Assembly: GCA_047495785.1 (NCBI GenBank)
Contig: JBLDXI010000045.1
Span: 310,001 to 374,000, forward strand
Source: Lepidodermella squamata
Taxonomy: Eukaryota > Animalia > Gastrotricha
Direction: 5' to 3'
DNA: 64,000 bases
The first letter of the stretch is position 1. Each line of letters begins with the position of its first letter. Shown here piece by piece: positions 1 to 64,000 of this stretch. Made by a program: the position numbers and the translations under genes. The notes below the pieces were generated by a model that saw only the letters and a list, made by a program, of their open reading frames with translations, made no database searches and was not told the DNA's origin.

Positions 1-1515
1 CGAGATAAGAATCGAAGTTTCTCGTTTAAAGCCGAAGCAAGAAGTCTCTATCCTCGCTCAAACTACACGAAATGAAGTTACCCTGTCTTCGTTCGCTAAT
101 TACGTAGCAGATGAGAATGGCATCATCGATTTGAAGCGTGACCAGGCTATTGAAGGTGGAACCTACGAAGGTCTCGAACCTATGGGCTTGTTTTGGTCTA
201 TGGAGCTGACATCGGAAATAAAAATGCCGTTCCGAATGCTGAATGGCAACGATTTAGACAAATGGACTTTCAATCTAAACGTTTTGAATGGCCATCGAAA
301 ATCTCTCAAGGAAGCTGTTTCTACCTCATCAATTCCATTGGCGACAACTACAATTGATAGAATGTTTCTTCCAAGCGGTGTCAAGCGGCTCAATGTGACT
401 TACGGCAAACTGCGTGGCGCGTTGTTTCTACCTGAAGGTATGTTGTTTTAGAAATTACGTTGATTTAGTAGCGGCATGTTCTTAAGAGCCTGTAGAAGCT
501 TTGTAATGTGTATTTACGGGTGTCAAAAGCATGCCAGAGCAAACCAGGGGAGCCGTTTATGCCCTCCGACCGCCGAATAGGTGTTTTAAGCGTCGCGTTT
601 CGACCACATCTACTCGACACATTTGTCTCTGAAAATAATCGAATATTTCTCAAATTTTTTAAGCTGGATTTTTATTTGTAATCTACAGGAGCTAGCGGGA
701 AATTACCGGCAATCATCGATTTTTTCGGCGGCGCACATGGTTTGGTTGCGTATCGAGGTGGTCTTTTCGCCAAGAAGGGATATGCCTGCCTCTGCGTGGC
801 CTATGCTGCCTACGCCGATCTACCTCGTGAACTGGAGAACATGAATATCGACTACTTCAATTTGGCCCACGAATTTCTGGTGAAGCATCCGAATATTGAT
901 AGAAACAACATCGGAGCTTTCGGCTCGTGTCTAGGCGGAACTCTCGCTATGCTACTTGCCCGCTGCCAACCTAATATTAAAGCAGTTGCAGCTGTTAGCC
1001 CTGAATCGTTTTGCGGGACTTTTGACTACGTTTTGCGAGATGAGAACGGCAATCAACGAACAGTGCCCGGTGTTCAATGGAAAAAAGAATACGTTATTCA
1101 ACGTGACGATGCTGTCGACATACGGCCCTGCATTCTACCGTCAGTCAACGACCCGAAGGAGGGCTATCGGAAGCACACTTTCGAATATGGGAAAGTCAAA
1201 GCGCCGCTTTTGTTCATGTTTGGCTCTGACGATCAATTTTTCGAGCTCGATTTAGTGTTGAAAATGATCAAAGAAATGTTTGATGAAGAGAAGAAAACAA
1301 ATGCTGAAATCATTGTCTACCCCGGTGCCGGCCACATAATTCAGCCGTGTCACATGCCGCTCTTCGCCAAATATTTCAGTCCTTTTGTGGGACTGAATGT
1401 GTGGTTCGGCGGGCAAAAAGTACCTCATGCCCGAGCACAGGAACAGATGTGGAAAAGGACGTTGGACTTCTTTGCTAAGCATTTGAAAAGCTCTAATACT
1501 GCCGCGAAATTATAA
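1..1515 (+). CDS. Acyl-CoA thioesterase / BAAT-family alpha/beta hydrolase, 5' partial, predicted peroxisomal
   Basis: Exons <1..437 and 689..1515 (GT-AG, phase consistent). Family motifs GGTYEGLEPMGLFWSM, LRGALFLP, AIIDFFGG, nucleophile elbow GSCLGG, GSDD (Asp) and YPGAGHIIQP (His). Ends in AKL, a PTS1-type signal. Confidence 0.92.
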
Positions 1516-1644
1516 TTTATTCAATGATTGATTGTTCATTACTCAAAAATGAATATAGTATTTTATCTATTGAAACTATTTTTCGAAATTAAAATGACGA
1601 TATGATGCAATTCCAGACTTTTTATCGATAATATATTGTGGCAA

Positions 1645-3770
1645 ATGCTGGTTCGATGGCGAGCTATACCAGGCATGATTTTCCTCATTGATGTAAACCG
1701 TAATTCTCAATTTGTTGATCTTAGCTGCGAAAGTGTTCAATCGGTTGGTTCACATTGCCGCCCCAGCCATGTCAGCAGTAGATGAAAGCGTAAATTGAGT
1801 AACGAAAGTTTTTCTCCGCGACGTGGAATATTTTTTCAGATAGCGATTTCGATAACCGGGGTTCAACCGAGTCAGGAAATCACAATCCGGGCCGATGCGA
1901 CAAGACACGAAGTCACTCTATCGTCTTTTGCCAATTTCAAAGTCTCAGACAAGGAAATCGATTTGTCACGTGATCCATCTCTGGGCGGTTCATACGCTGG
2001 CGTGGATCCAATGGGTCTATTCAGCTACATGAAAACAACGAGCGAGCTCAAAACTGTATTCAAAATGGTCATCGGCCGGGTTGAACACTGGCCAGTCAAA
2101 ATTTCAGTATATGACGGCCATGCAAAAACGTTTGAGGACTTGAGGTAGGTTCCAAGCCACCTTAATCGCGGTTTGATAAGTACCAATGATGATACCTTGA
2201 AGATGGGGAATTGCGCACTGGGTATCCTTTAACAAAATGTTGCAAGTGATTAAGTTTTCAGGGTTGAAAGATCGGAACTTGATGTTTTTTCCATAAAATT
2301 ATCCGTCCCACCAGCTTTCGCTGAAAAATCAAGCTGATAGGAGCTAATATGGATTTTCTGCAAAATTTAGAAGCTTTTAAAATATTTCCAAGGTTAGATT
2401 TTTAATCGCCAAAATCGGGTAAAAATATGAAATTTGTAGGAAAATTAGGAATTTCACTTGCCTAAATTCGGTTCGAATCGCTACATCTTTTGAGCAATTT
2501 TTACCTTCGAAAACAAGGGTTTGACCAACATGTTTGGTAATTTTTCGCGAAACATTTTTTTGAATTTTTAAATAAATTTTTAAATAAATTTAGACATCAA
2601 AAGCCGTTAGCTGAGCGAACGATTCACAGAATGTTTTTGCCCCGTGGAGTTCGTCGGATAGATGTGAAGTACAAAACTCTTCGAGGTTTCCTATTTATGC
2701 CAACTACCGAGTCAAGCGGAATGCTACCAGCTGTTATCGACATATTCGGAGGTCTGATTTCGCCGAGTTCTTCCTTAATATTTCGAATATTAATGCTTTA
2801 TTTCTCAGGCGCCTGGGGTCTTGTAGCACATCGTGCCTCGTTGCTAGCCCGTCACGGCTTTGCTGTCATGGCTGTGGCCTATGCCGCATACGATGACCTA
2901 CCGAAACAGCTCCATCGAATGGACATGGGCTATTTCGCCCAGGCTGTCGAGTATTTGCGGTACCAGGTGCCGGAAATTGACGGCCGGCGCATCGGTATTA
3001 TGGGGTCTTGCCTGGGCGGGACTATCGCGCTTTCCCTAGCTCGCGAATGCAAAAAAATTCGAGCGGCTGCTATTGTTAGCGCCGAGCCTATCGCTGGCGA
3101 GTGGGACTACTACTTCCCCTCAGTTGGCGAGGTCGTGAAAGGCTGTAAATGGCAGGTGGAGAAGAAGGTTCACAACGGTGAAACTTTCACGAATATATCG
3201 CAGCGGAAGAGCCTGCAAGAGGCAGGCGGCAGTTATGACTCGTGGCGAAAATTCAATTTGCAGTTCGGAAAAATTCGCGGTGCCCCGATTTTGATGTTCT
3301 ACGGCTCCGATGATCAGCTGTTCGATTTAGATTTCACAATATCAACCATTCGCCAGCAGTTTGATGAAGCGAAGAAGAAAAATTATGAAATTGTGGTGTA
3401 TAAAAACGCAGGCCATATCATACAGCCGAGTTACATGCCAATGTTTAGCCAATATTTCAGCCCAATTTTCGGTCAATTATTTTTCTTTAAAAATATTCCA
3501 ATTTAATTTTGAATCTCTCCAGGATCCTTGGTTCGGTATGGAGGTGTCCAGCCGTATCACACCTACGCGCAGGCCGATATGTGGCAGCGGTGTTTGACGT
3601 TTTTTAAGGCGCATTTACAGGATTCACATTTGGACGATTTGAAGGTGGAGCGGCTGGTTAACGTTCGGCGAAATAACTTGGGCAAAATTGCGGAAAGTTC
3701 CGATCTTAACTGCCAGTACAATGTAGTTGATTTTGATAAGCATACATCATCGTTTCCGAAAAACTCTTAG
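1645..3770 (+). CDS. Second ACOT/BAAT-family enzyme (tandem paralog)
   Basis: Exons 1645..1672 (tentative, GC donor), 1725..1789, 1840..2144, 2594..2751, 2809..3471, 3523..3770. Motifs GGSYAGVDPMGLF, AVIDIFGG, GSCLGG, GSDD, YKNAGHIIQP. No PTS1. The start exon is uncertain. Confidence 0.88.
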
Positions 3771-4190
3771 CCATTATTGTTTTTACTATAATGTTACGTT
3801 TTTTTTATGACGTTGCTTCAAGGTGGATTATCATGAAATTAAATTATGGCTAGACCTGAGCAACAGGTGGTTTTGTTTTTCTTGCATTTTCGCACACAGG
3901 AGAAACAAATACGTGTCAAATATAAGAAGAAGAAGCAGGACGAGAATGCGGGGACTCGGCAGCATGTTGATACTAGCTATATGTTATAGGTTGGATGGCT
4001 AGCAGGTGTGCTTGGCTGTGCTGTCAATATTTTCAACGCCGCTCGCCGTCGTGGTTATTAAGCGCTGAAGCGTTGAAAGCTACGAACATGATTTAAAAAA
4101 GACTTATAGTCTAATTATAGAGAGAAGCTTTAGCACCCGTCCAACACAAAATAGGTGCATAATATAACAACTTTTTATCTCGCTGAATAA

Positions 4191-5012
4191 ATGTCATCTG
4201 AAACCGTGTTCGACTTGGGCGAATATCTCTGTCGTGAATGTGGGCTATTCGTAAAAAATTACATCGAACTACAAATCCATATTATCGACGCTCACTGTGA
4301 CCCATTGGCCAAAAATTCCAATTCGATCAATAGACCTAAATGGAATTTAGGGATGCTTCTTGAACAGCAGGATTTACTCGAAATTCATCCGCCCTTTGAA
4401 GTGCAACCTGTTGAATCGCCAAGTTCTCCTTCCATCTCTTATTCGACATCCCAAAAGCGTGAAAGTATGGATTTAGGCGAGGTCGCTGATTTAACACCTG
4501 GCGATGGTTGTAGCTACACTTATGATAACTTTACCTGTGACGAGACCTTGTGAGAGATCAAAATGACGCGCTTCAAATAAGCGAGCGACCTCATGCCTGT
4601 CCATATTGCGAGAAACGTTTCCATGAACGTCGTACGCTCGACAACCACATGAGAACTCACACGGGAGAAAGGCCTTACCAATGCGACTATTGCCCGGCTA
4701 CTTTTCGCCAGAAGGCTAACAAAGCACGCCATATGAGGGCCCATGTTTTCACGGAGAAAAACAGGGGAGATAGGCCATTTCAGTGCGATCAGTGTCTGGC
4801 TAGGTTTCGCCAGAGGACTAACAAAATTCGCCACATGAGGACGCATGTTTTAACGGAAAAATCTGTCGATTGTACTGTGTGTGGAGTCACCTTCAACAGC
4901 ACTTACGGGTATGAGATTTGGACTTTTTCTCAGTATGCCTTATAATTCGGTTAAAAATTCCAGCCTCGCACTTCATCGGCGAAGCCACTTCGCAACGGCA
5001 GGCTATCAATGA
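4191..5012 (+). pseudogene. C2H2 zinc-finger gene, frameshifted near 4540 (probable pseudogene)
   Basis: An N-terminal finger CRECG...HIIDAH, then a short deletion relative to the paralog gives a stop at 4553. Fingers with HTGERPY linkers continue in another frame (4550-4907), and the last exon 4964..5012 completes the final finger. Confidence 0.75.
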
Positions 5013-6200
5013 AGGGCTGCTTTATCACCTATACAGACTGAAACAATTTTTAATTACTGATCAGTGATTTCAGTTGAAATAAATATTTTTTTGGAATTTC
5101 GGCAATTATTCTTAGGTACATTATTTTCTGCTTACGATTCCTCCTGGGAAGATAAAAAATGTTCTCATTTTCGCTTTTTTTGGAATAATCTATATCGACG
5201 GCATCTTCTGAAATTTTTTTGAATTTCGAAGCCACTGATTGAGTATGTTTGAACGGGAAACAGCTTTTTACTCGAAATAAGAGCCACTTTTTGAAAAATT
5301 CTATAGATTCAAGGCGAAGTATGAGTTCTGGATTGAACACTCCGTTGTATAGAGAATTTTACGCTGAATTTAATAGTGATTTTTTTTTTAAATTATTGTG
5401 GTCAATTGATGCCCAAGAAATATCCGAAAAGTTATTTCAGGCCGCTAGAAAATTCCAAAATTAGGTTCCGCTAATGTAAATTAGGTTCAGCTCACCGAAA
5501 ATTTGGTTCCGGCAAAAGGAAGACCCATTCAGAAAAGCCGTTTTGGCCGAATTATTAATTGTTTAAAATTCGTTCCGCTTCCGCAAAAGTCAATTTAGGT
5601 TCCGATACAATTAAGAGCCTATTATTTCGAGGGGAGCAGCGTTGCTTGACGTTTTAAAAAAATCAAATTTTTACCAAAAAAATTCCGAAGTTTCCGAAGT
5701 TCCGATCTTAGGTCCGTTGATTTTGGCAATCAAGCATCATCGTTTCCTCTTTTAGCCGTGACATAATTTTTTACTAGCGTTACATTTTCGTGTGATTCTT
5801 ACGTGTTTCACGTCATCATGATAACGTACACGAAAGGTTTGTTTTTCTTGTGTTGACGCGGTTCGTGCGAGCGCGCCTCGGTGATACGATATACACCGTT
5901 AATTACGTGCCAAGTATAAATATATAATATATGATAAAGAACATGAATGCGGGAACTCTCGCGGCTGCACTTTTGCATACAGTAGGCTGGACAGATAGCA
6001 GCTGGAATGTTAGGCTGTTGTCAACGTTTTCAACTCCGCTCGCCGCCTCGTGTTTGTCAGGGGGAGAAGCGCCAAGCGCCACGAAAATATACTTCACTGA
6101 AGTCGTTACTCTCGTTTCAAGACAACATAATTATATAGAGAGGCCGAAGCTTTCTCTCTCATCCAAATAAATCATAGCTTGTATAGTCTCACGTTAAAAA

Positions 6201-7271
6201 ATGTCATCTGACAATGCTTTCCAAATCGGTGAATTTCTATGTAACGAGTGCGGGCTATTTGTAAAAAATCCGATGCAATTGCGAAATCATATTAATGATA
6301 TTCATGGAGATAAATCGGCGGATGAGGCGAGGCAACGGACGATCAAGAGGCCGCTTCCATTTACTAAACGGCACGTAGAAATGCTTCGTCAACATCAGGA
6401 TTTTCTAGAAATTCACTCATCCTTCGAAATACAACCTGTTGAATCGCCAAGTTCTTCTCCCTCCATTCCTTATTCCACACCTCGGCAGAGTGAAAGTGAC
6501 TATTTAGGCGAGGCCATTGAGCTGCCAACTTCTCCCTCAGCAATCTCTAACGCCTCATCTCGGAAGCGTGGAAGGGCCAGTTTTAACGAAGTCATTGAGT
6601 TCAAATCTGGCGAATCGCCGATTTCTCCCCCAATTTCAAGCGCCTCATCTCGGAAGCGTGAAAGGACATATTTTAACGAGGTCATTGAGTTCAAATCTCG
6701 CGAATCGCCAATTTCCTACGCCTCATCTCAAAAGCGTGAAAGCGACTATTTAGGTGAGGTCATTGAGCCGCCAATTTCTCCCTCAATCTCATACGCCTCA
6801 TCATCTCGGAAACGGAAAAGTATTGATTTAGGAGAGGCCATTGAGTTCAAATCTGGCGACGGTTACACCTGTGATCACTGCGAATTTACCTGTGACGATG
6901 AAGTGATCATGAGAGCTCATAATGAAGCGCACCTAATTAGCGACCGGCCTCATCCTTGTCAATATTGCGAAAGACGTTTCCGAGAGCGCCGGTCACTCGA
7001 CGACCACGTTAGGATTCACACGGGAGAAAAGCCATTTAAATGCGAGCAGTGCTCGGCTAGTTTTCGCCAGTTGCCTAACAAAATACGCCACATGAGGACG
7101 CATGTTATAACGGAAAAATCTATCGACTGCCCGGTGTGTGGAGTCACTTTCAACAGCACGTACAGGTATTCGATTAGGGCGCCTTTATTGTCCTCAGTGT
7201 GTAATTCGGTTTGAAATTTCAGCCTCGCGCTTCATCGGCGGAACCACTTCGCAGCAGCCGGCTATCATTGA
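6201..7271 (+). CDS. C2H2 zinc-finger transcription factor
   Basis: Exons 6201..7165 and 7223..7271. One N-terminal finger, a Ser/Pro-rich internal repeat, then four C-terminal fingers including an HTGEKPF linker. Confidence 0.9.
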
Positions 7272-9289
7272 AGGGCTGCTTTTACGCAGGCTGAAACAAC
7301 TAAATTATTGATCTTCGATTTCAGTTCAAATAAATTATTTTTTTGCTGGAAATTTATCAAGTATTTATTTTTATTTTTTTTATTGCCAATAAGATCTCGG
7401 GATAGAAATTAAGCATCTTTATGGCATCTTGTCGCAAATTTTTTCAAATGGTCAGCTGGACCTTGACCTTAGGTATTACCTACTTCTTATTTCGAGGTAA
7501 TATTTCAACAAGTAACCTTATCATAGGTAGGTTATTATAATAATTAGGTAATTTTTCTAATACAGTGAAACTGAGAAGTTGCGTATGGGGTGCATGAGTT
7601 GAAACAAAAAATATCTAACACGCACTTGAACTAATGTTAGATGTTAGCTCTAAACTTAGGTTCGAACAAAAAAACAACAAGACTTAGAAAGTATAACTCG
7701 GACATTTGGAGGAATTTTAATATAGGTTGAAAAATATGAATATTCATGAGGTGCTTATCATAAATTATCATTCAGAAGCAATTTAGTCGAGCCAAGTTAT
7801 TCTGGAAAAATAGGAAGTTTCATCCTATATAACTTGGTGCTAACTGTTCATTTTTCTTCTGATTTTTCGGCTTCGTTATAAGAATTTCCTAATAGCTTCA
7901 GGATACTTCATGATTTTATTCATACTTTGTTTCTCAAGCTATCCTACTTTCTTAAGGGCAATTTTTGGGAAAGGGCCGAATGAGGAAAAGTGTATCATTG
8001 TTCTGGACTGTTTGAACGAAAATAATGTACATTCTCGCTCGAATGCAAAATAATTATAACAAATATAAAATTAATTCTCCGTTCTTTTATTGTCACGGTA
8101 ATTATTAAAAATTAGGTTGCCAACTTCAGGGCCTAAATTTAGGGTTCCCGTGCTAAATTTCCAAAAATTACGGTTTTTGAGTTCGAACAGTGACGATGTA
8201 AAAAAATCAGTGATTTTTCCGATATTGCCAGTCTATAAGAAGCCAACATAAAAAAATTCTAAATATACCCAAGGTAGCTAAAATAAAAATTCCCAGAAAA
8301 AGGAATAATCAAAGCATCAAGAAATTTGTCATGAAAGCTTCAATTTAGTTAAAATTTAAGGTTATTGACCCTTCAAAATGCATAATTTTCACATCGAAGT
8401 CGGTAGCTGTTTTTTTTTTAATTTTGGAAATACGAAAGAAATGGCACACCTGTAACTTCCGAAGTCTAATCGCCGAGCACTTTTTTATTGACAGTTTCCA
8501 ATGAGGCTGAAATTATTTGTGTTTTAATTTGAGGAAATTTTGAAGGCCGCAATATGAAAATCTGAATTGAGAAATATACAAAATGTGTGAACTGCAAATA
8601 ATCCCAAGCGGCGGCGGCGATCTTGGCGTGGGATCGCCAGACACCTAATAGCCGCTATTGATTATCGCATTGTCGGTATGATGTATCAAACTGATTACTA
8701 CAACAACCCAGCGAAATATGAAAATAATGCATCACATTCACTCTCACATCAGTTTCATTTTTAACGCCATTATACTATTACCACTTGCGCGCACATCAGA
8801 CTCGGTGGCGAATTCGATTGTATATAGGACAACAATGCAGTTGTGAGCAGGCGCGTATTATCATTTATTACTAAAGAATATATCGGCAGCTCATATATAT
8901 TATCTGCGAGAAAATTTACTTCAAATTTCACTATAAGCGCCATATAAAATCGTGTTGTAAAGTTCTAGTTACAACTCGCTTACATTAGGAAAAAATCTTT
9001 AAACAGCCTAATCGCCGATGGTGATAAATTGTCATTTATATATAACGCGGGACCCATATGGAATTTTTTTGAGTTTTAATCACCGCGTAAATTATTGCCG
9101 CTCACCATCAAAGTGTGAGCGCAAAATTGATGCAATAATTTGATTTCACAGCACTCAGGCACCGCCAACTTTGCTTCATATACATCGCGCCTCATTTGAG
9201 CCTGCTGACATTATTATTTTTTGTCTCCGAATAAGGAATATTATGCATTTTATGATTGGAAAAACGAGGCGAAACAACTGCCGGCCAGC

Positions 9290-10654
9290 ATGGAAGTGGC
9301 GCTGAATAAGGTCACCTTAGGCTCTTCACTCGGCAGCCGGGGCGCGCCGATGAATAAAGCTGCTGCCGTGACGTTATTACCTGGCTATATACCAGGATCA
9401 TCGCTGGATCAACCAGCAACAACCGCGCCTCCGCCGCCGAGAAGTTTCGATTTGATGCTCACATGGCTTGAACAATCGTCCGCTGTTGAATTGCTAATAT
9501 TCTGCAGCGCGTTTTGCGTTGTCTTCCTCCTCGCTTTCCTTTTCGCCAACTACATCACCTACCTCAGATCGCGCGGCTACTGCCGGTCGATATTGTTCTG
9601 CCGGCGGGAGCGCCGCTCGCCCAACTCGCTCGAAAGCATGGAGACAGATAGCTTAGCTTCAAATTTGAAGAATAACTACGGCACAGCGCCACGCTTGAGT
9701 GACGATCACGATTTCACGGAGTGTGACGATAGCCGCCTCGACCCGCCCGATAGACGGCCGCGGTACGTCAAAATCTGCCACTGCTGTGCTATTATCACCT
9801 GGCAAAAACCTCGCAGGTCTTTGATGAGCATTATCAACAACCAACTGCCGCCGGGTGCGATTGTTGTGCCGGTTGAAGGTCGGCCATCGCCGTCGCAGAG
9901 CTCGACCTCGGACGATATGTCATCATCTGGTCATTACGGCCGGTCCTCAGAGTCGTCTGATACGAGTGATGAGCGCAGTTCGATAGGTCCGTCACGCTCC
10001 AGTGAGTCGAGTTCCAGTTCGGAATTTCATCGATTTGTCCGAACCTGCGAACTGCCGGTGCCGCCTCGGATCTGCAAACCCCCGCGACGCATCTACGCTT
10101 CAGCTCCTCTGAAAACGTTCGAATCGTTGGAAGAAGAGCAAGCAGACCCCGGTTATGATGTATCAGAAGCGTGGACTGACAGCCAGAGTACCAGCGGTTC
10201 GATTTGGTCGATGCGGGACGCGAGGGACATTCGATTCGGCGGCGCTGTTACGGCGCCTTTATCCAAGCCTGTTCTGCTGATAGAAAAAAGCTACGCATCG
10301 CAGCTTCTCGGTGACGAGTACACAAGTTTGCATAACCTCGCCGCGTCAATACCGTTCAGCGATTCGCTCAACGAAGAACCGGGGCGGAAGGCGTTCCAGC
10401 TGGCTGCTCCCATCGTCGAGGCGGAGCCGTCTGAGAACGAAACCCATGGCGGCCTTGTTGTAGCCAAGTCGCATTTGCAGCGATTTCTTGCCGTTTCTTC
10501 CGCCAAGAATAAAGTGAAAGGCTCATCGCCGCCCAGTTTGACGCGGGAAAATAGCCTTACAAGGACTGATAGTGGACGGAGTAGCAGCCGCAAGCCGTCA
10601 AACGCGTTATTATGGATCGACGATAGCGAACACGAAGTCGTCCCGACCTCATAG
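9290..10654 (+). CDS. Orphan single-pass membrane protein with long Ser-rich cytoplasmic tail
   Basis: Long single ORF, first ATG at 9290. One hydrophobic helix (LLIFCSAFCVVFLLAFLFANYITYL) is followed by a basic/Cys stretch. No signal peptide and no recognised domain. Confidence 0.7.
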   Translation: MEVALNKVTLGSSLGSRGAPMNKAAAVTLLPGYIPGSSLDQPATTAPPPPRSFDLMLTWLEQSSAVELLIFCSAFCVVFLLAFLFANYITYLRSRGYCRSILFCRRERRSPNSLESMETDSLASNLKNNYGTAPRLSDDHDFTECDDSRLDPPDRRPRYVKICHCCAIITWQKPRRSLMSIINNQLPPGAIVVPVEGRPSPSQSSTSDDMSSSGHYGRSSESSDTSDERSSIGPSRSSESSSSSEFHRFVRTCELPVPPRICKPPRRIYASAPLKTFESLEEEQADPGYDVSEAWTDSQSTSGSIWSMRDARDIRFGGAVTAPLSKPVLLIEKSYASQLLGDEYTSLHNLAASIPFSDSLNEEPGRKAFQLAAPIVEAEPSENETHGGLVVAKSHLQRFLAVSSAKNKVKGSSPPSLTRENSLTRTDSGRSSSRKPSNALLWIDDSEHEVVPTS

Positions 10655-12394
10655 AATAATTCCAAAACACCCTACTTCGCGGTTTTTTCCGCATGCTTCG
10701 TATAGATACTCGAAGCTCAATATGGAGTCTTCATAAATCATCTTCACAGCCTCAAACTTGAATTTAAAAAATAAAATAAAAAATGATGAGTAAACATTTT
10801 TAATTTCTTGTCATTTCGGAACCATGGCAAAAAATAATCCTTGATTTAGTGTCATCCGATTAGCTCCCATAGGGCTGTTATGCGTCACGGCTCAACGCAA
10901 TTGAAGTTGCGCGCAGGTTGTCTTAGATTTGTAATCGCAGGTGATCAGCGTCACGCTTGCGTGGCTACAACGTAATTAAATCGGTCATCTCTGCGGTTGA
11001 TGATACTACGTTAGATTCGGATTCACTACATTACAGAGCGCAGCGCCTTATTTATATTTATTTTCCACTCTACAAGTATAACATGCGCACCTGCCCACTC
11101 GGGCGCATTATTGCATCGCACTCCTCACAAAGTGATATCGGTGTAAAATAAAAAAACGCAAAATACCTTTTACACTTAATCATCGAAATGACTCTTCTAA
11201 ACCTGATTCACACACACTGCCAGTAAATCACCGCTCGTTATTTCATGCGAACGATAAAAATCGATGATGTAAGCCGTCGCTCAGGTGCTGCGGATAATAA
11301 GATGAAATAATTATGTGCAATTATACAACACTTATTATTTGCATGCTGACTATTTTTTCTGTCTGCATAGAGAGCCGTGAAAACTGTTTGCACTTACATC
11401 ATCTGGCGAATTTTCTTAATTTTATTTCAATAATCATAGCATAGCTCGGCGTATAATATATAGGAAGTTGAATTAATTTTTATCGACGATTTTCGTTTTT
11501 TTTTGCCAACGGCCGTGTCTCGTGACTTGACCACTTGCAGTCGTCAAAAGTGCCTCGGGCAATCAGCGACAAAAGAATTGTTTCAAGTATCATCCTAATC
11601 AAATTATCATTTCCGCCTTCAACAATAGCGTATTACACTATCACTTGGCTGAAGTCCATTTCATATTTTATTTGAATAAGTATTGAACAGCTAGGTAGTT
11701 TAACCTGCAAGAAAGTCACGTTCTATAAGATGCATCAGGTATCCGATTTCGTTTAGCTTTTCGCGTGAAGTTTCGATAGAAATGCTGCTTTAATCTTTAT
11801 GCTTAATATTTAGTAATCCAAGCAAAAAATCGGTGTTTTTGGCTCGTATGGCTTCATCATGATGTGTTTATTTTGCCGTTTAATTAAGGTTTCGCGTGTG
11901 AAATCACTCGGGCCCATCTCGGACATTTCAACGTTGTAGAAAACTCTAAGGACTTCCACCATGTGGATTTTCCTGATAGGAAATCAATTTCTTTTTAAAC
12001 AAGTTCAAATTCTTGCCTTGCTACTTCCTATATCGATATTAGGCCGTTATGTCTTACAAGTCCGATTTTACCGGTAGTGATTTCTTGTACTTCGCACGGC
12101 ATAAGAGCGCCCACTCGTGTACGGGATACTAACTACTCCAAGCTGAAAAGCTGTCGCTATAATATTTATCTATTCATATGCATCGATTGGTTCGCTAGCA
12201 GCTGCGAGGTTGAGGCGACTCGAATTCGAGGGAGCAAATATTGATAGGAGACTCATCATCAACGGCACAGTTGTCGAAAAGAAATTTCCATTTTTTTCGC
12301 CCATACTTATAGTATTGGCTTTTATACATCACTTTTCAACAATTTGAAGGATCCTCAAATTCTTGAGGGTTGGAAGACAGGTGTCCGTTCAACC

Positions 12395-12402
12395 TATATA
12401 AA
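12395..12402 (+). promoter_or_regulatory. Candidate TATA box
   Basis: TATATAAA about 55 nt upstream of the ATG at 12451. Confidence 0.45.
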
Positions 12403-12450
12403 GGAGTTTTTTGTCCCTTTTTCACTAGAAAAATCGCAGATTTTATTTAA

Positions 12451-15400
12451 ATGTCATTTTCGCCCTCAAAATCGGCATATCAGCGGCGGTTCGCGAATGT
12501 GAATGATCAGTTTGCTGAGGAAGGTTTCTCGGCACCAACTATTGATGGGGATCAGCCAACGGCCGATGCTCTATTCAGCAGTGGCGCCGCTCAGGCCTAC
12601 ACGGGTTACAGCCCTCAAAAGCCCCAACAACCCGCCTCGAATTACATACCAAACAGCGTGGCCATTCTACCGATGTTGGGCTGTTTACTGTTAGCCTGTG
12701 TTGTCGTTTACCTCCTCATCAGTTATTTCCGCCACATGAACGAGGCCTTTAGCCGAAATGCGGCTGGAAATCGGCCGACCAACTGCTTTTACAACTGCTG
12801 TTCAATCCGGAGAAGCGCGGGCGGCGACGCCAAGGAATCAGCGCCGTTGAACCCGAAGTCGCAGAGCGTCACAGCGACCCGGGCTCCTTTAATTTTAGAA
12901 ATCAAAGCGTCACTGTCTCGTGATAAGTTATCCGGTACAATGTCTCGGGACAACACGTTAGACCGGCTATTCATGCCGTTGTTAGATCCGGCGAATTTGA
13001 AGCGAATTTGCCAGAATAACAGCCATCACCGCCCGCCGGCCATCTACTACGGCAACAATTATCACACGTTTGATTTCCCATCGCCGCACGGCACGATGCC
13101 GCCTGCCTCTTTGAACCTGCCTATCCCAACTGTGCGTATTCAAAGTCAGACACCGCCCGCTTCCCCGTTCCGCCAAAGCGTCGATGTTGAGGATGATGGG
13201 CGTCAAGCGGTGGCGACAAATGACAAATCTACCTCGAAATTTTCAATTAGTGATATCGTCAATAGAGACGCGCCTCTAGCAGGTGCAGAGGAAGAGTTTG
13301 AGCAAGAAGTCGCCGCAGCTCCCGTCGCAAACGTAAGGCAGAATTTAAAAAGCTCAATATTCACTAAAATTACCTAAGGTTCCAGCCCTAAAATTGGCGT
13401 CCTAAAAAATTTTTCTGATCTTTTTTCGGCCTTTTCATTGATAATGATCGGTCCTACAACTCTTTGATTTTTTTATTTTAGTCTAAGGTATGTACAAGGA
13501 TTCAAAATTTGCTTCCAAGACAGTTGATATCGGAAAAATCACTGATTTGTAAAATCAATACTTGGAATCGATATCGGCTCTGCAGGCCGAATTATGATAC
13601 TTAAATTGACCCCTCATATCGCAAAATACGTGTAACAATGAGATCTATAGCTTAGGCCTTTAATTTAATGCTGGGACCTTTAATTTAGAGTCTCCACTTG
13701 ACACACTCAAATCGCGAAAAATTATTTTTCTAATATTTTCAGAAGTCGCAACCACACCTGGCTTTGAATCTCTCAAATTCACCGGAATTATCCCTAGACT
13801 CATTAGTAACTCAAGCGAGGCCTGTGGAGAACAGCGCAGATTTGGAGCGATCTTGCCGGTTGGCTAGCAATGGATTTCTGTTGACATCCCCTCCGGCAGG
13901 TCGTCGGAAGCAGACAATTTCGTCCGAAGGCTACGGCAGTATGCAATCAACGGTTCAGACACCTGTTTCGGTGCCGAATTCTGTGAAATCTCCTGTTGCC
14001 GAGCGGTGGTCGAACGGTTCGCATTCGGCGGCGAATGGCCATCCTACGGCTTTAGCCCTCATGACTCCGCTGCACGAGGATATATTTCCGAGCAGCCCGG
14101 CAACATCGAAAATAACGTCTTTAACCAGCCCAAAAAGAACAGGTACGATTCCTAATTTTATATATTTATTTTTAGAATAATAGCTAATTATTATATTTTT
14201 AGTTGCGGTTTTAGAGAAATTTCAAGCACTATCACTTATATCAAGTTATACGGGTGGATCAATTTATCATATTTCTGCCATTTTCAGCTAATTTAAGAAG
14301 ATTCTCATTAGTCATTACTTGCATAAGATAATCATTGAAAGTACCGCAGATTGGATCGAAAAAATCGATCGCCTTATATTTTCAAGCTTTAGGTAAACTG
14401 AGTGGAAGTTGGACTCAGAATTAAGTCTAAAATTATATTACAGCAATTATAAAAAACTCCCAGCAGTCGGAAAATTTAAATATTTGGTTAGGATTATATC
14501 GAGCTACGAAGAATGAACTAGGATTCGCACAGAAAAGCGCACAGAAATTTATGAAAAACATTAAAACGGGATATTGAATGAGTGAACTTTTTCACTTTTT
14601 CTTGGGCATCCTTCTATTCCGTAATCATCCTCTATCGGGACAGGGCTTGAACAGGTTCAATTCTGGGCGACAGAATCCGATTTTAATTCCAAGCATGAAA
14701 ACTGTCCGAGGTTGAGGGTGATTGAGGTTGAGGTCATCGCCATATGTGTCCCATAATTTTGCTCTGCCGAAAGCCGCCGTGATATTAAACCACCTACATT
14801 CGGTTACACCTTTGTTCATCCGCTTGAAGCGGCGAGTCTCCCCAATAATAAAAGTACTTCCTATACAAAGAAATTCTATTGCACGCAATTTTTTTTAAGC
14901 TGGATTATATTTTCGATAGGTATTTCATATCCATCGCCTCAGGGGTTACCTTTAATGAAAAGGACTTACGTCATTGCAAAGCGTCGTATAAGCCGCGAAA
15001 GTAAATCATAAAATTGTAGTACATAATTCATCCTAATTCCTTGTAATTAGCACTCGCAAATCGAAACGATTATTGTGCCTTGATTTCGGTCCGCAATTCA
15101 ATGCTGAATGAATCATTCCTAATATAATATATTACTCAAGAATTCCTACTAATTAAGCTCTGTTTTTAGCAACCTTGTCTCAAGAGGCCGTTGTCGATGA
15201 CGACCAGCAATCCTCAGTCGGGTCTTACTTCTCGCACGGCTCAGCGAGCGGAACCGGCGAAGGCGAAACCGCAAGTTCGGCGAGCAGTCTCGTCGGATCG
15301 CGAACTAATCACACGGACGTGCACCGAACTACAACCGCCATGCTACAACGCGTCTTCCAGCAAATATCAGACGAAGCCAACGGAAATGCCCAGGCGCCGA

Positions 15401-16284
15401 AAAGTCAGGCCCGTTACTCGGATCAAGATTTGCTTGACGAATCGAAGAGTGGGAGAAGCTCCATCGTTCGACGGGTCAGCGATCGGTTTCTTCAAATTCC
15501 CAACTCTTCGCAAGACTGGCCGAAAACGTCACCGGTTACGTCGCCGATGAGTGACTGCGCGTTATTATCGCCATTCAGCGGGTCATCGCCCGTCACGCCT
15601 CAATCGCCAACGTCAGACTTAGGACCGCCCGGGTTTATAGGCTTGAACGGTCGTAGGCTATCAGCCCCATATCCGGACGTATGGCAACGTTCGAAAAGTT
15701 ACGACTACAGCAATGACGTACTCACGAGGATGAATTGGAAAATGGAACTAAGCGCGCCGAGTTTACGCAAAAATGGCGACTCGAGTAAGATGATATACGA
15801 AGAGCTGCCCGAGCCCGAGCAGAGCCGGTACGACAGATCTCACCCGAGTTATCACCGGCGAAGTTGCTACGTCGGTAGTAGCAAACAGCCTGTTGCTATT
15901 CCACGGAATTTCCAGATGCAACAAACTCTCAACGCGCATATTCAACAATTTCTACCGTCGCATCACAAAAGCCTCGACGCTCAAACGTCGCTAGGCCAGC
16001 CGTTGCCGTCGCCGGCGCCGACGTCAATTCAGGAGTCGTTGCGGTTGAAGCAGGAGCAGAGTCTGGAGATCAGGCGGAAGATGAAGGAAGCTCAGGCGCA
16101 ACGGGCCAGGGCAATGAGCCGGCGGCGCAATTCAGGCGTGCCGGCTTCCTCGGTGCCGGAGGAATTTGCGCTGAATTACAAACATGCGCGCGCTGGCCGG
16201 GCCGTGTTCGATGTGACTGGCGAGCGGACAACTGGAACACGCGTGCATATGATGCGCCTAGTCAGCATGAACAAAAAAATATGA
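12451..16284 (+). CDS. Orphan single-pass membrane protein, about 798 aa, 3 exons
   Basis: Exons 12451..13332, 13743..14142, 15170..16284 join in frame at GT-AG sites (phase 0, then 1). TM helix VAILPMLGCLLLACVVVYLLISYF, a CFYNCC cluster, a long disordered tail and a C-terminal coiled coil. Confidence 0.75.
13377..13680. mobile_element. Intronic MITE-like element, same family as 52124-52372
   Basis: Imperfect TIRs aaggttccagc...gctgggacctt. The internal block cggaaaaatcactgatttgtaaaatc(a/g)atacttggaatcgatatcggc recurs at about 52192, and partly in inverted form at about 8200. Confidence 0.55.
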
Positions 16285-17723
16285 AGATCAAAAAATCTGA
16301 TAAAATACTACAATTATTCTCTATGTATTATTTTCGAATCACGCGGCAATAAAATTTTCTAATTTTTCTACTTCTTTCGAGTGACTTTTTTTGATGGTCT
16401 AAACCGGACGGTTTTCAGCGGCTCCTGCAGACGTTTTTGCTGGTTTTTAGACCGGATTAAACCGGACGCATAGTTCAGGCACTGTCTCAATAATCCGGTT
16501 TACAGCATTTCTCTTTATAAATGTACGTGATTTTTGGTACTCGAACCATTAATATTAATCATAAAAACGTACATAAAATCAATTACTAAATGATTAGGTA
16601 CCGTGCGCTGTCCTTTAATTTTTGAAGGCTATTCTTGGAAAAATTAAATGTTCAATTAGGCGAGATTGCTTCATAATTAGCCTTTTAACATTTTTAAGAC
16701 AGGTAGAACCCAGCAACATCTATTTCCGGCCTGCCGTATAAGTCGGTATTTACGGGCTTATATTGTATAATATTCAGAATTCAGACACTAATATAACACT
16801 AGTCCTACAATTCAGGAAATATATAACTGCGTAATAAAATAAACTGAGAGTCTCACATGACGGACCAGGTGTTTCATAAATTACCCCAGGCAACAATGAC
16901 TAAAATGTGCTGGCTATAATGCACTTGGGCGAAGAAATGCTGTCGTCGAAATATTTTTGTCACCGACCTATAAAGCCTACCAATACTGTATTTGTTCCTA
17001 TAGCAGCCCGCACTACTCAAATGTCAGCCTTAAAATTTTGAAAAATTCAAAAAACTAATTTTGGGAGAAGCCTTCATTTTTCGCGTTTCCGAACCGATCC
17101 CTCAGCCTTGGGCTACTTATCGAACTTTAGCAAACTATTTATCAACACATTTTGTCGGGTTTTCTTCGGTGAAATCGCGGATAAACTATGGGAAAAGCTT
17201 CGATTCGGGGAAACACTTGAATTTTGAGCTAAAAAAATCAGTGGCGCAACTTATGGTAGACACTATAAGCAGCAAAAGTCATATTCGTGGAAACTAGACA
17301 AGCTACAAAAGCGAAGTTATGTTGATCGCTGTATCATTTACTTCCAAGACCGCCGAACCAGATTCAATTCAAAAAGGTATAAGATTAAATAAAATTTTCT
17401 AATTTTTCTACTTTTTGAGTGATTCTTGATTGAATTTTTTTTGCGATGGAGTCGTCTAAACCGGACGGTTTTCGGCTCTTGCAGAAGGTTTTGCTGGTCC
17501 GATGGTCGTTTTTAGACCGGATTAAACTGGACGCATAGTTCAGGCACTGTCTCAATAATCCGATTTTTCATTATAAATGTACGTGATTTTTTGGTACTCG
17601 AAATGGCTTGGACCCCTGTTACGTATACTCATATACATCACACGGCTTTTGAGTTTGTCATTGTGGTTGAGTATATTATTGGGCAATTTTCCAACTACAT
17701 ATTATCCCGAGTGCGATCACAGC

Positions 17724-17731
17724 TATAAATA
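17724..17731 (+). promoter_or_regulatory. TATA box of the knottin gene
   Basis: TATAAATA 78 nt before ATG 17802, conserved in copy B (61243..61250). AATAAA lies at 18262 downstream of the stop. Confidence 0.65.
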
Positions 17732-17801
17732 CTTGTTTCACCGCAGAGTGTAGAGTGCAGCTTTATTCACAAAACATTCGTAACCTTTATAACTTGCTAA
17801 A

Positions 17802-18051
17802 ATGTCTCTTGGAGCATCGAAGGTTTTCATGGCGGCCGTTCTTCTGGCGTTCATTTTGATCGCCTTCATGGCAGAGCCCGCAGCCGCGTGTCAAAAACTG
17901 TTCTGGCATTGCGGGAAAGATTACGCTCCATGCTGCGGCAGCATGTAAGTTTTTTGTTTACCTCGACTGTGTCCCATCTACAATTTGCTCTTTTTTCTTC
18001 AATAGGCAGTGTAAGTGTGTTGGCGATTTGTGTACCTGCGAATTGATTTGA
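17802..18051 (+). CDS. Secreted 8-cysteine knottin (ICK), agouti/agatoxin-like spacing, 62 aa precursor
   Basis: Exons 17802..17944 and 18006..18051 (gtaagt...aatag, phase 2) give MSLGASKVFMAAVLLAFILIAFMAEPAAA-CQKLFWHCGKDYAPCCGSMQCKCVGDLCTCELI*. Signal peptide plus C-x6-C-x6-CC-x4-C-x-C-x4-C-x-C. Confidence 0.9.
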
Positions 18052-19548
18052 CCAATTGTCATTCAATATGTCACATGGTCCAAGGCGGACAATTCGTTGA
18101 GACCTGTCGATTCACTTCAAAATGCTACGGCAACAAAACACTGTATATCCTACCAAAATTGCCTTGTCATGAAGTAGTTATTACATATTTGTTACTTAAT
18201 CCGCACCGGCCATGGATTGGGCTTGGGGCGCGACAATTCATTTACACACCTTGTAAATCAAAATAAACAACTGTAACTGCTTACCAGTATTATTTTCTAT
18301 ATAAATGCCTGTGTGATTTATTTCAGCTCAGCACCCGGTTGTCAGCAGGTTTATTATTCAACACTTTAGGTAAAACGTGAAATGCATAGAGATGGTGAAA
18401 TGAGATAGAATTATCTAACAACTAGATATCATCTATCAGAGGAATTTTTCTAATTATTTCAATGCAAATCACGCGATTTTTTAAATTTTTCATTTTTTCA
18501 TTTACTTTTATAATGCGCGCATTTTTCATTTTTGTAATTCAATCAGAACGCGCGTCATACGAACAGAATAACAACCGTGACCTGTTCGTTTTCGGGTTTC
18601 GGTCGTAACATTGAATGTGTATGTAGATAACATATAAAACAGAAATAAGTATGCCGTTTTTTCAAGGCGCATCATTTGGTGCGTTAAAATATTCGTTCAA
18701 GCCCCAAAAATCCAAAATAGTGCCAAAAACACCTCTTATAGTTATTTATCAAGATTTTTCAGCCTAAAACGTAACATGTTTATCTGATAAGGGGTATAAA
18801 ACCTATACCGTACTTGTTTCTATCATTATATTATCATGGTCGATCATGAGCGATTGGGCTACTATTGGAACGGTAGTATACGGTATTATCCATATACTCC
18901 CCGGAATCGGAATCGGGGCACCTGATTACCCCTAGATAAATAGTTCCCAAAGTATAGGATCGCCTCAATCGATAATCGATAAAATCGGTAATAGGTAATC
19001 GATATCGAAAATGTGAGCAAATAGCTCCTATTATTAGGGTACGCTTTAAGCGGAGAATTAATATAGCTCACACACAAATCACCTGAATATCGCATCGCTG
19101 GAAATATATAATGGTTCATCGATTTTCGATTATCGAAAGTGAAGGCATGGACAGGGTAATATGATGTTGAAAAGTTGGTGTAAAATATAATCGTGTAAAA
19201 TACCGAAAATTAACGAACAATTTATAAACGAGTTTGTCGGGTTTTCTTCACTGAAATCGTCGATAAATCATATAAATCATAAATCATAGCTTCGATTGGG
19301 GGAAATTCTTGAATTTTACGCCAAAACTCAGTTGCACAACTTTGTACCAGCAGCAAAATTCATGTTAAAAAACGCATTTATATTGATCGCTGTATCATTT
19401 ACTTCCATTAAAAGGCCGCCGATCCAGAATCAAATAAAAAAGGTAAGATAACATTCAAAAAACATTCAAGCGGACGCAGAGAAATTGAATTTTCCAAGTC
19501 ATTACAATAATATAGGAAAGCGAGATCAGATGTCTATCGAATGAGTCA

Positions 19549-22500
19549 TCAAAATCGTGCAATTTGATCAATAGCTAAAGACTGCCGATGTTGGCACGTG
19601 ACACTGTCGCATTTCGAGCATTTATAAAATATCGTCTCATCAACTGTTTTGATTCTGCAAAGTTGTATCATTCTGTCATTGGAACAGCCGACATCCGGTT
19701 CTTTCGAAATTTCCGATTTCCGGCGACTATTCTGGCCATTATTGTCACAATGACTTAGTAGAGGAGATGTGTTATTGTCACCCGCATTCGTCGTTGTAGT
19801 TCGTCGAGGGATAAAATCGGTTGTAACAAAACTATTCTGCCGATGCCGACAGCCCAGTAATACCAGCATCGATTTCCGGATATCAGGCATTCTCAAACAA
19901 TATATCACCTTAGAATTGAATAAAAAAGTCAAATTTCTGATTCAATTGTTGAGGGTGTGACTTACAGGATCGATGACCGAGTTGAGGTGAAGAAATGCCA
20001 GGGCAATGCATAAATATTTGTTGAAAAACTGGTGAGCCGAAGCCAGGGTGTCTTCACTATTGAGCAAATACCCGACGAGCGGCGACCAGCACAGCAGGCA
20101 GGATAAAACTAGAAGCCCTGTTGTGAAAAAGCCACGGAACCGAGTTCGAGGGATCAGCTCGAAACCGCTAGATGCGCTACGATGGACCCTGTTCTTCTCT
20201 TGGAAAATCAGAGTTTGCTCCGCCAGTCGCATGTGGTGAAGTTGAGCCTAATAAATAGAGAAAATTGTCTAAAGATGCACAATTTTTGAATTTTTGAAAA
20301 AATCCCGAGAAATTCCGAAAATTACCAAACGAGTTAATTTTAAATGTATTGGGTAAATCGTGAATAAAGAATTAGGAAATTTCAAAAATTGTTACATTTT
20401 TTGCAAACAGTCTTTTCTTTTGGGACACGCTGTACATTTCAAAACTTGGCACCAAACGCTAAGTATGCGAAATGTCATTTTTTCGAATGATTTTGTTGGA
20501 GTGTGCTCTTAACGATGATGATAGGGCCTTCTACAAAAAATTACCAAGAATTCTTCAGTCATCTATTAGGATTTTTAATAGGGTCTAAATATTTGAACCC
20601 CTCTGCTAGATTTGAGATTCCAGCACTTAATTTTTCTCAATTCTTTGAGATCTCGGCTTTTTCTTGATTCTTGATTGATACTGTTTCATTCTACAGCAGA
20701 TATTCATCTAATCCTCCAAGTGCTCACTTCGAGGTCCTCTCAAACATACACTCTAGCAGTTTTACGGCTGGGCGGTAAGCTTCTTGCTTTATAGCTGGCC
20801 TGAGATTGCGATTGAACCGGTTCCAGCTGAAGAAACAAGTTACTGTCCGCGTTGCTGGTGTAATGAACAGAAGGCGATGGTAAGTTGTGATGGTTGTCAA
20901 ACGTGGTTCTTTCATTGAAGCTTTATTGAATGACGATGAGAGAGAGAGAGCGAAAACTTGCCAGAACGCCACTCTGAACAGTATCGGAGTATTGCATGCG
21001 TTTACGTTTACCGACGATTTTGGTGTCAACGGAACGAAGAAAGCGATCATCTGAGCCTCCTTGAGCTAATGACTGACGATTTCGTGCGAATTGCTTGTCT
21101 ATTAGACCCGCAGTTCAAGGGGTCTTATCTTGATGCAGATCTTACAGGGCGATCAATCAAGGCCGAGTAGGACTTCGAAGACATTATCACTACTATGTTG
21201 CAAGAAGCCACTGTTCAAATGAAAATACAAGCGAAGGCGGCTAAGAATATTTTCCCAAGCTCAGGCCAAGCAGCAACGCGACTACAATCGTCGGCATAAT
21301 ACAGGTCGAGCCTTCAAAGTCCATAAACACGAGGCGCCCCACGATTCTATGACCCGTTAACACCTGAATTCCCGAAACAGGAAACGTATCTACCACCAAC
21401 TGTAGCTAATTGAAAACAAAAATCGCGAGCCTAACCCAGCCAATTGTCATTTAATCCTCCGAGTGCTCTGAAGAAACATAACGTCTCACTTCGGGCTTCT
21501 CTCAAACATACACTGCTCTAACAGTTTCCAACGAACCAATCGACGAAATAAAAGGTTACATCGACGCACGATATGTCTCTTCGTCTGAAGCGTGTTGGCG
21601 AATACTGTCATACCCGATGGAGGAACAGTATCCTAATGTCGTCCGCTTGGATGTTCATCTTCCCAAAGAGCAAAACGTTTATTTCAATCCAATGCAGCAG
21701 TTGCAGCTTAACGATCGGCTTGCCGAGTCAACGCTCACTGCTTGGTTTCGCTACAACGCCAGCCATAACGACTCCCATCACGTCAAATACATGGATTTCC
21801 CTGGCAGTCACACTTACGACGATAAAAAGTGAGTTTGGACTAAGCGAAAGCGGGCCCCTGACCCTGCTGGGTTAATACCCTGTGGCCGAATGTACCAGGT
21901 ATCGCCAACGGCTGGAGAACTATATTACCTGCGGCTCCTTCTACTTCAGTTGCCGTGTTGCCGCTGTTACCCTAATTGCTTTTATCAATTTTTATCATAG
22001 ACGCCAGTCAAAGACGATTGATGTCCTGAAAATCTCTTTCTTCCGTTACCGCTACCTGAAAAATGTATGAATCATCTCTAATCTTTAGACTCATTTTTAA
22101 ATATTTCATGATCATATAACCATGATCGAAGCGAAATTTTCCTATGACACGGACACTCTGCTGGTCGATGTGACAACGCCATCGATCGCCGAGTTGCAGC
22201 AGGTCGCAATCGACCTGCTGCATTTCATTATTCCCAACAAAACTTCCCGCTGGTGTTCAAATATTTTGACGGCTCAGATTGGCTTACAGCTTACAGCCGT
22301 GAAGGATGCAACTTTTTTATTCGCTGTTTCTTATGAAAAAAGCATCTATTTTTTTAATTGAGCCTTTCTTGAAATTTGCGCTTTCTCGAACCAACCAAAG
22401 AAATTAGAGGTTATTTGCGCCTAAAAAGTGGTCGCCCAATGGAATACTTCTAAATGCGATTCTTGGGTGAGTTGAATATACGGATATTTGGCCACCCTGC

Positions 22501-25500
22501 GAAGGCTCCAAGTTAATGAAAATCATTTAAAAATCGTTGGATGTTTTTTCATTATACTAAGGCTATTCTGGGCTGGATTAAGGCCAAAGGCCTCAAAGGC
22601 CGCTATCAAAAGCCCAAATCTCCATTTCGACGTTGGGCTCGGCGATTAATGGCTCTCGCATTATTGCTCTCTACATGACATGAATCGCCAAGTCTGATTC
22701 CAACATTTGTTGGTAATAAAATTTTACTCGTTGAAGTTGTATTTTGTCAATGTAAACAAGTTAGTAATGAGAGGATTGACCGCGCACAGATGATTACTTA
22801 TTGCACAGGTGTGTTCTTATTGGGAAACTTGCATGGGGAAAGTTGAATGAATCGGACTTTGGTTCCACTCCCAGTCAAATTTGGTTCCGGTAAAAGTAGG
22901 CCTTTAATAATAAGACTTACCTGGGTGCAGGTGAAAATGTAAGATCCCAAAATTGAAACGAGTAGAATAACCATGAGAACACTGACGCTGAATTGAGTAG
23001 CAAACGAGTCGGAAAGATCGAAAATGTGCAGCGTGACGACTCCGATGATAACACTGGTCCATAGGATTGATAGAAAGATTTTCGGCCACTTGGGTTTCAC
23101 CATCAGCCGTTCGTAGAAAAACGGAGCTGCTATTGCGAGTACGTTGTCAAAACTCAGGCAAAACAGGCCGAGGGCGCTCATAATGTAACCGATTTGCCAC
23201 ACACCCTTCACGCCGGCCTTGGCGAGAAAGTCTACTACTACGGTTTGAGCAAGGTCCCAGCTATTGCTTTCGGTCGATGTTGCATTGTTACCAGGGTTGG
23301 ACGTTGTGCTTAGGAATGACGATGAGGCTAATGAATTCGTTGCGGATGAAAACCGTCGAACGCCTAACACATCGGGATCGCCGCATCGCTTTAGCAGTAA
23401 GGCTGTAGTCAGGACAATATCAGAGAACGATAAGCTAGAAAATACAGAAAAATGACCGTTAAAATTTACGAGGTGGCAAATAAAATAAAATAACGGAGTA
23501 TCCTAAATAAATTTCCTCAGAATTATGCTGGCTTATAGATGAACTTTTGCTTCAATGTCTCTTTTCATCCTACCAAATTTATAGGAAATAACGTGAATAA
23601 AAATCTCAAGTTGTCCTCGAATTTGCTCAAATAAAGCTCAATGACCGGAATTGCCGCCCTTTCAATGCAGCTCGAGAGCTTTCCCCTTTGCGACCTCAGA
23701 TTGCGAACGCGGGTTTTCCTGCATGGCGGAAATATGGTCAGAAGATCATAACTCAACAAGCAACATTATTTGCCTGACGGCAACCGTGAATTAATTCAGA
23801 AAAAATCTTTCATGTCGGCCCGTGAATGTGGGCCATCGAGGCGGCGATTGTCATCTTCGGAGCCGATGCCCTTGTCAGCTCGATAATTGAACCGAGAAGC
23901 AGCCGCAGCCCGCGTCAGCCGATCACCGAGCGGACCCATGGCGACCAGTTGCGTTTGCTCAAGAGTACGTGATTTAATTGAACTAGTTTTTCATTATTGC
24001 TCAACCATTGTTCTAGTTTTCTGCCGATCAATTTTTTTATCGCCTCAACTGTTTCTTTTTCTGTTTTTTAGAAGCTCTTCAAAGTCTTATCGGGGACGAA
24101 AACGCGGCCTTGAAGTGGGTCCAGGTTCGCGACGCTGTCAATCAATGGGGCAACGACGAGGCCTCCCGGCGAGCTAGCCGCAATCAGCCATCAACGTCCG
24201 ACCTTGGCGACCTAAGCTAAGATCTTCCAAGATATTGCAAGATCGTGCAGGAACTTAGCCGATCTTGTTTGATCATTAAAGATACTTGCTGATCGTCACA
24301 GCTGCAGCGAAGAATCTTGCTAATCTTGCTTGACCAATTCTCCTGGGTTGTTTCTGCTTTCTTCCTTCTTTTACTCCTTTGTTGTAACTCTAGCGAGTAT
24401 TATTAAATGAGGTACAATTGACAGTAAAAGTGACAAAAAACTTTCAGTCCTCAGTCATCGATTCCGATCTAATTACACCCGGTTCCGCGAGGTTCACGGC
24501 CGCAACAAGCGGTCTGGTGTCAAGCTGCGTACCTTTAAATACTACGACTGGTTGAAGCGGGTCATGGGCGACAAAGGTGCTGTCGATCCGAACTTCATAT
24601 CTCAGTTCAGTCACATAAATGGCTATTCATGGTCTTCCCATAAATGCTGAGAATCGTCAGCAAATTTCCAGTGATGACAGCGATGAAGATTCAACTAAGA
24701 ACAGCGAGAAAATTAGGAAAGAAGACTGCTGTGAAAAAGCCGAGAAAGGTCATTTTGAGTGATGAGGCGGTTTTTGTTGCAAAACAAGCAGGAATTTACA
24801 AGAAAAAAGTTCGAACACTTGCGTACGGAACCTTATCGTTAAGGTGGTCGAGGTGGGGGAAAGTGGGTACGACTCGGCTGCCCTGAAGGTCGCCTCGAAA
24901 CGAAGTTCAGGATGGAACAGGTTCAGCTGCTGAAAGGCGACGCGGCTCCTTTCGAGGTGCCCGACAAAGACATCGCTTATTGGATTGCTGCGATTCAAAC
25001 GAAGAAAATTTTTGTCTTTTCTTATTGTGTAGTAACACCGAACGCTGATGAAGGTGTTTCGCGCTTTATTGTCCCTAAACGGTGCGAACTGATCACTGAG
25101 ACGGGTCATGCCTGAACAAACGGAATTCAACTGTGATCGAAATCAGGCTTCAGCGTCTTCGACAACAACTGTGCAGCCAGTAATCAACAAAGCCGATATG
25201 AAATAATATTGGAACTAATTGCGGAAAATTCAGGTGAATGCTTTGGAGGAGCATCAGCTAGGGCACGTCATCTCAGCTAGAGGGATTAATGAAAGCAGAG
25301 GTGAACTAAGAGAATCGCATGCCGAGCTGCTACAAACCGAGATTCCCGAATTGACCGCGGCCAAAATCCGATGCTACAGGCTTGGCGTTAGACCTGATCT
25401 TCGCAAGAGATTGCCACCTCTTCTTGTCAAAGTCAAAATTCTTGACCACAATGGAAAATATTTCCCAACAATGCCTCGCAAACTACAAGCCAGACTACGA

Positions 25501-28500
25501 AAATCCGACTGTCAACATCATTAGCTTCAAACCATTTCAAACTAAGTTTCGAACGGAACTGAAAAACCTGGTTTTCGAGAAGATTTCTGAGCTCAAAAAA
25601 ATCGACGCGAACGTCTATGGTAAGGATGGCTTTCTGCTGAAAACAACGCTGGGCAATAAATGGATCAATTAATGCCAGCCTGAGAAATAATATAATTATA
25701 AAGTCTTCTATAACCCGAGGTCACCCTTATTCTCGTTACGATGTTGCTCATCCTGATGGTTCTTATAGATATGCTACTTCTGCTCCTTCTCATAATTTTT
25801 TCTGAATAGAATTTTGAATGTTTGGAATAATTGACCTCGTTATAACTTTTTGCCTTTGACAGAACGCTGCCTCTTAATGTACAAAATGAGTTCTTCAAAA
25901 AATTCAATGATTTGAATCAATGAATATGCACCATCTCCTTCAATAAATGGCAGATCTCATGTTTCCACTGCCAGTTACTGAGTCACCATACAGATCGAGT
26001 TTTGCTTATACTGACTACTGTCTTCGCGGTTTGGCTTCGAAAACGAAATCGTCAGTACTTCTGTACAGGAAAGATGTCATCATTCTCGAAGAAATTGGTC
26101 TGGTTTCCTCTGAAACTCTCGAGGTGATCGACCTTGTCATGAGAACCCTGACAGGTTTGTTAATTCCATTATAAATTCTGAATGTACCTCTTCAACCTAT
26201 TCTAGGATTGAATGCGAAAGTGGGCGGTAAATTGATAATCGCCACCGGTGACTACAGCCAGCTCAAGTTTATTGACGGCCGGTCGTTTTGGGAGTCAACG
26301 CAGCTATACTTGTGCGACGTTGCACTACTGAAGCATTTTGTTCGAGCCGCACAGGATCAACTGCTACAGCAAGCCCTAAATGTTCTGCGCCACTCAGTAT
26401 TGGATGAAGCGGATCGGCGCCTGGTCGTTGAGGCAGTCAGCGGCTGCTGCAAGTTCTATAATGACTGGTCGGACGTGCCTTTTGATGTGCAGCGTCTCGT
26501 GCCTACTCGCAGAGCCGAACAAGAAGTCATACACAATTTTCTGGCTGCATCGGAGCGCAGCTGACAGCTGATGCTCGGGACGAAGTTCAACGTCAGGGCA
26601 TATGGGTGGCTACGCTTCGCGGCGATCACAAAAACTACCTTGATCGACTAACGCTGAAGCCGCAAAAACTCACGCTTTTTGTTGGGGCAGTCGTCTGCAT
26701 GACGTACAATTTCAATGCTTCGTCACCTGCCAGTTCCTTCTCACAAGGTCAACTGCAGATGGTGCGAAAATCGTTCTTAAGCTTGTTCCGCCTGGTAGTC
26801 GCGACATTGAACAAAGCGCCGGCTGGACAACAATCACAGTTGGTCGTCATGACGAAGACAATGTCGTTTTCGGCGAAACGAAGCAGCATCTCAGGCGTGT
26901 TCAATTTGGCATTCGCCACTATATCGCGTCGACCATCCACCGCATTATGGGTTCAACTTGTGAAAACGGTGTAGCTGTCCAGATTTCTCATGCGGAAACA
27001 GATTACATCCTTTCCGGAATTTTTCCAATCGCCACTTACCCTCGCGGACATCTTGTCGCTGCAACCGCCGCCCATTCCGAGGCAACGCCAACCGCAGCCG
27101 CTAGTTCTACCTGTCGAGGTAGACACGTGTCACTGTGGCGACGAGATTTTCGGTGCGTGCTGCTGCGCTTACCATCAGGCGCACTTTCCGGAGCTGCTAT
27201 GCCACGACCACTTCATGGCCAGCCAGTGCAGCGCTCCGCAGGAGGAGAACACGCAAGGATAAATCTTTCAAACAAGTCGCTACTAATGGTGTCTTTCATC
27301 ATTAGGGCCCGGTATCGCCCCTATCCGGGGTCACAATGCCTCGCGTATTTGTCGACCACCACCGAGTAGACACACTACGGTGCTTGTCTATGAAGGGAGG
27401 GGCCCTTTCTTTAATAAAACTCAAATGCATGTATTAACGGTATTGATTGATTGATTCAATTTTACTTACACATTTTACTTACACATCTATATCCATTCTG
27501 TGTTCCAACTTTTTCGGGGTGAGGGGGATCCACATCTCCTCCAATGACCTGGAGAGGGGATCACTCATAGGGGTAGTTCGAGTTATTACGCCGTGCGCAG
27601 CACCCAGAAGAAAATAGAGAGAAAAAACAAGAAAAGGCTCCGCAACACCTCTCGTCGTCAAGTTCTGATTAAATGATTAAATGATTCAATGATGAAAAAA
27701 ATTTAATGATTCCTTCGCGATTCCTTCATCCGTTCTAGCAACCGAAACTCTTGGGCGCGTGGCCATCGGAACTTCGTTTTGGCAGCAAAATAATTATTGA
27801 ATTTGTGAGCAAAGTTTTACAAAAAATCATAAGTTTGCCAAACTTGCGATGGATTTCCCATTATTTTCGTCAAAAATATGACTTCAATTCAAATTTGTTT
27901 ATGTGGAAAAAGTACGGTTTCGTGAATTTTAAAGATAAGATAGATTACTTTATACCTGATTAGCACATAATGTCTGAGATACTTTTGATTGACTCGAATA
28001 ACAGCAGCTATAGCCAACTAAACAAAAATGTAATTTATTACAGTGATGCCTATACTTGGGTGCCTTACCGAATTGAGCACTATCGCGAGAATTATCAGCG
28101 GAATTGCGATTGACAGGTAATATCTGAAATACTTCAAGTTGACCAAGTGCAAGAACTCCTCCAGCGACTCTGATATGTAATATATCGGGCATTCCAGCGC
28201 GAATTCATTTGTCGATCGGTCGTAATGTTCAACTATTGTTATCGGAGTTGTTGAAGCGTTTACCGAAGAAGAGAAATTACTCTCGTTCGACACAAATTCT
28301 CTTTCATCGAGAGAAATAATTCCGCATTTTGCTTGAATGCCTTTAAGGTCGACAAAGGCCCAGTCTTCAGGCTTTGAATAGCCTTTGCTAGTGAACATGT
28401 GCTGAATGATAGTTTCGATGAGAGCGCCAAAATCTGAGTAGCCGCCAACATCAGAAATCTCCAGGTACTCCTCGGGAGATCGAAGGACATCTTCATGCCC

Positions 28501-28515
28501 TTTCCCAGGGTCCAT
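19549..28515 (-). CDS. Class A GPCR, melanocortin-receptor-like (MECA group), about 554 aa, 5 exons
   Basis: Exons 28515..28069, 28017..27956, 23434..22921, 20247..19966, 19908..19549, all GT-AG and phase consistent. TM1 ...LAIVLNSLAIAAV; TM2 SLSFSDIVL; TM3 LFCLSFDNVLAI; TM4 ILW; very short ECL2; TM6 CWSP; TM7 NSVIDPVIYCLR. Confidence 0.88.
21000..21170 (+). mobile_element. hAT-transposase-like fragment
   Basis: IACLLDPQFKG resembles the hAT LDPRFK motif. The fragment is short and decayed. Confidence 0.45.
21541..21950 (+). mobile_element. Helitron Rep/helicase fragment (degenerate)
   Basis: DEIKGYIDARYVSSSEACWRIL...VVRLDVHLP...STLTAWF...GRMYQVSPTAGELYYLRLLLL is the typical Helitron RepHel central region. 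It contains an internal stop. Confidence 0.85.
23826..24347 (+). mobile_element. Right end of a CMC/EnSpm-like element carrying a BEN-domain-like spliced ORF
   Basis: Exons 23826..23964 and 24072..24220 give ...IFGADALVSS...LRLLKKAL...KWVQVRDAVNQ. These are followed by clustered (c)aagatc/gatctt subterminal repeats ending at ...ctcctggg. Confidence 0.4.
24783..24980 (+). mobile_element. Ginger2/KRBA2-like integrase C-terminal fragment, related to 34193-34425
   Basis: RLGCPEGRLETKFRMEQVQLLKG is nearly identical at the DNA level to the copy in the furry intron. Confidence 0.55.
25947..27000 (+). mobile_element. PIF1-family helicase pseudogene (transposon-borne, Helitron-like)
   Basis: Motifs VIILEEIGLVS, GGKLIIATGDYSQL, LKHFVRAAQD, VCMTYN, SQGQL and ASTIHRIMGST. 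It has an intron at about 26155-26206 plus frameshifts and stops. Confidence 0.75.
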
Positions 28516-29264
28516 ATATAAAATTAATTAAAACAAAAACTCTTCTGAATAAATTGAGTGTATATGGAAGGCTTAGAGGGAAATAGAAGATAGATCAATG
28601 CCAGTGCAAAGGCTTTTGTTTCTTCCTTAAAGAAAAATAGATCCATATTTCCATAAATTATGCACACAGTGTTTAAAAAAAAACCATTGATAAAAAGGCA
28701 TCGGTCAAGTGCGATTGGCTGAGAAATAAGGGAGTTTACCCTAAGCAGGAAATAGCAGTCATTACGCGACCACTAATTTCTTCTTGCGCATGTTTTGACG
28801 TTTTGGCTTCCGCTCCTGATTAGCCCCGCTGACGATCGTGTTTTTTGCGACGAGCCTGCGTGCTGATCGATAATATACTGCCTTATTATCGTCACTTTTC
28901 CGGATAAATAATAAAACATCTTCAAATAAAAGAATGCACTATTTTTACCAAAAAATTGCAATTTTTATTTGCCATGGAAAAACGGGAGAGAGAGAAATCA
29001 TTTTTTGAAATGCGTACTTCATCCGCATCGTCGTACTATACATAGACACTAGAGAAATAATCATTGGATTATGAGACGATGAAAATAGTTAATAATAATA
29101 ATAATAGACTCGATGCAAGCGCGCGTAAAAATTCATAGTGTAATGAAACAAAAGAATGAAAGCAACTCGGCAGAGAGAGAAAGAGAAAGAACGAATTATC
29201 ATTTTCATAGAAAAATCCCGTCGATTATTAAATCGCATCACGTGCTTGTAGGTCAAAAATAGCA

Positions 29265-32200
29265 TTATTGATCACCGGGTTCCGCATGGCCGTTGTCCTG
29301 ATGGCTCGCGAAAGTGACAAATGTCGGCACGGGTGAATTCGAGCCCGATAGACTGCTTCGGGCGGAATGTTTATGAACAGGCGATGGTACGTTGATTTGT
29401 GGCGATGACGATCGCCCAGGCAACTGCGGCGATGGGGGAGGCAAAACAAAACGGCGGCGCGGTGAGGGCGACGGTGAGGCGGATGAAACCAAGCGAACCG
29501 GGTGCTGCTTCGCCTCTTGAGCCAAGTTCGCCAGGACAACCGCGCCCGCTGAGGAAGAAAACGTCGACGGCGGAACGCTTTGACGGTCTGATGGTTTTCG
29601 AGGGTGGGAGCCAGGTGGTTTCTGATCACCGGCTTGTTCGCTAGGCAGCGATGAGCGATGTCTGTTACCGATAGCGGCGGCCACCACGTCGGTTGCTGTT
29701 GAGAATGAACGGGTGACTGGTCCGGCTAGCGGGTTGCCAAGATTGATCGCACTCAAACGAGGCAAATGAGACGCTGAAAAAGGAAAATAGCATTAATTGA
29801 TAATTCGTGAATAAGTGGAAAAATTAGAGCGTCTTAAATATTGTTAAATATAGACGGGGCTGAAGTTGGGCTATAGTGAAAGCATTACCAAAATATTTAA
29901 ATCTAAACCTAAAGAACTGAGTTCAGTACCAAATCATTTAATTCATTACCAAATTAGTGAATTCTTTACTTCACCTAAAACTATTGAATTTAATACTCAT
30001 CCTAATTAATTCAATAAAAAATTTCTCGTCCTGTCTGCTCAAGGTGGAGAATTTCAGCACGGTTTTCAATTTATTCGTCAAAAGTCTTTCAACTGCCGAT
30101 AATCCTAATCTTCGCTTTATTTTCGAATTCAGCTGCTCTTTCATCTTCCCCTTCTCCCTTTTCAGCAGCCACTTGATACGTATCGCCGGATTTCCGCTTA
30201 CAGGTACCCAATAGTTTGAAACGATAAGCTCGATTCGCCTCGAACGCGGCTACCAACGCAGTGCAACCACTTACCGCCGATGAGGCTCGGCGATCACACT
30301 CAAATATTTTTTATACTCTAATCAAAGCAACTCAGTCTAAGCATGCCATCTCAAAAGCATTCGCTTCAACTTTTATCTCGTTCTCTTGCTAATTTAAAAG
30401 GCATTTTTTATATTTTCTTGTACAATTAGCTCGCCTCAATGCTCTCCGTTAGCGTCGACGACCTGTGCTGGAACCTTGAACACGGCCTGGGCCTGGACTT
30501 CGAAGATTTCGAAGTCATTTTCGATATTTTTCTAAATCGCAATGACAGCTCGGTGGAATTCAAATACCTCTGCAGGCTGCCGCGTGAATCTTCCGCTTTA
30601 ACTAGTTCAAATGGGGATTTAATTCTGCGCGACACAACCCTGCGAGTTTTTATACTCGAAATAGCGACCAGCTTCAAATGGCCTTCTTTAAACAGCTGGT
30701 ATTCCCCTGCAGTATACTTGCCGATGGGTCATCTTATCACAACTGCGACTCGGGTTAAACAAGCTTGAGGAGGAATTAAACGCCCAAAATCCGAATTGGC
30801 GGTAAATCGAAGGTTTATGCTTTGAAAACATGCGAATTTCAAGGATTATTTTACATCATTTATTCAAGGCCAAGCAAACAGGACCAACATGGTTGTTTAT
30901 GCCCCTGATCTTACCGCTGCTGTTGTAAGTGAATCCAGATTTTCATGACTTGATCCAACACTTATTCTTACCGGACAGAACAAACGTGGGCGAAAGAAAA
31001 ACGCTTCCCTTACTAGACTTTGATTCCTACTGAAGGCAGCGCGGAATCCAAATCTCTGAGCTCGTTCGAATCGTGTCATGCTATTGGAAATGCTTTTTCC
31101 GAAAGATGTTTCCTTGCCATCACAGTAGAGTATGGATGACATATGCCCAGGTGAACTCTGCCAGAACTTGTTCAGGCTGAATGGATGCATGGCTAAAGTG
31201 GAATTAGGTGAATGCTCAAGTATGAATTGTCCGAGAAAAGCTGCCTATGAAATCCAACTCTACAATCCTTTCTTGTGGCTCGAACATCGTGTGTTTTGGC
31301 GCATATTAATATTTTGTTTTACTTCGTTAATACTTCGTTTGAATTCAGATTCAAGAGTAAAGTCGACCGCAGCCGTGCACTGGCCCTAAGGATGCCGAGG
31401 AATTGTGAAAATCGTAGATGCGGGCTACCTGTCGTAAACGGTCCGTGTACACAGGCTGCCGGTGAAGCGATGCCGTGGCTTAGCTTTCTCGCTTTTCCAA
31501 TTATGCCGGTGCTTCTGGTGGTGTTGTGTGCAGTGCATGATTTGGACGAAGCAATAGCCACCCGAGAAAAAGGAGACTGGAAGAAATTTACCCCGAAAAC
31601 CGTTTGGGAGAACAACTTCGACCACCCTGTCTGGGCTCCTCTGCTGGATCTCTCATGCTGCACTCAGTAAATTCCTCTTTACATACTTATGTTACAACCC
31701 AATAATGATTTGTGCGCAAAAATCGACGTAATGCGATTCGACCTGGAGCATTGACCATAATGCGTATGGTGGAATTTGATAAGGCAAAACAAGTCGGATC
31801 GGACACTTACCATATTCACGTGCGAGGTATTGATTTTAAAGCTAGGTTTTATGGGTTTAAGATTTTTGCCTTATTGGATCAAAAATGCGCCACCTGCAAT
31901 GATGGCTTTGCACTTCAAGCCTTCAAGCTGTTAACACATTACGTTTATGAAATCCGGCCGTTGCCAATTGATAGGGAAGAAGAGCACGTTCTCCTGCGAA
32001 ATGTGAGAATTTGTTTCTTCAAGTATGCTCGGTAGCATATGTAGCGACGTATTTGCTTCCAAACATTCTGGCAAGAGTTTTTGCTGCAACAGCTTTCGGC
32101 AGCAAGTTCAGACGGTTTTTTCTGCTAGCTGCTCGGACCCGTTGGAGATGAAGTGGTTCAATAAAGTTTTGGTTTTTTCTATTTTAAAGTTTGGGAAGGG

Positions 32201-35200
32201 GTGAGATAAAGTCCCACTCCAAGACGGCCGGGAGGGGAATTCCTAGGGGTATTTAATGTCCTCTACCAAGCGGAGCTTGAAGGAACAGCGCCTAGCTGCC
32301 AAAGCAAACAAATAAATCCATAATTCCACGAGTCCCATATTGCTGGAATGCATTGCTGGAGCCCTAAATGCCAAGAGCACACCCTTAAAGCCACTTTAGT
32401 AAGGCCAGCGCTTTCAGGCATCGGTTAAATAAATGTGCGATTTCTGAGAAACAGAACGAATCTGCGTCTCCATGTATTTAGAGTAGCGCTTTCCAGTACC
32501 TATCTCAAATTCTTCAATTATTGGAGACAAGCTTGGCTTCCACATTGCCCAGGCAAATTGGAATAGTATACTCTAATTCAGGGGTAAGGATATAATAAGC
32601 ATAAAAAATGAGTACCAACCTGCAGCTGAAAGATGAGCAGATGCGACACTAGCCGAGGGTGGTGGCTTGAAAACAGCTGCATCGATTTGCATCGCCTGCA
32701 ACACGTAGAGAGTCGAGTCGACAAGCCTCAAATTCGCGTCATCCCACCCATCGACACCGTCAATGAGCCCCAACTCCATGTCATCATGCGTACTTTCCGA
32801 CACCAAAATCACCTTAGTCGTCGGCTCGGCTAAATGACGTAGGGTCGGCGACTGCGAGCAAATGCACCGCCAAGCGAAGTTGGCAGTCCGAGAACACACT
32901 GCGACTACGCCACTGCATAGGACAGTCAATCTCCTCGCGTTGTTTTGACCACGCGGTGATGATGGAGCTAAAGCATCCATGAAAGCTTCAACCGCGTCAC
33001 TGACCTCGCCTAATCCGAAAACCAACGCATCCAGATCAGGCCCAGGTAACTGGTTCAAGGAGCTTGGCAAAACAACGACGAGAGGGCAGTCTGGAGCCTG
33101 GGCAGCGGCGGAGGCTGCGAGAATTAATGTCCCGATGTGGGCGTCTTTCGCTGTGTTAGAGCTCGCTTGATTCTGCATGGCTTCGATCGCTGAACTCAGC
33201 CTTAAACATGCCTGCCGGCAAACACGCGGTAGAAGGAGTAACAACGAGGCTATTGTCGAGAAGCTGGCATCTTGCAGGTTCGAATGCGCCTCGCTATCAG
33301 CCGCCATTTGCTGTTCAGTCTCCAGTAGATCGGCCTGGCGCAGGAACGCGGCTATTGCGTCTGATTCTACGGAGATTGATAGAACCGGGGCTTGAGACTG
33401 GTGTTTCCGCCTTAATAATAGTAACTGCTCGACAGCTGCGACTTGGCGGGTTGCGTCGTCGCCCAGCGCCATTGGGTCGTTGGTTGCGTTTGTTGCTAAA
33501 CAGCTTGCTCGATCGCTGCCGACCAGGCTCGACGCGCTTGATTGCTGGCTATTTGCACTTCCGGACAAACTTCGAGTTTGATCATTTTCATCCGAATGCT
33601 GAAAAGAATACATGAAAGATTAATCGATGCATCAAGAGTGTTAGCCCTCAGAGTGTTAGGATGCGAAGAATTTGGTTTAATTCATCAATTTCCCAATCTA
33701 AACTCTAGGAATGTTACCACAGCTGGTTGTTTCTTCCTTTAATTTGGCTACAATGCTCCCCGGAAACTCTGCTCGACTTCATTGAACTATACTCACTCCT
33801 GCTAGGTTGTCGAAGTCGCCGGAAGAAGGCTATTTTCCTAGTCTTGTACGCTACCCTGCACGCTATTTCATATTTTTCTGAATGCCTAAGACTTAAATGA
33901 CAAAAACACAATGCTCGAATTTTCAATACTGGTATCGCTCCAAAAAATGTTTCAACCTGTTGCCAAAAAACTCTTTTTAATAAACAGTCCTGGAGTCCTT
34001 GGTTGCCTATAGAGCCCCTGTAATTCGCTGCCTTGGGTCCTCCTCTATAAGGAGACTGTTGGAAATGCAAGCCCACTGCATTCGAGCCTTGATCGATCTG
34101 CCCTTCGAACAGAAATGATAGACCATTGACTCCATTGGCGATAGCAATTTTTGCTTGCTCATTCCTTCAGGAAATATTTGGTGTATCGCGTATAAAAGCA
34201 GGAATTTACAGTAAAAACTTGCAGGTCGGCGATTACTGTCTACTACCCATCGCTAGGCCAGATCGATCGAACTCTAGCGCACGGAACCTTTTTGTTAAGG
34301 TAGTCGAGGTGGAGAGCAAGTAGGTTCGACTCGGCTACCCTCAAGGCCGCCTCGAAACGAAGTTCAGAATGGAACAGGTTCAACTGCTGCAAGGCGCCGC
34401 GGTTCGTTTCGAGGTTCCCGACAATCATTTACGAGAGTCCAGGATCAATGCACCCCAGCATGTACAATGGTGGTAGGAGACCTAAACCGCCATTTCTACA
34501 ACTCGTTCAAGCAACTAAACGTTTCGGTCTGAAGCAATTAGTTAAAGAACCCACTCGCGCCAGCGGTGGTATTCTTGATCAAGTATTCACAGATCGACAA
34601 ATCGAAGTCGAGAAACCGAAGGTTAGCGACTACAATCCGGTCTCCATTACCTTGAATCTGGATATACAGGTCAGATCAATGCCGCCGAGAAAAGTGTGGA
34701 TATACGAAAAGGCCAACTGGAGTCAGCTAAATCGACTGCCTTATGCTTTTTCGCACGTTAATCTTCCTGACGTGATCGAACCAGAATCCCAAATTCAGGC
34801 CAAGCACCTAGTACACCCAAATCCTATACCTGATATTTCGGAGTTAATGGCTTATAGCTTTCATTTTTAGGGTTAATCTTGAACCCATTATTGAAATAAA
34901 TTTATCGCGAACAATTATCGAACGCGCGAACAATTTGCCACAAATGCTGCCGGACCGAGAGCTGCTTCTGAGGCGCAGTCATCGCGCTTTGATTCGCGAG
35001 TCGTCTAATCGTGGCCTGTTGGTCATTGCCATTCGATGCCATAACAATCAACTGCTCGTCCGAAACTTGGCTCGGGTCGAAGTCGAATTCCAAGGTTCGA
35101 CCAGGCAGATCCCGTCTCAACCCGAGAACTGTGTCGAAATCGATCGAAGTATGCGCGAGGGATTGAGATGTAATCGAGACTGGCATATTCGATGGGGCGT

Positions 35201-38200
35201 GGAAAACTGCGGATTTCGAGACGAAAAGCCGCAGCAAACGTTGCGCATCCCGACTGAGGGGGCCAGTTGAGAATTGCCGAACTATCAATCGACACAACGA
35301 TAACCCGGCATCGAAAAGTCGTGAATCAGACGTCTGCAGCTCAGCGAATGAGACCAAATGATACGCAGCTTCGATACCAGCCCTTTGAACCCAGGATAAC
35401 GGACTTTCGAGGAGTCGTGTGAAAAGGATCAATAAATATGCGGTAGACTCTGGGCAAACGTCCATCAAATATTTGACGACACAGCGACACCATTGGCTCA
35501 TATCTTTCGTGTAAGATTGGCGGCTGTATAGGGTTAGCACTACACCGAGATTATCCCAACCGTGGACTGATAGCCCGGCTAGGGTATCGGCCGCCTCGCG
35601 GCAGGCGGCAGTTGGGTTTGTGTAGTGGTGCAGCCAGTAGGGAAGAAGACTGGCAGTATATAGGACTAGACCACCGATTTCACCCGCGCCGGGAATTTCA
35701 GCGGAAAACGACGGCCACATCGCGCATGAAGCTAGTCGACATAACAGGGCGAAACCCATTGAAGAGGCAACAGCGCTGGAACAAGCCGCTCGGTGAATGA
35801 TCCCCAACAACCCGCCACTTTGAGCCGGCCACCTTAATTGAGTTGCGACTGTTTGAATTTGCTCACCCGAGTTCAAAACAGTCGGAATTAGGATTTCGAG
35901 TAACCTCAGCGCGGCTACTAATTCGATTTCAATATCAGACTCGAGCATGCTCGATGCGATCCAAACTAACCGAGCAGCCACGTCATTATCGATATTTTGC
36001 GAATCTGCGCCTAGTTCGAGGCAAGCAGCTAGCTCAATCGCGTACTGTTGGACGTCATCGGCTGGATCAGCGGCTACCTCGGCGAGGCGACCGGCCACGT
36101 CGACTAGAACGCGGCCAGTTAACGGGGTCGCAAGAGCTCGGTAAATTCTCAACGCTCGACACGCAACTTGTCGACAGCAGAATAACGACCCAACTGGTGG
36201 CGGGTTGGTCCCGAGATGCAGGGCAGTTTGAGCCCATCGGTCCGCAACACTTCGATCCGGGAACAACCGGCCGAAGAGAGATGCGCATAGCGTGACGAAT
36301 TGCCGCAAATTTTCGAACGCGACAATTGATGGCGGTAATGCGTTGAATTGGTTAGACGCGACATTCATCCTGGTCAGGGTCTGAACCGCCGGGGATGGCA
36401 TGTCCCGCGGCCACAACGGTTGACCCGATCGTTTGCTCAACATCAATAAAATTCGCTCAGCGGCAAATTCTGGTGTTAAAGTGGGTGTTGAGCAGCGACT
36501 CGCCCCGCTTAGAACACTTGCGTCGACCACTGAAACGAGCGGAGTATTTGACGGCATGCAAAATGCGGCGGCTGGTTCGAAACACCCGACGCCCGTTGTG
36601 CTGTTTTGACCGGGTGACATGGTCATCGATCGAGCTGTGTCTAGCGTATTCGTATTTTGCGGCTGGGGTCGAGTTATGCGACTTTCCGCTGGTAATTTCG
36701 CAATGGCAGCTAGCATCAAATCCGCGACTTTTTCGTGAGGCGGACTTGATTGCCGGGCTGCGGTGAAAATCAGCCCGAGAAGTAGCCGCTTCGAGTTTTC
36801 TCTCAGCAATGCGATAGGATCGTCGACAGTCAATGTAACCAAGTTCAATAAATACGGCAAATGAGCCGTCCAATCTCCGATCAACAAGCCATCAGTAGCC
36901 AGATCAGGCAGTAGCAGCATTGCTAGAGCTGATCTGGATACTATCGATGGAGAAAGAGGCGGCTCCTCGGGCAAATGACGGTGCAACGGGGCGTGAAATC
37001 CGCCGAAAGCCGGCATAGGAAGAGGCTGGGGTTCGGCTTTTACGGTCCCGGCGGTCGCACAGGTAGTGGCTGATTTTGTTAGCCAATCATCAGAGGGAGA
37101 TGAATCTAAAAAAAATATAACGTATTGAAACATCGATTTTTTTTATTCAAATCCCTTATCAAATACTTTTAAATTGTCAAAATAAATATGGAAAATTCTC
37201 AACGTTTCAAAACTTTTTAGCAAAAAACTCTCGAAAAACGTGTTGTCCAAATTTACCCCTTGTTAAGTTATTCGCCACATATTCAAATGATTTTAAACTA
37301 GGAAAGCATCCATCGAATAAAATTCGAAATTGCAGCGTACCTGTAGCTAATGCGCTCAGGGGCGGTCGAGATGATGGTGTCGCGACTGGTCTAACCGTCT
37401 GCTCGCCATCCGCAACAGTTGAAGCCAGAACATCGGGCAGAATGTTCGGTACAGCAACATTCGCAACTTGCTGCACAGTGGGCCTGCGAGTTTCCAACAA
37501 ACGAAAATATGGCAACGTAGCAGTACGTTCAGGTTGATTTTCCATCGGCTGGTGGCATTGCAGATGGACTGAGAGGCAGTCGACAACAGCTTGAGGCCGG
37601 CCGAAAGATATCAAGCGAACGATGGTTCGAATTGTCGGAAGTAGAGGCGCGCCAGACATTGCTGACATAACCATCAGGTAGCGAACAATGGTAGCCACAT
37701 TACCAGGCCACGCTTCAGCCAAAGAGTTCCAAAGTTGAGATAACTCATCGGGAATCTGATGAAAATAATGAAACATGCTTAAACACGCGATTGAAACATC
37801 AAGTAACTAATTTACAATTGTTATATGAAAATTCGATTTTTCATTAAGGAGGAATATTATTATCAAAATTGCGAAATATGTCGGCAGCGTGTGAGAATTC
37901 TTTGGGTACAAGAAATTTAATTTCTGGACAGTAGATATCTAACCCAAAAATGTTATCCCAGACCATTCTCAAAAATTAGAATTTTGTGATTATGGAAAGA
38001 AAGCTATTGATGCACTCACCAAATCGTAAAACTTCAACGTAACATAGAGGAGATTTGTCAGAATCATTTCACTGGCTTCAGATGAGCCCCAGCCTGCAGA
38101 TGAGCTACCCTTAAGATTTCCGTTGGTACTCGACGCCAGATTCCCCTCGTCATCTTCCTCATCGGGTCCAACAAGTGACAGCTCCCGGCCATGGTTTCCC

Positions 38201-41200
38201 ATTCCGCCTGAATGAGACGCGCTCGAGCCAGCTGTAACAGTTACGGCGCTGATAGCCGAAGCCGAAATAGCGTTGGAGCCCGAATTCGCGTTCGCATCGC
38301 CGAAAAGTTCGCCATCAGGTTCATCTAATGAAGACCCACTGAAAGCCATTTCAAGACCACGGTGAACAAGCCGGATATTTCGAAGCCACGGCTGAAGAAC
38401 TTGGCACAAAATCTTCTTCTGCGCGGTTCTAGCCGATAAAATTCGATGGGTGATCTCAGAGAAAACTGACATGGTAAGCCTCGGACATAACATCGCTAGA
38501 CGTTCAGTAACAACACTACGAGACTGAGACATGGGTGAGTTCAACACTAAATCCAACCACAAACTACTTTCGCCGCCAGTATGGGGGAAAGTAGGCGTCG
38601 CAGATGTGCTGTTTGATGACAAGCTCGAGGGTGAAGCTGACATTGGAACGATTCGACCTTGCAATCGATCGAGAAGTTTAGCCGCTCGAAGATGGACGGA
38701 TGCGCGGGATGATGATAGATTAGCCAAGGCGAGGCACAGAAAGGCAACCGGGTCACTCGCCCCGGGCCAGTCCGGTCTCGCAGCGACGGCCGCAAAACAA
38801 GTTTCCGCCAAATCAGGCTGGCCTGCGTAGCAACGATCAAACAGCCAATCCATCATAGCGATTTTATCTTGATTGAAATCAAGCATCAATAGAATTGCTT
38901 CGAACGCGGCCTTCGCAAAACCATTCTCAGACGGCGGGCTTCTCAACAATTTTTCTAGCCAAATGTAAAACGGAGCTGTTGTTGTGTAGTCGTCGAGTAA
39001 CGACGGCCGCCAGCATGGCCCGCAACTCACGAGTAGGCACAACGCGTAAACAGCTGCTGTTCTCAATTCAGATGGGATCAGTTGCGAAGAAATCGACAAA
39101 TTCTGCGACTCTTTCAAACTCGGGCTCAAATCCTCGGCCCAACGACACAGCAGGTCGTAAATCACTGATTTCAGCTTGACAGGTATCAAATCTTCACGAT
39201 ATGCCTCTACAGTTTGGTCGATGATCGACGTTATCAATTCGGCGTAACGAAGACGGCAGGCCGAGGCGATATCCGGGTCGCTCGAGTCCATTTCATTCGA
39301 ATTCAATAACGCAGCATAGGATGATAGCAAATCCGTTAAGGAGGGTGGTAACTGGTGATGATTCAACGCATTCATATCTGACTGGTTTGAAATCGAAATT
39401 GAAAGCGGCGATTGGCTGTCGACGTGAGAAAACACGCCGGCGCGAGACAGATGCCATAGCGTTGTCAAAACTAATAGCCGGGTTGAATCACGTCGTTTTC
39501 TACGTTTCGGATTCTCCTGTTTTCTTTCGAGAGCCTCGCGAGCTATTGGAATGATCTCTTCCAACAAATCTCGAACAGCAACAGGGCAAGCACAGCCTAG
39601 CGCGTTCGCAACAGCTAACCGAACTTCGCTAACCTCAGATTTCAACAAAGGGACGACAAGCCTGAGAAAAGCTGAGACTGTTACCGAAGTCGGGGTAAGT
39701 GATACCGTTCCCATATAAACTGAGGAGGTTGTGCTCTGTTGGTTATTGCTAGTCGAGCTCGAACCATCTTGGCTTGAACTAGACGGAACTTCGTTCACAA
39801 TTTGATAATCGGAAGACGTGACTACCCCAGACGGTGGCATTACACATGCGGCCGCTGTTAGGTAGTACAGCCATAACCTGTTGAGAGAATCGCGGTCTGA
39901 CGCACTGACTGGTACGGCGGGTCTTCGGCTCGATGACCGGCTCAAAATCGAGGTTGTCTTCTCAGCGCTAGCTTGTAACCCCGTATCGATAGCCAAAGCC
40001 AGTTGGGCTAGTCGGGTATAGACGCTGTTCCAAAGAACTGGTCTCAAATCAGGACACATCGAGTAGACGAAATTCGGCGATAGTAAGGTGGATAAGGCGA
40101 TGAACCAAGGATCGTCGGCTAGAATGTTCAGAGCATCGGCGGCTGAATCCGGATCGACAACTGAGGTTGTCATTGAGCTTGACAAGGCAGAGCTGGGTAA
40201 GGTGCTTGCGTTGTTACCGCCTAAACTAGTCCTCTGCGGGTTACCGGTTTGTTGCGGCGCGGTTTTCTCGGCTAGGGTCGACCAAGTTAATTCAGCCAGA
40301 TTTTGGCTATTGATGACTTGGAGGGGTAACATCGGCGACTGGCGAGATCGTAACGACCCGGACCCGCCGCCTGAAAATGACGTCGATAAATACGAATTAG
40401 CCGCAGCCGCTGCTCGGTTCGTCGCGATTCTCAATTTTTCGACAACAGTAGGCCACGCCCGGTCCAATGCATCGGCTAAATAAATAACAGGCGGCGATCC
40501 TGAGACTGGAGGTCGCAGGGCCATAGCCATACTCCTGACTTCTCTCAGTAACAAAATTGCAAAACGCCGATTAAACGGGCTAGACTGGCATAACACCACC
40601 AAGCAAAACGCCTCGACGGCTCGAAAAGCTGGCAAAACGTCGGGCAGTGGCGTTTGAGGGGTGTTTTTGTCGTTCTGAGCCGGAGCTGGGGCGGATTTCC
40701 AATGCTGCAATAACTGCAGTAAATTCCGCCGGACAGCTTGGTCCATGAGTTCAGGCGGAACACTACCATCGGGAATTTCACGCTCAATAACTTTAATATA
40801 CCCTGAAATTATCTCGACTCGCCATTGCGGGAAGTCGTCGAGTAATAACTGCATAGCTTGTAATGCAAATTGGCTGATTTCCCGATCCATGTGCAATGTT
40901 AGCCGAGATAACAGATCGATCAGTTCGGAAATCGGCATTGTTGGGGGTAAAATTCTTGGAATCGAAGCTAGGCATGTGCAGAACAGAGCAAGTTTCGGCT
41001 TTCGATCACCCGCTGACAACAAATTAGCAGCTTCTTCTTGAGATAAATTCCAATTATCTGGCTTTGAGAGCATAAATGGACGACCGATTTGAGCATCAAG
41101 CAAGCGGAGAATCGCTTCGAAAGCGGAAATTATTTGGTCATAATAAGGGTCCAATCCAAACTTGCGAGCATCCTCCGCTGTGAAGTTCTTGGTCAGCATG

Positions 41201-42865
41201 TTCTTCTTAGGCCGAATCTGTGGTCCCGAAGGCAAAGCCGTAGTATACGGCATCGGAGGCTCGGCCTCTTTTTGCTGCCTGCTGTCAGAAATAAGCAGGA
41301 ACGCACGAATGCCGATGTTCATCCGTTCAGGTGTGAGAATTTTAATCGGTTTTCCAACACAAAGCAGGTCGAAAACGATTTCCCGCATTGCGAAATCAAG
41401 ACGCTCGTGAGCTACAAATTGAATGATCCGAGCAAAAATTCCAACAGCCATATCACGAGGAACTACGACCTTAGCTCCTTTTGGGAACAAACTGTTGACA
41501 ACGGCTTGCATTCGAGTGAGCGTTACAGCGTTGCTTTCGCATCTTAGTCTTACAGTATACACCCAGGCGAGGCGGTAAATCGATTCTAGGGCATGTCTGG
41601 ATACGTTTGTATCTCGAGTCTTCAATTGTTGTAAGCAAAGGGCAAGAAACGGAGGCCAATGCTGAGAAGATAAAACAGTAAAATTGTATGGTCAGATATG
41701 CCTGATTCAAATTACCTGAAGAAAAAACGTTTTCTGACTCACAGCCAATAAACATGTAACAAGTTGATACATTTGCCACGCATACTTTCGTCTAGCAGCC
41801 ATGTCAATAGCCACAGGGTAGAGATAACTGACAAAGTCTCGCAAAACAGGAACGTTTACTTCGTTTTTGACGCTGGCAGCAAATGGTAGCAACATGCTTT
41901 TTAGCAAACCAGCAAGAGCGAGTTTGATTTCCTTTTCCTTGCTTTCGACTAGCATTTCTGCAAGTTCACGGAGAAATTGGCAGCAGGCCTCCAGCTCTTC
42001 GATAGGATGTGTTCGAATCCGCACGTACTGCATGCCAAGAAGTAGAGCAACGACGGCGTCAGTTGCCATAGGGCTTTGAGAGGGTGCGGAATCATTGGGT
42101 CTTATTTCGCGAAGAACGGTGAAAAATTTTCGTCGAACAAGCTGGAATCGAGATTGGGCAATAACAGCTATCAGTTCAGCGTACAAACTGGCCACGTAAG
42201 CCATGTTGTCTCGCAACGGCCCGACAATTGAGCTGGAGTAACACAACAGTAAAATGCCGTTTTTTCAATAATTCATAAATACCTATCGATATGCTCGAAG
42301 TGTCGAAAAGCCTGTGAGATGACTGTTTGCAGCAAGTCATCTGTTCCAGGATGGTAAGACAATTGTTTCAAGATTTCGATCATTGCCAAACAATAAATAA
42401 AATCGGCAACAAACTGCAAAACCCAATTTTTGTAAATATATCAACCATTCGAAAGAAAATTACTTCACGACGTTCGACTTCAGGGGTCTTGGATCGAACG
42501 GTTTTGCCTGCCTTGAAAGCAGGCGTGGTAGCCTGTTGAATCGTGAATCCAACAGCATCCACGTACCACGCTTGAATTGCTCTGACTAAAGATGGCAATG
42601 AGAATTCGGCACATACACCAAGAGCTGTAATGATTTGATCAAAATCAGGATCTACGCTCCGGATGAACCTCTCGCTCAAACGCTGATTCTAATAAATCCA
42701 AAAAAATTATTTACAACAACAATCAAATAATTGAAAAAAACTAACATCTTCTCTTCGCTCAGCAAGCTTTATGTTGGCTCTTTGGATGAAGTTTCCAAGT
42801 AGCTCGACAGCGGCTATCTCGCCAAGACGGATTGGAGATGGCTCCTTTGCGTCTGATGATGCCAT
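29265..42865 (-). CDS. fry: Protein furry homolog (FRY/Tao3/MOR2 family)
   Basis: Multi-exon gene from ATG 42865 to last exon 29773..29265. Conserved blocks DPDFDQII...FSLPSL, VKNEVNVPVLRDFV, ALESIYRLAWVY, ERLDFAMREIVFDLL, PERMNIGIRAFL, LQPWLRNIRL, LPGRTLEFDFD. The donor near 34930 is uncertain. Confidence 0.93.
31712..32035 (+). mobile_element. Tyrosine-recombinase (Crypton-like) fragment in the last furry intron
   Basis: NAIRPGALTIMRMVEF...YHIHV...FYG...LTHYVYEIRP matches the pattern of eukaryotic YR elements. The C-terminal catalytic part is not visible. Confidence 0.55.
34193..34425 (+). mobile_element. Ginger2/KRBA2-like integrase C-terminal fragment
   Basis: LQVGDYCLLPIARPDRSNSSARNLFVKVVEV...VRLGYPQGRL, with an internal stop. 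Confidence 0.6.
34448..34790 (+). mobile_element. Non-LTR retrotransposon AP-endonuclease fragment
   Basis: FGLKQLVKEPTRASGGILDQVFTD...SDYNPV...RKVWIYEKANW matches the end of a LINE endonuclease domain. Confidence 0.8.
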
Positions 42866-45678
42866 TATATTAATTGGAATGCATGCTAAAAACATAAATG
42901 CGACAACTATTAACCAATCGCCGGTGCCGAACGATGCAACGGCAAAGTCTCGACCGTCATTCAACTTTTCTACTTCTGACAATTTTTAACAGTTTCATCT
43001 AATTCAACGACCTTATAGTAATAAACAGAAGTGCTGCCATGAGCTGTGGCATAGAACTGTTGCTTATAAACATTAAACATTATTGAACAATTTATCAATA
43101 TTAGGAACAGTGTATCTTCCAAAAGAACCAGATTGAGGAAATCTCTAAAAACTCAATAAATTCGCCTCTTCTTGGCGTTGACGCAATTCAGCGATCTACA
43201 CAATTTTACTTGCCAGTCATTTTTCGAAGTCACGCGCAATTTCGAAACAACAATGTATTTCTGTCGACGCTGCAACTTGCTTGCTACCGGTAAGTCTTGA
43301 AATACTAAACTACAACTAATGTGGTTATGGTTGAAATGTGCAATGTTCAGTTTTCAATTTTCAATGTTAATTTTACAAATTGTGAGAAAATGTATATGTC
43401 TGGGGCATATTCAATAAAACGTTCATTCATTCATTGCTGCCGGTAAGATTTGCGACAATTGCAACGTCGTAAGTCGAACCCAAAGCCGCAGGTAAGCTAT
43501 CTAAGGTAAGCCTTATTTAAAAATTCTTATAACTGTTCTCACGATACATTTCTCAGGAATTTCATGGACGATAAAGACCAGAAATCCATTTCCATCATTA
43601 AAAAGCTGTGGAACTCCTGCCAGGTCATAATCTGCTATTTTCGTGATTTACAAAGCATCCTCCGTTTTTTTGCTAACTACCGCATCGAAGTGTCACAGTC
43701 CAAGTGATGAAGACAAGCGACTGAGAAGGCGGATCATAATGCTAAGCTAATAAAGTGTGACCTCATCACAGCCAGCAGGCACGGCGTTAGCGGCAACGTT
43801 TTGCAGCAAAACACACGACTCGCAGACATCTTCACAGATGACCCGCTGCATGGCAACGTTGTTGAATCGCTGAAACGCTGCCGTAAAAATCCAACTGCGT
43901 ATCAAGACGGTTCGCATGACCTTGCAAAAATTTGCTCTGCTCAATGGGACAAGCTGTCCGAAGCCTTGTCTTCACAGTACACGACGCTTTCGGCAACTAT
44001 TCAGAGGCTTACAGGAGTGAGTTCGCACGCCGACCGACGACGAATGGGTAACCCAAACGACAAATCCACGCGGCATACGACCAATAGCGTTTCTAATGTG
44101 TTAGCAAGCTCAACCGGAAAACGGAAGCAACGGATTTCAAGTCCATCATCAGCATCATCCAAACGACAGGCAGAAATAGTCACCTATTGCCGGTAATCGC
44201 AGCATTACTCATATTTTGATAATACTATGAATCAGTCAGTTGCATCAACCAAGGAAACTGCAGATAAGTCAGAGGTAATCTCGTTTCTCGTTTCTCGTAA
44301 TTTTTTTCCTCAATTCCTTGGCTCACCACAATTTTGATTTGACAGAGAGTCAACGATGCAGATTCACAATCCGTTTTTCAGGTTAACAAGGAGGTAAAAA
44401 GGTGCAAAAATTAACATTTTTGCCTATTAACAATTTTCATGTACAATGAAGCATCTAAAGCTGTACTTTGCCCGAACGCGCTACCTGCGCAGCCTTCAGC
44501 ATCTTCATCGACTGCATTCCCAGTGGCGAGCGGGATGCCCGAGGTTTCAAACCAGCTGTTTCCGGTCGTATCTGAACGTCAATTCGAGCAGACAGAAATT
44601 CGTCAAGTTGTTGTCAGTGTGCTACCAAGCGGGGGATGGAGGGTCGTCTACAATCCGAACGACGAAGTGCAGGAAGCGATTCGTCTTTGCATCTTTGAGT
44701 GCAAAAATCGCAGTGTTAATATAAATAATTTAGCGTCCATTTTAGCGACGAATTTGTGCAGCAGATTTAAATTCATGATTCTGATCTACCGTTCGCACCA
44801 CTGAACGAGTGCTGCATGCCGTGGGGGTATCCCGGAATACTTACCCGAGAAACTAAAAAAGACTGATAATATTGTCAAAGTTCACTTTTAGAATCAATGA
44901 ATCTGGTCTAACTCAACTTCTACTCTCTTGCCCTGCCCTTCACACGTTGAATAAAAAGTCGATAGCTGTGGGCTGTGATGCAACAGGGCCAAAAGGCCAA
45001 AAAAGACCAAACAAGGCCAAACAGGGGCAATGGCCGAAACCGCGCAACTTCTCGGCTGGTCCAATTCACTCTCCACAGCTTCTTTAGCAACACGCACTTC
45101 GTCACTCTTCCCTCACATAAAGACGCGCGCATTTGGTCAGCTGACATTGCAAAATTATTAAAATAAAATTTATAAATAAGATTTTTAAAGTTAAACTGTA
45201 TATTCAAAAATAAAGTTGAGGAAAGTGCGCCGATTAATTTTCAAAAATTTCAGCCGATTTCAGCCGATTTCAGCCGATGCGATGCGCAGTAAACCGCCGA
45301 GTTTCCGCGACCATCTCGCCGCCGATTTTGAACTCGACCTATCGCACCAAGATTGGGCTTACACGACTGAAGGCTGACCTCGTGCTCTCGCGCTGCAATA
45401 CATTATTGACTTAACTTTTGCAACGTTGTTCTCAGTCAGAACTCCTTAAACAACTTATCATGCATTTTCCGAATTTCGACCGCTGTTTATCAGTTGACGC
45501 TTATTCAAATTTTCGCCTGTTTTTTGATCCCTTGAGTAGCATCGTAGATCAAAGGTGCCGACAATGTTTGCCATGAATATACCGACACCCGCATTTGTTA
45601 CTTCCCTGAAATTCATGTTCGTTTTATATAGTTCAGTTGCCATTCTTGAGATAGAATAGAAAATTTAAAGTTGGCTAA

Positions 45679-47004
45679 ATGGCAATCGTTGGAAGGCGAG
45701 TAGTTATTACTGGAATGGGGACGGTTTCCCCGTTGGGATGCACGTTATCCTCGTTCTGGACCAAGTTACTTTCAGGCGAATGTGGCATCGTCAGCCTAGT
45801 CGAGCCTAGCTATGAGGGCCTGCCTTCCCGAGTGGCAGGAAAAGTTGACGAGAAAGCACTTGGTCTCAAATCTGCAGATTTTAATAAAAATTCGCGTGCT
45901 TCAGTATTTGCCCTAGATGCTGCAGAGCAAGCATTGATAGATGCAAACTTCTCTCCTCAGAATCTTAATGACACATCTAACATTGGGGTGATGCTTGGCG
46001 TGGGAATGGTTGATCTCGCTGACGTCTATAATCAGTGGGATTTGTATTCAAAGAAGGGCTACAATAAGGTTTCGCCATGGTTTATTCCTAAGGTATTGCC
46101 CAATCATGCCGCCGGAGTTTTGGCTTTAAAATACAAAATAAACGGCCTCGTGCACTGCATTTCAACTGCTTGTGCTACCGGCGCTCATGCTATTGGAGAT
46201 GCCTTTCGTCTCATCAAATCCGGTGAAATCGATGCCGTTCTGGTTGGAGCAACTGACTCGAGTGTAAACCCGTTGACCGTGGCAGGATTCAGCCGTATGC
46301 GCGCTTTGTCAACCGAATGTAACGACAATCCTACCAAGGCGTCTTGCCCCTTCGACGCGAAGCGCCATGGCTTTGTGCTATCGGAGGGGGCAGCTGTAAT
46401 GCTACTGGAGTCTGAAAGTCATGCTTTGTCTAGAAAAGCTCCTAAAATATATGCTGAAGTAGTTGGGTACGGCTTCAGCTCGGATGCACATCACATATCT
46501 GCCCCACCCCCAGATGGCAAAGGAGCTATAACAGCTATGAAGAATGCGATGAAAATGGCAAGTATCAATCATGAAAGCGTTGGCTATTTATCGGCTCATG
46601 CAACCAGCACACCACTGGGTGACGCTGCCGAAGCAGCTGCAATTTGCTCAACATTTCCTACTTCATTACCTTACGTTTCCTCTATGAAGGGGGCAGTTGG
46701 TATGTAAAAACGATTTGTACTGTGACAAATATTAAGTTCAGTTTCGCCAGGTCACTTGTTAGGAGCTGCAGGCGCAATAGAATCTGTTGCTTCCGTTCTT
46801 GCCATACACCATCAAAAGATACCTGGAACAACCGGGTTGAAAACTGTAGATACCAATCTCCCGGGTAAATTTGTTGAGAGGCTGCTCGTGCATGGCGCGG
46901 TTAAAGACTTCCCCAAAGGTTCGGATGGCCGTAGAATAGCGTTGAAAAACTCATTCGGTTTTTATGGAGCCAACGCTTCTGTCTGTTTTGCTGAATATCG
47001 ATGA
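45679..47004 (+). CDS. OXSM: 3-oxoacyl-[ACP] synthase, mitochondrial type (FabF-like)
   Basis: Exons 45679..46699 and 46751..47004. Motifs RRVVITGMG, TACATG (catalytic Cys), AHATST, GHLLGAAG, NSFGFYG. Confidence 0.95.
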
Positions 47005-47066
47005 AATTTTAAATTAATTTGTATCCTTGAATATGGTTAATAGGGGCTTTAAATTTCTGAATTGGG

Positions 47067-50000
47067 ATGGATTCTTCCGAGGCGCCTCAGGGAGACGCCG
47101 AAACAAGTGCTCAACAAAATGATCAAATGGAAGTTTCGACTCATTCATTGCCAGAGACAAAAGAAAGCGGCCGCGTTTCGGCAACTGGGAAAGTCACGGG
47201 CCGCTCTTCTTACCTTCCTCCTACTGTATCTGAATACAATCGAGGTGACGTCGTCTGGGCTCATGTTCCTTGCTACCCGTGGTGGCCGGCGATTATTGCT
47301 GAGGACCCGAAAGACGGTCAATTTGCTCAAATGATGCCTTCCAAAGGCGGAAAACATCAAGGGATGATTCAACATTATCATGTGTTGTTCTTCGGTCCTT
47401 CGCCCGAGCATAACTGGGTTAGCATCCGCCACTTGATGCCGTACACAACACGCGCTGATTACGAGAAGTACTATGAAGACTTGAAACAGCGAGCAGCTAA
47501 GAGTTCATCCGAGAAAAAATTCTTTCAATCAATCAAAATCAAGCCTAATCAGCTGCCGCACTGGGAGACGGCGATTCGTGAAGCTGACGAGGCTATCGAT
47601 GAGCCATCAGTGGATGACCGATTAGAGCAATGGATCACCGCGTTTTTCGACAAGGCAGAGCGTCGAGCTGCTTCGAAAACTCCGAAAAAGCCGGCAAATC
47701 CTGAAGAAGGCGGCGATGCAGCTGCTAAATCTGCGGCTAAACGCAAGCGCCAAACTGTTTCGCCGAAGAAAAAGGCTGAAGAGGAAGCGGTTGAAGAATC
47801 ACCGCCAGAGCCCGTGAAAAACGAACCGTTGCCTGTCGCAGCTCCAGCTGTACCACCAAAGCCATTCAAACGGCCGAAAAAGAAGACGCCGTTACCACCG
47901 AGCAGTGTAGCTGATGAAGATTTGATTGCCATGGCCCAGTTGCCTGTTGATCCTTTGCCGGAAAATGACCCGGAAACTCAGCCAGAGGGGGCTTTCCACG
48001 CTTTCACTCAGCTTCATCTGCGATCAGTTGCGACGAGGTACCCAACCCAGAGCTACGGTCAATTGAAGACCTTACTCTACAACATTTGGACGAAAATGAC
48101 GTTGAACGAGAAGCGGAAGTGTTTGATGTCTCCATCCGAAAAACCAGTTGAGCCAGAGAAACCAACGAAGGGCAAGAAGGATAAAGAGAAGGAAAAGGAG
48201 ATTGTTGTCGTGGACGAACTCGAAGCCGGTAAGCCACCTCTACCTGCTCCTTTACCACCCCCAGTCGAAGAATACAAGGAGAATTTGGGAAATTATCAGC
48301 TTGAAAGTAATTTGAAAACTCTGAAAAATTAAACCTAGCTAATCAAGATTTTTAGTTTATCGCTTGACAAACATTTGGGCTCTTCGGAACCAGCCAGTTT
48401 GCGGTGTTTGCGAGAAGCCTGGCGCTGAATTGGCGCCCGAAAATACCAATGGAACATCCGGCCCGCTAGGTTCTCCTCCTCCCCCGCCGAATCCGAATGC
48501 CCAAGACGATGATTTCGTCCCATGCACTGGTCAGTGTTGCCGTCATTTCCACAAACGCTGCCTGGTTAAAATGTACGAATTCTTCGGATTGCCGGCATTC
48601 GCTCCCGCAGCTAATACTGTAGTTTTTGCCTTCTGAATTCCTGATTTTATTTAATTCAATATTTGATTTCCAGGCGATAATGTGTGCTGAATGTAATTCT
48701 GGTCGAAGGACTTGTTTCTCATGCAAAAAACAGGATTTGTCTCAAAACACGGAGAACAGTGCCGATGAAATGACCGAAGAAGATAAACAGGTCATCATGT
48801 GTTCAGTCAAAGGTTGCGGCAGATACTACCATCGAATCTGCGCTAACAAAATGCGACTATCCCGGTTCGAAAACAACACATTCACCTGCCCTCAGCACGC
48901 GTGTGCGACTTGCGCTGCTGCTGTTGAAGATCCCACCAGTGCCGAATCGTCTAGGAATGGGAAAATGTTCCGCTGTGTTCGATGCCCCGCCGCTTATCAC
49001 GTCGGCGATTTTTGCATCGCCGCTGGTACCCAAGTTCTCGGATTAGGGCCGAATATTGTCTGCGGCGATCATTTAGAACCAACCGCGGCTTTGGCGATGC
49101 TATCATCCGGCAATGTTGCCGCTAGAACTGCGGCTGTTTCTAAGCCGATGAATGTTACGTGGTGCTTCACCTGCGGGAAATCAGGCCCGCATGCCGATGA
49201 CAAGCAGGAACAACAGGCTGAATCGAACCAGGCGCCCGATCAGCCGCAGAGACCGCCGGAGAAGCCATTGATTTGCTGCGCGTCATGCCCGGCCGCCTAT
49301 CACAGACGCTGCCTACCAGCCGCCCAGGCCGCGTCGTCAGACCAGCGTTTCACCTGTGTCGATTGCAACGCTGGCAAACGGCCGTTATACGGCGACATTG
49401 TCTGGGTCAAAATCGGCCATTATCGCTGGTGGCCGTGCGAGATTTACCACCCGGAAAATCTGCCGCCTAATATTCGGAAAATTAAACACGGCACCGGTGA
49501 ATTTGCTGTGCGGTTTTTCGGAACTGGCGAGTTTTTCTGGATCGGCCGAGGGCGTTGTTTCCATTTTCAACACGGCGACACGTCTTCCGCTCCTACCAGT
49601 GGCCACGGCGGTCTGGCTCGGTCGTACAACATTTCGATCGTTGAGGCTACTACGGCCTTCGAAGAATGGACGCGTTTTAAGGAGCGTCAAATGGGAACTC
49701 AGCGAGAGCGAGCAAACTGCAAACCGGTTCCATTCAAATACATTAAGGTGGGTATTTCTTGTTGTTTGGGTTAAGGCTAACTTTTTGTCCTGCAACTTTC
49801 GATTTTGAGCTAATTTCTGAAATTACAGAATTTGACAAAAAGTTAAGCAGGATTTTTCTTCGAAAGGCCGAATTATGACATTTGGCTCAAATTATGTTTA
49901 TTAGCTCAGCTCTGAATGGGGTCGGCGTGATTTAGAAAATTTCTGCGAGTTTTACTTATAGCGGCATTTTTTGTAAATTAATTCGCTTACAACTTTAGAA

Positions 50001-52628
50001 AGATACTTTAATCCGCAGCAATTTCTTTCTTTTCGCAGCAAATTTTTTCTTTCCGCAGCAATTTTTCTTTCTCGCAGTATCACTTTCTTTTCGCAGCAAA
50101 TCAACGTTTTTTCCGCAGTAAATGCTAATTGAATAACTAATTGAAATAATATAGCCACCGAACTATATTAAGGCTATTCAATATTTAAAATCACGCCAGG
50201 TGATTGTAGCGAGCACGCGCCCAAAATTTGACGCGACTTGAGCGAGTGGAACGACGGCTTAAGGTCGTTAACAAATTGTTTTTCACATGTTAAACATCGC
50301 GACTTGATTAACTGCCAAATTCAATTACTAAAATATATGAATTATTTATGCCGTCTCCATCAACAATTGTAAGCTCTTCCTACGGGAGGCAGCGAATGCT
50401 CGAGGGTCAAATGTATCTCACTACATGTACCCCGTACATGTATCCCGTATGTCTCCGTACATGTACGTGTATCCCGTGAAGAAATGCCCCAAAATCCTTT
50501 AAGAAATAGCCCCACAATGTATCTCGTTGGGCAAATCTTAATGCGGTACGAAATTTCATTTAATTCTATACCTAACCAGTTTAGTCGGTTATTCAACTGG
50601 TTAGGGTTAGGGTTAGGGTTAGGTCAGGGTTAGATGCTGGGTCTTAAAATCGGGGACTTTGAACGGATTGGTATATTATGGTATGAGGATATTTCAAGGC
50701 TCTAAGCCGTCCTAGATTCTCGTTTTCGTTCACTGATATTTATATTCCCCGTTCTTTTCCCATTTTAGCTACTAAAAATAAATTGCTGTGGAAAAACGTT
50801 CATTTGCTGCGAAAAGAAAGTGATACTGCGAGAAAAATAAATTGCTGCGGAAAGAAGTATCGTCCCAACTTTATAGTCATAATTTGGGAAATTTTTATTC
50901 GCAATTATGGAAATTCCCAAATTATGACAGTAAAATGCTGAGGAATTTGTTGTCTAAGCCCTCATCCTAAATCGCGATTGAGACATTTATTTCGAAATTT
51001 TGCAGAATTTTCTGAAATTTGGTTCCACCTAAATTACTCTGAATTTATAGTCTAGAAATTCTCTCGACTCGAGTACGCTGTAATAAGAAAACTTGTCCTA
51101 ATCTTTTTCAGTCCAATTACCCGATTGGCGATGTTGAAATTCCTCGAGTTGATCTCTCCGAACTTCCGAAATGCGACTGTGATATCAACCAAGCCAACCC
51201 GTGCGGATCTGATATCGAATGCGTCAACCGCATGACTTACATCGAATGCCATCCTCAGGTTTGCAACGCCGGCGACCAATGCTGCAACCAGCGATTCGTT
51301 AAACGTCTCTACGCCCCTGCTGAGCCCTTCCGAACGGCGTCTCGAGGCTGGGGTCTTCGGGCGTTGGCCCCGATTAAGCGCGGCCAGTTCGTCGTAGAAT
51401 ACGTCGGCGATTTGATCGACGAGCCGGAGCACATGCGACGCGTTGAGGAGGCGAAAAAGACGGGCGAGACAAATTTCTACTTCCTGATGTTGGACGGCCA
51501 TCGAATCATCGACGCCGGGCCTAAAGGCAATTTATCCCGCTTCATGAACCATTCGTGCCAGCCGTCTTGCGAGACGCAAAAATGGCAGGTCAACGGCGAT
51601 TTGCGGGTCGGCCTCTTCGCGTTACGGGACATTGCCGCAGGGGAAGAGTTGACTTTCAACTACAATTGCGATGAAAGCAACGGTGATGCTATGCTGCTAG
51701 ATAAACAGCCGTGCCGCTGCGGGGCCCCGGATTGTCGGGGTTTGATCGGGGCCGCGAAGCCATCTGAATCCAGAAACACTAAAGCGAAGGAGGGGAAGAC
51801 GAAGTTAGGCCGGCGACAGCGCCAATCGCAGCAATTGGCAGTTTTCCGTGACCAGCATGACGATGAGTGTTTCCACTGCGGGGAACCGGGTCGGTTGGTT
51901 CTATGCGACAAGCCACGCTGCCCGAAAGCGTACCATGTCGGCTGTTTGGGCCAGGAGAAACCGCCGAGTGGCCGGTTTGTCTGCCCGTGGCACTACTGCT
52001 CGGCTTGCTGGAAGCCTTCGGTCCAAATGTGCAATTTCTGTCCTCACTCTGTAAGTTTTATTCGCTACCTTTGGCTATCAATTATCCTATTGTAAAGGAT
52101 CGAAATATTTCACCACTAAAAATGAGGTTCCAGCACTAAAGTTAAGAGTCATGGCACATCATTTTTCCGATTCTTGATGATTTCGACTTTTTCGGAAAAA
52201 TCACTGATTTGTAAAATCGATACTTGGAATCGATATCGGCGCTGGAGTAATATTGAGATCTATTGGTTAGGCCTGATCTAACAAAATGAGATTTTTGTGA
52301 AGACTTGAAACTCGAGAAGCCATATTTTGGGGAAATATAATGCTAGAGTCTCAATATTAGCGTTGGAACCCTAAAATTAGGGTGTGCACTTGGCCCATCC
52401 TATGTTAAACACATTATTTCGTTGAAATTTTTGGATTTATTTTATTATAATTTATTCTCTTTTTAGTATTGCACTGAGCATGCGAAACCTGAGAAAATCG
52501 TTGAACGAATGTCGGCAAATGATGGCCCGATGTGGTGTTGCACCGGCCATGATCCTAAAGAGCTGAACGAAGCACTCGGCTTCTCAGCATCTGGCGCTCC
52601 GTTGACCGAAGAAAAAACGGCTGCTTGA
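47067..52628 (+). CDS. NSD: NSD-family H3K36 methyltransferase (NSD1/2/3, MES-4-like)
   Basis: Exons approx. 47067..48306, 48356..48618, 48674..49747, 51111..52050, 52467..52628. Domain order PWWP (YPWWP), HMG-like, PHD fingers, second PWWP (YRWWP), AWS, SET (RFMNHSC, ELTFNY), post-SET, PHD-C5HCH. Confidence 0.95.
50002..50861. mobile_element. Non-autonomous inverted-repeat element in an NSD intron
   Basis: 50002-~50123 and ~50780-50861 are inverted copies built from ~20-nt ttt(c)cgcagcaa subunits; tttctcgcagtatcactttcttttcgcagcaaat is shared exactly. Confidence 0.75.
50601..50633 (+). repeat. Short interstitial (TTAGGG)n tract
   Basis: ttagggttagggttagggttaggtcagggttag, directly after the hairpin cctaaccagtt...aactggttagg. 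Confidence 0.8.
52124..52372. mobile_element. Intronic MITE-like element, same family as 13377-13680
   Basis: Ends ggttccagcactaa...ttagcgttggaacc and shares a ~50-nt internal block with the 13377 element. Confidence 0.55.
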
Positions 52629-52917
52629 AGAAGAAAGAAATCTTTCAAATTTTGAACAACCAAAGGCTCATTCCATGCGAATCTCTCTTATTGCTCTGTG
52701 TTTCATCTTGTTTACACGAATTACCGGTGTTCAGTCGTGATTTCGATTTTGCCTGCCTGCCTGCCATTTGTAAAATGGATCGGTTTTTGTTTTAGCACTA
52801 ACGGTGACCAATCATTTATCTTTCATTTTTCGTCTTCTTTCGAGAATACACCACTAATTTTAGCTCTTTTTATTTACAGTTTTCGTTATTTTATTTTAGA
52901 AATATCTTGCTTAAAAA

Positions 52918-54509
52918 ATGTCATTTATTAGCACAACAAATCCAGTAAAGAGGATAGATTGCCGCACTGCGATGCTGGCGGCCTATGCCCCTGATGGTGG
53001 TCTACTTTTACCGGCGGAAATTCCCAAAATTGAGCGAGAGGAACTGAGAGAAATGGCTAAGCTTTCCTATACCGCGTTACTAGCTAATCTAATGTCGCGA
53101 TTTCTTGACCCAAAATTATTCGAAAAATCAGATTTGGAGAAAATTTTCGCCGATATTCCTCAAATGTTTGCCGTGAAAGACGAAATAATCCCTGTGAAGC
53201 ATATCGAAGCCAATGGCAGTGGACTGAAAATCGCTGTTGCTGAATTATATCACGGCCCTAGCCTTGCGTTTAAAGACCTAGCAACCATTCCAGCCTGTCG
53301 CGTGATGGACGCGGTTTTATCAAAAACTGAAGATGAAAACCTGCCAAAACGAGCGCTGGTTGTTGTGTCGACCTCGGGTGATACCGGCGCGAGTGTCTGT
53401 GGGGCTGTTAACGGCACTAAGCGGTTAGACGCTGTTATCCTATTGCCAGGGTCAGGGCGGGTAGCTCGAATCCAAGAGCGGCAAACAATCACTTGGCCCG
53501 GGGATAATGTCCACGTTTTCACCGGCGACGCTAGTAGTGATGACTTGGACATTCTGGCCGGTCGAATGCAGGACGGCTCGCCGTTGTGTGATCGAAATCT
53601 GCTGGAAGTTGCTAAGAAAAGCGGGTTCATTCTCACCAGTTTGAACTCATTGAATCCTATTCGAATCCTAGCGCAATTAGCGCCGTATTTCTACGTTTAT
53701 TTCAAAATGTGCCCCGAAGCTGATCGCAAAGTTTGTTTTGCCCTGCCGACTGGTGGCGGCGGTAACCTAGCCGCTGGTCTACTAGCTCGCCGAATGGGGC
53801 TGCCTATCGAATTTATTGTTGCGTTGAATGCGAATGCGTCTATTCCGAATCTGAGTGAATTTGTTGCGAAGTCTGGTAAAGATTTGTATGACGTACCAGC
53901 GGCGATTCGAACTCTAGCCCCAGCTATGGATATGGGTATTCCTTACAATTTGCCGAGAATCGCGCATCTTACCGCTGACCATTCCTTAGGTTCGATTTTC
54001 AATTCAATTTTAATTTAATTAATTTTTAATTTTTTCCAGTCAATTTGAGTGCTGACCCTTCGACTGGGCTTCAAAAGCTGAAAATAAACCCGGAAACCCT
54101 GGGAAAAGTTCAAAATTCTCTGTTCAGTGTCCAAGCTGCCTCTGACTCTGAAATTATTCAAACAATGCAAACTGTTGCTTCGAAAAATTCCGGCTATGTG
54201 ATTTGCCCTCATACCGCAACTGCTGTTTCGGCTTGTGCCAAAGTTTTCGGAGATGACAAATTATCCAAAGAATTTGCTGGAATCGTCGCAATTGCGACTG
54301 CTTCTCCGGATAAATTTATTGAAGCGTTGGATAAATCTGGATTGAATGATTCTTACAGCGGGGCTCGTGATTTGATTGCCAAACTTGATTCGATGCCTGT
54401 TCGAGCTCATTTTCTCGAAAAGGGCGCGCAGAATCAAGTGCCTTATGACAAATGGTTTGAGGCAATCAGTCAACACGTGACAGCGTCAATATTCACGAAA
54501 TCGTTGTAA
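52918..54509 (+). CDS. THNSL2: Threonine synthase-like 2 (PLP enzyme)
   Basis: Exons 52918..53989 and 54040..54509. Motifs YAPDGGL, ELYHGPSLAFKDL (PLP lysine), STSGDTG, LNSLN, PTGGGGN, TLAPAMD, ICPHTA, ATASPDKF. Confidence 0.88.
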
Positions 54510-54611
54510 ACAATACGGTGCTACTTAAATTCCAATCTACCTTCTAATCATCAATTATTTATTGATAATTTTATTTGATTAAATTGCGATTGAATCGATA
54601 GGATTTGAAAA

Positions 54612-55424
54612 ATGTTGAGTGTGTTGTTGCTCCCATCGTTATTTTTGGGATGCCTGGCTGCTACTGCAAATCGCGTTGATATCGAACACTCGATTGATGG
54701 CGAAAAATACTCGATTCGAGGCCATTTAGCCCTTCACTCTAACCTTCGAGAGTCCCCATCAAAAGGCCTTGTAGTCGTCGATGACTTCGACTCACTGCCT
54801 GAGGCTATCCAAAATTTCGAGGTAACTTCTATTTCGAATGATCGATCAATTTTTACGCGATTGAATTTTAGAGTGGCTCCGGTTACCGGGTTAGAATTCC
54901 GGTTATTCGAGTCGCATCTGGGGAGCTGCAATCTGGCGGCAATTTGCAGGGTCATATCGATGCATTCCTGCCAATGTCTTACCTAAAAGCCGCCTGCTTC
55001 GCGCATGAACTTCATTTATATATCGACCAGCTCGGAACAGCCTACGGTCTTTCAATTCTGCCACTGACATGTGCCAACAGTACTCTATCGACAAATCTTA
55101 AGGTGTTTCAAACAGAATCTGCTACTGGGTATATTATTTTGAGAATTCTTTCTCATTCAATTATTTTTTGATTTTTTCAGACCGGATACTAAAGCTTTTA
55201 TTCAGAAAATTGAAGAAGAAAGAGCTCGCAAAGCGAGGCAACCTGTTGATAACAGATCTTTCCTCCAAAAATATGTGAGTTCAAATAATGATTCATTTAA
55301 TTAAAATTTGTCTTAATTTTTCTAATTTTTTCAGTGGGTGTATATTGTGGTCGGTTTATTTGCGTTCACGTTGCTCAACGGTGCCAGTCAACAGGGCGGT
55401 GGGGGCGAAGGCCAAGCTCAATAG
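54612..55424 (+). CDS. EMC10: ER membrane protein complex subunit 10
   Basis: Signal peptide and EHS motif. The spliced C-terminus PDTKAFIQKIEEERARK...RSFLQKYWVYIV matches the EMC10 hallmark, followed by a Gly-rich tail with stop at 55424. Three short introns. Confidence 0.9.
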
Positions 55425-55929
55425 GTCGGCTTATACACGTGAAGCATGTGGTGTCTGTTCTAGTTCAAATCAAGTGTCCCTGTTTGTATCGAATAATCGT
55501 ATTATTATTGTTATTATTTCGTTAAAATACTGAAATAATTTGAAATGTTCGGCGAAATAAAGAGGAAATAAAGTACTTCAAATTGTGGAAAATTGGCGAT
55601 GTTTTACGGGGATGGTGTGGGGGTGACGACATAATTGATGTCTCGAAACTGGGGGTTTTCAGCTCGAATAATGCGTGGAGATTTTTTGCCTCCGCGGTCA
55701 CCTTTATTATTAATAGCTACAATGATTAATGCGTCATGCGACTACTGATTTCGAGTTTATTTTTGCAATTAACAGAATATTGTTTGTTCCCGAGATTATA
55801 AAGGAGGCTTCCGGCGGGTAGCTGGCAGGAAATATGATTTGATTATAAAAAAGGCGAGACAAAAAAATTGCTTCAATTATTTTCATTCCTTCAATTCGTA
55901 CAACATACCTATTCTTGAGAAATCTCAAA

Positions 55930-56269
55930 ATGCAGGCTGTTCTAACTTTCGCAATCTTGGCACTGGTGTTAGGAACGATTGATGCGGCTGAGAATAACGA
56001 CAAAAGCGCTATGGAATACCTCAGTGCGTTAATTTTTAACGTAATTAACGCGATAATTTAACGTTTTTATAGGTCGATTGATCGATGAGCTAATCGAAAA
56101 GGATGACCTGGAGACATTGGAACGCATCGAAGTCACAATTCAGCGCGAATTGGACAGTCGGCGAATGGAGCGATGCGTGTCTCATATTGGCTCGCAAACA
56201 GCGTGTGAAAATATGATGGCTATTAAAATTCTCTCGCAGATCAACAAAGAAGACAATCATAGCAATTAA
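55930..56269 (+). CDS. Putative prepro-neuropeptide, 96 aa
   Basis: Exons 55930..56023 and 56073..56269 (phase 1). Signal peptide MQAVLTFAILALVLGTIDA, an acidic pro-region, an RR site, then MERCVSHIGSQTACENMMAIKILSQINKEDNHSN*. Confidence 0.7.
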
Positions 56270-56329
56270 AATTTATTTGATTTACTTCAGTAGCGATGAG
56301 ATGGCGAGAGAATAAAATTCCTGCGTTAT

Positions 56330-57471
56330 TTATACTTCTTCCTCTTCGATTGTAGACAGTTCGATCATAGCATCTTCTCGTTTCGGTTTGTTACAGAATT
56401 TAGCCATCGGATAGCACAAGCACAAGCAAAATAAAACAACGTAAATAGAAACCATGGTGACTAAAAATGCATCGAAAATCGTGCAACATGTCCAGTCGAA
56501 AATAGTCGCAGGGTTAAACGAAGATGAGCCCAACGACTTGGCGTGACGCTTCATAATTGAAGCGATTTTCCGCTTCGATGGACATCTCGAAGAATCGGCC
56601 GACACATCGTTGAGGCAGAAATAGGTTGAAGTGCTTGCTACAACAGACTTGAAGAACAAGTTTTTAGGGCACCGATTCTCGAGATTTTCTTCATCAATCG
56701 ATGATTCAGACAGGGTGGTTGAAAAGTCCCGTGCGAACCAGCTGATGCGAAGTGAATAGCCTCGGAGGCATGATTTAGCCTCGCTGCTTTTCGCGAGAAT
56801 TTCAAAACCGCTGTAATCGCGCCAACTCGGAAAAATTGACAAGACGCAAGGCTTCGTAGCGTTCCATTTCGATGGCAATTGGCACGCTGCTTCAGAATCA
56901 AAAAGTAAAGTACCTATATCACGATGCCGATTGAGGTGAATTTCTTTGCCTGACAATTGCCTCGTTATTTCGCTGAGGGAAAGACCGAAAATGATCAAAC
57001 GTTGATCGTCAGCCAGCGGGAATAAATAAATATTGCCGAGTGAAGTATGATCATCAATTGACGATGAGCTATCCGATGAAAACAGAGCCCTGCTGTCGAT
57101 TATCGTCGAGCACCATTGCCCAGGTGGGGTCTTGGGTGATTCCAAATTCGAAAGACCACATCCGAAAAAAGCTGTCTCAATCGAATTATCGGAGCTGAAC
57201 GAACTCCCACGCTTGAATAAAAATTCCTCATCAAGATCGGCGTTTGTAAAATCGACTAGGCTAGTTTTGATGAAGGGTATGTTCGGAAATCCACCCGGCG
57301 CCATTAGAGCGTTTGCCTCATATCAAGGCTTTGCTGGATAGTTGCCTCGTAATTAACGCCATTTTCGAAGTTCGGCAGAATCCTTGGCTTGACGTATGGA
57401 ATTTGGCAACAAGCCAAGTTTGAGAAAACAATGATTATTGCCCATAAGAAAAGTTCGAAATTAGGTAGCAT
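56330..57471 (-). CDS. Orphan type I membrane protein (5' junction needs a GC-AG intron or a frameshift)
   Basis: Signal-peptide ORF 57471..57304 (MLPNFELFLWAIIIVFSNLACC...) overlaps the 324-aa ORF at TAATG. A 56-nt GC-AG intron 57316..57261 would fuse them in frame. The C-terminus has a TM helix and a Cys cluster. Confidence 0.6.
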
Positions 57472-57872
57472 GGCTGATTTCAGCCAGAATGATTTTGGGA
57501 AATAGCTAGCGTCTATTTACGTCTCGGTTTTTCACACCTTGATAAATATTTGATCAATAAGGCAACTACGTTTTTCGAGCCTTGTCTTTTATTTTTATGA
57601 ATTTTCTTTGCGCTCTGATCTATCAATCATTCCTCTGTCATTGTCAGTGTTATTAAATAATAAAACAGGTGTATAAAAATTCTGCCGGAAATCTCGCGTT
57701 ATTTTTGTTGCGCCCGTGGTGGAAAAACAATCTTTGGTATAATTTGCTAATTTGGCATATATATCGAACCATCTTTTGAAATCATTAGATTTTACAGTAA
57801 TATAGGCAGAGATATTATAATACAGTTTTGTCTAAAAGGTATACATTTCACCGATTCAACGATGCTGATTTT

Positions 57873-58940
57873 TTACGCGACAGTCGGGCTGGCATTTACA
57901 GCTACGACATCGCCGTTTTGCGGCGCTAATTCGCTCAATTTCATCGCAGCATCGGGCGTTGTCGCGATAGCTGTCACAAAGTCCTCCTCGGCCAGGCCGT
58001 CCTCATCGCATAAGCTTTTAACGCCCCTGGTGTTGCGAAAATTGGCCTGTCGAGCTGCCTGCCGGCCATTACTCTTCGCGGTGAGGTGGTTCCTGAGTTC
58101 AGGTAGGGTCATCCCAACCGGGAGTGGGTAAGCCGCGGCTGAAAACGCCCGTTGCTGCCGGCCGTTGTGCTCAGGCCACGGCGAGCTGAAGCCGTTCCAC
58201 ATGGCTGATTTCGCCTCGGTTGTAATGTTAATGCCGGCTTCATCCGACGCAGCTTTCTCGTTTTCATCCTCGATAGACGTTAGCAGAGGCCGATGCGGCA
58301 AGGCGTTGCCGTTCACCGAGCCGTTCATTTCGACGCAGTACGACCGGCGATACGTCGAGTCCGAGTGCATGAAGCTGGGCGCTGATTTGCGGCCGCTACT
58401 CGTGTAAGATGTGCTGTAGCGTGATTGAATCACAGACTGCTGGCGCGATCGCTTGTTGATGCCCAAAAGTTGGAATAACGACTTTCTGATGTCTCGAAGA
58501 CGGAGGCAATAAATCACCTAATTAGGACACGAATGAGACGCGCCACATATTTCAAGTTCAAAAAATTACCGGGTCGACAACTGAGTTCAAATGTAAAACT
58601 AGAGTAGCAACGAGAAGGTAGCGACAGAAGAATAAATGCGCTGCAGATAGTGTGTCGTCGTCTGTGAGCAAATATCCAACCTAGAAATTCGGAAAAAAAA
58701 TTAGTATTTATTTTATTTCGATTATTTTTAACCAACCAGTGGCGCCCAGCAGATCAAGCACCAGAAAACAAGCAGTCCAGTGGTGAGGAAGCCGCGTAGT
58801 TGGTTTCGAACTTCGACAACCCGCCGGTCGTCGGTCATGACGGCAAGTCGGCGCCGGTGAACGTGCGACTGGGCGCAGGCGAAAATGTAGGAAGACAGCA
58901 CGGCGACAAGTAATATCAGCATCCCCACGCAAACAGCCAT
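57873..58940 (-). CDS. Second melanocortin-like GPCR, TM5-TM7 and tail only (5' exons not in window or lost)
   Basis: Exons 58940..58737, 58680..58570, 58517..57873 give ...LRGFLTTGLLVFWCLICWAPL|VGYLL...HLNSVVDP|VIYCLRLRDIRKS. It shares the DP|VIY intron position with the 19549-28515 gene. Confidence 0.85.
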
Positions 58941-58966
58941 CTTACAATTTGAACATATAATATCTC

Positions 58967-59210
58967 GCGGTTGAAGCAGGAGCAGAGCCTGGAGATCAGG
59001 CGGAAGATGAAGGAAGCTCAGGCGCAACGGGCCAGGGCGATGAGCCGGCGGCGCAATTCAGGCGTGCCGGCTTCCTCGGTGCCGGAGGAATTTGCGCTGA
59101 ATTACAAACATGCGCGCGCTGGCCGGGCCGTGTTCGATGTGACTGGCGAGCGGACAACTGGAACACGCGTGCATATGATGCGCCTAGTCAGCATGAACAA
59201 AAAAATATGA
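58967..59210 (+). pseudogene. Orphaned 3' end of the 12451-16284 gene
   Basis: Identical peptide; I see only two changes, both synonymous. No upstream exons or promoter are present. Confidence 0.8.
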
Positions 59211-59936
59211 AGATCAAAAAATCTGATAAAATACTACAATTCACTATGTATTATTTTCGAATCAAGCGGCAATAAAATTTTCTAATTTTTTAAGTTTTTC
59301 AAGTGACTTTTTTTGTGATTGAGATGTCAAAACCAGACGGCTCCTGCAGGTCCAAATGCTGGTTTCTAGACCGGACGCATAGTTTAGGCACTGATGTCTC
59401 AATAATTCGGTTTACAGTATTTCTCATTATAAATGTACGTGATTTTTGGTACTCGAAACATTAATATATTAATCATAAAAACGTACATAAAATCAATTAC
59501 TAAATGATTAGGTACCGTGCGCTGTCCTTCAAGTTTTGAAGGCTATTCTTGGAAAAAATTAAATGTTCAATTAGGCGAGATTGCTTCATAATTAGCCTTT
59601 TAACAATTTTATTAAGACAGGTAGAACCCAGCAACATCTATTTCCGGCCTGCCTTATAAGTCGGTATTTACGGGCTTATTTTGTCTAATATTCAGAATTT
59701 AGACGCTAATATAACACTAGTCCTATAATTCAGGAAATATGTAACTGCGTAATAAAATAAACTGCGAGCCTCACATGACGGACCAGGTGTTTCATAAATT
59801 ACCCCAGCCAATTACCCAGACAACAATGATTAAAATGACTAAAATGTGCTGGCTGTAATGCACCTGGGCGAAGAAATGCTGTCGTCGAAATATTTTTGTC
59901 ACGGACAGAGAGGGTATAAAGCCTATACTTACCGTA

Positions 59937-60377
59937 CCGTAAACTACAGTATAAAGGCCGCGGCGACTAATTTTCCTGATTTTTGAAAAAGAGGCAAAAA
60001 GTGCGGCGATTATTTGAGTGCGGCGATTATTCGAGTGCGGTCTTTATTTCCCTCAATTTTTCAAAACTTGAGTTGTAGCAGGCGTAACAGGTGTAACAAG
60101 GGGCTTGCACCGCCATTTCACGCGCGGCTCTTCGGATAATCCGCCTCCTCGACGTCACCTTGTGAGTAGGGAGTAGGTCGGCGTAGCGGTAGGAGTCGCA
60201 GTGGGGGTGCCATCTTCTGGCGATTCGCCTGGCTGGCTGTTGATCGCGTGCTTAGGTGCGGCGATTATTCGCGCGCGGCCTTTATTTATGCTGAATTGAT
60301 GAAAATAGGGCTATTTTGCGGCGATTATTCGGGTGCGGTCTTTATTCAGGATGCGGCCTTTATACTGTAGTTTACGG
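59937..60377. mobile_element. Tc2/pogo-like MITE, 441 bp, TA target duplication
   Basis: Perfect 25-bp TIR CCGTAAACTACAGTATAAAGGCCGC, with TA on both sides and repeated internal gcggcgattatt motifs. The empty site is in copy A near 16990. Confidence 0.93.
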
Positions 60378-61324
60378 TATTTGTTCCTATAACAGCCCGC
60401 GCTACTAAAATGTCAGCCTCAAAATTTTGAAAAATTCAAGACACTATTTTTTGGGAAGCCTTCATTTTTGACGTTTCCGAACGGATCCCTCAGCCCTATG
60501 GGCTTCTTATTGGAAAAAATACTCTGGAACCTGAAAGACCGTCGTGCGCGCGATATGATCTCTATATAATAGGTGAGTTCTCACTCCATGTTTCCATAAT
60601 CCTCCAAGGCTTACCTATTGCTGAAATTTTAAAGTGGATTGCGATTATCGATTATCGAAAGGGAAGTTGAAAAATCTATCACCTAATCAGATGCTAAAAT
60701 GCCGGTGTAAAATAATCTTGCAAAATATCGAAAATTAGCGAACTATAATTTACCAACGAATTTTGTCGGGTTTTCTTCGGTGAAATCGCGGATAAACTAT
60801 GGGAAAAGCTTCGATTCGGGGAAACACTTGAATTTTGAGCTAAAAAATCAGTGGCGCAACTTATGGTATTAGACACTATACGAGCAGCGCAAGTCATATT
60901 CGTGGAAACTAGACAAGCTACAAAAACGAAGTTATGTTGATCGCTCTATCATTTAGATCCAAGGCCGCCAAATTTTCTAATTTTTCTACTTTTTTGAGTG
61001 ATTCTTGATTGGTTTTTTTATGTGATGGAGTCGTCTATGTGATTAAACCGAACGCATATAGTTCAGGAACTGTCTCAATGGTTTACAGCATATTTCATTA
61101 TAAATGTACGTGATTTTTGGTACTCGAAATGGCTTGTGACGTATACTCATATATACGTCACATGGCTTTTGAGTTTGTCATTGAGGTTGAGGTTGTATTG
61201 GGCAATCTTCCAAAAACATATTATCCCAAGTGTGATCACAGCTATAAATACTTGTTTCACCACAGAGTGTAGAGTGCATCAGCTTTATTCACAAAACATT
61301 CGTAAAGCTTTAAAACTTGCTAAA

Positions 61325-61574
61325 ATGTCTCTTGGAGCATCGAAGGTTTTCATGGCGGCCGTTCTTCTGGCGTTCATTTTGATCGCTTTCATGGCAGAGC
61401 CCGCAGCCGCGTGTCAAAAACTGTTCTGGCATTGCGGGAAAGATTACGCTCCATGCTGCGGCAGCATGTACATTTTTTGTTTACCTCGACTGTGTCCCAT
61501 CTACAATTTGCTCTTTTTTCTTTAATAGGCAGTGTAAGTGTGTTGGCGATTTGTGTACCTGCGAATTGATTTGA
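61325..61574 (+). CDS. Second copy of the 8-Cys knottin (identical protein)
   Basis: Exons 61325..61467 and 61529..61574. One synonymous change (GCC>GCT). The donor is gtacat instead of gtaagt, and the TATA box is retained. Confidence 0.88.
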
Positions 61575-61990
61575 CCAATTGTCATTCAATATGTCACATG
61601 GTCCAAGGCGGAGATTTCGTTGAGACCTGTCGATTCACTTCAAAATGCTACGGCAACAAAACACTGTATATCCTACCAAAATTGCCTTGTCATGCAGTAG
61701 TTATTACATATTTGTTACTTAATCCGCACCGGCCATGGATTGGGCTTGGGGCGCAACAACAATTCATTTACATACTTTGTAAATCAAAATAAACAACTGT
61801 AACTGCTTACCAGTTTTATTTTCTATATAAATGCCTGTGTGATTTATATCCCCTAGAAAAATAGTTCCCAAAGTATAGGATCGCCTCAATCGATAATCGA
61901 TAACATCGGTAATAGGTAATCGATATCGAAAATTTGAGCATAAGCTCCTGTTATTAGGGTGCGCTTTAAGCGGAGAATAAAAACTCACAA

Positions 61991-63220
61991 ACTAATCGGC
62001 AGACCGTCGTAACAGCAAATACCCAAAACAGCAAACGCAACATAGCAACAAACTTTTCTACTTGCGACATAACAGCAGAAACACAATGCACCTTTTACAT
62101 AGGGGGTTGTGATCGAAAGGTGCATCAAATTGTTTCGAAATGTTCGAGCTTTGTTTCAGTTTGTTTCACTTTGTCTGGGAATACATCTGAATTATTACGG
62201 AATAGTTGAAAATTTCCCCAAAAATGAGGTGATCGAACGGATTTTTTCACAATTTTACGCGAATTTCACGTTTACTCTCAGAAGTAATTCGAAGTATCCT
62301 ATAGTATCTGTTTACTCACTGAAATAAGTGATTTTTCTGCTCAAATAATTGGAATATCGTAACAAATGTGAAACAATTTGACCCCCAGTCCCGACTGGGG
62401 GTCAAATTACCCCCAGAAATAGTAAAATCATGGTGCTTTTGATGGATGATTCACGCGAACAACAGAAATCTAATTAATTTCTCTTGATACTCCCGCTTGG
62501 TTCTAAACCCCTGACACGGATCACTAAAATGGCATTCCCTACTACAATAGAACCAGGCTGCTTCCATCCGACTTCCGATGCTGTCTCATTTTTGGAAAAT
62601 CGTTACATGAGTAGTAGATAAGTTGAGAGTTGATTACCATAAATGCCGAATTATTAGGCACTGTCCTCTATTTTTGACGGACCTTCTCAGAAAAATAAGT
62701 TGCTCACCTAGAACTGCTCCCTGAGATCGATCTAAAACAGGCCTTGAATTCTTAGGAGGGTCTAATGTCTAATCCAGAATCCAGCCTATTATTTGGATAC
62801 TGCCTTATGATTCGGTATTTATGGTAGCTAATTTGAGGGCTAGCGAACTGATGAATGTCTCCTCTGCTATTAGCCTATTGAATATCAGCCTCCATAGAAA
62901 TGGTCAAGTCCTTTTTCGACCGTTAGCCTTTGAAGCGGTGTACACTTAGGTGAAACAAAGGTGAAATTAACAACTACCTTTTGAATCCAAATCATTAATC
63001 AGGCCGAGACGATCATGTAGACTCCTGCTTTAGAATCGATTTTTCTAAATTATTTTTTTAAAGTGAGACTATTTGTTCGAAAAAGGTAAAAAATGACCTA
63101 AATTATGCACTCTTCGATCACAACCCCCATAGTAAGTTTTCGCTGTTTTGTCGCGAAATAAAAAAATTGCTGTTTTGTCGCACTCGCTGTTTTGCGTAGT
63201 TGCTGTTTTGTCGCCGTACC
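61991..63220. mobile_element. Inverted-repeat insertion specific to copy B
   Basis: Absent at the corresponding site (~19070) in copy A. aacagcaa subunits on the left mirror ttgctgttt subunits on the right, and ggggttgtgatcgaa...gtgcat is inverted as atgcac...ttcgatcacaacccc. Confidence 0.75.
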
Positions 63221-63706
63221 AACAAATCACCTGAATATCGCATCGCTGGAAATATAATGGATCATCGATTTTCATTATCGAAAGTGAAGGCATGGACAGG
63301 GGACAGGGTAATCTGATGTTGAAAAGTTGACGTCAAATATAATCGTGTAAAATACCGAAAATTAACGAACAATTTATAAACGAGTTTGTCGGGTTTTCTT
63401 CACTGAAATCGTCGATAAATTATATGGGGAACGCTCCCCATAGCTTCGATTTGGGGAAATTATTGAATTTTATGCCAAAACTCAGTTGCACAACTTTGTA
63501 CCAGCAGCAAAATTCATGTTAAAAAACGCATGTATATTGATCGCTGTATCATTTACTTCCATTAAAAGGCCGCCGATCCAGATTCAATTGAAAAAGGTAT
63601 AAGATAACATTCAAAAACATTCAAAACCGGACGCAGAGAAATTGAATTTTTGCAAGTCATATCAATAATATAGGAAAGCGAGATCAAAGTTGTATCGAGT
63701 GAGTCA

Positions 63707-64000
63707 TCAAAATCGTGCAATTTGATCGATAGCTAATGATTGCCGATGTTGGCACGTGACACTGTCGCATTTCGAGCATTTATAAAATATCGTCTCATCA
63801 ACTGTTTTGATTCTGCAAAGTTGTATCATTCTATCATTGGAACAACCGACATCCGGTTCTTTCGAAATTTCCGATTTCCGGCGATTATTCTGGCCATAAT
63901 TGTCACTATGACCTAGTAAAGGCGATGTGTTATTGTCGCCAGCATTCGTCGTTGTAGTTCGTCGAGGGATAAAATCGGTTGTAACAAAACTATTCTGCCG
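63707..64000 (-). CDS. Last exon (partial) of a duplicate of the 19549-28515 GPCR
   Basis: Open frame RQNSFVTTDFIPRR...IDQIARF*, with a few replacements relative to copy A (S>G, C>S, N>Y, S>N). Confidence 0.85.
   Translation of the reverse strand, partial: RQNSFVTTDFIPRRTTTTNAGDNNTSPLLGHSDNYGQNNRRKSEISKEPDVGCSNDRMIQLCRIKTVDETIFYKCSKCDSVTCQHRQSLAIDQIARF

Follow-up and report, generated by a model that had tools for sequence, protein, structure and literature searches.

Two convergent genes in the window

The window (the whole 64,000-nucleotide stretch of DNA that was analysed) contains a gene for a secreted knottin with eight cysteines (17802-18051, plus strand, two exons) and a gene for a class A GPCR of 554 aa, termed receptor A (28515-19549, minus strand, five coding exons). 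Both models were confirmed by cDNA contigs. The genes are convergent, and their stop codons are 1497 bases apart, in agreement with the 1.5 kb given in a preliminary description of the locus. That description had also joined five ORF pieces into one seven-transmembrane receptor, which was borne out by cDNA joints and by homologues. The features of the two genes are as follows.

17654..18329, plus strand: duplicating unit of the knottin minigene, about 0.6 kb, with promoter, both exons, intron and 3' UTR; common to nine other loci
17802..17944, plus strand: knottin exon 1, an ORF with signal peptide and mature cysteines 1 to 4; GTAAGT donor, phase 2
18006..18051, plus strand: knottin exon 2, cysteines 5 to 8 and TGA stop
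28069..28515, minus strand: receptor A exon 1, N-terminal ectodomain of about 130 aa and first part of TM1 (...IVLNS, N1.50)
27956..28017, minus strand: receptor A exon 2, end of TM1, ICL1 (KYLRH), start of TM2; splice sites present
23435..27955, minus strand: receptor A intron 2, 4.5 kb, with repeat- or transposon-like ORFs on the plus strand
22921..23434, minus strand: receptor A exon 3, TM2 to TM5; cDNA coverage
19966..20247, minus strand: receptor A exon 4, ICL3, TM6 (CWSP), Cys-free ECL3, TM7 to NSVIDP; cDNA joints on both sides
19549..19908, minus strand: receptor A exon 5, VIY, helix 8 (CLRMPDIRKSM), 100-aa tail, stop at 19549-19551

The knottin intron (17945-18005, GT..AG ends) is skipped exactly in a cDNA contig, giving the joint 17944>18006. 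The 5' end of the mRNA lies at about 17772-17789, and a loose cDNA end at 17772 carries what we take to be the SMART template-switch oligo. An AATAAA is found at 18262, 3' of exon 2; cDNA coverage on the knottin side stops within the bin 18048-18246, and the bins from 18247 to 19241 have a coverage of 0. The product consists of a signal peptide and a 33-aa peptide with the cysteine spacing C6C6CC4C1C4C, which ends in ELI without an amidation signal.

In receptor A, exon 1 (donor GTAAGG) has homology with the N-terminus and TM1 in two paralogs, B and C, as well as in a relative's ortholog. A loose cDNA end from exon 3 matches 27958-27987 exactly and thereby confirms the junction of exons 2 and 3. 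Introns 3 and 4 were confirmed by the cDNA joints 20246>22920 and 19906>19964, and homologues back the junctions FTCTQ/AQLHH and IDP/VIY. The relative's gene is intronless where receptor A has intron 2. A 157-bp repeat in this intron (24811-24967) recurs at 34267-34424, and the two intron ORFs tested gave no Pfam match. Exon 3 encodes SFSD in TM2 (D2.50), a long Ser/Thr-rich ECL1 with a conserved KRCGD, DNV in place of DRY in TM3, TM4, a Cys-free ECL2 of about 9 residues and a TM5 without Pro; exon 4 has a weak Pfam 7tm_1 match. TM7 is NSVIDPVIY. The very short Cys-free ECL2, the TM5 without Pro and this TM7 motif, all named in the preliminary description, were read directly from the sequence.

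A 43-kb repeat and the second copies

Self-comparison of the window together with 60 kb of downstream contig revealed a tandem repeat. Unit 2 (58967-104399 in extended coordinates) reaches 40.4 kb past the window end, and the units have a mean identity of 96.1% (range 90-99.8%).

16041..58967, no strand: tandem repeat unit 1, 43 kb
57873..58943, minus strand: 3' part of receptor paralog B (TM5-TM6, TM7, tail), severed by the repeat junction at 58967
61325..61574, plus strand: second knottin copy (exons 61325-61467 and 61529-61574), identical peptide, one silent difference
63707..64000, minus strand: last exon of the second copy of receptor A, the remainder lying beyond the window; copy intact

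The repeat may represent uncollapsed haplotypes that the assembler placed in tandem. The donor of the second knottin copy is weakened to GTACAT. Between the two copies of receptor A there are 24 synonymous and 6 non-synonymous differences (pN/pS 0.077), by which measure the gene is under constraint. The recurrence of knottin and receptor at 61325-64000, noted earlier, is real; as a specific co-duplication of the pair it does not hold, because the whole 43-kb block is repeated, including at least four unrelated genes (furry, a ketoacyl synthase, an NSD-type methyltransferase and a threonine-synthase-like gene). The adjoining paralog is likewise receptor sequence, but only the 3' fragment of paralog B. 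The complete gene, which includes the N-terminus and TM1-4, closes unit 2 and is found 45 kb further downstream, outside the window.

The knottin family and its likenesses

A genome search with the knottin gave 11 matches; these yielded models of 9 distinct genes and of the block duplicate, and the intron position is identical in every model. The 0.6-kb minigene with its two exons occupies at least 10 loci dispersed across the genome; most of them, together with three receptor loci, sit on the 926-kb contig of the window. In blastn comparisons the unit is 72-84% identical to the paralogous loci, homology ends at the borders 17654 and 18329, and receptor sequence is absent from it. Among the paralogs, the signal peptide has 79% identity versus 47% for the non-Cys mature residues. 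The mature peptide is rather conserved in 6 of 9 paralogs (CQKLFWHCG...), which would equally suit a signalling peptide.

The only matches of the knottin are weak ones to spider toxins (Pfam Toxin_9, E 0.57; Tsp1a, E 0.59; JZTX-3, E 1.7) and fall below every significance threshold, a level at which homology and convergence are indistinguishable. CQKFLWTC...PCC of Tsp1a aligns with CQKLFWHC...PCC of the knottin. Compared with spider ICK toxins, the last loop of the knottin is shorter and its host is an animal without known venom. We take the eight-cysteine frame with a double CxC to be the mu-agatoxin frame, and Toxin_9 is presumably the mu-agatoxin/curtatoxin family. Cleavage of the signal peptide would release a peptide of 32-39 aa that has four disulfides and shares its cysteine frame with spider ICK toxins. 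Once secreted, it most likely serves in defence, as an antimicrobial or as a channel modulator.

Protostomes have endogenous orphan peptides with eight cysteines in an agatoxin frame, the CCWamide/agatoxin-like peptides (ALPs), in which an aromatic residue stands between Cys6 and Cys7 and the C-terminus is aromatic-Gly; their mature part is encoded entirely by the final exon and is preceded by a cleavage site that an intron interrupts (PMC8557429). That the knottins are neuropeptides of this kind, with a receptor that may or may not be the neighbouring one, is improbable in our estimate, although the eight cysteines in an agatoxin-type frame, Toxin_9 as the best Pfam match and the conservation of most mature sequences are in its favour. 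One paralog, at contig position 166.9 kb, has an aromatic in the same interval from Cys6 to Cys7, and its terminal Phe-Gly could be a signal for amidation. Against this stand the knottin intron, which falls within the mature peptide, separating Cys4 from Cys5, the lack of a propeptide or basic cleavage site, and the ELI end of the window peptide. The dispersed copies and the more strongly conserved signal peptide are also more effector-like.

The preliminary description had proposed an agouti-like ligand. The peptide gave no match to the Agouti Pfam domain (PF05039) at E values up to 10, no such match was found anywhere in the genome, and the PDB sequence search gave no match to AgRP or ASIP. 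The knottin shares with Agouti/AgRP that it is a secreted cystine-knot peptide, and the agouti frame also starts C-x6-C-x6-CC. It differs in having 8 cysteines, not 10, in lacking the RFF loop and the N-terminal extension domain, and in belonging to a multigene family. Given the missing Pfam and PDB matches, the cysteine number and the absent RFF, the peptide is not agouti-like.

The receptor family and the linkage

The genome contains five loci of the receptor family, A, B and C on the window contig and D and E elsewhere. Only 3 matches were obtained among 1.84 billion representative proteins, and the members found outside this genome come only from metagenome contigs of a related animal. To judge from these searches, the family is a small, lineage-restricted group of rhodopsin-class GPCRs. 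Among its own traits are a helical N-terminal domain (100-130 aa) and an ECL1 Cys, both conserved, DN[V/F] in place of DRY (Asn for Arg3.50) and a TM7 position 7.49 that is D, N or K.

A profile of the family aligns with MC1R-MC5R as a single stretch from TM1 to helix 8, and among solved proteins these score best (MC4R 58.3, MC3R 58.0, MC5R 54.9, MC1R 52.0 and MC2R 51.6 bits), with CB1 at 56.3, within 2 bits of MC4R. The amine receptors D2 (51.3 bits) and beta-1 (48.2 bits) follow at a margin of only about 7 bits, or 2-7 bits when CB1 is counted with them, and part of this margin may stem from the short loops, which incur no gap penalties when aligned to melanocortin receptors. S1P and LPA receptors were not among the best 60 profile matches. 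In Foldseek, four MC4R entries ranked first, whereas VIA-align placed S1P1 (21.4) and CB2 (21.2) before MC4R (21.1); some of its alignments extend into the helix preceding TM1. Among solved proteins, the family profile thus indicates the melanocortin receptors and CB1 as nearest relatives, and the fold comparison MC4R, S1P1 and CB2.

The architecture is that of the melanocortin/lipid-receptor (MECA) group: a short Cys-free ECL2, no TM3-ECL2 disulfide, [D/N]PxxY, no TM5 proline, and a TM5-ICL3 region and helix 8 like those of melanocortin receptors and CB1. The melanocortin-type motifs singled out earlier do align with MC4R (TM5-ICL3, ...Y.F....AQLH..RLA; helix 8, Y.LR..[DE].RK); Y5.58 and CWxP are retained, and receptors A, B and D and P0004 have the melanocortin-type DPxxY. 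CB1/CB2, S1P1 and LPA1 likewise lack the TM3-ECL2 disulfide and the TM5 proline. Unlike these lipid receptors, the family has no DRY, and a non-rigorous inspection revealed no conserved pair of a basic and an acidic residue that would hold a lipid head group.

The calcium/ligand site E100/D122/D126 (EDD), a fingerprint of the melanocortin receptor family (PMC11430673), is absent, being Lys/Lys at the TM3 positions of receptor A and mostly Asn in other members, and R147 of MC4R is replaced by N. With the EDD site and R3.50 missing, receptor A is not a melanocortin receptor. The family further differs from MC1R-MC5R in its N-terminal domain, its long ECL1 with a conserved Cys, an ECL3 without cysteines, its variable 7.49 and its host, a protostome with no detectable agouti gene. 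Protochordate 'MCR-like' orphans, class A receptors nearest to melanocortin, CB, LPA and S1P receptors, also lack EDD and did not respond to MSH or MC4R ligands in experiments (Ji et al. 2024, PMC11430673). They occupy the same logical position, with no demonstrated kinship, but keep R3.50 and have a long EL2.

Descent of the pair from a bilaterian agouti/melanocortin system previously thought to be limited to chordates appears extremely unlikely. In its favour, the profile search has the five melanocortin receptors at its head and the knottin starts with an agouti-like spacing. However, the genome has no Agouti domain match, the peptide lacks the agouti hallmarks, the receptor lacks the EDD site and R3.50, 7.49 varies so that DPxxY is not fixed, and CB1, S1P1 and CB2 score equally well. 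According to published work, melanocortin receptors have been found only in chordates, and even the protochordate look-alikes do not bind MSH (PMC3622036, PMC11430673).

A ligand-receptor module that arose by convergence, independently of agouti/AgRP, with the knottin or its family naturally activating or antagonising receptor A and the paralogous receptors, is in our analysis very unlikely. In its favour, the two genes lie tail to tail and are both transcribed, the receptor has the open, short-ECL2 build of receptors accepting knotted peptides, and most knottin loci share the 926-kb contig with three receptor loci. Vertebrate AgRP and ASIP are knottin-like peptides acting on MECA-type receptors, and the idea of a pairing is not absurd. 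Yet linkage is not a property of the families: no receptor was found next to the other 9 knottin loci and no knottin next to the other 4 receptor loci, leaving one of about 10 and one of 5 as neighbours. The minigene duplicates without receptor sequence, the apparent co-duplication is an effect of the 43-kb block, and the acidic pocket of melanocortin receptors is missing.

Microsynteny, proposed earlier as a check, showed no conserved linkage of the two genes in the one relative compared. There, the order of furry, a small gene and the receptor is kept, and homology ends after the receptor, exactly between receptor and knottin. No knottin-like exon was detected in the 3.1 kb past the relative's receptor, nor in related contigs amounting to about 80 kb; the comparison covers one contig with this 3.1-kb flank, from an animal that may lack the knottin family altogether. 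The missing linkage counts only as circumstantial evidence against a pairing. When 9 knottin and 3 receptor loci are placed at random on the 926-kb contig, about 10-25% of the arrangements would, by a rough estimate, have one knottin at most 2 kb from a receptor gene or within it, and the observed adjacency is therefore not beyond chance.

Knottin and receptor A are real, expressed genes that are probably functionally unrelated and came to lie tail to tail by chance. Receptor A presumably functions as an orphan seven-helix receptor, and the loss of Arg3.50 suggests that its coupling to G proteins may be atypical.

Gene models of the knottin and the receptor

Run X2 was taken as cDNA because its contigs span exons and leave introns uncovered. 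One of them leaves out exactly 17945-18005, with GT..AG at the ends, and the gene of the window knottin, a secreted peptide with eight cysteines, is thus real and transcribed. A loose end of an X2 contig sits at 17772, on the 5' side of the gene; if its sequence is, as we presume, the SMART template-switch oligo, the mRNA would start about 15-30 bases before the ATG. The mature peptide comprises 33 residues with the cysteine spacing C6C6CC4C1C4C.

Coding exons of the window knottin and of receptor A (554 aa)
17802-17944, plus strand: knottin exon 1, signal peptide and first four cysteines, ending in a phase 2 GTAAGT donor
18006-18051, plus strand: knottin exon 2, remaining four cysteines and stop codon
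28515-28069, minus strand: receptor A exon 1
28017-27956, minus strand: receptor A exon 2
23434-22921, minus strand: receptor A exon 3
20247-19966, minus strand: receptor A exon 4
19908-19549, minus strand: receptor A exon 5

The preliminary description had assembled receptor A from five scattered pieces, and cDNA joints together with the homology of exon 1 back all five exons. cDNA contigs connect 22921 with 20247 and 19966 with 19908, and the cDNA sequence that continues upstream of exon 3 is an exact match to 27958-27987. Exon 1, 4.6 kb off, is assigned to the gene because its N-terminal domain and TM1 have homologues in the opening exons of the paralogs B and C, and because the ortholog in a related animal has the same N-terminal and TM1 parts within 1.4 kb. 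The stop codons of knottin and receptor are convergent and 1497 bases apart, in agreement with the distance of about 1.5 kb claimed earlier; about 1.1 kb between the two genes is without cDNA coverage.

Two copies of receptor A are present, separated by 24 synonymous and 6 non-synonymous differences. With a pN/pS of 0.077 between them, the receptor is under strong purifying selection and still functional. Its gene spans 9 kb in the window vs 1.4 kb in the animal from which L036 derives (metagenome contig ERZ27333047 k141_917470, carrying the receptor ortholog), and the introns in the window have thus been enlarged by repeats. A 157-bp repeat is common to receptor A intron 2 (24811-24967) and the region of the furry gene (34267-34424), with 87% identity. 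The same intron contains transposon-like ORFs at 25219-27369 (plus strand), two of which were run against Pfam and gave no match.

The receptor family and its likeness to melanocortin receptors

The family to which receptor A belongs has five loci in the genome. A (present twice), B and C share the window's contig; D lies on contig 15, and E is split over contigs 25/26. When 1.84 billion representative proteins were scanned in full by HMMER with the TM2-5 exon, there were only three matches; their metagenome contigs come from one or two related animals. A word-indexed protein search with P0004, a full-length family member from a metagenome contig, found only its own cluster, and the family profile added one fish TAAR and one unnamed protein. 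In the language-model-based ESM Atlas, P0004 is surrounded by generic clusters of class A orphan receptors, mainly from cnidarians. Members of the family are recognised by a helical N-terminal domain, the motifs K-x-x-R-H (ICL1) and S-x-S-D (TM2), KRCGD behind TM2, DN[V/F] replacing DRY in TM3, WxP (TM6) and [D/N/K]P[IV][IV]Y (TM7).

Seven helices, sequence motifs and a Pfam match place the family among the rhodopsin-class (class A) GPCRs. N1.50, D2.50, W4.50, CWxP and [N/D]PxxY are readable in the receptor A model, and full-length P0004 scores 34.9 bits with 7tm_1 (PF00001; cut-off 30.5 bits). Single exons of receptor A stay below this cut-off, with almost no Pfam matches exon by exon, and the window's contig is absent among the 150 matches listed for a 7tm_1 scan of the genome, which appears to be blind to the family. 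The AF2 model of P0004 (pLDDT 73) has seven helices and reaches Z 21 to solved GPCRs. The [D/E]RY motif was found in no member that includes TM3 (A, B, C, D, P0001, P0002 and P0004, the last three from metagenomes); all have DN[V/F], at 23128-23136 in receptor A, and in the alignment to MC4R D146 is matched while R147 (3.50) stands opposite Asn. Arg3.50 is near-universal in class A GPCRs, and its loss possibly hints at atypical G-protein coupling in the family.

The features on which the comparison with melanocortin receptors had been based can all be read in the sequence: an ECL2 of about 9 residues (DLSDSFATQ) without Cys, a TM5 without Pro, NSVIDPVIY in TM7 and SYIFTCTQAQLHHMRLA after TM5; TM6 has CWSP. 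Melanocortin (MCR), EDG and cannabinoid (CB) receptors are not known to have the TM3-ECL2 disulfide or Pro5.50, and receptor A likewise lacks both, with Lys at position 3.25. Its very short ECL2 resembles that of melanocortin receptors, as does the loop of about 6 residues in the P0004 model. Single family sequences gave weak, mixed matches to solved GPCRs. With the family profile, MC4R was the best of the solved proteins (58.3 bits, E 6e-15), followed by MC3R, CB1 (56.3), MC5R, MC1R, MC2R, D2 (51.3), alpha-1A and beta-1, so that the MCRs and CB1 lead the best amine receptors by 5-7 bits. Foldseek with the P0004 model listed MC4R as its top four entries, MC4R leading by less than 2-fold in E-value; VIA-align with the same model was headed by S1P1, CB2 and MC4R, in a list in which every row was tied. 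The MECA cluster comprises the melanocortin, EDG (S1P/LPA), cannabinoid, adenosine and GPR3/6/12 receptors. The melanocortin/MECA-like look of the receptor is therefore genuine but shallow, and the score may be flattered by the short MCR loops.

The fingerprint of melanocortin receptors is the EDD calcium/ligand site, formed in MC4R by E100 (TM2) and D122 and D126 (TM3) (PMC11430673). In receptor A, aligned by HMM to MC4R, the two TM3 positions are Lys and the TM2 position is not acidic; other family members mostly have Asn at 3.29. Protochordate "MCR-like" receptors that lack EDD give no response to melanocortin ligands (PMC11430673). The DPxxY of TM7, which had been listed as a melanocortin trait, is present in receptor A but variable in the family, being NP in paralog C and the ortholog P0001, and KP in paralog E. 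Judged by its residues, receptor A fails the melanocortin fingerprint. The missing EDD and the Asn at 3.50 speak against membership in the melanocortin receptor family.

The knottin family

The window covers 310001-374000 of contig 45, which is 926 kb long. In the assembly (121.2 Mb, 151 contigs), at least 10 loci of the knottin family were found; the window copy, one of them, also has a block duplicate.

Knottin loci in the genome
Contig 45 (the window's contig), 93-98 kb: four loci
Contig 45, 167 kb: one locus
Contig 45, 221-226 kb: three loci
Contig 45, 328 kb: window copy, plus its block duplicate
Contig 17: one locus

Gene models were obtained for every locus except one, each with two exons and the intron between Cys4 and Cys5. 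The DNA common to the loci is a 0.6-kb minigene (17654-18329). Mean identity among the paralogs is 79% in the signal peptides and 60% in the mature peptides (47% without cysteines). The frame C-x6-C-x5/6-CC-x4-C-x-C-xn-C-x-C, which marks inhibitor cystine knot peptides of the spider-toxin type (secreted, 30-40 aa, with knotted disulfides), is found in all nine modelled paralogs, and CQKLFWHCG... in six of the nine mature knottins.

The suggestion that the window peptide is agouti-like found no support. Agouti/AgRP antagonise melanocortin receptors, which are activated by peptides derived from POMC. It does not match the Agouti Pfam profile (PF05039) at E values up to 10, and in the whole genome no Agouti domain was detected at E up to 1, a search that short split exons could escape. 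Agouti proteins have 10 cysteines in five disulfides and an RFF receptor-contact loop, whereas the window peptide has 8 cysteines and no RFF, and it was rejected as a member of that family. The only Pfam match was the spider toxin family Toxin_9 (E 0.57), and the only PDB sequence matches were the tarantula toxins Tsp1a and Jingzhaotoxin-3 (JZTX-3; E 0.6-1.7), all of them sub-threshold; AgRP and ASIP were absent from the latter. By its sequence, the window peptide would be classed as a spider-toxin-like knottin that belongs to a dispersed family. Its gastrotrich host is not known as a venomous animal. A word-indexed protein search with knottin exon 1 gave nothing. A single-sequence AF2 model of the 33 residues, an implausible flat four-strand meander (pLDDT 85) without a PDB match, was discarded.

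A similar 8-Cys frame occurs in the CCWamide/agatoxin-like neuropeptides (ALP) of protostomes, which have no known receptor (PMC8557429). Their precursors consist of a signal peptide, a spacer and a basic cleavage site split by a phase-2 intron; the mature 8-Cys peptide is encoded entirely in the last exon and has an amidated aromatic C-terminus (PMC8557429). In contrast, the two-exon window knottin has its phase-2 intron inside the mature peptide, between Cys4 and Cys5, lacks spacer and basic site, and ends in ELI. These three points speak against an assignment to the CCWamide/ALP type. In the most divergent paralog (contig 45, about 166.9 kb), an aromatic residue stands between Cys6 and Cys7 and the last two residues are Phe-Gly, possibly an amidation signal; such an aromatic residue and an amidation-type end are both listed for CCWamide/agatoxin-like neuropeptides (PMC8557429).

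Linkage of the two genes and the 43-kb block

Knottin and receptor had been proposed to form a linked, co-duplicated ligand-receptor module. No receptor of the family lies near any other knottin locus, and no knottin near any other locus of the receptor family. On L036, furry, a small gene and the receptor ortholog follow one another as they do in the window, where furry spans 42.3-32.6 kb and the receptor starts at 28.5 kb; homology stops directly after the receptor. No knottin-like exon was found in the 3.1 kb downstream of the L036 receptor ortholog or in the other approximately 80 kb of related contigs examined. The conserved neighbour of the receptor is therefore furry and not the knottin. 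Microsynteny with L036 covers 19.8-42.3 kb of the window; the relative is known only from metagenomes.

The recurrence of the knottin and the receptor 3' end at 61325-64000 is real, but what recurs is the entire interval 16041-58967 as a tandem repeat, whose second unit extends 40.4 kb beyond the window end. Among the other genes of this gene-rich 43-kb block are furry and those for a ketoacyl synthase, an NSD-type methyltransferase and a threonine-synthase-like protein; ORFs that gave no Pfam match occur in it as well. The receptor paralog described at 57873-58940 is indeed paralog B, but the block junction at 58967 cuts this gene and leaves only its 3' part (57873-58943). The assembly has just two copies of the block, both on the window's contig, with a mean identity of 96.1% (range 90-99.8%). 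This divergence equals that of evident duplicate contigs elsewhere (contig 25 vs 26, 95.6%) and is near the published heterozygosity of about 3% for Lepidodermella squamata (2.99%; PMC11660948), and the repeat may thus be two uncollapsed haplotypes laid in tandem rather than a true duplication. Duplication or haplotype alike, it says nothing specific about the knottin-receptor pair, and the proposed module is left without support.

Large indels between the block copies lie at 18325-18928 and 61997-63222, in the spacer between knottin and receptor, and a contig of the DNA run has a 607-bp deletion form (joint 18321>18929). Paralog E is found both on contig 25 (2.207 Mb) and on contig 26 (0.490 Mb), and over 3.2 kb the two contigs share 95.6% identity. 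Other GPCR matches come up again on contigs 26 and 49 with the same scores; both observations suggest haplotig redundancy in the assembly. Elsewhere in the window, 4191-4945 and 6201-7345 are adjoining paralogous genes with C2H2-type zinc-finger-like ends and 73-79% DNA identity in parts; there is an internal tandem repeat at 6433-6860. The ORFs 742-1515 and 2631-3506 (plus strand; 257 and 291 aa) are similar to each other and by look resemble tandem hydrolase paralogs.

It is very improbable that the gastrotrich knottins are ligands or modulators of these orphan MECA-like receptors, with the pair in the window as one matched couple. If this were true, the pair would be the first such knottin-GPCR system outside vertebrates and would bear on the origin of the agouti/melanocortin system; signalling by cystine-knot peptides through GPCRs would have evolved independently in a protostome, in parallel to agouti/AgRP with their melanocortin receptors. 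As a lesson from this locus, what looks like co-duplication in this assembly can be an effect of block repeats or haplotypes. Gastrotrichs have a small, constrained family of orphan GPCRs that are melanocortin/lipid-receptor-like and lack Arg3.50, as well as spider-toxin-like knottins that are expressed and form a dispersed family, and both are useful entries for the study of GPCR and peptide-toxin evolution.
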